Position numbers and translations under genes: made by a program. Shown here piece by piece: positions 1-34,479 of a stretch of 34,479 nucleotides of DNA (positions are counted from its first letter, which is position 1; every line of letters starts with the position of its first letter). Source of the stretch: Eubacteriales bacterium. GTDB taxonomy: Bacteria > Bacillota > Clostridia > Oscillospirales > CAG-382. The stretch spans positions 1 through 34,479 of the forward strand of contig JAZUJV010000145.1 of NCBI GenBank assembly GCA_045642945.1. Reading direction: 5' to 3'. The notes under the pieces are model-generated. The model had not been told where the DNA came from. It was given only the letters and a program-made list of their open reading frames with translations, and did no database searches.

Positions 1-45
1 TTCGGAAAAATCGGTTTTACAGCTTCGGCAGACAATAAATGAGGA

Positions 46-900
46 ATGGGGAACACGGAAATGAAAGAAGAACTCATCATCTGGCTGACGGAAGATTCCA
101 ATCCGATGGTGAAATTCCGCACGCAGAAAGAAATATTGAAACTTAACGTCAGCAGCGAGGAATCCAAGCGGTATATCCTGTCCCGCATACCGGAAAACTG
201 GTACACGGTTAAAGGGCTTTGGTACACCAATTATCTGACGGCGCTTGCGGAAGCGGGGCTAAACGCGGAGGATGTTGAGGGCGCGTGGCTTGAACAGGCT
301 TTTGCAAAACTTAAAAATAACGAACACGGCTGCGAGGACTTTATGCTGCTTCGCGCACTCGTTATGCTCGGATTCGGCAATGAGGAACCGGTGCATGGAG
401 CGTTATCCGCAATCTCGGATGCCGCGCTTCCGGACGGCGGTTTTCTTTGCAAAATGAAGCTTGACAAAAAATCATATGTTCCTAAGGGATGTTATAAAGC
501 AAATCTGATGGCTTTGCTATTAGCTTCCGAGTGTAAAAAGAAAAACGTCACTGCGCTTTTCACGGATGCTTTGGTGCGGAATTTTGTGAATCGGAGACTG
601 TTTTACAAAAGCGGGACGGACGAGCTTGTTTTGCAGGAGCGGGAGGGCTGGCGGACGATCGATGTATTCTCACCCCTTGAGGTCATGCGCGTCGGCATCG
701 TGAACGTCTACGAAGCACTCGTGAGTCTCCTCGGCAAAGATGATCCTGCTCTGCCCGAATGCGCGGCGATCATCGAAAGCCACACCGTCCGGGGAAAAGT
801 CATTCTGCAGGGGACGAGCACGAAAACCTATCTGCCCAAAGAAAAAGTCGGGGGGCCGAGCAAGTGGAATACGCTCTATTATTTGCTGGCGCAGTCATAA
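46..900 (+). CDS. hypothetical protein, possibly a prenyltransferase/terpene-cyclase-like alpha/alpha-toroid repeat protein
   Basis: Complete 284-aa ORF and first gene of a same-strand array with 4-20 nt gaps. GAGGA lies at 41-45, too close to the ATG at 46, so the ATG at 61 is an alternative start. The DGGF-type motif (LPDGGFLC) and helical-repeat character resemble prenyltransferase/squalene-cyclase repeats. The family assignment is tentative. Confidence 0.55.
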   Translation: MGNTEMKEELIIWLTEDSNPMVKFRTQKEILKLNVSSEESKRYILSRIPENWYTVKGLWYTNYLTALAEAGLNAEDVEGAWLEQAFAKLKNNEHGCEDFMLLRALVMLGFGNEEPVHGALSAISDAALPDGGFLCKMKLDKKSYVPKGCYKANLMALLLASECKKKNVTALFTDALVRNFVNRRLFYKSGTDELVLQEREGWRTIDVFSPLEVMRVGIVNVYEALVSLLGKDDPALPECAAIIESHTVRGKVILQGTSTKTYLPKEKVGGPSKWNTLYYLLAQS

Positions 901-918
901 CCGTGCCGGAGGTGGACA

Positions 919-1758
919 ATGATCGATTTTATTGAACTCGGCGGGATCGTGTCGGGCTTCGGTATCCAAAACGGAGAGATCAACTGCCTTTCCGGAAATG
1001 ATTTAGTCAAGATCGCAGATGGTGCCGTGGTACTTCAAAAGACAGTTTTTGAAAAATCCGGTGCGGCAAGGTTTTTCGCTGAAAACGAGAAACACATCGT
1101 CATCGCCGATTTCTGCACGCTTCTCTCTTTTTCCAAAGAAACCTTCGAACAGGAAAACGAAGTAAAAATCGGAAACGACCTCACGTCCGATATCTGTTAT
1201 CTTTTTGCAGAAGGCGATTATGCTTACTGCTCCATCCGCAACGGCGGTATTGCAAAGGTGCGGATCGATGATTTCAAATATGAGATATACACGACGTCGG
1301 ACGCGAGCATCTGGGAAATAAACTGCTTTGAAGGAATGCTTTATTGCGGAACGGTCGATGGGCATATTCTGAAAATCGACAAATACATTATGCAAATCGT
1401 CAAAGATGCCGAAGTGTCAAAGAAAAACATCAAAAGCATCCGCAAGGACGGAAATAAACTATACGCCGCGTCGCAGGATATGAAATTATACGTCCTTGAC
1501 TTTGATACGCTCGACGTTTTGGCGGTCAAGCGAAACGTACATAAATATATGTATTACGTTGCGGGAATCACCGATCACTGCATTGTTACGGTTTCGCATC
1601 CGGCGTCGGAGATCTCGATTCTGGACAAGGAGACCCTCGAAACGATCCGCGCGATCCGTGAACCGCTGAGGCTCAGCGGGCCGGTAAAACTGGAAGGCGA
1701 TATTTTGTACTACGCTTCAAGGAATTTCAACGGCATCAAAATGATGAAGATTGAGTAA
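919..1758 (+). CDS. hypothetical protein with beta-propeller-like (YVTN/PQQ-like) repeats
   Basis: 279-aa ORF with a GGAGGTGG RBS 5 nt upstream. Strand motifs recur: GHILKIDKYIMQIV, MKLYVLDFDTLDVLAV and SEISILDKETLETIRAI. No signal peptide. Confidence 0.55.
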   Translation: MIDFIELGGIVSGFGIQNGEINCLSGNDLVKIADGAVVLQKTVFEKSGAARFFAENEKHIVIADFCTLLSFSKETFEQENEVKIGNDLTSDICYLFAEGDYAYCSIRNGGIAKVRIDDFKYEIYTTSDASIWEINCFEGMLYCGTVDGHILKIDKYIMQIVKDAEVSKKNIKSIRKDGNKLYAASQDMKLYVLDFDTLDVLAVKRNVHKYMYYVAGITDHCIVTVSHPASEISILDKETLETIRAIREPLRLSGPVKLEGDILYYASRNFNGIKMMKIE

Positions 1759-1776
1759 AAGATTTTCGGAGGAACG

Positions 1777-2574
1777 ATGGAAAAATATATCGAAGGCAAT
1801 AAAGCCGCGTGGGAAGAGGCGTTTGAAAACCGTGATCCCGCCTGGGGCGCGGATATTTCGGAACGTATGACGAAAGAGGATTATCCCTTCTTCAATGAGG
1901 AAACGAAAGCGGTTCTGAAACAGCTTGGAACGGAAGGAAAAGTGATCGGACAGTTCTGCTGCAATAACGGCAGAGAGCTGCTATCGCTTGTAAAGAGCGG
2001 AAAGGCGAAAGCAGGCATCGGATTTGACATTGCCGAAAATCAGGTCGCGTTCGCAAACGAAAAAGCCAGAGAACTCGGGCTTCCGTGCGAATTCGTCGCG
2101 GTCAATGTTTATGACATCGACGATCGGTATCGGGAAATATTTGATGTTGTCATCATTACGATCGGCGCGCTTTGCTGGTTCAGGGATCTGACCCGTTTCT
2201 TTGAGATCGTCTCAAAATGTATGAAGCCCGGCGCTGTGATCGTGATCAACGAACAGCATCCCTGCACCAATATGATCGCCTCCGAAGGCGAGGACGAATA
2301 CGATCCGGCTCATCCTCTTGAATGTAAATATTCTTATTTTGAGCACGAATGGATCGGTAACGACGGGATGTTTTATATGACGCAGAAGACCTATCCGTCA
2401 AAGACGTTCACGGATTACACCCACCCGCTGTCCGAGATCATCACCGGAATGTGCCATAGCGGTATCGTTGTGACCGGAATGCAGGAATTCGATTACGATA
2501 TCAGCGGCGGATTTGAAGACATCAGCGGCTGCGGGTATCCGTTGTCGGTACTGATTGAAGGGAAAAAAGAGTAG
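1777..2574 (+). CDS. class I SAM-dependent methyltransferase
   Basis: 265-aa ORF with a GGAGG RBS. A motif I-like segment (VIGQFCCNNGRELL) is followed by GFDIAENQV, FDVVIITIGALCWF and MKPGAVIVINEQHP, the order typical of Methyltransf_11/23-type enzymes. Confidence 0.75.
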   Translation: MEKYIEGNKAAWEEAFENRDPAWGADISERMTKEDYPFFNEETKAVLKQLGTEGKVIGQFCCNNGRELLSLVKSGKAKAGIGFDIAENQVAFANEKARELGLPCEFVAVNVYDIDDRYREIFDVVIITIGALCWFRDLTRFFEIVSKCMKPGAVIVINEQHPCTNMIASEGEDEYDPAHPLECKYSYFEHEWIGNDGMFYMTQKTYPSKTFTDYTHPLSEIITGMCHSGIVVTGMQEFDYDISGGFEDISGCGYPLSVLIEGKKE

Positions 2575-2585
2575 GAGGAATTATT

Positions 2586-3176
2586 ATGCCGTCACCGGAA
2601 AAATTCAGAGAAACGCTTGCGGACTTTGCGGTAGACGAAGCGACCGTGCAGAAGATCAACGCGGGATACGAGAAAGTCGTATCCAAAACGAATAAGAAGA
2701 TCAAATCCGCATACATGGCACAGGCGATCACCGTGATGAACGAGGAACTGCCGAAGAAAAAAGTGCAGGAAATCATTGAGGCCAATGCTTGCTGCAAGAG
2801 CGGTGCGCGGCTCAAAACGTCGCAGGAGTTTGCAAGAGCACATAAGGACGATACCATGGAGGAACGACTTGCGCTCATCAGCGAGCGTCCGTATATGAAT
2901 ATGGGTTCTGCAAAGCTGAACGGCGACGGCGACATCATCGTTCACGCAGTCACCTATCATCCGGAAGACAGATTTGAGTGCGCTTGTCCGACGGTCAGCC
3001 ACGTCAAACGTGATTATGCCATCCCGCGTGAATACTGCTTTTGCTGCGGAGGTCATTTCAAATTTCACTATGAGATCATGCTCGGAGTAAAGCTCGAGCT
3101 TTGCGAGATCGTTTCCTCTCCCCATGACACCGAGGGGCGTGAACCGTGTGTGTTCAGATTTCGCATTGTGAGGTAA
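2586..3176 (+). CDS. Cys-rich hypothetical protein (DUF6144-like)
   Basis: 196-aa ORF with an AGGAGGAA RBS. Cys clusters (ACCKSG, ECACP, CFCCGGHFKFHYE) recall the DUF6144 family from memory. Not verified by search. Confidence 0.6.
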   Translation: MPSPEKFRETLADFAVDEATVQKINAGYEKVVSKTNKKIKSAYMAQAITVMNEELPKKKVQEIIEANACCKSGARLKTSQEFARAHKDDTMEERLALISERPYMNMGSAKLNGDGDIIVHAVTYHPEDRFECACPTVSHVKRDYAIPREYCFCCGGHFKFHYEIMLGVKLELCEIVSSPHDTEGREPCVFRFRIVR

Positions 3177-3194
3177 AAACGGAAGGAAAAACAT

Positions 3195-3593
3195 ATGTCT
3201 GAGAGAATGCTTGACAAATCAGTAAACCCGCAGTATTCCGATCTCGTCGGATTCTGCGGAACGCAGGGAGAAATGTTTGATCGTTTTAATGATTGGGTGA
3301 GAACAAAATTCAAAACGGACGCGGAGATCAAATTCCCTTACGGCAATTCATACGGGTGGTGCGTGTCCCATCACAAAAAATCGAAACTGGTCTGCAATGT
3401 ATTCCCGGAAAAAGACGCATTCAGCGTGATGGTCAGAAAGACAAACAAACAGTTTTCCGAAGTATATGACAAAGTCTCGGAACAGGCAAAAGAAGTCATA
3501 GATAACAAATACCCTTGCAACGACGGCGGATGGATCCATTTGCGCGTGACCGATGAAGCGTCATACGCGGATATCGTAAAGATCATGGAGTAA
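3195..3593 (+). CDS. DUF3788-like protein
   Basis: 132-aa ORF with a GGAAGG RBS. The segment FPYGNSYGWCVSHHKKSKLVCNVFPEKDAFSVMV resembles DUF3788 proteins common in Clostridia (memory-based). Confidence 0.6.
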   Translation: MSERMLDKSVNPQYSDLVGFCGTQGEMFDRFNDWVRTKFKTDAEIKFPYGNSYGWCVSHHKKSKLVCNVFPEKDAFSVMVRKTNKQFSEVYDKVSEQAKEVIDNKYPCNDGGWIHLRVTDEASYADIVKIME

Positions 3594-3597
3594 GCAA

Positions 3598-3861
3598 ATG
3601 AGCAAGGTAAAAATAACTGTCATAAGCAGCAAGTGCCGCGGAGGGTACTGCAAATCGGGGGACGAATTTATCGTCGACGACCTCTGCCCGCCGATGTGCC
3701 ACGAGCTGTGGAACGAAATTTATCCGATGGTCTACGCGCTGAAAAACGGAGCGGCGCTGGATTACGGTGCGGGACGAGCCAAATGCTTTGTCGCGAAATG
3801 CCCCGACGCCGGACGCGTCGTCGTCCACGGCGAGGTGATCGACGAAACAGACGAAAAATGA
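3598..3861 (+). CDS. TIGR04076-family small Cys-rich protein
   Basis: 87-aa ORF starting 4 nt after the previous stop. The pattern KCRGGYCKSGDEFIVDDLCPPMCHELW...KCPD matches the remembered TIGR04076 pattern. Confidence 0.65.
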   Translation: MSKVKITVISSKCRGGYCKSGDEFIVDDLCPPMCHELWNEIYPMVYALKNGAALDYGAGRAKCFVAKCPDAGRVVVHGEVIDETDEK

Positions 3862-3903
3862 CCGATCATCATAAAGCGGAAATGTTTTCATAAACACCCC
3901 CCT

Positions 3904-3936
3904 CGGCGGCAGGTTTTCTGCCGCCGGTTTTGTTTA
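3904..3936 (+). terminator. Rho-independent terminator of the 46-3861 operon
   Basis: Stem CGGCGGCAG (3904-3912) pairs with CTGCCGCCG (3919-3927), followed by GTTTTGTTT. Confidence 0.7.
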
Positions 3937-3965
3937 CAAAACCTTCACGTGTTATCCGAAATCCA

Positions 3966-3994
3966 TTGACAACGCGACTGCGCGAATATATAAT
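3966..3994 (+). promoter_or_regulatory. sigma-70-type promoter for the hybrid kinase gene
   Basis: TTGACA (3966-3971), exactly 17 nt of spacer, then TATAAT (3989-3994). It sits about 70 nt upstream of the ATG at 4064. Confidence 0.6.
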
Positions 3995-4063
3995 GTCGTT
4001 AGTGTATTATTATACATCAGAACGACGTTATCCGAACACACGGCGTCGAATCGGAGGCACCCC

Positions 4064-6922
4064 ATGAACGATTGCATCAGCGAACGCAAAAACGAAAACA
4101 AACTTGATTTAAGCACCGCCGCGATAATAGCGCTCGGCGGAGATTTCGATTATATATCCGCTTTGAATCTCGAAACCGAAGACGAACAGATTTTTAAATA
4201 CAACCCCGCTTTCATGAGCCTCGTTCCCGGCTGGGACAAGCTCGGAACCTACAAAGACAGAATGCGGGCAATATGCGATCTCTTCATTCACCCCGACGAC
4301 CGCGTGTCCTTTTTGAAAGAGACGGATATATCCGCGCTCCGCGAAACGCTGACGAAGGATTCCCCTCAAAAAACCGTGAATTTCCGCGAGCTGATGGGCG
4401 ACACCGTCATTTATTATCGCGGGCAGTATACACTTCTCGATAACGACGGAGCGAAAAGCTGTGTCGTCGGCTTTAAAAACGTCGACGAGCTGATGAAGCA
4501 AAAAGAAACCAGCGAGGAGACCCTTAAACGCAACCTTCGCCTGATCGAAGGCGTCGCCTCGAAATTTTCTTCCGTGCTTTACGTGAACCTCGACGACGGC
4601 TCGTTCACCTACCACGTCGTCCCGAACAACCGCGAGGAGCGGTACGACAAATACGGACAAGACAACAAAAGCTTCGAAAAGACGTTCGCGGCCTACGCGA
4701 AGGAAAATATATACGAAAACGAACAGAAAAACGTTATCGAAATCTTTAAGCTCGAAAATATCCGCGCGCGTCTCGAAAAGGAGCCGCAGTTCACCGAGAC
4801 TTTTCGAATCGCCGACGAGGGCTGGACGAAGCTTTGCCAGATAAAAGTCGTTCTCGTCGAAAGCGAAAACGGCGTTCCGAAGGGCGCGGCTATCGGCTTT
4901 TCCTACGACGAGCAGGAAGTCGCGATGAACTATATCGACGAGAAATTACGCGCCGAATACGAGGCGCTGTATCTCATCGACCTCGAAAACGACAAATATA
5001 TGCGTCTGCGCCTCGCGTCGCATCTTGATTTCGAAAGATATCAGCACGGCGTTTTAACGAAGATACTTCCCCAGTACGCGTCGGTCGTGCTTCCCGAATA
5101 CCGCGATATCTGGAACAAAATCGTCGACCTCGATTTCTTCCGCGAATATCTCGCGGATTCCGACAGGAAAGAGCTCGTATATCAGGTCTCGGGCGCCGAG
5201 ATCGAATGGCGCCGCGCCGTAATACAGGTAATCCAGAGAAAAGACGGCGTCGCCTCGCTGTTCATCTGGACTTTTATGCGGATCGACAAGGAGCGTGCCG
5301 AAAAGCTTTCGCTTCTCGAAACGATACAGAAACAGCACGAAGCGCTTCAGCAAGCGCTTGAAATGGCACAGAGCGCCAACCGCGCCAAGACCGTCTTTTT
5401 AAACAATATGAGCCACGATATCCGTACCCCGATGAACGCCATAATCGGCTATACGGGTCTCGCCGCGTCGCATATCGACAGCAAAGAACTCGTTACCGAA
5501 TATCTTAAAAAGATCGGTCAGTCCTCCGAACATCTGCTCTCGCTTATAAACGATATTCTCGATATGTCGAGGATCGAATCGGGCAAAATGACGCTTAACG
5601 AGGAGGAGGAAAACCTCTCGGAGATAGTCCACACGTTACGAAGCATCACCCAGTCGGGCATCGCCGCGAAGAGCATCGACTTCTTCGTCGACGTGTTCGA
5701 CGTTGCCGACGAGCATATAATCTGCGATAAGCTCCGCGTCAATCAGGTGCTTCTTAATATTCTTTCCAACGCCATAAAATATACCCCCACGCGCGGAACG
5801 GTAACCTTTAAGGTCTCCGAGCATAAATCTGTTTCCGACGGCTACGCGACCTACCGCTTCTCGATAAAAGACACGGGTATCGGTATGAGCGAGGAATTCT
5901 TAAAGACGATATTCGACCCGTTCACAAGGGCAAGGACCTCCACCGTTTCGGGTATTCAGGGCACGGGTTTGGGTATGTCCATCACGAAAAACATCGTCGA
6001 TATGATGGGCGGCAGGATCGACGTCAAAAGCGAAGAAAACGTCGGGACGGAAGTCATCGTCGAATTCGACTTCAAGCTTGCCGAAGCGCAGAAAGAAAGC
6101 GACGGCGGCGCCCTCGAAAAGCTTAAAGGGCTTCGCGGGCTCGTCGTTGACGACGACCTCGTCGCCTGCGCGAGCATCTCGAAGATGCTTAAAGATATCT
6201 CGATGCGCAGCGAATGGTGTACCTCGGGCAAAGAAGCCGTTTTCAGAGCCGAGACCGCCTATGAAGAAGGCGACAGTTTCAGCGTCTATATAATCGACTG
6301 GCTGATGCCCGATATGAACGGAATCGAGACGGCAAGGCGCATCCGCAGCGCCGTCGGCGATCTCACCCCGATAATAATCCTTACCGCGTACGATTGGGCG
6401 GAGATAGAGCAGGAAGCTTACGAAGCGGGCGTTACCGCCTTCGTCAACAAGCCGCTGTTCATGTCCGACCTTAAAAAGACGCTCGCTTCCTGCTGTAATC
6501 CCGAAGCGGTAAAACCCGAAGAGGAAAAATCCGACTTTTCGGGCAGTAAGATACTTCTCGTTGAGGACAACGAGATGAACCGCGAGATCGCCTGCGAAAT
6601 TCTCGGCGAATACGGCTTCGTTCTCGATACCGCCGAGGACGGCACCGTCGCCGTCGAAAAGATGAAAAACGCGAAGCCGAAGCAATACGATTTAGTCCTT
6701 ATGGATATCCAGATGCCGCTTATGGACGGCTACGAGGCGACGCGAAGGATCCGCGAACTGCCCGATAAGTCCGTCGCGGCAACGCCGATCATCGCCATGA
6801 CCGCCAACGCCTTCGAGGAGGATAAACAGCTCGCCTTCGCCGCGGGCATGGACGGCTTCCTCACAAAGCCTATCGAGATAGAAAAACTCAAAGCCACCCT
6901 CGCGGAATTCCTTGATAAATAA
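4064..6922 (+). CDS. soluble hybrid sensor histidine kinase with two C-terminal receiver domains
   Basis: 952 aa with a GGAGG RBS. H-box FLNNMSHDIRTPMNAIIGY, N-box LLNILSNAIKYT, G1 IKDTGIGM and G2 GTGLGMSI are present. REC1 has LVVDDD...IIDWLMPDMNG and REC2 has ILLVEDN...LMDIQMPLMDG...KP. No hydrophobic TM segment in the first ~430 aa, which carry three PAS-like repeats. Confidence 0.9.
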   Translation: MNDCISERKNENKLDLSTAAIIALGGDFDYISALNLETEDEQIFKYNPAFMSLVPGWDKLGTYKDRMRAICDLFIHPDDRVSFLKETDISALRETLTKDSPQKTVNFRELMGDTVIYYRGQYTLLDNDGAKSCVVGFKNVDELMKQKETSEETLKRNLRLIEGVASKFSSVLYVNLDDGSFTYHVVPNNREERYDKYGQDNKSFEKTFAAYAKENIYENEQKNVIEIFKLENIRARLEKEPQFTETFRIADEGWTKLCQIKVVLVESENGVPKGAAIGFSYDEQEVAMNYIDEKLRAEYEALYLIDLENDKYMRLRLASHLDFERYQHGVLTKILPQYASVVLPEYRDIWNKIVDLDFFREYLADSDRKELVYQVSGAEIEWRRAVIQVIQRKDGVASLFIWTFMRIDKERAEKLSLLETIQKQHEALQQALEMAQSANRAKTVFLNNMSHDIRTPMNAIIGYTGLAASHIDSKELVTEYLKKIGQSSEHLLSLINDILDMSRIESGKMTLNEEEENLSEIVHTLRSITQSGIAAKSIDFFVDVFDVADEHIICDKLRVNQVLLNILSNAIKYTPTRGTVTFKVSEHKSVSDGYATYRFSIKDTGIGMSEEFLKTIFDPFTRARTSTVSGIQGTGLGMSITKNIVDMMGGRIDVKSEENVGTEVIVEFDFKLAEAQKESDGGALEKLKGLRGLVVDDDLVACASISKMLKDISMRSEWCTSGKEAVFRAETAYEEGDSFSVYIIDWLMPDMNGIETARRIRSAVGDLTPIIILTAYDWAEIEQEAYEAGVTAFVNKPLFMSDLKKTLASCCNPEAVKPEEEKSDFSGSKILLVEDNEMNREIACEILGEYGFVLDTAEDGTVAVEKMKNAKPKQYDLVLMDIQMPLMDGYEATRRIRELPDKSVAATPIIAMTANAFEEDKQLAFAAGMDGFLTKPIEIEKLKATLAEFLDK

Positions 6923-6929
6923 AATCAGA

Positions 6930-6970
6930 AGAGCTGTCCGTAACAAAATCGGACGGCTCTTTTCTTTTTT
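6930..6970 (+). terminator. Rho-independent terminator
   Basis: AGAGCTGTCCG (6930-6940) pairs with CGGACGGCTCT (6950-6960) with one G-T wobble, followed by TTTCTTTTTT. Confidence 0.7.
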
Positions 6971-7045
6971 CTCCGAAAACCGTTAGCCCTTTTCCTTTTT
7001 CGTTCGTATATATAAGTGAAAACAAAAAGAAAAGGAGAAAAAATC

Positions 7046-7213
7046 ATGAAAAAAGAACTTAACAAAAACCTTCGCGCGCTGACGGACGAAGAAGCGCTTA
7101 AAGCAGCAGGCGGAACTGATTTCGAAATCGAAGGCGGCCCCGGCGGATATGAACAGCATATCTATACGGAAGAGACGGAAGAAGAAGCGAAAAGAAAATT
7201 CGGTCTCAGATAA
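7046..7213 (+). CDS. small peptide (55 aa) with a double-glycine-type leader
   Basis: GGAG (7034-7037) lies 8 nt before the ATG at 7046; the ORF-track GTG at 7016 is less likely. The sequence is MKKELNKNLRALTDEEALKAAGG followed by TDFEIEGGPGGYEQHIYTEETEEEAKRKFGLR. The gene has terminators on both sides (6930-6970 and 7251-7297). Confidence 0.55.
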   Translation: MKKELNKNLRALTDEEALKAAGGTDFEIEGGPGGYEQHIYTEETEEEAKRKFGLR

Positions 7214-7250
7214 ACGGCAAGGCGGAAAAAGATATGTCTCATACGAAATA

Positions 7251-7297
7251 AGCCCATCCCGGCGGCGTAACAGCCGAAAGGATGGGCTTTTTTATTT
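7251..7297 (+). terminator. Rho-independent terminator of the small peptide gene
   Basis: GCCCATCC (7252-7259) pairs with GGATGGGC (7280-7287), followed by TTTTTTATTTT. Confidence 0.75.
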
Positions 7298-7304
7298 TGC
7301 CGTT

Positions 7305-7480
7305 TCCCGATATAATTTGCAAAAAGCAAATTTCGATATATTTCCGCTATCGCGGAAATTCGATATGAAATGCGCCTCGGCGCATTTCACGAATATAACC
7401 CCAATCTTGCCCCGCAGGGCATATCGAAAATCCCGCAAGGGACTTATTCCGCTGCGGAGCGTCTCTTAGGATGCTCCGCA
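7305..7480. repeat. family-1 hairpin-array repeat, copy a
   Basis: Six or seven short hairpins are separated by TCGATAT / ATATCGA linkers. They include AATTTGC-AAAAA-GCAAATT, ATTTCCGC-TATC-GCGGAAAT, GAAATGCGC-CTCG-GCGCATTTC, TGCCC-CGCA-GGGCA, TCCC-GCAA-GGGA and GCGGAGC-N11-GCTCCGC. The reverse complement of 7406-7441 matches 20754-20790 at 36 of 37 positions. Confidence 0.75.
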
Positions 7481-7801
7481 CATCGGTCGGTTTTTTGGTA
7501 AAATATGTAAATATCGAGCATTTTCCCGATTTCCGAGATTTTTTCTTACATTATTATTTAATATATTCCGCTTTCGTGCGCAGTTTACTGCCCGTATACG
7601 GGCAATTGAAAACACACGTTTTTTGTGTAAAATTATTTTGGATGATTATTATTATTTATATGTAGAGAGAAAATTGCGGAATAAAATGGAAAAAGGTGTA
7701 TCGCGGTATTTTGATACACAAGCACGGTCGGGCGGACCGCGCAAAAAGATCATGACGCAGCGTTTCTTTTTTAAAAAAACGACCCGAAGGGAGGGAGATG
7801 G

Positions 7802-9622
7802 ATGAACGTCTCCGAACAAAACAGATATAAAGTTACCGGATATATCGCTTATCATCTTCTTCCGGTATCGGCGCTGTTCGTGATCTGTTCGCTTGTTTCG
7901 CTGTTCGGCGAGGTCGATCTGTTTCCCAATAAAGCTTCCGCGTGGGTATGCTTTGCGGCGGCGCTGATCGCCGTTTTGCTCCCGATGCTTTCGATGCTTC
8001 TTATGCGGTTCGGCGCGCCGAAGCTTTTCGGGCACGCGGTAATGCTCGGTGCGCTTGCCGAAGCGGCGCTGACGACCATATTCTTCGGGCTTTGCGCGCT
8101 TCCGCTGTTCATACTGCCGATGATACTTTCGATATACTACCAAAAGAGGCGGATGACGAAATATGCTTCCGCCGTCGGCGCTTCGCTGATGCCCGTTTCT
8201 GCGCTTATATCATATTTCTGTAAGACGGGAACGTTTTATTCGGGCGCGGAAAAATCGGACGCCGCCTTCTATGCCGAGCTCGCCGCGCTTTTCGTGATCC
8301 TCATATCCGAATGTGCCGCCGTCGTCTCGGTATCGGTTTACAGCATAAAGCTGACGAATTTTCAAAAAAGTCTCGCGAGCACCGTCGCGAAGGACGAACG
8401 CCTCGGCGTTTTCAGCCGCGGACAGTTCCAGCTCACGATGAAACAAAGGCTCGAGCGCGGCGATATGCTCGTCGTTACCGACATCGTGAAATTCTCGGTC
8501 TTCAACGAGCTTTTCGGCCACGAAGCGGGCGACAAGCTGCTTAAAGGCATAGCCGACCTGCTTATAAAATACACCGGCGAAAACGGGATAGTCGGGCGCC
8601 TCGGCGACGACCACCTCATTTTCCTGATACAAAAAGACTCCTACGACCCCGAAAAGCTCGTCTCGATGCTTTTCCATAACGAGGAGCTCGCGGGGAATCT
8701 TCATTACACGGTGGATACAATCTGCGGCGTTTACGAAATAACCGACGGGCGCATCTCCGCCGAGGTCATGTGCGACCGTGCTCTTATGGCGGTTCACAGC
8801 CAGAAGGCGAAAACCGAGGGTTTGGCGGTCTACCGCGAATCCATGCTCTACGACGCGCGCAAGAGCAAAGAGTTCCTCGCGGAATTAAAAACCGCGCTCG
8901 ACCAGAACCAGTTTATCCTGTTCTTACAGCCGCAATGCACGTCCGACGGAACGGTTACGGGCGCCGAGGTGCTTTCGAGATGGCAGCACCCCGACAGAGG
9001 CATAGTCCACCCGAACGTTTTCATCCCGATATGCGAGGAATACGGGCTTATCTCCCGCCTCGACCTCGATATATGGGAAAAAGCGGCGGAGACGATAGCC
9101 GATTGGAACGCGAGAGGAAAAAAAGAATTATCGCTTTCGATAAACCTGTCGCTCGTCGACCTGTATGAAATGGACGTTTACAAAGAGCTGCTCGGCATCA
9201 CTAAGAAATACAAAATAGACCCGAAGCGGCTCCACCTCGAAATAACCGAAACGGGACTTATGAAGGACCTTAAACGAATGGTCGAGATAATCGAAAATCT
9301 GCGCGGGGCGGGCTTCATAGTCGAAATAGACGATTTCGGGAACGGGAATTCCTCGCTCGGGATGCTTAGCGAAATAGAAGTCGACGCGATAAAGCTCGAT
9401 ATTTCCTTCATCAAGCGGCTTGAAACGGGCAAAAACGCCGTAACCGTATTAAAAATCATCACCGAGCTCGTAAAAAGCCTCGGTACGCTTCCGATAGTCG
9501 AAGGCGTCGAAAACAAAGAACAGTTAAAAATTCTTACCGAAATAGGATACGAGCATTTTCAGGGTTATTATTTCGGAAAACCGATGTCGGTTTCCGAATT
9601 CGAAGAAAAATTCATGCAGTAA
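7802..9622 (+). CDS. membrane-anchored degenerate-GGDEF / EAL c-di-GMP phosphodiesterase
   Basis: 606 aa with a GGGAGGGA RBS and roughly 5-6 N-terminal hydrophobic segments. The GGDEF position reads RLGDDHL (degenerate, no RxxD). The EAL domain carries GAEVLSRW, SINLS, LEITET, EIDDFGNGNSSL, KLD, EGVE and QGYYFGKP. Confidence 0.9.
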   Translation: MNVSEQNRYKVTGYIAYHLLPVSALFVICSLVSLFGEVDLFPNKASAWVCFAAALIAVLLPMLSMLLMRFGAPKLFGHAVMLGALAEAALTTIFFGLCALPLFILPMILSIYYQKRRMTKYASAVGASLMPVSALISYFCKTGTFYSGAEKSDAAFYAELAALFVILISECAAVVSVSVYSIKLTNFQKSLASTVAKDERLGVFSRGQFQLTMKQRLERGDMLVVTDIVKFSVFNELFGHEAGDKLLKGIADLLIKYTGENGIVGRLGDDHLIFLIQKDSYDPEKLVSMLFHNEELAGNLHYTVDTICGVYEITDGRISAEVMCDRALMAVHSQKAKTEGLAVYRESMLYDARKSKEFLAELKTALDQNQFILFLQPQCTSDGTVTGAEVLSRWQHPDRGIVHPNVFIPICEEYGLISRLDLDIWEKAAETIADWNARGKKELSLSINLSLVDLYEMDVYKELLGITKKYKIDPKRLHLEITETGLMKDLKRMVEIIENLRGAGFIVEIDDFGNGNSSLGMLSEIEVDAIKLDISFIKRLETGKNAVTVLKIITELVKSLGTLPIVEGVENKEQLKILTEIGYEHFQGYYFGKPMSVSEFEEKFMQ

Positions 9623-9646
9623 AATTCCGCGGAAGGAGGACCGCAC

Positions 9647-11734
9647 ATGACGGATACCGTGCTTATAACGGGATATACCGATTTTATAACCGACGATTTC
9701 ATCGCCAACGCTTTTCCGCACCACCGTGTGGTCATCACCGGCGGTACACAGGTAAAAAACTCGTCCGAAAACAAGGTCTCTGTATATAAAGGAGACCTCG
9801 ACGAAGCGGCGTGCCGCAAGCTTTTCAGAATGTACGATTTCGAAAAAGTCGTGTTCTTCTCGGGCGGGACCGCGCCTTTCTGCACGATAGACGGCGACGA
9901 GCTCGAAAAACTTCCGGTCGTGCTTTCCCATTGCGGCGAGGACACGAAAATACTTTACGTTATGGGCAACGAGCACCCCTCGACCGACCCCGCTTCCGTT
10001 ATCGAATTCGCGGCGAAGGAGATATGCGGAAGAAGCTCCTACCGAACGCAGGGCGTGAACATCGTCGTTTCTCCGTGGATATACGATATGTACGCGCCGC
10101 AGCCCGCGCTTTTCGGATATTTCGAAAAGGGGCTCCATACCATTCCGTTCTCCGCGGGGCAGGAGCTGTCTTTCCTCGCGGCGGAGGACCTCGCGCTGCT
10201 TATTTTCAGGATGTTCGATAACTGGGATATCTCGATAGAGCCCTATTACGTCGCGAACGTTTTCGTCGATACCGCCGAAAAATTCACTCTGCTCGCCGAA
10301 AGAGAGCTCGGGACCGACGACGTTTCCTACGAATTCACCGAATCGCGCCGCTATGACCTGACCGCGTGGAAAAACACCGAGCTTCGCACGAGGTTCATGT
10401 GGTTCCCCGTCTATTCGTTTTTCGAGGACCTGCCCAAAATAATCAGCCATTATAAAGAATCCAAGCCCAAAAAGGCGGGACTTCTCGACAGGATACTCAA
10501 AAAGAACAACATCATAATCCGTATCCTCGAGCTTCTCGTCGGATATGCGATATGCGAATTCCTTATGAGGATAACCGGCGTGGATATCCATTTCAAAATG
10601 ATAGATTTCCGCCTCCTTTACGTCGTCGTCATCGGAATAATGTACGATATGTATATGGGGCTCGCCGCGGCGCTTATCGCCTCGATATCACTCGTTTTCG
10701 CCTATTTCCGCGGCGGAACGAGCTGGCTCAACCTGTTCTACGAGCCGGCGAACTGGCTGCCGTTCATCGCGTATTTCACGGTCGGCGCTCTTTGCGGATA
10801 TATAAGGGCGAGAGACCGCGACCTGCTGACGTTTTCAAAAAACGAAACGACGTCTATTCAGGAAAGATACGATTATCTTATTTCGATAAACGAAGATATC
10901 CTTCAGGAAAAGAAGGATTACAAACAGCAGATAATCGGAAGCCGCGACAGCTTCGGCAAGATTTTCAAAATAACCCGACAGCTCGACGACGTAAACCCGA
11001 AATATATCCTCGCGAGGGCGACGGAGATAATCGAAAACGTTATGTCGAACCCGAGCGTCGGGATATACAACTGCAACTGCGGACGCAATTTCGGCAGGCT
11101 CGCCATCTCGTCAAGGGGCGTCGAGTTCCCGTTCTCGCAGATGATGAAGCCGTTTTACGATAAGCTCGAAATTCTCGCCGACGGCGAGGTATACGTCAAC
11201 CGCGACCTCGAAGAGGGTATGCCGAAATATATGTACGCCATAAGGAAAAACGGCGAGATAGATACCGTAATAATGCTTAAATACGCGGAATACAGCCAGA
11301 TGACGCTTTATTACGAAAACCTTTTCAAGGTCCTCTGCGGGCTGATATCGAGCTCGCTTATCCGCGCCTCCGATTACCAAAGCGTCGTCCACGAGGCAAA
11401 AACGGTCAAAGGCACCGAAAACGTTTTATCCTCCGAATTTTTCAAAGAAGAATTAAGGCTCGCGCTCGACAGCCGCGAAAAGAACCTTGCCACTCACCTT
11501 CTTATAAGGATCCCCTGTGCCGAGGAAGAGCTCGCCGAAAAGGAAAAGCTCGCGGCGAAATGCGTCAGGAACACCGACGAGCTCGGCTATTCTGACGGCT
11601 TTATCTACGTGCTTCTTTATCAGGCTCTGCCGCGGGATACCGAATTTATCCTGCCGAGGTTTTCGGACGCGGGATTGACGTGTGAGTTTCTCGACATCGA
11701 CGCGCAAAGCGAGTTTGCGGGGGACGAACGATGA
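9647..11734 (+). CDS. pelD: PelD-like c-di-GMP receptor (degenerate SDR-like domain, 4 TM, GAF-like, degenerate GGDEF)
   Basis: 695 aa with a GGAAGGAGGA RBS. The N-terminus VLITGYTDFITDDF is a degenerate Rossmann motif. A central hydrophobic block (ILELLVGYAICEF...FTVGALCGYI) follows. The C-terminus has RNTD five residues ahead of SDGFI in place of GGDEF. The gene sits directly ahead of the pelE/A/F/G-like genes. Confidence 0.75.
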   Translation: MTDTVLITGYTDFITDDFIANAFPHHRVVITGGTQVKNSSENKVSVYKGDLDEAACRKLFRMYDFEKVVFFSGGTAPFCTIDGDELEKLPVVLSHCGEDTKILYVMGNEHPSTDPASVIEFAAKEICGRSSYRTQGVNIVVSPWIYDMYAPQPALFGYFEKGLHTIPFSAGQELSFLAAEDLALLIFRMFDNWDISIEPYYVANVFVDTAEKFTLLAERELGTDDVSYEFTESRRYDLTAWKNTELRTRFMWFPVYSFFEDLPKIISHYKESKPKKAGLLDRILKKNNIIIRILELLVGYAICEFLMRITGVDIHFKMIDFRLLYVVVIGIMYDMYMGLAAALIASISLVFAYFRGGTSWLNLFYEPANWLPFIAYFTVGALCGYIRARDRDLLTFSKNETTSIQERYDYLISINEDILQEKKDYKQQIIGSRDSFGKIFKITRQLDDVNPKYILARATEIIENVMSNPSVGIYNCNCGRNFGRLAISSRGVEFPFSQMMKPFYDKLEILADGEVYVNRDLEEGMPKYMYAIRKNGEIDTVIMLKYAEYSQMTLYYENLFKVLCGLISSSLIRASDYQSVVHEAKTVKGTENVLSSEFFKEELRLALDSREKNLATHLLIRIPCAEEELAEKEKLAAKCVRNTDELGYSDGFIYVLLYQALPRDTEFILPRFSDAGLTCEFLDIDAQSEFAGDER

Positions 11735-12708
11735 AAGCCATTCTTATTTCGGTCATCGTCATCCACGTCATCCTGTGCGCGATAGCGATACTTCTGACGA
11801 TTTTCAAAAAACTCCGTCTGCGCCCGATGGCGCTGACCTATCTTATACTCGTTCCGATATTCGGGCCTGTCAGTATTCTGTTTCTTCATATCCACAAGCT
11901 CCGCGGCGGCGAAGACGCCGAGGTGAACGTCTCGAAATTCCGTATAGAAGCGGATATATACCGTTCGATCGGATTTTCGACCGACGAGGACGAAGACGTC
12001 GTTTCGCTCGAAGAGGCGATGATTTTAAACGATTCGAACACCCGCCGCAGCCTTATAATGGACCTCGTGAAAGAAAACGTCGTCCCGCTCGAAGAAGCGC
12101 TGACATTAAGCACCTCGAACGTTCGCCGTAAGCTTATGATGGACGTGCTGAACTCCGACACCGCGGCGTTTTACGGATTGCTTGAACAGGCAAGGCTTAA
12201 CGACGACGTCGAGGTGGTGCATTTCGCGACGACGGCGATGTCCGAGCTTAACAAACAGTACGATTTAGAGCTCGAGCATTTCCGCAAGCTCGACGAGGCC
12301 GAGCCCGAAAACGCCGAAATGCTTTATGAATACTGCGGCTGTATGAAAAGCTTTCTCGAGCTCGAAATAATAAAAGGTCAGATGCTCGAGATGAGGCGGG
12401 CGCAGTATATCGACCTGTTAAAAAGACTTATCGCGCTCGAGCCCACGCCCGAAAGCTATTGCGATTTAGCCGAGCAGCTTATGCTCGCCGACAGGTTCGA
12501 CGAGGCGAAATCGACCTTTGACGATATGTTCGAGCGTTACCCCGAAAACGAAAACGTCTGGATACTTTATATAGAATATTTCGTCCGTCTCGGCGACGGC
12601 GCGGAGGTAAAAAAGCAGGTCGAGGAGGCTTTGCGCGAGCATATTTATTTCAGCTCCGCCACTTATGAAAGACTCTCGTTCTGGCTTGAAAAATCGGGGA
12701 GCAAATAA
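11731..12708 (+). CDS. pelE: PelE-like membrane protein with TPR-like C-terminal domain
   Basis: 325 aa, with an ATGA overlap on the pelD stop. Two N-terminal TM segments are present. There is a tandem 22-aa repeat (VVSLEEAMILNDSNTRRSLIMDLV / VVPLEEALTLSTSNVRRKLMMDVL), then TPR-like helices (YCDLAEQLMLADRFDEAKSTFDDMFERYPENENVW). Assignment rests mainly on position and architecture. Confidence 0.6.
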   Translation: MKAILISVIVIHVILCAIAILLTIFKKLRLRPMALTYLILVPIFGPVSILFLHIHKLRGGEDAEVNVSKFRIEADIYRSIGFSTDEDEDVVSLEEAMILNDSNTRRSLIMDLVKENVVPLEEALTLSTSNVRRKLMMDVLNSDTAAFYGLLEQARLNDDVEVVHFATTAMSELNKQYDLELEHFRKLDEAEPENAEMLYEYCGCMKSFLELEIIKGQMLEMRRAQYIDLLKRLIALEPTPESYCDLAEQLMLADRFDEAKSTFDDMFERYPENENVWILYIEYFVRLGDGAEVKKQVEEALREHIYFSSATYERLSFWLEKSGSK

Positions 12709-12741
12709 TTTTCCGAAAAATACGAATAAGGAGGCAACACC

Positions 12742-14589
12742 GTGGGAGAATCCCAGAAAACGAAATATATAACGATTTTCGGCATCCTTGCCGTGTTCCT
12801 TCTTATAGCCGCGATACTTTTCGCCGAAAGAGCGGGAATACAGATAAAGGAAAAAGAAGAAAAAATATCCTATCTCGATCCCGAAAAGGTCGTATATATC
12901 GAAGACGCGATGAGCGGGATGAAAAAAGAATGTCTTATCCTCACCGACCTCGGAAGAAACGACAGCGCGGACGCATATACTGAATTTGACAGGATGCTTC
13001 TCGATATGAAGGTCCCGAACGACGTAATCGACCTCGGAAGCGAAAAGATGCCGGAGGACCTTTCCGGATATTCCTCCGTCATACTTCTGACGCCCGACGC
13101 AGACGCGCTCGGAAGCGATATCGAAAGACTTTCCGATTGGGTAAGCGGCGGCGGTAATCTGCTTATCGCGATGACGCTCGAGTTCAGCCCCTCCTCGGAA
13201 TTTCTGCTCGAAAAGGCGGGCGCGGTCTATTTCGGGCCGTATATCGTCGTGCGCGATTTATGGGTAGACAAAAACTTTATGCTCGGCGGCGGACAGTCTT
13301 TTCCGATCCCCGACCCCTTCGATTCTTCGAGAATGGTACAATTACGCGAAGACGCGGAGATTTACGCGAGGGCGAACGGCGAAAACGGCGTTCCGATAAT
13401 ATGGTCGAGGGATTTCAAGGACGGAAAGATCGTAACCGTCAACCTCGGCTTATACGAAAAATCCACCCGCGGCTTCTATGCGATGGCTTATTCGCTGCTC
13501 GACGACGTCTGCGCCTATCCCGTGCTCAACGGGCTCGTCGTATTCCTCGACGATATGCCCTCCCCCGTTCCCGAGGGAGAATCGCAGTATATCGAAAGAG
13601 ATTATCATATGAGCATCGCGGATTTCTATGTCAATAAGTGGTTCCCCGATATAGAAAATCTATCGAAAAAATATAACTTCCCTCTCGTCGGTCTGATAAT
13701 AGAAAACTACGGCAAAGACGTTTTCGGGAACACCGCGAGACAGCCCGACACCGCGCGTTTCCTCTATTTCGGCAACCAGATACTCAGAAGCGGCGGCGAG
13801 CTCGGATACCACGGCTATAACCACCAGCCGCTGACGACGACTATAGATTACGGCGACCTTTTCAATTACACGGCTTGGGAAAACGACGGCGCCATCGCCG
13901 CGAGCTTCGGCGAGCTTATGGATTTTTCCGAGATGCTTTACCCCGACGCGAACATTTCGGTCTACGTGCCGCCTTCCAATATAATGACGGAAGAGGGACG
14001 CGAATATATCGGCTCGATATTCCCGAAAGTCAGAACGGTGTCCGGGACTTATTTCGAAGACGCCGCTTACGATTATTCCTATACGACAGAATTTTTCGCC
14101 GCGAGAGACGGCGTCGTGGAGCTGCCGCGAATATCCTCCGGCTCGGTCCCCGACGATTTTATGGGCATGGCGATACTTTCCGAGCTGAATATGCACATGG
14201 CGTTCTCGCATTTCATCCACCCCGACGACGCGATGGACGTCGACAGAGGTGCCGAGCTCGGCTGGCCGACGCTTTATAAAAATCTTAACACGCTCTTCGA
14301 CTACGTTACCGAAAGCGCCCCCGCGATGCGCCACGTCGACGCCTCGACGCTCGCCTGCACGGTACAGAGATGGAGCGGTCTGACGGTCGATAAAAAATGG
14401 AGCAAAAGCGGGAACAAGGAAGTTCTTACCGTTACCCTCGGCAATTATATCGACGAAGCTTATCTTATGATGAGATTCAATACCGGCGCTCCGGACGGCG
14501 TCAGCGGAGGAAAACTTACGAAAATGACGGAAACGCTTTATCTGCTCGAAGCGGAAGGCGCCGTCGTTACCTTTGAATGGAACAGGTGA
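12742..14589 (+). CDS. pelA: membrane-anchored PelA(DA)-like polysaccharide deacetylase (DUF2194-like)
   Basis: 615 aa with a GTG start 7 nt after AAGGAGG. It has an N-terminal TM (ITIFGILAVFLLIAAILFA). CE4-like metal-ligand motifs FLDDMPSP and GYHGYNHQ are present. The gene lies between the pelE-like and pelF-like genes. Confidence 0.7.
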   Translation: MGESQKTKYITIFGILAVFLLIAAILFAERAGIQIKEKEEKISYLDPEKVVYIEDAMSGMKKECLILTDLGRNDSADAYTEFDRMLLDMKVPNDVIDLGSEKMPEDLSGYSSVILLTPDADALGSDIERLSDWVSGGGNLLIAMTLEFSPSSEFLLEKAGAVYFGPYIVVRDLWVDKNFMLGGGQSFPIPDPFDSSRMVQLREDAEIYARANGENGVPIIWSRDFKDGKIVTVNLGLYEKSTRGFYAMAYSLLDDVCAYPVLNGLVVFLDDMPSPVPEGESQYIERDYHMSIADFYVNKWFPDIENLSKKYNFPLVGLIIENYGKDVFGNTARQPDTARFLYFGNQILRSGGELGYHGYNHQPLTTTIDYGDLFNYTAWENDGAIAASFGELMDFSEMLYPDANISVYVPPSNIMTEEGREYIGSIFPKVRTVSGTYFEDAAYDYSYTTEFFAARDGVVELPRISSGSVPDDFMGMAILSELNMHMAFSHFIHPDDAMDVDRGAELGWPTLYKNLNTLFDYVTESAPAMRHVDASTLACTVQRWSGLTVDKKWSKSGNKEVLTVTLGNYIDEAYLMMRFNTGAPDGVSGGKLTKMTETLYLLEAEGAVVTFEWNR

Positions 14590-16042
14590 ACTTGTGAAAA
14601 TATGCCTGATACTCGAGGGCTCGTATCCGTACGTTAACGGAGGCGTGTCTACCTGGATGCACAATTATATAAAAGGGATGCCGGAACAGGAATTTATCCT
14701 CTGGGTAGTCGCCGACAAAGCGGAAAAGAAGGGCAATTTCGTTTACGAAATACCCGAAAACGTTACCGAGGTGCACGAGATATTCCTTGACGACGCGCTC
14801 AAGCTCAAAGCGGACAAGGATTTCAAGGCGTCCTTCACCGATCACGAGGTCGAACAGCTGCGCAGGCTGATGGATTGCAAAAATCCCGAATGGGAAACGC
14901 TGTTTTCGCTTTATCAGGACCGCAGGATCGACCCGATGGCGTTTTTGCAAAGCGACGCGTTTTTAAAGATACTTACGGATATGTGCTTGAAGGATTATCC
15001 GTACATAGCGTTTTCCGACGCGTTCCATACGATAAGGTCGATGCTTCTGCCCGTGCTTTATCTTTTGAGCGCCGAAGCGCCCGAGGCGGACGTCTACCAT
15101 TCGACCTGCACGGGCTACGGCGGACTTCTCGCCTGCCTCGGCGGATATATCCATAAAAAGCCCGTGCTTCTGACCGAGCACGGCATCTATACGCGCGAGC
15201 GCGAGGAAGAGATAATCCGCGCCCGATGGGTACAGCCGGCGTTCAAAAAGCGCTGGACCGACTTCTTTTATATGCTCTCGGATATGATATACCGCCGTGC
15301 TTTCCGCGTTACGTCGCTTTTCGGCTACGCGAGAAAAATACAAATAGAGCTCGGCACAAATCCCGACAGCGCCTACGTCATCGCGAACGGCGTGAACTAC
15401 GACGCTTTTTCGAAAATACCCTTAAAAGAAGACGACGGCTTCGTAGATATCGGAGCGGTCGTGCGGCTTGCGCCGATAAAAGACATAAAAACCATGATAT
15501 ACGCGTTTTTCGAGCTTTCTTCGAGGCGGAAAAACGTAAGACTTCATATAATGGGCGGCACCGACGACGAAAAATACGCCGAGGAATGTTTTTCGCTCGT
15601 GGAATCAATGGGGCTTGACAACGTCATTTTCACGGGAAGAGTAAACGTTCTCGATTATCTTAAAAAGATAGATTTCACCATTCTGACGAGCATTTCCGAA
15701 GGTCAGCCGCTCTCCGTGCTCGAATCGTTCGCGGCGAGAAGACCCGCCGTCGTTACCGACGTCGGATGCTGCCGTGCGCTTATAAGCGGCGAGGATGGCG
15801 ACGAACTCGGCGAAGCGGGATACTGCGTGCCGCCGATGTACCGCGAAGGTCTCGCCGACGCGATGGAGCACATGTGCGAAAGCCGCGTAAGGCGCGAAAA
15901 GATGGGCGAGATAGGACAAAGACGCGTCGAAGCGTATTATCAGCATTATATGATGCTTGAAAATTATGAGAATCTGTATAAGGAGGTAGAAGAGCACTTT
16001 GGCGGGGATAGGATTCGAACTGAAGAAGCTGTATTCGGGTAA
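14573..16042 (+). CDS. pelF: PelF-like GT4 glycosyltransferase
   Basis: The ORF-track start is TTG at 14573, overlapping the pelA stop. The GTG at 14594 (V/MKICLILEG), preceded by AGGTGA, is an equally plausible start. It has the hallmark N-terminus KICLILEGSYPYVNGGVSTW and the EX7E motif EGQPLSVLE. Confidence 0.88.
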   Translation: MNGTGELVKICLILEGSYPYVNGGVSTWMHNYIKGMPEQEFILWVVADKAEKKGNFVYEIPENVTEVHEIFLDDALKLKADKDFKASFTDHEVEQLRRLMDCKNPEWETLFSLYQDRRIDPMAFLQSDAFLKILTDMCLKDYPYIAFSDAFHTIRSMLLPVLYLLSAEAPEADVYHSTCTGYGGLLACLGGYIHKKPVLLTEHGIYTREREEEIIRARWVQPAFKKRWTDFFYMLSDMIYRRAFRVTSLFGYARKIQIELGTNPDSAYVIANGVNYDAFSKIPLKEDDGFVDIGAVVRLAPIKDIKTMIYAFFELSSRRKNVRLHIMGGTDDEKYAEECFSLVESMGLDNVIFTGRVNVLDYLKKIDFTILTSISEGQPLSVLESFAARRPAVVTDVGCCRALISGEDGDELGEAGYCVPPMYREGLADAMEHMCESRVRREKMGEIGQRRVEAYYQHYMMLENYENLYKEVEEHFGGDRIRTEEAVFG

Positions 16043-17459
16043 AGGCGTATTCTCCGGAATAAGAGCCGTCGGTTATTCGACAGCCGTCTGCGCCGGCCCG
16101 ATGATACTCGGGATCCTTCTGCTTCTCGGGATAACTTTTCTATGCTCGTTTTTCGGAAGAAGCGGCCACGACAGAGAACTGCTCGTCTGTATGACGACCT
16201 ACAGCCTGCTCGGCTCGCTTCTGATAACGAGTTACTTTTCGATGATAATAACGAGATTTCTCGCCGATATGCTGTTTTCCGACCATAAAGAGGCGATTCT
16301 GCCGTCGTTTTTCGGGATAAACACGATAACGCTCGTCGTTGGCGGGATCCTTTACGCGATATATCTTTTCTTCTGCGGCTCACCGTTCATCCAATGCTTT
16401 TTCTGCTGGTGCTTCTTTATGGAGCTTATAGTTACCTGGAACGCGCAAAGCTATCTTACCGCGGTCAAGGAATATCGGATGATACTGCTCTCCTACGTGC
16501 TCGCCATCGTCGTCTCGCTCGGGCTGACGGCGCTGTTCCTCTGGAAAGGCGCACCGACGGTAACCGGCGTTCTCATCGCGCTCTGCGCGGGCTACGGAGT
16601 TATGCTTCTCTTCGATTTCGCGCTGATTTTCAGGCGTTTTCCCGACAGCAACCTCAGCCCGTTTATGTTTATGCGCTGGGCGGACAAATATCATTCGCTC
16701 ACCTTTTCGGGCTTGTTTATGACGGTTGGGCTTTTTTCGCATCTTATTATAATCTGGTGCAGCCCTTTACGCGTGATCGTCGAAGGCCTTTGGATGTGCG
16801 CGCCGTACCACGACGTTCCCGCTCTCGTCGCGTTTTTGAGCATACTGATAACCACCGTCAGCTTCGTAGTCTCGGTGGAGGTCAATTTTTATCCGAAATA
16901 TAAAGATTATTTCGCGCTTTATAACGACAAAGGAACGATAAAGGATATCTTGCGCACCGAAAAAGAAATGGTCGGCACGCTTAAAAGCGAGCTTTGGTAC
17001 ACGGGATTAAAACAGCTGTTTTTCACCGCCGCGGTCATCTCGATAGAGGAATTCGTGCTCGGCAGACTTCCGCTCGGGTTCAACGGCCTGATGCACGGAT
17101 ATTTCAGAACGCTTTGCGTCGGCTACGGTATCTACGCCGTCGCGAACTGTATATTCCTTATGCTGCTTTATTTCACCGATTACCGCGGAGCGCTCACCGC
17201 GTCGGCGGTTTTCGCGGCGGCGACGACGGGATTTACGCTTTTGTCGCTGCTTTTCGACGTAAAATACTATGGGTTCGGGTTCCTGCTCGGCTCGGCGGCG
17301 TTCTTTATATACGGCGTCGTGCGGCTGTCGTATTTCACAAGAAAACTTCCGTATTTCATCCTTGCGGTTCAGCCGCTCGTCGGCGAATCGAAAGAAGGGC
17401 AGTTCACCAAACTCGGAAAAATGATAGAGAAAAAAACTGAAGAGGAAAGAAGAAAATGA
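15999..17459 (+). CDS. pelG: PelG-like polysaccharide exporter (polytopic membrane protein)
   Basis: The TTG start lies 12 nt after AAGGAGG and overlaps the pelF 3' end by 44 nt. The N-terminus MAGIGFELKKLYSGKG is typical of PelG. Roughly a dozen hydrophobic segments follow. Confidence 0.85.
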   Translation: MAGIGFELKKLYSGKGVFSGIRAVGYSTAVCAGPMILGILLLLGITFLCSFFGRSGHDRELLVCMTTYSLLGSLLITSYFSMIITRFLADMLFSDHKEAILPSFFGINTITLVVGGILYAIYLFFCGSPFIQCFFCWCFFMELIVTWNAQSYLTAVKEYRMILLSYVLAIVVSLGLTALFLWKGAPTVTGVLIALCAGYGVMLLFDFALIFRRFPDSNLSPFMFMRWADKYHSLTFSGLFMTVGLFSHLIIIWCSPLRVIVEGLWMCAPYHDVPALVAFLSILITTVSFVVSVEVNFYPKYKDYFALYNDKGTIKDILRTEKEMVGTLKSELWYTGLKQLFFTAAVISIEEFVLGRLPLGFNGLMHGYFRTLCVGYGIYAVANCIFLMLLYFTDYRGALTASAVFAAATTGFTLLSLLFDVKYYGFGFLLGSAAFFIYGVVRLSYFTRKLPYFILAVQPLVGESKEGQFTKLGKMIEKKTEEERRK

Positions 17460-19252
17460 AGGGAAAAGGATTGCTAATCGCGCTTATAGCCGTCGCGTTC
17501 GCCGTTTTGCTCGTCGCCGCCGTCGCGGCTTTCACGAACTCGGGCGCCGACATCTCCGAGGATCCGGAAAGCGAAAGCTCCGGCGCGAACGTTACCGTGG
17601 CGACCAAAGAGGATATAAACGACCGACATATCAGGGACAATCAGTTTCTTTATGAAGGCGACGATCCTTTCGACGTCGTTACGATGTATCTCACCGTCAG
17701 CTACGGAAACGCCACCGACGGAACGAATCACACGTGGGAAGAGATAAACAAATATTCGACGTATTATTACGAAGACCTCGGCATCGAAAGATATAAAGTC
17801 GCCGGACTTTTACAGGTCGGCGACGAAAACGGCCCGACTTCGGGCTCGCTCGGATACGGAAGGACCATTCCGAACGCCACCGTGCAGATACGCGGGCAGA
17901 CCTCCTCGCTAAACCCCCAGAAAAACTATAAAATAAAAATTCTCGACGGAAACGGCGATTGGAACGGCCAGAAGACCATCGCGCTCAACAAACACATGAC
18001 CGACGGGCTCCGCTTCCGCAACAAGCTTAGCTTCGACCTTATGTCAGAGATCCCCGAGATAACCTCGCTTCGCACCCAGTTCGTCCACCTTTACGTCCGC
18101 GACACGACGGGCGACAACCCCGACGAGTTCGTCGATTACGGACTTTATACCCAGATAGAACAGCTTAACCAAACCGCGCTCAGAGCGCACGGCTTCGATA
18201 AAAACGCGCATCTTTATAAGATAAACTTCTTCGAATTTCTGCAATACGACGCCATCAGAACAGTCGACGACCCGGAATACGACGAAAAGGAATTCAACAC
18301 CTACCTCGAAACGAAGGGCAATTCCGACCACAGCAAGCTTATCCGGATGATCGACGCCGTCAACGATTATTCTATCCCGAGCGACGAATTGCTCGAAAAA
18401 TATTTCGATACCGAAAATATCGCCTACTGGATGGCGTTCACGATGCTCATCGGCAACTCCGACGTCCAGAGCAGGAATATGTATATTTATTCCCCGCTCA
18501 ACAGCGAAACGTGGTATATACTCCCGTGGGATTTCGACTGCGTCTATATGGACCTCGAAAACGAAATAGTGAAGCATTCCGACTTTAAGGATTGGCAGAA
18601 GGGCATCAGCAACTATTGGGGCAACGTACTTTTCAAGCGTGCGCTGATGTCGGAAAATTTCCGCGAAGAGCTTGACGCCGCCGTTACCGATCTTCTCGAA
18701 AATTATCTTTCGATCGAAAAAATCGCCGCGCTCTCGAAAAAATACGCCGAAACCGTAAAGCCCTACGCTTATACGATGCCGGATATCGCCAACGAACCGC
18801 TTACGAAGGACGCTTACGACGAAGTCCTCGAGCATCTCCCCTACGAGACGTGGGATAACTACGACAAATACCGTCTTACCCTCGAATCCCCGATGCCTTT
18901 CTTTAACTCCGTTCCCGAAAAAAGCGGAAATAATTACGTTTTCAGCTGGGGCAGCTCCTACGATATGCTCGGAGGCGACGTAAAATACCAGTTCATCCTC
19001 GCCCGCGACCCCGAATTCAAGGACGTTATCTTCAAAGAAGACGATGTCGCCATCCCGACGATAACGAAAGAGCTTACGCTTTCCCCCGGGCAATATTTCA
19101 TCCACACCCACGCGGTCAACTCCAAGGGGAACACGATGAACTGCTTCGACCAGTACAAAAACGAGTACGGCGCCATGTTCGGCGTGTTCTGCTTCTTCGT
19201 TGACGAAAACGGACAGTGTATTCCCTACGAAGACGTGGAGGGACGGCCGTAA
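17456..19252 (+). CDS. cotH: membrane-anchored CotH-family kinase-like protein with a C-terminal Ig/FN3-like domain
   Basis: 598 aa, with an ATGA overlap on the pelG stop. It has an N-terminal anchor (LLIALIAVAFAVLLVAAVAAF). The CotH-like core reads NKHMTDGLRFRNKLSFDLM ... LIGNSDVQSRNMYIYSP ... WYILPWDFDCVY. Confidence 0.8.
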   Translation: MKGKGLLIALIAVAFAVLLVAAVAAFTNSGADISEDPESESSGANVTVATKEDINDRHIRDNQFLYEGDDPFDVVTMYLTVSYGNATDGTNHTWEEINKYSTYYYEDLGIERYKVAGLLQVGDENGPTSGSLGYGRTIPNATVQIRGQTSSLNPQKNYKIKILDGNGDWNGQKTIALNKHMTDGLRFRNKLSFDLMSEIPEITSLRTQFVHLYVRDTTGDNPDEFVDYGLYTQIEQLNQTALRAHGFDKNAHLYKINFFEFLQYDAIRTVDDPEYDEKEFNTYLETKGNSDHSKLIRMIDAVNDYSIPSDELLEKYFDTENIAYWMAFTMLIGNSDVQSRNMYIYSPLNSETWYILPWDFDCVYMDLENEIVKHSDFKDWQKGISNYWGNVLFKRALMSENFREELDAAVTDLLENYLSIEKIAALSKKYAETVKPYAYTMPDIANEPLTKDAYDEVLEHLPYETWDNYDKYRLTLESPMPFFNSVPEKSGNNYVFSWGSSYDMLGGDVKYQFILARDPEFKDVIFKEDDVAIPTITKELTLSPGQYFIHTHAVNSKGNTMNCFDQYKNEYGAMFGVFCFFVDENGQCIPYEDVEGRP

Positions 19253-19253
19253 T

Positions 19254-20057
19254 ATGAAACCCCGTGAATCTGCCGAAAAATACCGCCACGAATTAAAATT
19301 CCTTATAAATCAAGGCGATTACGAGCTTATGCGCGCCCGTATGACGCCGGTTTTCAAGCCCGATAAAAATACGATAAACGGTCAGTATATGCTTCGGAGC
19401 CTGTATTTCGACGATTATCAGAACAGCGCCTACGAGCAAAAAGAAGACGGTATATTGGAAAGGAAAAAATACCGTATAAGGATTTATAATTACAGCGACG
19501 GCGTTATAAAGCTCGAAAGAAAGAAAAAATACGACGCGTATATATACAAAGAAAGCGCCGGTATAACGCGGGAGGAATTCGAAAAGATACTTCGCGGCGA
19601 CGTTGATTTTATGCTCGGCGACGAAAGAAAACTATTACGCGAATTCTACATCGAACACAAATGCAATTTCCTGCGCCCGAAGGTCATAGTCGACTACGAG
19701 CGCGAGCCCTATGTCATCGAATCCGGCGACGTCAGAGTTACCTTCGATATGAATCTGCGCGCGGCGGTCGGAAGCTTCGATATCTTCGACGAAAGTCTTC
19801 CCTGCCTTTCCTGCATCGACCCGGGCAAGCTCGTGCTCGAAGTAAAATTCACCGAGTTTCTGCCCGAAATAGCGCGCGAGCTGCTCCCGCCGAAGGCGCA
19901 GGAGTGGACCGCGCTGTCGAAATATGTTATATGCTGCGATAAAACCGCGTATCTGCGCAACGCTTCCTATTGGAACGACGACGGGCAGGGCGGCTCGGAT
20001 ATAAAAAAAGCGTTCCCGCCGAAAAGGTTCGGAACGCGTTACGAAAACCGAAAGTGA
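19254..20057 (+). CDS. VTC-domain (triphosphate-tunnel, polyphosphate-polymerase-like) protein
   Basis: The ATG lies 1 nt after the cotH stop; the track start at 19200 overlaps cotH and is less likely. Motifs YRHELKFLI, LRSLYFDD, RKKYRIRIYN, IKLERKKKY and LVLEVKF are as in bacterial VTC-domain proteins. Confidence 0.8.
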   Translation: MKPRESAEKYRHELKFLINQGDYELMRARMTPVFKPDKNTINGQYMLRSLYFDDYQNSAYEQKEDGILERKKYRIRIYNYSDGVIKLERKKKYDAYIYKESAGITREEFEKILRGDVDFMLGDERKLLREFYIEHKCNFLRPKVIVDYEREPYVIESGDVRVTFDMNLRAAVGSFDIFDESLPCLSCIDPGKLVLEVKFTEFLPEIARELLPPKAQEWTALSKYVICCDKTAYLRNASYWNDDGQGGSDIKKAFPPKRFGTRYENRK

Positions 20058-20067
20058 GGAAACATAA

Positions 20068-20739
20068 ATGAGTGTAAAGGATTTTATCAAATCGTCAATT
20101 CTTTCCCAGTTCCAGACGGGAAGCGTCGACTACGTCAATATAGCCGTCGCCATAGCCGCCGCGCTGCTGCTCGGGCTTTTCATCTATTTTATTTACAGCA
20201 AATTTTACGGCGGAGTCGTCTATTCGAGATCCTTCGCGATAACCCTCGTCGGGATGTCCGTTCTGACCTGTATGGTTACTCTCGCGATAAGCACGAACGT
20301 CGTTATATCTCTCGGTATGGTCGGCTCGCTTTCGATAATCCGCTACCGTACCGCGGTAAAAAGCCCGCTTGACCTTCTCTATATGTTCTGGGCGGTTACC
20401 GTCGGTATCACCGTCGGCGCGGGACTTTATTTCCTCGCGATAATCGTTTCGGTCGTGATGTTCGTTATAGTGCTCGTCTTCGCCGTCAAGCCCAAAACAG
20501 GATGCGTCTACGTCGCTGTGATACATTACGTCGGCGATACCGCCGAAGAGGAAGTCATGCGCGCCCTCGGCAGAGGAAAATACAGCGTCAAAAGCAAAAC
20601 GATGTATAAAGACCGCACCGAGCTTGCGGTAGAGATATTCTGCCGCTCGAAACAGCTCGCTTCTTATGAAAAACTCCGCGATATCGAAGGCGTCGAAGAC
20701 GTTACCTTCGTTCAGTATAACGGAGAATATAACGGCTGA
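20068..20739 (+). CDS. DUF4956-family polytopic membrane protein
   Basis: 223 aa with a GAGGAAA RBS. It has four or five TM segments and carries the motif SLSIIRYRTAVKSPLDLLYMFWAVTVGITVGAG. Confidence 0.8.
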   Translation: MSVKDFIKSSILSQFQTGSVDYVNIAVAIAAALLLGLFIYFIYSKFYGGVVYSRSFAITLVGMSVLTCMVTLAISTNVVISLGMVGSLSIIRYRTAVKSPLDLLYMFWAVTVGITVGAGLYFLAIIVSVVMFVIVLVFAVKPKTGCVYVAVIHYVGDTAEEEVMRALGRGKYSVKSKTMYKDRTELAVEIFCRSKQLASYEKLRDIEGVEDVTFVQYNGEYNG

Positions 20740-20744
20740 AAACT

Positions 20745-20852
20745 CGAAATTAACCCTTTGCGGGATTTTCGATATGCCCTGCGGGGCAAGAAAAAAATAC
20801 TTGAAATGCGCTTCGGCGCATTTCATATCGAATTTGTCTTAGGCAAATATCG
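20745..20852. repeat. family-1 hairpin-array repeat, copy b (inverted relative to copy a)
   Basis: The sequence is CCCTTTGCGGGATTTTCGATATGCCCTGCGGGGCAAG (20754-20790), then GAAATGCGC-TTCG-GCGCATTTC (20803-20824), then ATATCGAATTT-hairpin-AAATATCGAAA. It is colinear with the reverse complement of 7333-7441. Confidence 0.75.
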
Positions 20853-20890
20853 AAAAAAACCGACTGATTTTTCGTCAGTCGGCTTTTTCT
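20853..20890. terminator. bidirectional Rho-independent terminator between convergent operons
   Basis: CCGACTGA (20860-20867) pairs with TCAGTCGG (20875-20882). The stem is flanked by AAAAAAA upstream and CTTTTTC downstream. It lies between the DUF4956 stop (20739) and the DUF896 stop (20891). Confidence 0.75.
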
Positions 20891-21100
20891 TTATTGCTGT
20901 TTCTTCCCTATCTTATGCTTCTCCCCGTCGGGCGTCCGGACGTAGGTGTTATCCAGAATCCCTTTAAGCGAAGCGCGGAACGCGATCCTGTATTCTTCGC
21001 GTAACCTCGCCTGCTCCGCCTTTTCCTCGGCGGAAAGCCCGCTTTCGCGCTCCTTGGCGGCGAGCGCGTTTATTTTTTTAAGTCTTTCTTCCTGTGTCAT
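20891..21100 (-). CDS. DUF896 (UPF0291/YnzC-like) small protein
   Basis: The 69-aa sequence MTQEERLKKINALAAKERESGLSAEEKAEQARLREEYRIAFRASLKGIL has the characteristic helical-hairpin pattern of DUF896. It lies 16 nt downstream of the kinase gene. Confidence 0.8.
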   Translation of the reverse strand: MTQEERLKKINALAAKERESGLSAEEKAEQARLREEYRIAFRASLKGILDNTYVRTPDGEKHKIGKKQQ

Positions 21101-21116
21101 GTTTACGGCGCTCCGG

Positions 21117-24100
21117 TCATTTCTCGTTTTTAATGAATTTGCTCATGACTCCGAGCAATTCGTCGGGGTTTATCGGCTTGGGGATATGCGCGTCCATGCC
21201 GCTTTCAAGACTTTTCGTGATATCCTCGGCGAACGCGTTGGCGGAGACCGCGATTATCGGGGTATGATATTGCCCGTTTTCGAATTCGCGGATGTTTTTG
21301 GTCGATTCGTAACCGTCCATTATCGGCATCTGGATATCCATAAGTATAAAATCGTAATACCCGAACGGCTTTTCTTTATAAAGCTTATAGGCTATCTCGC
21401 CGTCGCCGGCGGCTTCTACCTTGACGCCGCGTTCTTCAAGCACTTCGCATGCGATCTCGCGGTTAAGCTCGTTATCCTCGGCGAGCAGCACGCGTTTTCC
21501 CGAAAAAACGACAGTCTCTTCGCTGTCCAAAGCCGATTCGTGCACCTGCGCGGCGATATCCTCTTCGCTTTGGAGCTTAAGCGGCAGCGTTACCTCGAAT
21601 TTCGTTCCGACGCCCTGCTTGCTCTCGACGTTTATTCTGCCGCCGAGCGCATCGGTAAGCCGTTTGACTATCGAAAGCCCGAGCCCCGTGCCCTGCTGAC
21701 CGCTGACGGTAGAGGTGTTTTCGCGCGCGAACTCCTCGAACATGTGCGCTAAAAATTCCTCGCTCATGCCGATTCCCGTGTCGGCAACGGAAATTCTGTA
21801 TTCCGCCGTTCCGCCCTCGGGAAGCGAGACCTGTTCGATGACCGCTTTGACTTTTCCGCCGTCGGGAGTATATTTCACCGCGTTCGAGACGATATTCGTG
21901 AAAATTCTCGAAACGTGGAAACCGTCGGTATAAACGTAATTATCCTTTATCCCGATAAATTTGCAATCGTAATCTATCGACTTCGTCATCGCGAGCGATT
22001 CGAGCATCGGGTTGACCCTGTGGAACATCTCGGTTACACAGACCGGCTCGTAAACGAGGTTGACCTTGCCCGATTCTATCCTGCTCATCTCGAGCACGTC
22101 GTTGATAAGGTCGAGCAGCTGTTCGCCCGAAAGCTCTATCTTCGAAAGACAGTCATCGACCTCCTTCGGCTCGTCTATATGCTTTCTGCCGATGCGCGTG
22201 AAACCGAGTATGGCGTTCATCGGCGTTCTTATATCGTGGGACATATTGAAAAGGAAAGTCGTCTTCGCGCTGCTTGCCTCTTCCGCTTTCGCGATAGCCT
22301 CTTCAAGCTCTTTTCTTATGCCGAGCTCCGTCTTTATCTCGCGGTCGATGTTGCGGAGCGCGGATATAACGCCGGTAACCTCGCCGTCGTCGCGAAGCGG
22401 GATAAGGCGCATCTGGTAATAAACGACGTCGTCGCCGTTTAACATACGGAAATCCGCCGTAACGCTTTCGCCGTTTTTAAACGCTTCGATAATGTTTTCG
22501 CGCGAAATGGTGTTTAAAAACGCTTCCTTGTCGTCGGGGTGTATGCTCTCCGCCATAAGACTGAGCCGCTTTGCGAAATGCTTTTCTTCAAGCGCTTCCG
22601 CCGAAACGAGCTCGGCGAACTCTTTCGCGACACTGCCGTGTAACGAGATAATGTCGTCGTTTTTATCCTCTTCGAAGTTTATGACGGCGATGCTGTCGTA
22701 TTCCGTCGAAAGCGCGGCGATATAGGAATTTTCGCGTTTTTCGGCTTCGACTATATCCGAAACGTCCTTGACGTTGGTATAAGCGATTATATCGCCCGAC
22801 ATCGCGCGCGTCATGGTTATCGTGCGGCGAAACCAAGCCTTTTTGCCCGAGAGCGTCTTCGCCTCGTAGTCAAAGGTTATCTCGCCCTTTCCGCTTTCGA
22901 AAGCGTTTATAAGAACTTCTCTGTCGGTTTTGTCTTTAAATTCGCCCGAGGATTCGCTGACGACGAATTTTTCGTTCCAGAGCTTTATGTATTTGTCGTA
23001 GCTGCAGGGCAGTTCTATCCCGAGAATATCTTTAAGCGAGGCTTCTTTGCCGTCTATATCTTTCCACGCGCCGTAGAAAAGCTCGTCTTTAGTCAAATTT
23101 GCCTCGAGCGATATCACCGCGTCGGAAAGCATCGCGCGTTTATAGCTCGAAAGCTGTTCGGAATTGGCGCGAAGCTCTTTTATATATTGCCGTTCTTTTT
23201 CTTCGGCTTTGTTCTTTGCTTTGCGCTCGCGGACCGTCGCGGCGGCGAAATAGCCGAGCACGGCGACGAGAAGCACCATCAGCACGACGCATATTGTCGC
23301 CATTCTGCGAAGCGGCGCGTAGACCGCGTCGGAATCGGCGAAAAGAATGACCTGCCATCCGTTTTCTATCGTGCGGGAGATAACTATATGGTTGTGTCCG
23401 ACGGCTTCGTATTCGAAGGGCTCATCGGTGGTCATCGCCTTTTTGAACGCGTCGGCGATTTTCAATTCGTCCCTGTCCGCGTCTTCGCCGAGATAGTTGA
23501 GTCCGAGCTCGCTTGCGTCCTTCGACGAAACTATCGTACCCGAACTGTCGATTATATAAGCAAGATGATAGTTGTCGTCGCTGACGTAATCGTGCGAATA
23601 ATCCGCCAGAGCCGCCAAACTTACGTCAAGCCCGAGCACGCTTTCGCCGTCGGATAAACGCTTCGTTACGCTTAAAACTATGTTGCCCGTGTCCATGTCG
23701 AGATAAGGCGAAGCCACGCCGACCTCGTCGCCCGCTTCGATAGCGGCGATATACCAAGGTCTTTCCTTCGGGTAATATTCGCCCCCGTCGGCGTAAGGGT
23801 CCCACCTGTTGCCGTCGAGATATTCCCCGCGGTAATAGCCGTAAAGACCGGTAAAGCTTTCGTCTATCTTCCCGATCTCGTTGTCGGTCTGGTATATAAG
23901 ATAATCCAATATTTCTTTGTTGTCCGCGCCGTTCCGAATTAAAAATTCCACGCTCGCGGCGGAGGAAGCGGCGACGTTTTTCGACCTCTGTAAGAACGCC
24001 GCGGTATTATCCGAAATGGCGTTTATCCTCTCTTCCGCGCTTTCGATAAGATTATCGCGCGTGTTGCCGTAAATCGAAAAGAAAGCGAAAAGCACCGCCG

Positions 24101-24188
24101 CGCAAAGCATTATAGCGAGCGCGAAGGCGACAAACATTACTATCGTGTTCTTTCTGCTGTTTTTTGTTTTTGCGGCTGACGGATCCAT
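21117..24188 (-). CDS. Cache/PAS hybrid sensor histidine kinase with one receiver domain
   Basis: The start is placed at MDPSAAK (ATG 24188), preceded by GGAGAA; the track start at 24245 lacks an RBS. Architecture: TM, dCache-like extracellular domain (PWYIAAIEAGDEVGVASPYLD), TM, PAS-like repeats. Kinase motifs are H-box FLFNMSHDIRTPMNAILGF, N-box NIVSNAVKYT, ADTGIGM and GTGLGLSIV. The REC domain reads LLAEDN...LMDIQMPIMDG...KP. Confidence 0.9.
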   Translation of the reverse strand: MDPSAAKTKNSRKNTIVMFVAFALAIMLCAAVLFAFFSIYGNTRDNLIESAEERINAISDNTAAFLQRSKNVAASSAASVEFLIRNGADNKEILDYLIYQTDNEIGKIDESFTGLYGYYRGEYLDGNRWDPYADGGEYYPKERPWYIAAIEAGDEVGVASPYLDMDTGNIVLSVTKRLSDGESVLGLDVSLAALADYSHDYVSDDNYHLAYIIDSSGTIVSSKDASELGLNYLGEDADRDELKIADAFKKAMTTDEPFEYEAVGHNHIVISRTIENGWQVILFADSDAVYAPLRRMATICVVLMVLLVAVLGYFAAATVRERKAKNKAEEKERQYIKELRANSEQLSSYKRAMLSDAVISLEANLTKDELFYGAWKDIDGKEASLKDILGIELPCSYDKYIKLWNEKFVVSESSGEFKDKTDREVLINAFESGKGEITFDYEAKTLSGKKAWFRRTITMTRAMSGDIIAYTNVKDVSDIVEAEKRENSYIAALSTEYDSIAVINFEEDKNDDIISLHGSVAKEFAELVSAEALEEKHFAKRLSLMAESIHPDDKEAFLNTISRENIIEAFKNGESVTADFRMLNGDDVVYYQMRLIPLRDDGEVTGVISALRNIDREIKTELGIRKELEEAIAKAEEASSAKTTFLFNMSHDIRTPMNAILGFTRIGRKHIDEPKEVDDCLSKIELSGEQLLDLINDVLEMSRIESGKVNLVYEPVCVTEMFHRVNPMLESLAMTKSIDYDCKFIGIKDNYVYTDGFHVSRIFTNIVSNAVKYTPDGGKVKAVIEQVSLPEGGTAEYRISVADTGIGMSEEFLAHMFEEFARENTSTVSGQQGTGLGLSIVKRLTDALGGRINVESKQGVGTKFEVTLPLKLQSEEDIAAQVHESALDSEETVVFSGKRVLLAEDNELNREIACEVLEERGVKVEAAGDGEIAYKLYKEKPFGYYDFILMDIQMPIMDGYESTKNIREFENGQYHTPIIAVSANAFAEDITKSLESGMDAHIPKPINPDELLGVMSKFIKNEK

Positions 24189-24271
24189 AATATTCTCCTG
24201 CCTGAGGCGAAAACGCCGAATGAAATTATATAAACGTTTTGACAAATTTTTACAATTTGTTCATTTACTGT

Positions 24272-24300
24272 ATTCTATTACACGCGCGCGCGTTTGTCAA
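24272..24300 (-). promoter_or_regulatory. sigma-70-type promoter for the Cache/PAS hybrid kinase
   Basis: On the minus strand: TTGACA (24300-24295), 17 nt of spacer, then TAGAAT (24277-24272). Confidence 0.5.
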
Positions 24301-24316
24301 TATATTCGCCGTAAGT

Positions 24317-24360
24317 AAAAGCCCGCGGACAAGGTTTTTTCCTTACCACGCGGGCAAAAA
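24317..24360 (-). terminator. Rho-independent terminator after the copA-cyclase transcription unit
   Basis: On the minus strand, GCCCGCG (24355-24349) pairs with CGCGGGC (24327-24321). An inner AAGG/CCTT stem is present, and TTTT follows. Confidence 0.6.
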
Positions 24361-24370
24361 TTTTGTATTT

Positions 24371-24961
24371 TTATAAATCCGTCAGTATCGCTCTGCACGG
24401 CGACCCGTCTGTTCCCGTTAAATTCAGCGGCGCGCAGTTAAGCATATACACCCCGTCGGGGACTTCCGAGAGCCGTATCCCTTCGAGAAGCACGACGTCT
24501 TTTTCCAAAAGGATAAGATGCGTTTTCATCGGCGCTTCCTTCGGGCCGACGGTCTGCGATTCGTTGCCGACAAGGTGGATTTCCGCTTCCGCGAAGACTC
24601 TCGCCGCGTTCTCGGTTACCGTCGCGTCGCCTTTTAATAAAATCTTTTTCCAAGCCGATTTATTTAACTTTTTCGCGTCGTCAAGAATTTTTTTCGCGTC
24701 GGCGAAACCGACGTTTCCGCTATGCGTTACGACGTAGGCGGGGCCGATGAATTTATCGAGACTTATGCCGTCCACCCCGTTTTTCTCCTCGAAAAAATGG
24801 TAAGGCGCGTCGATATGCGTTCCGTTGTGGACGCAAAGCGAAATCGCCGTAAGGTTATAGTTCGCCCCGCGGCTGATTCTGACGAGCTCCCGCTTTTCCG
24901 GCCTCGGATTCCCGGGAAAGACCTCACATTCAAAGAGCGGTTGTGAGATATCGTATATCAT
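24371..24961 (-). CDS. cyclase-family protein (kynurenine formamidase/arylformamidase-like metallohydrolase)
   Basis: 196 aa with the HNGTHIDAPYHF signature (HxGTHxDxPxH). A GAGGGAAG RBS lies in the 20-nt gap after the copA stop. Confidence 0.85.
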   Translation of the reverse strand: MIYDISQPLFECEVFPGNPRPEKRELVRISRGANYNLTAISLCVHNGTHIDAPYHFFEEKNGVDGISLDKFIGPAYVVTHSGNVGFADAKKILDDAKKLNKSAWKKILLKGDATVTENAARVFAEAEIHLVGNESQTVGPKEAPMKTHLILLEKDVVLLEGIRLSEVPDGVYMLNCAPLNLTGTDGSPCRAILTDL

Positions 24962-24981
24962 TTTTCTTCCCTCTCGGCGGT

Positions 24982-27495
24982 TTATTCTATCCCGATAACG
25001 TTATATCCCGCTTCCTCGACGGCGGCTTTCAAAACCGCGTCGGCGACCTCTTTTTTAAGCGTTACCGTCGCTTTTTTCTCGACGTGCGAAGCTTTTACGC
25101 TCTCGACGCCGTCTATCGCAAGTAATGCTTTTTCGGTATGCGCTTCGCAATGCGGGCACATCATGCCCTCGATCTTTAAAATTTTCGTCATTTTGTTTTC
25201 CTCTTTTCCCGCTTTGTTTTTTTCGTTTATTTCTTTTACCGTTTCGGTTACGTCGATTTTTTGCTTTTTCGCTCTGCGCGGTTTTCTTATGTCAAAAAGG
25301 TTTAGCCGAAGCGAATTCATCACTACGCAAAAACTCGAAAGACTCATCGCCGCGGCGCATATCATCGGCGAAAGCGTTATCCCGAGCAACTTTTCATAGC
25401 ACCCCGCGGCGAGAGGGATGCAGAGCAGATTATAAAAGAACGCCCAGAATAAATTTTCGTAGATGTTTTTAAGCGTCGCGCGGGAAAGTCTTATCGCGGC
25501 GGGGATATCTTTAAGATTTTCGCGTAACAGCACGATTTCCGCCGAAGCGATCGCGATATCCGTCCCGCTTCCGAAAGCGGCGCCGATATCCGCGACGGTC
25601 AGCGCGGGCGAATCGTTTATCCCGTCGCCGACCATCATCGTTTTTCCGTTCTTTTTCAAAACGCTTACCGCGTCCGCTTTCCCGTTCGGGAGCACCGACG
25701 CGATAATATTTTTTATGCCCGCAAGAGCACCGACGTTCAAAGCCGTTTTTTCGTTGTCGCCCGTCAGCATGACGGTTGCAAGACCTAAATCCTCAAGCTC
25801 GCGCACGGCGTCTTTCGAGCTTTCTTTTATCGCGTCCGCCACGGCGATCATCCCGAAAATTCCGTCCCCGTCCGCGAAGACCGAAACGGTATATCCCTTT
25901 TCGGCAAGCGCGTTTATCTCGGCGCTTATCTCTTTGTCGACGCCGACTTTTTCTCTTATAAAGCCCGCCGACCCGCCGAAAATTTCTTTGTTTTCGATTT
26001 TCGCGCTTATCCCGAAGCCCGAAAAGCTTTTAAAGCTTTCCGCTTCGAAAAGTGCGAGCTTTCTGTTTTCCGCTTCTTTGACTATCGCTTTCGCTATCGG
26101 GTGCTCGCTGTTTTTTTCAATCGACGCGGCGCAGCGTAAAACCGTTTCTTCGTCTTGACGAAGCGCCTTTATAAAAGCGACCTGCGGCTCGCCTTTCGTT
26201 ACCGTGCCGGTTTTGTCGAGAACGACTATATCGGTTTTTCCCGCGTTTTCGAGCGCCGAAGCGCTTTTAAAAAGGATCCCGTTTCTCGCGCCGACGCCGC
26301 TTCCGACCATGATCGCCACGGGCGTCGCCAACCCGAGCGCGCACGGACAGCTTATCACGAGCACCGATATCGCCCTCGCGAGCGCGAAAGATACTTCCCG
26401 CCCGATAATTAGCCATATCACGAGCGTCAAGACCGCGATAAACACCACCGCGGGCACGAAAACCGCCGAAACTTTGTCCGCCGCCTTCGCCACCGGCGCT
26501 TTCGACGCCGAGGAATCCGCCACGGTTTTTATTATTTTCGCAAGCGTCGTGTCCTCGCCCACGCTTTCGGCTCTGCATTTAATATATCCCGAAATATTTA
26601 TCGTCGCGGCGGAAACTCTGTCCCCCGCCGACTTGTCCGCCGGAAGGCTCTCGCCCGTCAGCGCCGATTCGTCTATCGCCGCTTCGCCGCTTATTATCAC
26701 CGCGTCCACAGGCACGCTTTCGCCGGGTCTCACCGCGAAAACGTCGCCGACTTTTACAAATTCCGCGGGGACTTTCGTCTCCTCGCCGTTTTCGTTTATC
26801 AAAGTCGCTTCCGAGGGTTTAAGCTTTATAAGCTCTTTTAAAGCGCCCGTCGTCTTCCCTTTGCTCTTCGCTTCAAGCAATTTTCCGACGGTTATAAGCA
26901 CGAGTATCATCGCCGCGGACTCGAAATAAAAGTCGTTTTTTATATTCGAAGCGTCCCGCCCCGCGTTTTCCTCGATAAACGCCCTTACCACCGCGAAAAC
27001 GCTCCATAAAAACGACGTCAGCGACCCGAGCGATACGAGCGTATCCATATTCGGCGCGAGGTGAATTACCCCTTTTATCCCCGAAACAAAGAATTTTTTG
27101 TTTATTATCATCACGGCGAGCGCCAGAACGCCTTCCGCCGCGCCCAAAAGCCGGATTTCATCAAAAATTTTCGCCTGCGGCAAACCTATCATCGGCCCCA
27201 TCGAAAGATATAAAAGCAGGATAAGGAAGAGCGCGCTCGCGATAAGCCGCCTTAAAAGTATCGGCGTCTCTTTGTCAATAAGCGAGGAGAAAATGTCGTT
27301 TTTCGGCGCCGCGCCGTAGCCCGCGTCCTCGACGGCTTTTATTATTTCGCCGTCCGTCGCGCTTCCTTCGACGGCAAGCGTATTCGTGAGTAAACTCACC
27401 GAGCAATTCTCGACGCCCTTTACCGCTTTTACCGCCTTTTCCACCCGCGCGCTGCACGCCGCGCAGCTCATGCCCGTAACGTCAAACTGCCGCAA
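24982..27495 (-). CDS. copA: copper-translocating P1B-type ATPase with N- and C-terminal HMA domains
   Basis: 837 aa, with a TTG start 9 nt after AAGGAGG. The N-terminal HMA has GMSCAACSARVEKAV. Other motifs are CPC (SCPCALGLATP), DKTGT (LDKTGTVT) and GDGINDSPAL. The C-terminal HMA has GMMCPHCEAHTEKAL. Confidence 0.92.
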   Translation of the reverse strand: MRQFDVTGMSCAACSARVEKAVKAVKGVENCSVSLLTNTLAVEGSATDGEIIKAVEDAGYGAAPKNDIFSSLIDKETPILLRRLIASALFLILLLYLSMGPMIGLPQAKIFDEIRLLGAAEGVLALAVMIINKKFFVSGIKGVIHLAPNMDTLVSLGSLTSFLWSVFAVVRAFIEENAGRDASNIKNDFYFESAAMILVLITVGKLLEAKSKGKTTGALKELIKLKPSEATLINENGEETKVPAEFVKVGDVFAVRPGESVPVDAVIISGEAAIDESALTGESLPADKSAGDRVSAATINISGYIKCRAESVGEDTTLAKIIKTVADSSASKAPVAKAADKVSAVFVPAVVFIAVLTLVIWLIIGREVSFALARAISVLVISCPCALGLATPVAIMVGSGVGARNGILFKSASALENAGKTDIVVLDKTGTVTKGEPQVAFIKALRQDEETVLRCAASIEKNSEHPIAKAIVKEAENRKLALFEAESFKSFSGFGISAKIENKEIFGGSAGFIREKVGVDKEISAEINALAEKGYTVSVFADGDGIFGMIAVADAIKESSKDAVRELEDLGLATVMLTGDNEKTALNVGALAGIKNIIASVLPNGKADAVSVLKKNGKTMMVGDGINDSPALTVADIGAAFGSGTDIAIASAEIVLLRENLKDIPAAIRLSRATLKNIYENLFWAFFYNLLCIPLAAGCYEKLLGITLSPMICAAAMSLSSFCVVMNSLRLNLFDIRKPRRAKKQKIDVTETVKEINEKNKAGKEENKMTKILKIEGMMCPHCEAHTEKALLAIDGVESVKASHVEKKATVTLKKEVADAVLKAAVEEAGYNVIGIE

Positions 27496-27644
27496 AACTT
27501 ACTTTCCTCCTTTCGCGACGATTGTAAAATGGCGCAGACCGCACAAAAAGAAAAATGAAAATTCTTGTCAGTCTGAAATTTCTACCGCTTTTTCGGTAGC
27601 TTTCTCTTATTTTGCACCATTTTTATAAAAAAATCAAGCCTTTT

Positions 27645-27971
27645 AAGAGATAAACGCCTTCGGCGCGATATCAAAAGAGATAAGCGCCTTCGGCGCGATA
27701 TGAGAGATAAACTCGGCTTCGCCGAGTGAGATAAGACTGCTTCGCAGTCGTTAAGGAATATAATTTTTATTATATTTCTTCCTTTTTGAAAAAAGGAAGC
27801 GAAAAACTTTTGAAGCTATATAATAAAAAATCATTTGCGCAAGCAAATGTTCCTTAACTTGCAAATTGCTTGGCAATTTGCAATTATCTCGTTTGCGAAG
27901 CAAACTTATCTCTCATATCGTTCGCGAAGCGAACTTATATCTTTTTTCGTTCGCGAAGCGAACTTATCTCT
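27645..27971. repeat. family-2 hairpin-array repeat, copy a (327 bp, about 11 hairpins, imperfect long palindrome)
   Basis: Left arm: AGAGATAA linkers separate the TTC-loop hairpins GCGCC-TTC-GGCGC, ACTCGGC-TTC-GCCGAGT and GACTGC-TTC-GCAGTC. Centre: AATATAAT-TTTT-ATTATATT, CTTCCTTTTT-GA-AAAAAGGAAG and CATTTGC-GCAA-GCAAATG. Right arm: TTATCTC(T) linkers separate GTTTGC-GAA-GCAAAC and two copies of GTTCGC-GAA-GCGAAC. The first 60 nt match 30601-30660 at 59 of 60 positions. Confidence 0.85.
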
Positions 27972-28012
27972 AAACGCAAAAACGCCGCGAAGCTCCCGCT
28001 CCGCGGCGTTTT
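27972..28012 (-). terminator. Rho-independent terminator after the 28022-28924 gene
   Basis: AACGCCGCG (27981-27989) pairs with CGCGGCGTT (28002-28010). On the minus strand TTTGCGTTT follows. It sits immediately downstream of the stop at 28022. Confidence 0.6.
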
Positions 28013-28021
28013 GATTAAACT

Positions 28022-28924
28022 TTATATCTTCTCTAAAATTATCATACCCTCTGCGTAGCTCAGCCCGTCGTCCGTCAGCTTCATCTCGCAATACGTCGTC
28101 GTTACGCCGTCGATCTCGCGCTCGCTGTGGGTATCGTAATAATATTTCCCGCCGAGCGTTTTCCATTCCGTCTGCTCGATAACGGCGTATTCGCCGCGAA
28201 GCGCGATAATGTCGCCGCCTTCGAGCGCCGCGTCGATTTCTTCCTTCGAAATACCTTCGGGAAGCTTGAAAAGCGTGTTGAGCTTATGGTCCTCGGTGAA
28301 CTCGAAGCGGGACTCGAAGACCTGAAGCCCTTCGGCTATCTCGTCTTCCTCGATTTCGCCCGCGGCAAGCTGTTTTTTAAGGTTCGCCTCGATCTCCTCG
28401 CGGGTGAAAGCGCCGATCTTGTCGTCTATCATCGCGAAGGATTTTTTAACGGCATACGTGCCGACGAGCGTCATGTCGTTTTTATCTTCTTCGCTCGGCT
28501 CGATATCGTTTATGCTCGGCTCTTCGGTAACGTGGCCTTCCTCGATCTTCTTCATCCCGACAGACAAAAATCCTATCGAGAAGCAAAGAAAACCGTCGAC
28601 CATCATAAGCTTTTCGGCGTTGTCGCGGAAGACCCCCTCGGGGATATCCATGAACGCGCCGAGCGTATAGCGGAATTCGATGAATCCCGTCTGTTCCCAT
28701 GTCCCTTTTTCGTCTTTTCCTTCGGCGCCGTTATGAAGAAGCACGGTGTGGTCCTCGAAAAACTCGAAGGTCATATCCGAAAAATCTTTTCCGTCGTCGC
28801 TTTTGAATTCTTTTGCGGGGATGCGCGCAAGATCGTTTGAAAACGCGTTTACGACGAATTCCACCTGCCATTTGCCGCAGATGAGCTTAAGCCCGTCGTG
28901 AAGTTCCGATTTGTCAAGTTCCAT
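28022..28924 (-). CDS. hypothetical acidic cytoplasmic protein with an internal two-module duplication
   Basis: 300 aa with an AGGAGGGTAAAC RBS, no signal peptide and no TM. Two halves share the motif DMTFEFFEDHTVLL / SRFEFTEDHKLNTL. No family recognised. Confidence 0.7.
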   Translation of the reverse strand: MELDKSELHDGLKLICGKWQVEFVVNAFSNDLARIPAKEFKSDDGKDFSDMTFEFFEDHTVLLHNGAEGKDEKGTWEQTGFIEFRYTLGAFMDIPEGVFRDNAEKLMMVDGFLCFSIGFLSVGMKKIEEGHVTEEPSINDIEPSEEDKNDMTLVGTYAVKKSFAMIDDKIGAFTREEIEANLKKQLAAGEIEEDEIAEGLQVFESRFEFTEDHKLNTLFKLPEGISKEEIDAALEGGDIIALRGEYAVIEQTEWKTLGGKYYYDTHSEREIDGVTTTYCEMKLTDDGLSYAEGMIILEKI

Positions 28925-28944
28925 AATTGCGTTTACCCTCCTGA

Positions 28945-29283
28945 TTATTTAATGATTTCTTTAATTCTTTTAAACACTCTTAAAAGCCGCCCGTCCTCGA
29001 TAGTCGAGCATATCGCCCCGTCGCAGAACCTTTCGGCGCGGTAAAACGAAGTAAGCGTCGCGGCGAGCTCTTTTATGTCCATTTCCTCGATCTCTATGCC
29101 CTTTTCCTCGATTTCCTCACAATGCGCGATATAATCGAAGTCGGGATCAAGCAGATAAAGCGCGTTTCCGATCTCGGCGGGATAAGGACACGTCGGCGTC
29201 CATTCGGGCGCTTCACAGCTTTCAAGATACGCTATCGCGTCGTCGAGGATTTTTTTGTTTTCCCCACTCATTTTCGTTTTCAT
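28945..29283 (-). CDS. hypothetical small protein
   Basis: 112 aa, 20 nt upstream of the 28022-28924 gene on the same strand. Cys-containing (ESCEAPEWTPTCPYP, HCEE, FCDGAIC). No family recognised with confidence. Confidence 0.65.
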   Translation of the reverse strand: MKTKMSGENKKILDDAIAYLESCEAPEWTPTCPYPAEIGNALYLLDPDFDYIAHCEEIEEKGIEIEEMDIKELAATLTSFYRAERFCDGAICSTIEDGRLLRVFKRIKEIIK

Positions 29284-29439
29284 CTTTGCTTCCCGCCTTT
29301 CTTTTTTTAAATTATAGCATATAAAAACCGATTTTTATATAGCAAATCGTAAATTTTTATGCGTTCACGCCGAATTTTATTGAATTTTTCCCGAAAATAT
29401 GCTATTGTTTTTAAAAATCACGCATTAACGGAGCGCGAA

Positions 29440-30609
29440 ATGGACGCCGAAGCTTACAAAAAATCAATTTACGCCGACAACGCCGCCACGACGAAGATGA
29501 GCGAGACGGCATTGCGCGCCTATCTTGACTGCGCCGCAAAGGCGTTCGCCAACCCGTCTTCCGACCACGAAGCGGGCATGGAGGCGAAAAAATATCTCGA
29601 AGAGGCGCGAAAAACCGTCAAGGACGCTTTTTCCGCCGCAAACGGAAAAGTCATTTTCACGTCCTGCGGGAGCGAGGCGGTGAACCAGGCCATCCTTTCC
29701 GCCGCGAGATACGGAAAGTCGCTTTGCAAAAAGCATATCATAACCACCTCTTTCGAGCATCACGCCGTTTTAAAAACGGTAAAATCGCTTGAAAATGCGG
29801 GCTTCGAAGCGACCTGTCTGCCCATTCAAAGGAACGGTATCGTGAAGCTCGCCGACGTCGAAAAAGCGTTTCGCGAAGACACGTTTCTCGTAAGCGTCAT
29901 GGCGGTAAACAACGAAATCGGCACGATCCAGCCGATAAAACAAATCGGCAGGCTTTGTAAAAAACACGGCGTGCTTTTCCACGTCGACGGCGTTCAGGCG
30001 GCGGGAAAAATACCGATAAATATCGAGGAATCAAATATCGACTACCTCGCGATATCCGCCCACAAATTCCGCGGGCCGAAAGGCGTCGGAGCGCTGATTG
30101 TTTCCGAAAAAGCGCCGCTGACCCCGCTTATTCTCGGCGGCTCGCAGGAATTTTCGCTTCGCGCGGGGACCGAAAACGTCCAAAGCGTCTATTCTATGGC
30201 GAAAGCGCTTGACGAAGCGATAAAAAATATGGAGCACGACGCCGAATACGTCGCTTCGCTTCGCGACCGCCTCGAAAAAGGGCTTTTACAAATTCCCGGG
30301 ACGGCGGTCAACGGCGACCCGAAAAAGCGTATCCCCGGCACTTTGAATATCGCTTTCCGCGGCGTGAACGGTAAATCGCTTCTCTTTATGCTTGACGCTG
30401 TCGAGCATATCCGCGCTTCCGGCGGCGCCGCCTGCACCTCGGGCGACGGTCAGCCGAGCTATACGTTAAAAGCCATGGGGCTTTCCGACGAGCGCGCCTT
30501 CTCCTCCCTCCGCTTCTCGCTCTCCGCCGATAATACCCCTTCCGACGTCGAACGAATCATCTCCGCCACCGCGCGCTGTGTAGAAAAACTGAAAGAGCAA
30601 AAGAGATAA
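29440..30609 (+). CDS. class V aminotransferase-fold cysteine desulfurase (NifS/IscS family)
   Basis: The start is placed at MDAEAYKKSIYADNAATT (ATG 29440, ACGGAG upstream); the track start at 29359 adds an unlikely 27 aa. It has the PLP-lysine motif ISAHKFRGPKG and the catalytic loop SGGAACTSG. The stop codon TAA (30607-30609) lies inside the first AAGAGATAA unit of repeat copy b. Confidence 0.88.
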   Translation: MDAEAYKKSIYADNAATTKMSETALRAYLDCAAKAFANPSSDHEAGMEAKKYLEEARKTVKDAFSAANGKVIFTSCGSEAVNQAILSAARYGKSLCKKHIITTSFEHHAVLKTVKSLENAGFEATCLPIQRNGIVKLADVEKAFREDTFLVSVMAVNNEIGTIQPIKQIGRLCKKHGVLFHVDGVQAAGKIPINIEESNIDYLAISAHKFRGPKGVGALIVSEKAPLTPLILGGSQEFSLRAGTENVQSVYSMAKALDEAIKNMEHDAEYVASLRDRLEKGLLQIPGTAVNGDPKKRIPGTLNIAFRGVNGKSLLFMLDAVEHIRASGGAACTSGDGQPSYTLKAMGLSDERAFSSLRFSLSADNTPSDVERIISATARCVEKLKEQKR

Positions 30610-31013
30610 ACGCCTTCGGCGCGATATCAAAAGAGATAAACGCCTTCGGCGCGATATGAGAGATAATTGACGCTCCGCGTCAAGAGATAAGACTGCTTCG
30701 CAGTCGTTAAGGAATAAATTTTTATCGTATATCTTCCTTTTTGAAAAAAGGAAGCGAAAAACTTTCAAAGCTATACAATGAAAATCCATTTGCGGTAGCA
30801 TTTGTACCTTAACGTTTGCGAAGCAAACTTATCTCGCTCGGCGAAGCCGAGTTTATCTCTCATATCGTTCGCGAAGCGAACTTATCTCTTTCATTCGCGT
30901 CAGCATTTGTACCTTAACGACTGCCAAGCAGTCTTATCTCGCTCGGCGGAGCCGAGTTTATCTCTCATATCGTTTGCGAAGCGAACTTATCTCTTTCGTT
31001 CGCGCAAGCGAAT
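30601..31013. repeat. family-2 hairpin-array repeat, copy b (413 bp, right arm tandemly duplicated)
   Basis: The linker scaffold is the same as in copy a. The third left-arm hairpin is replaced by TTGACGC-TCC-GCGTCAA. The right arm is present twice with a 105-bp period (30798-30902 and 30903-31007). Linkers are identical between the two units but the first hairpin differs (GTTTGC-GAA-GCAAAC versus GACTGC-CAA-GCAGTC). Confidence 0.85.
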
Positions 31014-31032
31014 ATACATAAAGGAGCAAGCT

Positions 31033-33828
31033 ATGAAAAAGTTTTTGAGCGTTTTCCTTTCTCTTTTGACCGTTTTGACGGTTTTCGCGGCGTTTTCTTT
31101 TGAAAGCGCGCTCGCGGAGACCGTTATCACGAACGTCAACCCCGTCATCACCTGCGACGCGGGCGAAAAAATAGCCCTTTCGGGTTACACCGTCATATTC
31201 GACGGCGACACCTCCGCGACGAAGGTCGACAAATGGCAGCTCGACGGAAAAACCGTAACCGAGTTCACGCCCTCCGCAAAAGGCGTTACCAAGCTTACCG
31301 CCGTCGCGGGCGGCAAGCAGAAGACCGTCTACGTCGTCGCGAAGAACAAAACTGACGACGAATACGTTCTTTACGAGACCGATTTTTCGGAATTTTCGAC
31401 GCTTCAGGATATGAAGAACGCGGGCTGGAAGTTCCTTAACGCCGACAGCTATTATTCGATAAGCGGCGGCATCCTCAAAATAGGCAGCCAGAGCCACGAC
31501 TACGTTCGCGCCATCCTTCCTGAATGGCTCGGCGATTTCGGTCAGTACGCTATCACCACCGATATCAAAATGACCGAAGCGAAGGACAGCGGCAGATGGT
31601 TCGGCGTCGTTTACCGTATCCAGAACGCTAACGGCAATTATTATCCCTACTATCACATGTGCATCCGCTGCAACACCACGTCAAGTAACGGCATCGAGTT
31701 CGCCGAAAGGACAACGAGCAACAGCTGGAACGTCGCGACGACGACGGCGGGCGAAGTCGGCGATATGAAAAACGGCTTCCACACCGTAAAGGTCGAAGCT
31801 TTCGACACCGTCGTTAAATATTCGATGGACGACACCCAGCTTTTATACGTAACCAACTCGGTCATCGGTGCGAGCACCAAGGTTTACACCAAAGGTCAGC
31901 TCGGTATCACGATGAACTACGGCGTTACCGCCGTCGACAACATCAAGGTATGCGTTCAGAAGACCACTCCCGAAAGATATTCCGCACCGACCAATCTTAC
32001 GAACAACGAGCATCAGCAAATCTCTTTCCGCAACCCGATAGCTATCGTTGACACCGTCGCTTCCGCAAGCGAAGTCGAAAAGAGCATGGGCAACGCATAT
32101 ATTGAAGTAAACGGCAAGGACATGAACGATTTCCTTAAAAAATGCGTTGACGAAAATGTCCTCCCGAACTTCTACTGCAAGACGAACGCCGACGTTGACA
32201 AAGTTATCAGCGCGACGCTCAAAACCTCGACGAAAGACCTCTCGGTCATCTCTCCGAGCGCGAGCGTTCTCGCCTACGCGAAGAGCAAAAAGCCGCAGGC
32301 GAGGACCGGACTTGAGATAAATCTCACGAAAGACACGCTTTCTTCCGAAGAGGCGAACGAATACCGTCTCGCGATAAGAAAAGCGCCCGCCACCTTCTGC
32401 GTTATCTCCTCCGAGCACGCGACGCATCAGGTCGTCGCCGAATTGCAGGAGCTCGCCGTCGCGGTCTGGGTAAAGGTCGAAGCCGACGAGGGCGAAGACT
32501 TTATCGTTGAATCCGCGAAAGCGCTGAACTGCGGCGCGAACGGCGTTATCTGCTACGACGCGAAGGCGCTCGCCGACGTTATGAACACCTATTACGCTTC
32601 TACCGCCATGACGCGCGTTCCGATGGTCATTGGCCACCGCGGAAACCCGACTCAGGCGATGGAAAACTCGCTCGACAGCTATAGAAAAGCTTATGAGAAC
32701 GGCGCGGACGTTTTCGAAATCGACGTTTATATCACCAAGGACAAAGAAATCGTCATCATGCACGATAACACCATCACCCGCACCACCAACTACACGGGCT
32801 CGACGACTATCGCGAATATGACGCTTAAAGAGATAAAGAGCTATCGACTTCTTAACCTTGACGGCACGGTTTCGACTCAGGAAGTTCCGACGATGCGCGA
32901 GCTTTGTAAAGAATTCTGCGACAAAGACATAAGAATATTCGTCGAATTCAAATCCGGCACGAACGAAACCATTCAGAAAACTCTTGATATCGTCAAAGAG
33001 TTCGACATGGAAGACCGCATCGACGTTATCTCGTTCGGCGCGGACGCGCTCACCTACACCCAGCAGCAGATACCCGGTATGTCCACCGGCTACCTCTGCT
33101 CCGGCGGCAGCATCGCATCCGTCGAGGACGCGATAAACACCTTCTATTCCTACTGGACCACCGCGAACTCCGTCAAGAGCTCGGTCAACCCGAACGCGAC
33201 TAACCCCGACTTTATCCAGGTAGGTACCGACCGCGGCGTAACGATTTGGCCGTGGACCTTCACCTCCTCCAACAACAACAACGCGTTCCTTTCCGGCTGC
33301 GACGGTATCACCACCAACGATTGCCAGTGGTTCAAGAACATGTATAAATACGTCGTTGCTTCGAAAGACAGCGAAGATCTTGAGATCGGCGACACCTCCA
33401 AGACGACCGTCAAGGGCGAGATATTCCAGAGACAGATAAAGGACGTCGCTCCTTCGCGCGTCGTGGTTCTTAAAGGCGGCGAGCATATTACCGTAAGCGG
33501 CGCAAGCGTAAAGGGCAAGAGCGCGGGCGAAGCCGTAGTTATGTACGAATACAAAACGAAAACTTACGGCGGCACCGAATATACGCTTTATACCCAGCCC
33601 GTTACGATAACCGTCGTTGATTCCTCCGAGAAGACCGGCGATGTCGACGGCAACGGCAAGGTCGAATCAAAAGACTATCTTCTTCTTAAAAGGTACTGCC
33701 TTCGGACTCTTGATCTTACTGATAATCAGCTCCGCCGCGGTGATATTGATAAAAATAATAAAGTCGACGCGAAAGACTACGGGCTCTTGAAGCGCGCATG
33801 TCTTGGAACTTACACTATTGCCGACTGA
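31033..33828 (+). CDS. secreted multidomain protein: LamG/DUF1080-like domain, glycerophosphodiester phosphodiesterase (GDPD) domain, Ig-like domain and C-terminal dockerin
   Basis: The ATG at 31033 lies 6 nt after AAGGAG; the track start at 30802 reads through the repeat. It has a signal peptide (MKKFLSVFLSLLTVLTVFAAFSFESALA). The GDPD signature is VIGHRGNPTQAMENSLDSYRKAYENGADVFEIDVYITKDKEIVIMHD. The dockerin duplicated Ca-binding loops are GDVDGNGKVESKDY and GDIDKNNKVDAKDY. Confidence 0.88.
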   Translation: MKKFLSVFLSLLTVLTVFAAFSFESALAETVITNVNPVITCDAGEKIALSGYTVIFDGDTSATKVDKWQLDGKTVTEFTPSAKGVTKLTAVAGGKQKTVYVVAKNKTDDEYVLYETDFSEFSTLQDMKNAGWKFLNADSYYSISGGILKIGSQSHDYVRAILPEWLGDFGQYAITTDIKMTEAKDSGRWFGVVYRIQNANGNYYPYYHMCIRCNTTSSNGIEFAERTTSNSWNVATTTAGEVGDMKNGFHTVKVEAFDTVVKYSMDDTQLLYVTNSVIGASTKVYTKGQLGITMNYGVTAVDNIKVCVQKTTPERYSAPTNLTNNEHQQISFRNPIAIVDTVASASEVEKSMGNAYIEVNGKDMNDFLKKCVDENVLPNFYCKTNADVDKVISATLKTSTKDLSVISPSASVLAYAKSKKPQARTGLEINLTKDTLSSEEANEYRLAIRKAPATFCVISSEHATHQVVAELQELAVAVWVKVEADEGEDFIVESAKALNCGANGVICYDAKALADVMNTYYASTAMTRVPMVIGHRGNPTQAMENSLDSYRKAYENGADVFEIDVYITKDKEIVIMHDNTITRTTNYTGSTTIANMTLKEIKSYRLLNLDGTVSTQEVPTMRELCKEFCDKDIRIFVEFKSGTNETIQKTLDIVKEFDMEDRIDVISFGADALTYTQQQIPGMSTGYLCSGGSIASVEDAINTFYSYWTTANSVKSSVNPNATNPDFIQVGTDRGVTIWPWTFTSSNNNNAFLSGCDGITTNDCQWFKNMYKYVVASKDSEDLEIGDTSKTTVKGEIFQRQIKDVAPSRVVVLKGGEHITVSGASVKGKSAGEAVVMYEYKTKTYGGTEYTLYTQPVTITVVDSSEKTGDVDGNGKVESKDYLLLKRYCLRTLDLTDNQLRRGDIDKNNKVDAKDYGLLKRACLGTYTIAD

Positions 33829-33879
33829 GCGATGCGGCACAGACCGAACAAAAAATGCGGAAAAAATTAAAATTTAATT

Positions 33880-33909
33880 TTGTCATAACCGCAAGTATAT
33901 CCATATAAT
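33880..33909 (+). promoter_or_regulatory. candidate sigma-70 promoter with no ORF downstream
   Basis: TTGTCA (33880-33885), 18 nt of spacer, then TATAAT (33904-33909). A terminator follows about 65 nt downstream. Confidence 0.35.
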
Positions 33910-33974
33910 GAAAAAAGACCGCTTCGCGCTGTTTCTCATAAAGATAATTCAGCGTAAGGCCGTGCTTAGGGTTT

Positions 33975-34010
33975 GGACGGACAGTTTCGGCTGTCCGTCC
34001 TTTCCTTTTG
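33975..34010 (+). terminator. Rho-independent terminator
   Basis: GGACGGACAG (33975-33984) pairs with CTGTCCGTCC (33991-34000), followed by TTTCCTTTTG. A second hairpin, CGGAATCCG-N8-CGGATTCCG plus TTTCATCTTTT, follows. Confidence 0.65.
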
Positions 34011-34116
34011 CTCGGAATCCGTTATTAATCGGATTCCGTTTCATCTTTTCCTTTAGTTCAGTTCCTTTCTGACCTCGCCGCTGCTCTTCTTCTACCTGCG
34101 GTAGATATCTTCCGTC

Positions 34117-34145
34117 TTGAAGAAACCTCATCTTAGTGCTATAAT
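34117..34145 (+). promoter_or_regulatory. sigma-70 promoter with extended -10 for the XRE regulator gene
   Basis: TTGAAG (34117-34122), a 17-nt spacer ending in TGC, then TATAAT (34140-34145). It sits 27 nt upstream of the ATG at 34173. Confidence 0.55.
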
Positions 34146-34172
34146 ATAATCAGCAAGCAGACGGAGGATATT

Positions 34173-34479
34173 ATGAGAGACTATAGTTTTGGTAATTTTC
34201 TGCATGAGCTCAGAACGCGTAGAGGCCTTACGCAGTATCAGCTCGGCGCGCTCGTCGGCGTTTCTGACAAAGCGGTTTCAAAATGGGAGAACGGTTCTTC
34301 CAAACCGCAGAGCAATATTTTATATAAACTCAGCGAGGTTCTCGGAATCAGCGTTGACGAGCTTCTGACTTGCAAATATCATTCCTCTGAAAAGAAGGAT
34401 ATTAAAGGAGTATTTGCAATGAAAAAACAGCTATGGAACAAAGCCTTTGACGCTATGCGTGAACGGTATGGCAATCCTG
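34173..34479 (+). CDS. XRE-family helix-turn-helix transcriptional regulator (3' end outside the window)
   Basis: The ATG lies 6 nt after GGAGGA. MRDYSFGNFLHELRTRRGLTQYQLGALVGVSDKAVSKWENGSSKPQSNILYKLSEVLGISVDELL is a classic HTH_3 (Cro/C1) motif. The ORF stays open to the window edge and is absent from the ORF track because it has no stop. Confidence 0.8.
   Translation, partial: MRDYSFGNFLHELRTRRGLTQYQLGALVGVSDKAVSKWENGSSKPQSNILYKLSEVLGISVDELLTCKYHSSEKKDIKGVFAMKKQLWNKAFDAMRERYGNP

Follow-up and report, generated by a model that had tools for sequence, protein, structure and literature searches.

Architecture of the pel operon and its downstream genes

The window analyzed here, a stretch of 34,479 nt, carries on its plus strand a Gram-positive-type pel operon, (GGDEF/EAL)-pelD-pelE-pelA_DA-pelF-pelG, with genes of the CotH, VTC, and DUF4956 families at its 3' end. 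The probable first gene (7802-9622) encodes a membrane protein with an EAL domain and a degenerate GGDEF domain (Pfam, E = 1.8e-62 and 1.3e-11, respectively) and ends 24 nt upstream of pelD; the region's best promoter-like site lies at 7606-7633, and no homologue of the gene was found at the equivalent position in loci L001-L085. The pelD-like gene (9647-11734) was assigned from its position and its tblastn/jackhmmer homology to the first gene of related pel clusters. No Pfam or PDB sequence match was found for its 695-aa product, which has an N-terminal extension of ~280 aa, a hydrophobic membrane region at ~289-354 (roughly 2-4 helices by hydropathy), and a cytoplasmic C-terminal part. The remaining pel genes are a pelE-like gene in the conserved position (11731-12708; Pfam TPR_14 and TPR_19), whose TPR membrane protein product has two N-terminal hydrophobic segments, the deacetylase-like pelA_DA (12742-14589; DUF2194, E = 5e-135), the glycosyltransferase gene pelF (14573-16042; DUF3492, E = 1e-77, plus GT1), and pelG (15999-17459; PelG, E = 2e-128).

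The three downstream genes, also on the plus strand, are a cotH-family gene (17456-19252; 598 aa; PF08757, E = 1e-70), a VTC-domain gene (19254-20057; 267 aa; PF09359, E = 9e-34), and a DUF4956 gene (20068-20739; PF16316, E = 2e-9, above the curated cut-off). The pelG stop overlaps the cotH start in an ATGA at 17456-17459, the cotH stop codon TAA (19250-19252) is separated from the VTC ATG at 19254 by a single T, and between the VTC stop (20055-20057) and the DUF4956 ATG at 20068 lie 10 nt that include GAGGAAA. Downstream lies an intrinsic terminator (20860-20882, plus strand) with a 5' A-tract, a 3' U-tract, and a folding energy of -18.6 kcal/mol (z = -5.8 relative to shuffled sequences); together with a second hairpin beside it on the minus strand (20802-20825) it probably forms a bidirectional terminator. 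These readings bear out the layout, the three domain calls, and the terminator of the first-pass annotation, which had named a transcript end or a strong internal promoter between pelG and cotH as evidence that would refute its inference. No plus-strand promoter-like site was called at 16249-21323, and other terminator-like matches inside the operon were weak and numbered 26, against 22.5 ± 5.6 in shuffled sequences. The pel operon is extended by translationally coupled cotH, VTC, and DUF4956 genes with one terminator at the end, and the data support treating the three as an operonic extension of pel; we are nearly certain of the identity and architecture of the operon and its add-on.

Relation to the published Pel accessory genes

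That annotation had also held that neither the trio nor its linkage to Pel had a demonstrated function. The part about function stands, but the linkage itself has already been published, in 2020 and 2025 (PMC7112168, PMC12345266). Whitfield et al. (2020, PMC7112168) reported that Gram-positive pelDEA_DAFG operons can carry accessory genes for CotH, a polyphosphate polymerase, and DUF4956, and proposed that CotH regulates Pel output through protein phosphorylation. In Streptococcus intermedius (mBio 2025, PMC12345266), all three genes (SIR_1594/1593/1592) were deleted and Pel was still produced; deletion of VTC gave no phenotype, deletion of DUF4956 gave more Pel, and deletion of CotH gave less, cell aggregation being altered in the latter two mutants. 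The literature searched yielded no biochemical data for bacterial VTC, DUF4956, or exported CotH proteins. What is added here is the VTC active-site match, the CotH residues and export, the DUF4956 model, the pairing counts, the trio away from pel, and its variant with a Cthe_2159 protein in place of CotH.

The window matches the published group (PMC7112168, PMC12345266) in the three families, which follow pelG directly in an identical order and on its strand, and in the extra N-terminal region of PelD that the authors noted for clusters with these accessories. It differs in having a GGDEF/EAL gene upstream of pelD, whereas bifidobacteria have a DGC/PDE gene downstream; in a CotH protein with a non-lipoprotein signal anchor; and in lacking the DUF4832 glycoside hydrolase gene that follows in the published order cotH-polymerase-DUF4956(-DUF4832). 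The DUF4832 gene is also absent from the Collinsella loci and from L001-L003, and is present in L004, L064, L075, L077, L085, L088, L090, and L092.

Distribution and gene neighborhoods

The VTC-DUF4956 pair forms the core of the add-on: VTC was directly followed by DUF4956 in all 139 scorable loci, that is, those with enough flanking sequence (75/75 from genomes and 64/64 from metagenomes). The order pelD-E-A_DA-F-G-cotH-VTC-DUF4956 recurred in all related loci on long-enough contigs, so that the adjacency at this locus is confirmed not to be a matter of chance; within the window's clade, Pel linkage in identical order was found in 65/65 loci, covering Clostridia, Paenibacillus, Collinsella (Actinobacteria), and Anaerolineales, and the Pel-linked VTC proteins form one clade. 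Pel-type loci have CotH immediately 5' of VTC in 61 of 63 cases. At non-Pel loci the gene immediately downstream of the pair encodes CotH (30/48) or a Cthe_2159 beta-helix protein (12/48), and a two-component system lies upstream of 17 of 38 copies. Almost all of these third partners, whether CotH or Cthe_2159, carry N-terminal hydrophobic or lipoprotein signals.

The occurrence of the trio without pel in other clades, e.g., in Clostridium cellulovorans, would suit the view that a mobile three-gene module merely landed downstream of pelG and that its position there has no functional meaning. The start-stop overlap of pelG and cotH, with neither terminator nor promoter between them, the invariant order across the related loci, the single clade of Pel-linked VTC proteins, and the Pel-related phenotypes of the mutants all speak against this explanation, which was already disfavored and which we consider very improbable. 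Independence of the trio from exopolysaccharide loci, raised earlier as a point that would count against a Pel role, is seen in other clades; in the window's own clade the linkage to Pel is strict. The trio without pel also contradicts a statement of the 2025 S. intermedius study (PMC12345266). The stand-alone clostridial operons (e.g., C. cellulovorans CP002160.1, 1.819-1.836 Mb; C. cochlearium) share with the window the VTC-DUF4956 core, a VTC protein 40-44% identical, and an exported third protein; unlike the window, they have the order VTC-DUF4956-CotH, have no pel genes within 8-9 kb, and often have an OmpR-type two-component system upstream. No description of stand-alone VTC-DUF4956-CotH/Cthe_2159 operons was found in the literature searched.

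The VTC protein

The eukaryotic VTC complex (Vtc4/Vtc3 or Vtc2/Vtc1) couples polyphosphate synthesis to membrane translocation. The window's VTC protein contains the previously noted motifs RHELKF, KYRIRIY, KLERKKK, and LEVKF, aligns with yeast Vtc4 in profile comparison (E = 3.5e-9), and gave an AF2 model (pLDDT 87) whose top Foldseek match was Vtc4 (3G3R; E = 1.6e-13, TM 0.63-0.66), ahead of other tunnel enzymes by several orders of magnitude. Residues K15, R74, R76, K90, and Y148 align to Vtc4 K200, R264, R266, K281, and Y359, and R150, E196, S222, and K223 to R361, E426, S457, and K458; two alignments of diverse homologues show each of the nine as invariant or conserved to at least 90%. 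Unlike Vtc4, which has Thr198 at that position, the bacterial proteins have an invariant Glu (E13), which we take to be the second, metal-binding Glu of ExExK, a motif that characterizes tunnel enzymes with hydrolytic activity. The protein has neither an SPX domain nor a membrane domain such as the fused 3-TM domain of its eukaryotic counterparts, and N-terminal hydrophobic or lipoprotein signals were found on VTC proteins in 0 of 89 Pel-type loci (window included) and 2 of 81 elsewhere. Sequence and model together indicate that the protein is a Vtc4-like tunnel enzyme of the cytoplasm whose polyphosphate-polymerase active site is complete, its tunnel residues intact rather than lost.

The retention of E13 means that the reaction may be other than polymerization. 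The protein might instead be a tripolyphosphatase or catalyze NTP hydrolysis or cyclization, for example acting with DUF4956 at the membrane to cleave or prime a phosphorylated intermediate, either lipid-linked or nucleotide, and its fold is indeed common to hydrolases and cyclases (ygiF, CYTH proteins, and thiamine triphosphatase among the Foldseek matches). We nevertheless judge this quite unlikely, given the best structural match and the retention of all nine polymerase residues. In Vtc4 these bind triphosphate-Mn2+ and are required for polyphosphate synthesis, and K458 separates active Vtc4 from the inactive paralogues Vtc2 and Vtc3, in which it is lost (10.1101/2023.01.27.525886).

The DUF4956 and CotH proteins

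The DUF4956 protein had been described as polytopic; its AF2 model does contain five TM helices (22-47, 51-74, 78-95, 100-117, and 121-140), but that description left out a soluble C-terminal domain with a beta-alpha-beta-beta-alpha-beta fold (146-216) that has ACT domains among its Foldseek matches. The positive-inside rule and the model place this ACT-like domain and the invariant residues R92, R94, and K98 on the predicted cytoplasmic side, and no evident pore was seen in the model. The suggestion that VTC and DUF4956 form a bacterial counterpart of the eukaryotic complex does not hold for DUF4956, which shows no homology to a Vtc1-type channel and was rejected as such in favor of a five-TM MgtC-like protein with an ACT-like domain. 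It matches NCBIfam MgtC/SapB weakly (E = 6e-5, residues 74-213), with a score far under the family cut-off (22.7 vs 214 bits), and like MgtC/SapB proteins is predicted to have five TM helices ahead of an ACT-like domain in the cytoplasm; it differs in being a separate Pfam family and in having a VTC gene neighbor in all scored loci. MgtC is a regulator rather than a transporter.

CotH is an atypical protein kinase of the Bacillus spore coat, and the window's protein shares its kinase-like fold family (B. cereus CotH 5JD9, E = 4e-8). The motif LIGNSD..RN...WDFD is present in the translation, as had been reported, and K159, E235, N334, D336, N341, and D359 are conserved in 114-117 of 117 homologues, so that the kinase catalytic residues are also intact; D336 and D359 correspond to the catalytic and metal-binding Asp of B. 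subtilis (D228 and D251), and the Asn is likewise conserved. The N-terminus consists of KGK and a 21-residue hydrophobic segment, and orthologues have lipoprotein or Tat-like signal peptides, which supports the earlier outward orientation and an exported protein, predicted to be signal-anchored or secreted. The window's protein is therefore predicted at the cell surface, whereas the Bacillus protein is assembled in the mother-cell cytoplasm; it also has an additional, uncharacterized C-terminal region of ~130 aa, and its gene lies in an EPS operon, away from cotG or cotB.

A possible role in Pel production

The obligate VTC-DUF4956 pair with an exported third partner fits the export of polyphosphate or another phosphoryl donor for CotH. 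VTC would dock on DUF4956 at the inner membrane face and make polyphosphate from ATP, DUF4956 would hand this polymer, or phosphoryl groups from it, on to the cell surface, and the exported partner (CotH or the Cthe_2159 protein) would use or bind it there. CotH might take polyphosphate as phosphoryl donor for phosphorylating matrix proteins or Pel or, alternatively, anchor this polyanion to the cationic matrix that Pel forms. We offer this whole mechanism tentatively, as a possibility. Against it are the invariant E13 of the bacterial VTC proteins, the lack of relationship of DUF4956 to the Vtc1-type channel, its nearest relative being MgtC, the DUF4956 model with no evident pore, and, for use of polyphosphate by CotH, kinase residues that are ATP-type; nor does a single linear pathway predict the S. 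intermedius phenotypes (none, more Pel, and less Pel).

The opposite effects of the DUF4956 and CotH deletions and the silent VTC deletion would fit an intracellular regulatory or phosphate-homeostasis module, in which the TM domain of an MgtC-like DUF4956 regulator would bind another membrane protein (ATP synthase, a PhoR-type sensor, or the Pel synthase complex) while its ACT domain senses a ligand, VTC would make or degrade cytoplasmic polyphosphate or triphosphate as that ligand signal, and CotH, a separate surface kinase, would phosphorylate proteins and thereby control Pel output, in line with the proposal of Whitfield et al. The architecture and weak MgtC/SapB match of DUF4956, the two-component systems often found ahead of non-Pel copies, and the leaning of the published authors' own suggestions favor such a module; a purely cytoplasmic role, however, leaves unexplained both the pairing with an exported protein and the obligate membrane partner of a soluble enzyme, and the MgtC score falls well short of that family. 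On balance we regard it as rather unlikely. For the surface polyphosphate mechanism, the continued production of Pel in mutants with altered Pel levels and aggregation suggests that the module would tune Pel abundance along with cell aggregation and be dispensable for Pel polymerization.

Organization of the pel operon and its 3' genes

The genes for Pel, a major biofilm polysaccharide, lie in the window within a same-strand run that extends from 7802 to 20739 according to ORF calls and Pfam searches. This run, entirely on the + strand, opens with a gene for a GGDEF/EAL membrane protein (7802-9622; EAL, E = 1.8e-62; GGDEF, E = 1.3e-11) and continues with contiguous pelD, pelE, pelA_DA, pelF and pelG genes, which encode a PelD-like membrane protein of 695 aa (9647-11734), a PelE-like TPR protein (11731-12708; TPR_14 and TPR_19), PelA_DA (12742-14589; DUF2194, E = 5e-135), PelF (14573-16042; DUF3492 and GT1) and PelG (15999-17459; PF16933, E = 2e-128). 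Contiguous with pelG on its downstream side are the three genes referred to here as the trio: cotH (17456-19252; E = 1e-70), the VTC gene, also annotated PPP (19254-20057; E = 9e-34), and the DUF4956 gene (20068-20739; E = 2e-9, exceeding the family cut-off). The PelD-like protein, in which about 280 residues precede the membrane segments, had no match in Pfam and no sequence match in the PDB.

The gene junctions claimed by the first-pass annotation were all reproduced, namely ATGA at 17456-17459, a cotH stop separated from the VTC ATG by one base, and 10 bases with GAGGAAA before the DUF4956 ATG; the sequence motifs that it quoted were likewise all found in the window translations. The sole strong + strand terminator was a hairpin at 20860-20882 with flanking A- and U-tracts (-18.6 kcal/mol, z = -5.8), and terminator-like matches within the operon genes were weak and as frequent as in shuffled sequence. 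No promoter-like site was called on the + strand between 16249 and 21323, and the best such site of the region was located at 7606-7633, ahead of the GGDEF/EAL gene. On this basis, 7802-20739 reads as a single nine-gene operon of ~13 kb. Between this operon and the convergent histidine kinase gene, a second hairpin on the opposite strand (20825-20802, -) adjoins that at 20860-20882 (+), and together (20802-20882) they look like a bidirectional terminator region.

The GGDEF/EAL gene lies 24 nt 5' of pelD and has LGDDH as its GGDEF motif and EVL as its EAL motif; a homologue in the same position was absent from all 85 related loci compared. Hybrid histidine kinase/response-regulator genes flank the operon (4064-6922, +, and 21117-24245, -), the downstream one carrying a dCache sensor domain and converging on the operon terminator. 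A P-type heavy-metal ATPase with two HMA domains (24982-27495, -), encoded beside a small putative cyclase-family gene (24371-24961), appears unrelated to the pel-trio finding. Another extracellular phosphate-ester enzyme near the operon is a 1008-aa protein (30802-33828) that joins a glycerophosphodiester phosphodiesterase domain to a type I dockerin at its C-terminus, which suggests that the organism has a cellulosome-like assembly on its surface.

Contrary to the first-pass annotation, which suggested that the trio and its linkage to Pel were undescribed, both are in the literature (PMC7112168; PMC12345266). The second accessory group of the Gram-positive pelDEA_DAFG clusters consists of cotH, a 'poly-phosphate polymerase' (PPP) gene, DUF4956 and DUF4832 (Whitfield et al. 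2020, PMC7112168); the group is contiguous with the pel cluster in streptococci and clostridia, a DGC/PDE gene replaces DUF4832 in bifidobacteria (PMC7112168), and cotH-type accessory genes accompany an extra N-terminal (epimerase-like) domain on PelD (Whitfield 2020, PMC7112168). The window locus belongs to this described group, from whose published form it differs in two minor respects: a GGDEF/EAL gene is present upstream, and no homologue of the DUF4832 glycoside hydrolase was found in the window, where the terminator comes after DUF4956. The missing DUF4832 gene does not exclude the window from the group, because this gene varies among relatives. Since the Pel linkage is already in print, the window adds nothing new on this point.

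Kinase residues and predicted export of CotH

The window CotH scored 239 bits against PF08757 (cut-off 23.8) and matched B. cereus CotH (5JD9) with E = 4e-8. Its NxD...N block (N334, D336, N341) and WD(F/Y)D block (D359) aligned with NFD..N and WDYD of 5JD9, and with the blocks that hold the catalytic Asp (D228) and the metal-binding Asp (D251) of B. subtilis CotH, where mutation of either residue leaves the kinase dead (PMC7821199). K159, E235, N334, D336, N341 and D359 were kept in 114-117 of the 117 CotH sequences from related loci, with D336, N341 and D359 kept in 116-117 of 117 homologues. The window protein is a CotH-family protein in which the predicted kinase residues are intact.

The protein begins with MKGK followed by 21 hydrophobic residues, a segment predicted to act either as a signal anchor or as a signal peptide that is cleaved off, which would place the CotH domain outside. 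The outward-facing orientation that had been claimed for CotH thus agrees with this segment and with the lipoboxes of its orthologues (AAGC, LLTGC, SGC), which were seen in the N-termini of many of them and which the lipobox regular expression under-counts. In Collinsella orthologues, SRRxL...LLSGC combines a twin-arginine motif with a lipobox behind it, and 59 of 82 Pel-linked CotH N-termini carry an [ST]RRx[FLI] motif. Were CotH exported in folded form by the Tat route, this would be uncommon among kinases and might be relevant to how the protein acquires a cofactor. An initial screen (15-mer, KD of at least 2.0) gave most Pel-linked CotH proteins as having no signal peptide, an interpretation that was rejected since the N-termini show lipoboxes and twin-arginine motifs. 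The Collinsella proteins (L010:8164-9963, L014:8164-9963 and others) begin MSRR(C/R)L(I/F)EAAAGALLLSGC, a twin-arginine-like motif and then a lipobox. In the pel cluster of Paenibacillus sp. CP176756.1 (L087:4583-7979), VTC-DUF4956 is preceded by a tandem pair of CotH genes (568 and 566 aa), whose products both carry a lipobox.

Relation of the VTC protein to yeast Vtc4

The VTC protein of the window (267 aa), a single domain with no hydrophobic segment, scored 117 bits against its Pfam model (cut-off 23), and a profile of 26 diverse VTC homologues matched yeast Vtc4 with E = 3.5e-9. In the profile alignment, window residues K15, R74, R76, K90, Y148, R150, E196, S222 and K223 corresponded to Vtc4 K200, R264, R266, K281, Y359, R361, E426, S457 and K458, respectively. 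These nine Vtc4 residues (K200 to K458) make up the full triphosphate-Mn2+ binding set and are required for polyphosphate (polyP) synthesis, and K458 is the sole residue of the set that is replaced in the inactive Vtc2 and Vtc3 (10.1101/2023.01.27.525886). The triphosphate-tunnel assignment made earlier from strand motifs stood up to a search for residue loss: all nine equivalents were kept in the window VTC, and all were invariant or at least 90% conserved in our alignments A1, A2 and A4.

The AF2 model of VTC (pLDDT 87, pTM 0.82) was a closed beta-barrel of the tunnel fold, for which Foldseek returned Vtc4 3G3R as the closest structure (E = 1.6e-13, TM-score 0.63-0.66); the top 13 matches were Vtc4, Vtc2 or Vtc3 chains, and other tunnel enzymes, e.g. 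ygiF, followed at E = 1e-8 or worse. Unlike Vtc4-type polymerases, the window protein has neither an SPX domain nor a C-terminal 3-helix membrane domain. Its first strand, RHELK, contains E13 (19290-19292), a Glu that is invariant in bacterial VTC proteins, whereas Vtc4 has T198. ExExK is the metal-binding motif of hydrolytic tunnel enzymes, and because E13 resembles its Glu, the chemistry of bacterial VTC may differ from that of Vtc4.

A VTC clade with an N-terminal extension of 130-400 residues accounted for 33 of the 150 best cluster representatives (P0133, P0144, P0157 and P0242 among these homologues); the extension, in which Lys, Arg, Pro, Gln and Glu abound, appears disordered and gave no Pfam match. 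A 'Rosetta stone' fusion of DUF4956 to VTC was considered for the VTC proteins of 300-620 aa and rejected, as their extra N-terminal part is of low complexity and lacks a Pfam domain. The extended VTC of L091:8001-9245 sits between a 1017-aa multidomain CotH and DUF4956.

Architecture of the DUF4956 protein

In the AF2 model of DUF4956 (pLDDT 71.5), transmembrane (TM) helices at residues 22-47, 51-74, 78-95, 100-117 and 121-140 are followed by a beta-alpha-beta-beta-alpha-beta domain at residues 146-216, which Foldseek matched to the ACT domains of RelA/SpoT, NikR and homoserine dehydrogenase (TM-score 0.6-0.73 on the target). The earlier description of this protein as polytopic is therefore borne out by the five modeled TM helices but incomplete, in that it omitted the predicted C-terminal ACT-like domain. 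Loop charges (K45, R54; R92, R94, K98; K141, K143) orient the protein with its N-terminus outside and its ACT-like domain inside, so that the predicted sidedness of the trio is VTC and the ACT-like domain inside and CotH outside. Six residues, R92, R94, T95, K98, P100 and D102, were invariant among 40 homologues.

MgtC has five TM helices and a C-terminal cytoplasmic ACT-like domain. The DUF4956 model shares this architecture with the MgtC/SapB family, although its profile match (22.7 bits) falls below the family cut-off of 214. The MgtC architecture described in PMC12345266 is as in our model, and the same work assigns to the S. intermedius counterpart, SIR_1592, a TM domain like that of MgtC together with an ACT domain. 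A sequence search of the PDB with DUF4956 returned no relative. No likeness to the 3-TM Vtc1 channel subunit was found, structural matches being limited to ACT domains; thus, relative to the eukaryotic VTC complex, a Vtc1-type 3-TM channel is absent and the partner would be a protein of five TM helices with an ACT-like domain.

Distribution and partners of VTC-DUF4956

VTC relatives numbered 4533 at E <= 1e-3 among 50%-identity cluster representatives. Loci were sampled, with bias, as the best 80 matches in each of two scans: the best 80 genome loci were close relatives (VTC identity 55-64%), mostly from Collinsella but also from Faecalibacterium prausnitzii, Butyrivibrio, Blautia, Roseburia, Oribacterium and others, and were Pel-linked, while distant VTC loci were reached through contig look-ups, the metagenome scan and a further profile search. 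Among these close relatives, pel genes were upstream in 65 of the 65 loci with enough flank, DUF4956 adjoined VTC in 75/75, and CotH was immediately 5' of VTC in 61/63. The window order of cotH, VTC and DUF4956 after pelG recurred in L001-L085, L087, L088, L090, L092 and L173, and more distant VTC proteins (40-53% identity) were found both in Pel-linked and in non-Pel contexts, the Pel-linked ones in Paenibacillus, an Anaerolineales MAG and two gut contigs.

Synteny of the three genes was reported as not found outside Pel loci (PMC12345266). This confinement is not correct, because L086 (Clostridium cellulovorans CP002160.1 1819120-1835806) and L089 (C. cochlearium OAOH01000001.1) both have the order response regulator - histidine kinase - VTC - DUF4956 - CotH, and pel genes are absent within 8 kb of the trio; one more non-Pel contig has the order 1017-aa CotH - VTC - DUF4956. 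In the best 80 metagenome loci near this clostridial type, DUF4956 adjoined VTC in 64/64, pel genes were present in none of the 26 scorable loci, and a two-component system was upstream in 17/38. When compared with PhoPR, the two-component systems beside non-Pel trios appeared generic OmpR/PhoB/WalR-like, every match being below the family cut-off. The gene directly 3' was CotH in 30 of 48 clostridial-type loci and Cthe_2159 in 12, and four of the six loci with neither in that position had CotH farther along the contig.

The Cthe_2159 genes (560-715 aa; PF14262, E = 1e-53 to 1e-72), which stand directly 3' in place of CotH in about a quarter of non-Pel loci, were found in L114, L115, L117, L128 (7201-8997), L131, L139, L153, L155, L157, L160 and L171. 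Cthe_2159 is an exported beta-helix family, and the protein on which it was founded has affinity for cellulose and polygalacturonic acid (PMC6712302). A CotH model built by jackhmmer from the window sequence had made many non-Pel loci appear 'CotH-less', a reading that was rejected once Pfam identified the third gene as Cthe_2159; the same model overlooked the long divergent CotH of L091. N-terminal hydrophobic signals were present in all 20 Cthe_2159 proteins scored and in 36 of 37 non-Pel CotH proteins. VTC proteins almost never carried them (0 of 89 in Pel-type loci, the window included; 2 of 81 in other loci). The obligate core is VTC-DUF4956, and since Cthe_2159 can take the place of CotH, the third member is an interchangeable exported protein.

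In a neighbor-joining tree of 68 non-redundant VTC proteins, built with no bootstraps and from biased sampling, Pel-linked sequences formed a single clade with one state change, and the context swapped between CotH and Cthe_2159 ~5 times. Attachment to pel looks, from this tree, like a single event, after which an eight-gene unit would have spread across phyla. At L163:6240-15496, the VTC-DUF4956 pair occurs with neither CotH nor Cthe_2159; a 916-aa right-handed beta-helix protein is encoded before the pair, and a GT1-family glycosyltransferase gene and then a run of same-strand ORFs come after it. The pair may here serve a distinct exopolysaccharide-type locus.

Candidate roles of the module

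The constant company of membrane and exported proteins suggests that VTC, a soluble predicted polymerase, probably works at the membrane and for the benefit of the outside. In the simplest model, polyP would be synthesised by VTC at the inner membrane face and transferred outward through or along DUF4956, and CotH outside would use it either to donate phosphoryl groups or in the form of a tethered polyanion. Because Pel has a positive charge and binds anionic polymers, such a polyanion could cross-link it. This route of polyP made inside, moved via DUF4956 and used outside by CotH is possible, if somewhat doubtful. The main rival is that VTC-DUF4956 has a cytoplasmic regulatory or phosphate-homeostasis role and that CotH acts separately. 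Regulation of Pel via phosphorylation by CotH was proposed by Whitfield et al. (PMC7112168). When each of the four accessory genes was deleted singly in S. intermedius C1365, all four mutants were still Pel+ (2025 mBio, PMC12345266): Pel went up upon deletion of DUF4956 (SIR_1592) and down upon deletion of CotH (SIR_1594), no phenotype was reported for the VTC deletion (SIR_1593), and aggregation in artificial sputum medium fell by more than half in both the SIR_1592 and the SIR_1594 mutant (PMC12345266). Caution on polyP export is warranted because these phenotypes are unlike those of one linear pathway (PMC12345266), because DUF4956 resembles MgtC, a regulator and not a known channel, because E13 hints at hydrolytic chemistry, and because no donor preference of exported CotH has been established. 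Our literature search found no reported activity for DUF4956, for any bacterial VTC protein or for an exported CotH, so the first-pass statement that no function had been demonstrated for the trio holds.

Broadened beyond Pel, the export reading would make VTC-DUF4956 a bacterial non-PPK polyP synthase-exporter in which a Vtc4-like polymerase docks onto a membrane protein of MgtC type, with surface polyP serving exported partners as an ATP-independent phosphoryl donor or a polyanionic matrix component; we regard this broader proposal as unlikely. The partner in pel operons would be CotH and the target the cationic Pel matrix, and elsewhere the partner would be CotH or Cthe_2159.

To our knowledge, all known bacterial polyP synthesis proceeds via PPK1 and PPK2. 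The Bacillus cereus group is reported to make PPK-independent extracellular polyP from a source stated to be unknown, and has no VTC homologue (2026 preprint, PMC13484657). An intact Vtc4-like active site combined with an obligate membrane partner and an exported partner represents a candidate second polyP pathway at the cell surface, and the non-Pel copies in culturable Clostridium species are simpler test systems than pel operons, making VTC function more tractable. The trio, which is found with Pel in gut Clostridia, Collinsella, streptococci and bifidobacteria, bears on the phosphoryl-donor supply of exported CotH-type kinases; if the synthase-exporter proposal is true, VTC-DUF4956 would give Gram-positive bacteria a dedicated extracellular polyP route and would explain how a kinase can operate outside the cell.

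Follow-up and report, generated by a model that had tools for sequence, protein, structure and literature searches.

Family-2, a modular hairpin-array repeat with invariant linkers and interchangeable mini-hairpins at intergenic sites of an equine-gut Clostridia lineage

The window analysed here, i.e. the whole 34,479-nt NCBI contig, carries a chromosomal gene set (a CopA-like ATPase, a NifS/IscS-like desulfurase, a dockerin-bearing GDPD protein, a Pel-like exopolysaccharide operon and histidine kinases), and its close relatives carry the label Candidatus Coliplasma equi or "Clostridiales bacterium", i.e. equine-gut Clostridia. Two copies of a hairpin-array element, referred to as Family-2, are found in this window. 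No coding capacity was found in the element, and every copy in the window and in the related contigs is intergenic, lying at gene 3' ends or beside terminators. The two copies, their parts and the adjoining genes are as follows.

24982-27495, minus strand: CopA-like ATPase gene, the promoter region of which adjoins copy 1.
27646-27971 (326 bp), no strand assigned: Family-2 copy 1 (left arm, core and right arm), between the terminator of ORF 28022-28924 (minus strand) and the CopA promoter.
27646-27758, minus strand: left arm of copy 1, with the linkers AGAGATAA, GATATCAAAAGAGATAA, GATATGAGAGATAA, GAGATAA and GTTAAGGAA.
27654-27666, 27684-27696, 27711-27727 and 27735-27749: left-arm hairpins H4L, H3L, H2L and H1L of copy 1, respectively.
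27759-27831, plus strand: AT-rich core of copy 1, with the hairpin CTTCCTTTT-TGAA-AAAAGGAAG at 27778-27799.
27832-27971, plus strand: right arm of copy 1, with the linkers TTCCTTAAC, TTATCTC, TTATCTCTCATATC, TTATATCTTTTTTC and TTATCTCT.
27832-27849, 27859-27883, 27891-27905, 27920-27934 and 27949-27963: right-arm hairpins H0 (GCAA loop), H1R, H2R, H3R and H4R of copy 1, respectively.
28022-28924, minus strand: ORF, the terminator of which adjoins copy 1.
29440-30609, plus strand: NifS/IscS-like gene, adjoining copy 2.
30602-31013 (412 bp), no strand assigned: Family-2 copy 2, between the NifS/IscS-like gene and the GDPD-dockerin gene.
30602-30714, minus strand: left arm of copy 2, with the scaffold of copy 1; H2L is TTGACGC-TCC-GCGTCAA, compared with ACTCGGC-TTC-GCCGAGT in copy 1.
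30715-30786, plus strand: core of copy 2.
30787-30891, plus strand: right-arm repeat a of copy 2, consisting of a decayed H0a, TACCTTAAC, GTTTGC-GAA-GCAAAC, TTATCTC, GCTCGGC-GAA-GCCGAGT, TTATCTCTCATATC, GTTCGC-GAA-GCGAAC and TTATCTCTTT.
30892-31013, plus strand: right-arm repeat b of copy 2, which duplicates repeat a in tandem (105 nt, 90 % identity) and is followed by a terminal hairpin.
30998-31013: H4Rb, the terminal hairpin of copy 2 (GCAA loop).
31033-33828, plus strand: GDPD-dockerin gene, adjoining copy 2.

The sequence-only reading from which this analysis started had described copy 1 as a 327-bp element with about 11 hairpins; the hairpin number stands (four per arm, H0 and two in the core), while the span is corrected to 326 bp, with the exact termini AGAGATAA at 27646 and TTATCTCT at 27971. 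The second copy, placed by that reading at 30601-31013, is real and starts at 30602, and the near-identity of the first 60 nt of the two copies (59/60) was confirmed. The core of copy 1 contains a 34-nt stretch that is identical in copy 2, and copy 2 is the longer one because its right arm holds a 105-nt tandem duplication (30787-30891 and 30892-30996). Its first linker, AGAGATAA, provides the final two codons and the TAA stop of NifS. Since the AT-rich core is not symmetric, the element has an orientation; both window copies are found in the same one, although the neighbouring genes lie on opposite strands. Considering its position between a terminator and the CopA promoter, copy 1 need not be transcribed. 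Copy 2, on the other hand, is the sole sequence separating NifS from the GDPD gene, and since the promoter/terminator scan found no promoter-like site before the latter, it is probably co-transcribed with the flanking genes and may have an effect at the RNA level.

Read on the outward strand, i.e. minus for left arms and plus for right arms, each unit is a mini-hairpin (5-7 bp stem, GAA/GGA triloop, GCGNAGC context) followed by the conserved tail TTATCTC(T...). About four such units form each of the two mirror-image arms around the core, with the scaffold T(T/A)CCTTAAC-H1-TTATCTC-H2-TTATCTCTCATATC-H3-TTATCTCTTT...-H4-TTATCTCT (5' to 3' from the core), and the right arm has H0, with its GCAA loop, as an additional hairpin. 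The left-arm units of copy 1 accordingly read, on the minus strand, as a hairpin with a GAA loop and then TTATCTC. The linkers are spaced at around 22-30 bp, as direct repeats within an arm and inverted between arms. The terminal octamer (AGAGATAA/TTATCTCT) occurs 17 times in the window (1.06 expected), with 13 of these occurrences within the two elements. Arm comparison in both copies confirmed the earlier observation that the arms are reverse complements of each other at the linkers and not at the stems, and across five arms 34 of 40 linker columns were invariant, compared with 12 of 47 hairpin columns (Fisher p = 3e-8). These data show that the tails and linkers are constrained in sequence, whereas for the hairpins the only constraint is folding. 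Among orthologues, the invariance of the linkers carries no information in this respect, since the neighbouring intergenic DNA is also around 98 % identical, and among paralogous arms it could stem partly from conversion and not from protein recognition. The hexamer ATATCG, considered as a motif common to the hairpin-array families, is over-represented throughout the window (90 occurrences, 34 expected) and thus uninformative.

Perfect triloop hairpins with a stem of at least 5 bp number seven per element, compared with 0.7-0.8 in dinucleotide shuffles (maximum 5 in 1000). Covariation was assessed on 17 different hairpin variants, drawn from both the window and the relatives and aligned on their loops, i.e. 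GAA (12), GGA (3), CAA (1) and TTG (1). Paired stem cells amounted to 96-97 %, compared with 27-41 % when the registers were slid by 1-3 columns; five of the six stem pairs showed double changes, the closing pair was always C-G, and the covariation score of 0.87-0.92 was reached by none of 500 shuffles, which scored 0.18-0.22. The pairing and covariation tests therefore bear out the claim that pairing is kept while the hairpin sequence varies. The sequence-only reading had gone further and described the exchanged stems as unrelated; this overstates the case, since they come from a small repertoire (GCGCC, CTCGGC, GACTGC, GTTTGC, GTTCGC, TTGACGC, GTTCGGC and others) that recurs across slots and arms. 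One of its two examples of a swap between copies 1 and 2, i.e. GTTTGC-GAA-GCAAAC and GACTGC-CAA-GCAGTC, was misplaced, as this difference is found between the tandem duplicates of copy 2, the stems of which differ in two of six base pairs. The modular assembly that it had considered is supported by slot swapping, unit loss, duplication and cassette replacement at an orthologous locus.

Much of the wholesale hairpin swapping is better explained by conversion between arms or copies than by independent compensatory mutation. Stepwise compensation also occurs, as the G·T intermediate GTTTGC/GCGAAC, standing between GTTCGC/GCGAAC and GTTTGC/GCAAAC in a stepwise stem series, does show. Hairpin-opening footprints (P-nucleotides) were rejected as a source of the palindromes, the stems being a small GC-rich repertoire with fixed loops and not random flanking sequence.

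Evidence on the form in which these hairpins act comes from their strand polarity. All 12 GCGNAGC motifs of the two elements are located on the outward strand, i.e. on the minus strand in the left arms and on the plus strand in the right arms. The six scorable imperfect stem pairs, with the decayed H0b of copy 2 as an exception, are wobbles (G·T) when read outward and A·C mismatches on the opposite strand, an argument that rests on six events, not all of them independent. To our knowledge, triloops of the GCGNAGC kind are not among the usual stable RNA loops. As DNA, in turn, GCGNAGC, GCGNNAGC and CCGAAGG are extraordinarily stable mini-hairpin motifs, which are known from the priming sites of phage G4 and RSF1010 ssiA and are used, with GAA/GGA loops, by the hairpin promoters of phage N4 (PMC13037366). 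Since the favourable strand changes from one arm to the other, it could not be present for both arms in any single transcript. We infer that the Family-2 units are of importance as single-stranded DNA, each arm using the strand opposite to that of the other.

The same motifs raise the question of whether the units are single-strand initiation signals or hairpin promoters for a primase or a phage-type RNA polymerase, with the element as an array or decoy. Stems of 5-7 bp and 3-nt GAA/GGA loops in GCGAAGC, GCGGAGC and CCGAAGG are indeed the motifs of the N4 mini-vRNAP promoter and RSF1010 ssiA (PMC13037366), every hairpin has a conserved tail on its 3' side, and the arms lie on opposite strands, like ssiA and ssiB. 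However, the likeness is at the level of the motif class, no primase, phage or plasmid context is present, and the copies are chromosomal, intergenic and dispensable in relatives (see below), which makes this explanation very improbable.

Syntenic relatives, i.e. contigs of the Candidatus Coliplasma lineage, were reached via 90 %-identity protein clusters of the window proteins. The CopA promoter is adjoined by the left arm and core of copy 1 in the relatives L168 and L171, and by the left arm only in L170, where the core has been lost. All three lack the right arm of copy 1, ORF 28022-28924 and the DUF6508 gene, and the copy 1 remnant is joined directly to the region upstream of NifS. The deletion junction joins GCTATATAA to AACCGATT in L168 and L171, and TATTTC to GCCCGCC in L170, each at a microhomology with window sequence near 29290-29330; because the junctions differ, two independent deletions starting in the copy 1 core have to be assumed. 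The left arm of L171 consists of three units, not four. In L168 and L171, which lack copy 2, the NifS stop comes two codons sooner; a solo GTATGC-GAA-GCAAAC hairpin comes next, and the gene further downstream is a different one. Contig L172, from the sample of L168, harbours the GDPD gene elsewhere; upstream of it lies a right arm without a partner, the orthologue of repeat b of copy 2, and downstream the start of a third Family-2 copy, which is absent from the window.

Family-2 copies or half-copies thus occupy approximately three or more loci in the window and related contigs, and the third locus, the solo arms and the site lacking copy 2 place the family beyond the two sites known from the sequence-only reading. 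The presence/absence comparison which that reading had proposed shows strains differing in the presence of the element, in unit number and in the hairpin found in each slot, and the deletions as well as the synteny breaks begin inside elements. No hairpin arrays were found in around 56 kb from the more distant relatives L164, L166 and L167.

Replacement of hairpins is most apparent at the orthologous copy 1 locus, where the adjacent promoter DNA shows 3 differences in around 150 nt (around 98 % identity) and yet two hairpins have been replaced: H1L reads GACTGC-TTC-GCAGTC in the window as against GTCCGGC-TTC-GCCGAAC in the relatives, and for H2L of copy 1 the corresponding pair is ACTCGGC-TTC-GCCGAGT (window) and TTGACGC-T(T/C)C-GCGTCAA (relatives). 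Within genomes, H1L is of the GTCCGGC type in both copies of the L170 genome and GACTGC in both copies of the window genome, and this matching of paralogues within each genome amounts to concerted evolution (conversion). The converted segments of the window correspond to the reverse complement of a right arm of the repeat b/L172 type, with 4 differences in 62 nt by our reading, and span H1L and H2L in copy 1 and only H1L in copy 2. They would fit conversion tracts starting at the palindrome centre, a suggestion that, like the hairpin sharing between families considered below, draws on few, partly non-independent events.

The ends of the element also invite a reading of the arms as terminal inverted repeats of a DDE-type transposon, with the linkers as transposase sites, as in the ends of Tn7, Mu and IS21 or in eukaryotic Foldback elements, and the 326-bp form as its MITE; alternatively, the linkers could be iterons for another double-stranded-DNA-binding protein. 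A perfect 8-bp terminal inverted repeat (AGAGATAA...TTATCTCT), a left terminus (AGAGATAA) that is identical at all three loci, the direct arrangement of the linkers within an arm and their inversion between arms, as well as the small, non-coding and polymorphic nature of the element, agree with this. The flanks, however, are TTTTA/AAACG at copy 1, GCAAA at the left of copy 2 and TTTCG at the left of the third site in L172, and no target-site duplication was present at any end of these copies. No clean empty site was found; the flank also differs at every polymorphic site. Moreover, binding of double-stranded DNA gives no reason why every spacer should be a perfect hairpin in which changes are compensated, the closing pair is fixed as C-G and wobbles are strand-specific, and no transposase was found nearby. 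We therefore regard this explanation as quite unlikely.

Both strands of both elements fold better than shuffled sequences (z = -10 to -13), the minimum-free-energy folds being rods, and the core and linkers are highly conserved between the copies. The sequence-only reading had listed a large structured RNA among its candidates, in which case the whole element would be a non-coding RNA gene folding into a rod of stacked four-way junctions, with the linkers pairing across the arms. Linker-linker helices, however, follow trivially from the inversion of the conserved linkers, and two strands that fold equally well are the signature of a DNA palindrome. In addition, the presumed linker helices contain mismatches without compensation, i.e. 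GTTAAGGAA opposite TACCTTAAC in both duplicates of copy 2 and AGAGATAA opposite TTATATCT in copy 1; in relatives, arms that stand alone have retained intact linkers and perfect hairpins; the wobble-bearing strand and the GCGNAGC loops change between arms; no promoter inside the element and no Rfam match were found; and copy 1 is sited between a terminator and a promoter. The structured-RNA explanation is the weakest of the rivals considered here, and we hold it to be extremely improbable. A promoter in the core and a small core ORF (23 aa, no ribosome-binding site) were considered separately and found no support, nor did DnaA, Spo0A or CodY boxes in the element.

A more modest role for RNA would be that of a cis-acting element, the arrays serving as weak tandem intrinsic terminators, 3'-exonuclease barriers or insulators, as described for REP/BIME and BOX, and being kept for that effect. 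On the outward strand the units do score as terminator-like (GC-rich hairpin plus TTATCTCTTT), with 21 sites in 27300-31300 compared with 7.1 expected, the majority falling within the elements. As RNA, the element folds very stably, the symmetry would permit function in either orientation, and copy 2, placed as it is between NifS and GDPD, is probably transcribed. At copy 1 and the third locus in L172, however, a terminator would be redundant, since both lie just past a canonical one. The stems are short (5-7 bp) and the U-tracts poor, the loops are nearly all triloops of the DNA mini-hairpin type and not GNRA or UUCG, relatives do without copy 2 or without one arm of copy 1 beside the same genes, and the invariant 14-17-nt linkers are left unexplained. 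Retention for such an RNA effect is therefore unlikely.

In the collections covered, the element corresponds to no described one, and the sequence-only reading had not recognized one either: Rfam gave no matches at gathering thresholds in the whole window and only chance-level matches (E >= 1) in 27500-31100, and blastn against plasmids and phages returned nothing relevant. Patterns built on the linker scaffold had 6 matches in the GTDB representatives, all of them simple tandem repeats or due to chance, and 36 in the JGI metagenomes, none with linkers in both orientations; in IMG/VR, the loose three-linker pattern retrieved only unrelated tandem repeats and the two specific patterns nothing. 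Six-frame peptides of the element, used as queries for spurious ORFs on other copies, had no matches, and a query of concatenated lineage-specific proteins led only to relatives of 30-34 % identity. No transposase or HUH gene was found in the 34.5-kb window (Pfam; tblastn with approximate IS200/IS608 TnpA queries) or in the related loci examined, nor was a parent IS with matching ends detected in plasmids, phages, IMG/VR, the GTDB representatives or the JGI metagenomes.

Taken together, we favour, with about even confidence, a reading of Family-2 as a dispersed, non-coding, modular DNA repeat of the REP/BIME or foldback-MITE kind, the units of which would serve as recognition modules in single-stranded DNA. 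Each hairpin with its tail would act as one such module, and a protein encoded elsewhere in the genome would bind or cleave at the linkers. The likeliest candidate for this protein would be a Y1/HUH enzyme, favoured because a hairpin with a conserved 3' tail, presented as single-stranded DNA, is the architecture recognized by HUH endonucleases (i.e. RAYT on REP, IS200/IS605 TnpA and relaxases), RepB' primase and N4 vRNAP; by this analogy, a trans-acting HUH/Y1 partner is a possible, if tentative, assignment. TnpA of the IS200/IS605 type is common in Clostridia, and in Ton-Hoang's model REP arrays arise from circular intermediates processed by RAYT. The linkers would be read as sequence and the hairpins as shape, and the arrays would be reshuffled by slippage and short-tract conversion, destabilizing their surroundings. 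Hairpin cassettes may thereby be exchanged between arms and copies through short-tract conversion or template switching, with the 7-17-nt linkers providing homology and the tracts beginning at the palindrome centre. Any cellular role, e.g. the protection of mRNA ends when the element is transcribed, would be secondary.

It is tempting to speculate further that the mobile unit is the single cassette of 22-30 nt (mini-hairpin plus linker), which an HUH-type enzyme would excise and reinsert at the TTATCTC linker in single-stranded form. Much like a single-stranded-DNA integron, an array would in this way gain, lose and swap cassettes, and the Family-1, -2 and -3 linker dialects would draw on a shared hairpin pool. 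We consider the single-cassette proposal a long shot; if true, the single cassette would be the smallest transposable unit known and would represent a new route to array formation.

Among known systems, Family-2 works most like REP/BIME/REPIN with their RAYT. Common to both are short GC-rich extragenic palindromes in composite arrays, a conserved short sequence beside a hairpin with a variable stem, an inverted arrangement able to fold back (as in REPIN), a location at gene 3' ends, homogenization within a genome and a proposed single-stranded-DNA mechanism. Two REP hallmarks fail nevertheless, i.e. the tag and the alternating orientation. REP palindromes carry a GTAG (or CGTC) tetranucleotide tag at one end (PMC3733652), whereas the Family-2 units are flanked by TTATCTC/GAGATAA, with no systematic GTAG/CTAC or CGTC/GACG; and while REPs alternate in BIMEs, the Family-2 units keep the same orientation within an arm and flip only once, at the core. 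REPs are imperfect palindromes of 20-40 nt present in many copies; the palindromes of Family-2 are perfect or near-perfect, measure 13-17 nt and are all intergenic, and around three loci were seen, together with two sister families. The much smaller triloop hairpins, longer invariant linkers, defined asymmetric core and Clostridium host are further differences from REP; the published surveys examined mention no REP/RAYT system from Clostridia, and no RAYT is known for Family-2.

Pneumococcal BOX elements have the structure boxA-boxB(n)-boxC, with modules of 45-59 nt that are conserved in sequence. Like Family-2, they are modular, non-coding and intergenic, with a variable number of hairpin modules, partly complementary ends and a long stable fold, and we know of no autonomous parent for them, a trait likewise common to Family-2. 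The modules of Family-2 are shorter (around 22-30 nt), and conservation is confined to the linker, one hairpin sequence being exchangeable for another. With MITE and Foldback elements, Family-2 has in common a size of 326-412 bp without an ORF, the perfect 8-bp terminal inverted repeat, arms made of sub-repeats and presence/absence differences between strains, but it differs in having no target-site duplication, no known parent IS and obligate hairpins between the sub-repeats.

The ends of IS200/IS605 and PATE elements resemble the units in that a hairpin and a nearby conserved cleavage sequence are read as single-stranded DNA and insertion causes no duplication; their ends carry a single hairpin each, both on one strand and without inverted repeats, as opposed to four per arm, with the arms inverted and on opposite strands. 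The inverted terminal repeat of parvoviruses (AAV) is a large palindrome with two small internal palindromic arms that is read as single-stranded DNA by an HUH protein. Here the likeness to Family-2 is one of architecture alone, without implied homology, since one is the end of a viral replicon and the other a chromosomal bacterial repeat with eight or more arms. Family-2 is set apart from all of these by its design of invariant linkers and free hairpins, the strand-switched mirror arms, the DNA mini-hairpin loops, the rapid turnover of cassettes and the existence of at least two sister families with other linkers.

Bacterial repeats that pair sequence-invariant linkers with hairpins constrained by structure only are rare, and Family-2 separates what is read as sequence from what must only fold. 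Its turnover is fast, with hairpins replaced wholesale between strains whose flanks are around 98 % identical and copies homogenized within a genome. If a dedicated enzyme exists, either a REP/RAYT-like or a new single-stranded-DNA recombination system would be extended to Firmicutes.

Family-1 is a second hairpin-array family in the window, with other linkers and the same design, and a third hairpin array, again with other linkers, is found on contig L172. The ends of the 13.5-kb exopolysaccharide island coincide exactly with arrays of this sister Family-1. Considering that the elements coincide with deletions, a synteny break and island ends, they may be a main driver of plasticity in this uncultured gut lineage. 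Short-read assemblies of these genomes are also broken by such hairpin arrays; breaks of contigs at the elements were considered as a sign of high copy number, but are already explained by the two known copies.

Both sides of a 13.5-kb segment of the window are flanked by hairpin arrays of Family-1, i.e.:

7303-7450, Family-1 hairpin array
20745-20852, Family-1 hairpin array, inverted relative to the first

The two arrays have TCGATAT/ATATCGAA linkers and share the hairpin TGAAATGCGC-YTCG-GCGCATTTCA, while the segment between them encodes GGDEF-EAL, a Pel-like EPS operon, CotH, VTC and DUF4956. In the related strain contig L168 (2880-2940), the entire segment is missing as one block and is replaced by around 10 nt, with the same two terminators on either side. 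Therefore, the Family-1 arrays coincide with the exact ends of a strain-variable island.

In the Family-2 elements, invariant linkers alternate with mini-hairpins, and two genes of the window have their stop codon within a linker octamer. The TAA stop of the NifS gene lies within AGAGATAA (30602-30609) of element 2, from which the gene gains two codons compared with relatives lacking this element. Likewise, the TAA of ORF 28022-28924 lies within AGATATAA (TTATATCT on the plus strand; 28022-28029), an octamer placed just past the terminator adjoining element 1.

At the expected position of element 2, two related strains carry a single hairpin without linkers directly 3' of the NifS stop:

L168 11166-11185, solo hairpin GTATGC-GAA-GCAAAC
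L171 2838-2856, solo hairpin GTATGC-GAA-GCAAAC

This hairpin matches the Family-2 module GTTTGC-GAA-GCAAAC at 14 of 15 positions, and could represent what is left of an element, or else the seed of one. Synteny is lost at this point, where the relatives have a GGDEF gene and the window a GDPD gene.

The surroundings of element 1 also differ between strains. When compared with window positions 27963-28924, a 93% identical strain (L162 1-130, Logan SRR21150820) still carries the terminator along with element 1 at its right end, with ORF 28022-28924 nearly all gone from this strain; no Pfam domain was found in the 300-aa product of this ORF. On the other side, the stretch separating element 1 from the start codon of CopA contains the following feature:

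27582-27599, inverted repeat CTACCGCTTTTTCGGTAG

Its resemblance to a copper-repressor (CsoR-type) operator makes this repeat a candidate for one.

A third hairpin-array family was found on a contig from the same sample as L168:

L172 1120-1290, hairpin array adjoining a tRNA-Val gene

This array combines ACAATCGGTC and AACGGAGT linkers with hairpins that carry TTC/GAA triloops. One of these hairpins, TGACGC-TTC-GCGTCA, matches the left-arm hairpin slot H2L of Family-2 in L168 without a mismatch over 15 nt. Since a palindrome with a fixed loop leaves only four free bases, the likelihood of sharing by chance is not negligible.

The same contig is also rich in hairpins at 9460-9860, upstream of its solo right arm, i.e. 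in order a core-like hairpin GTTCCTTTT-CGAG-AAAAGGAAC, then CGAAAAGC, followed by CTTACTTTTTT-CGAG-AAAAAAGTAAG and CGCGAAAG-TAAA-CTTTCGCG. This stretch includes an additional, decayed copy of the right-arm start.
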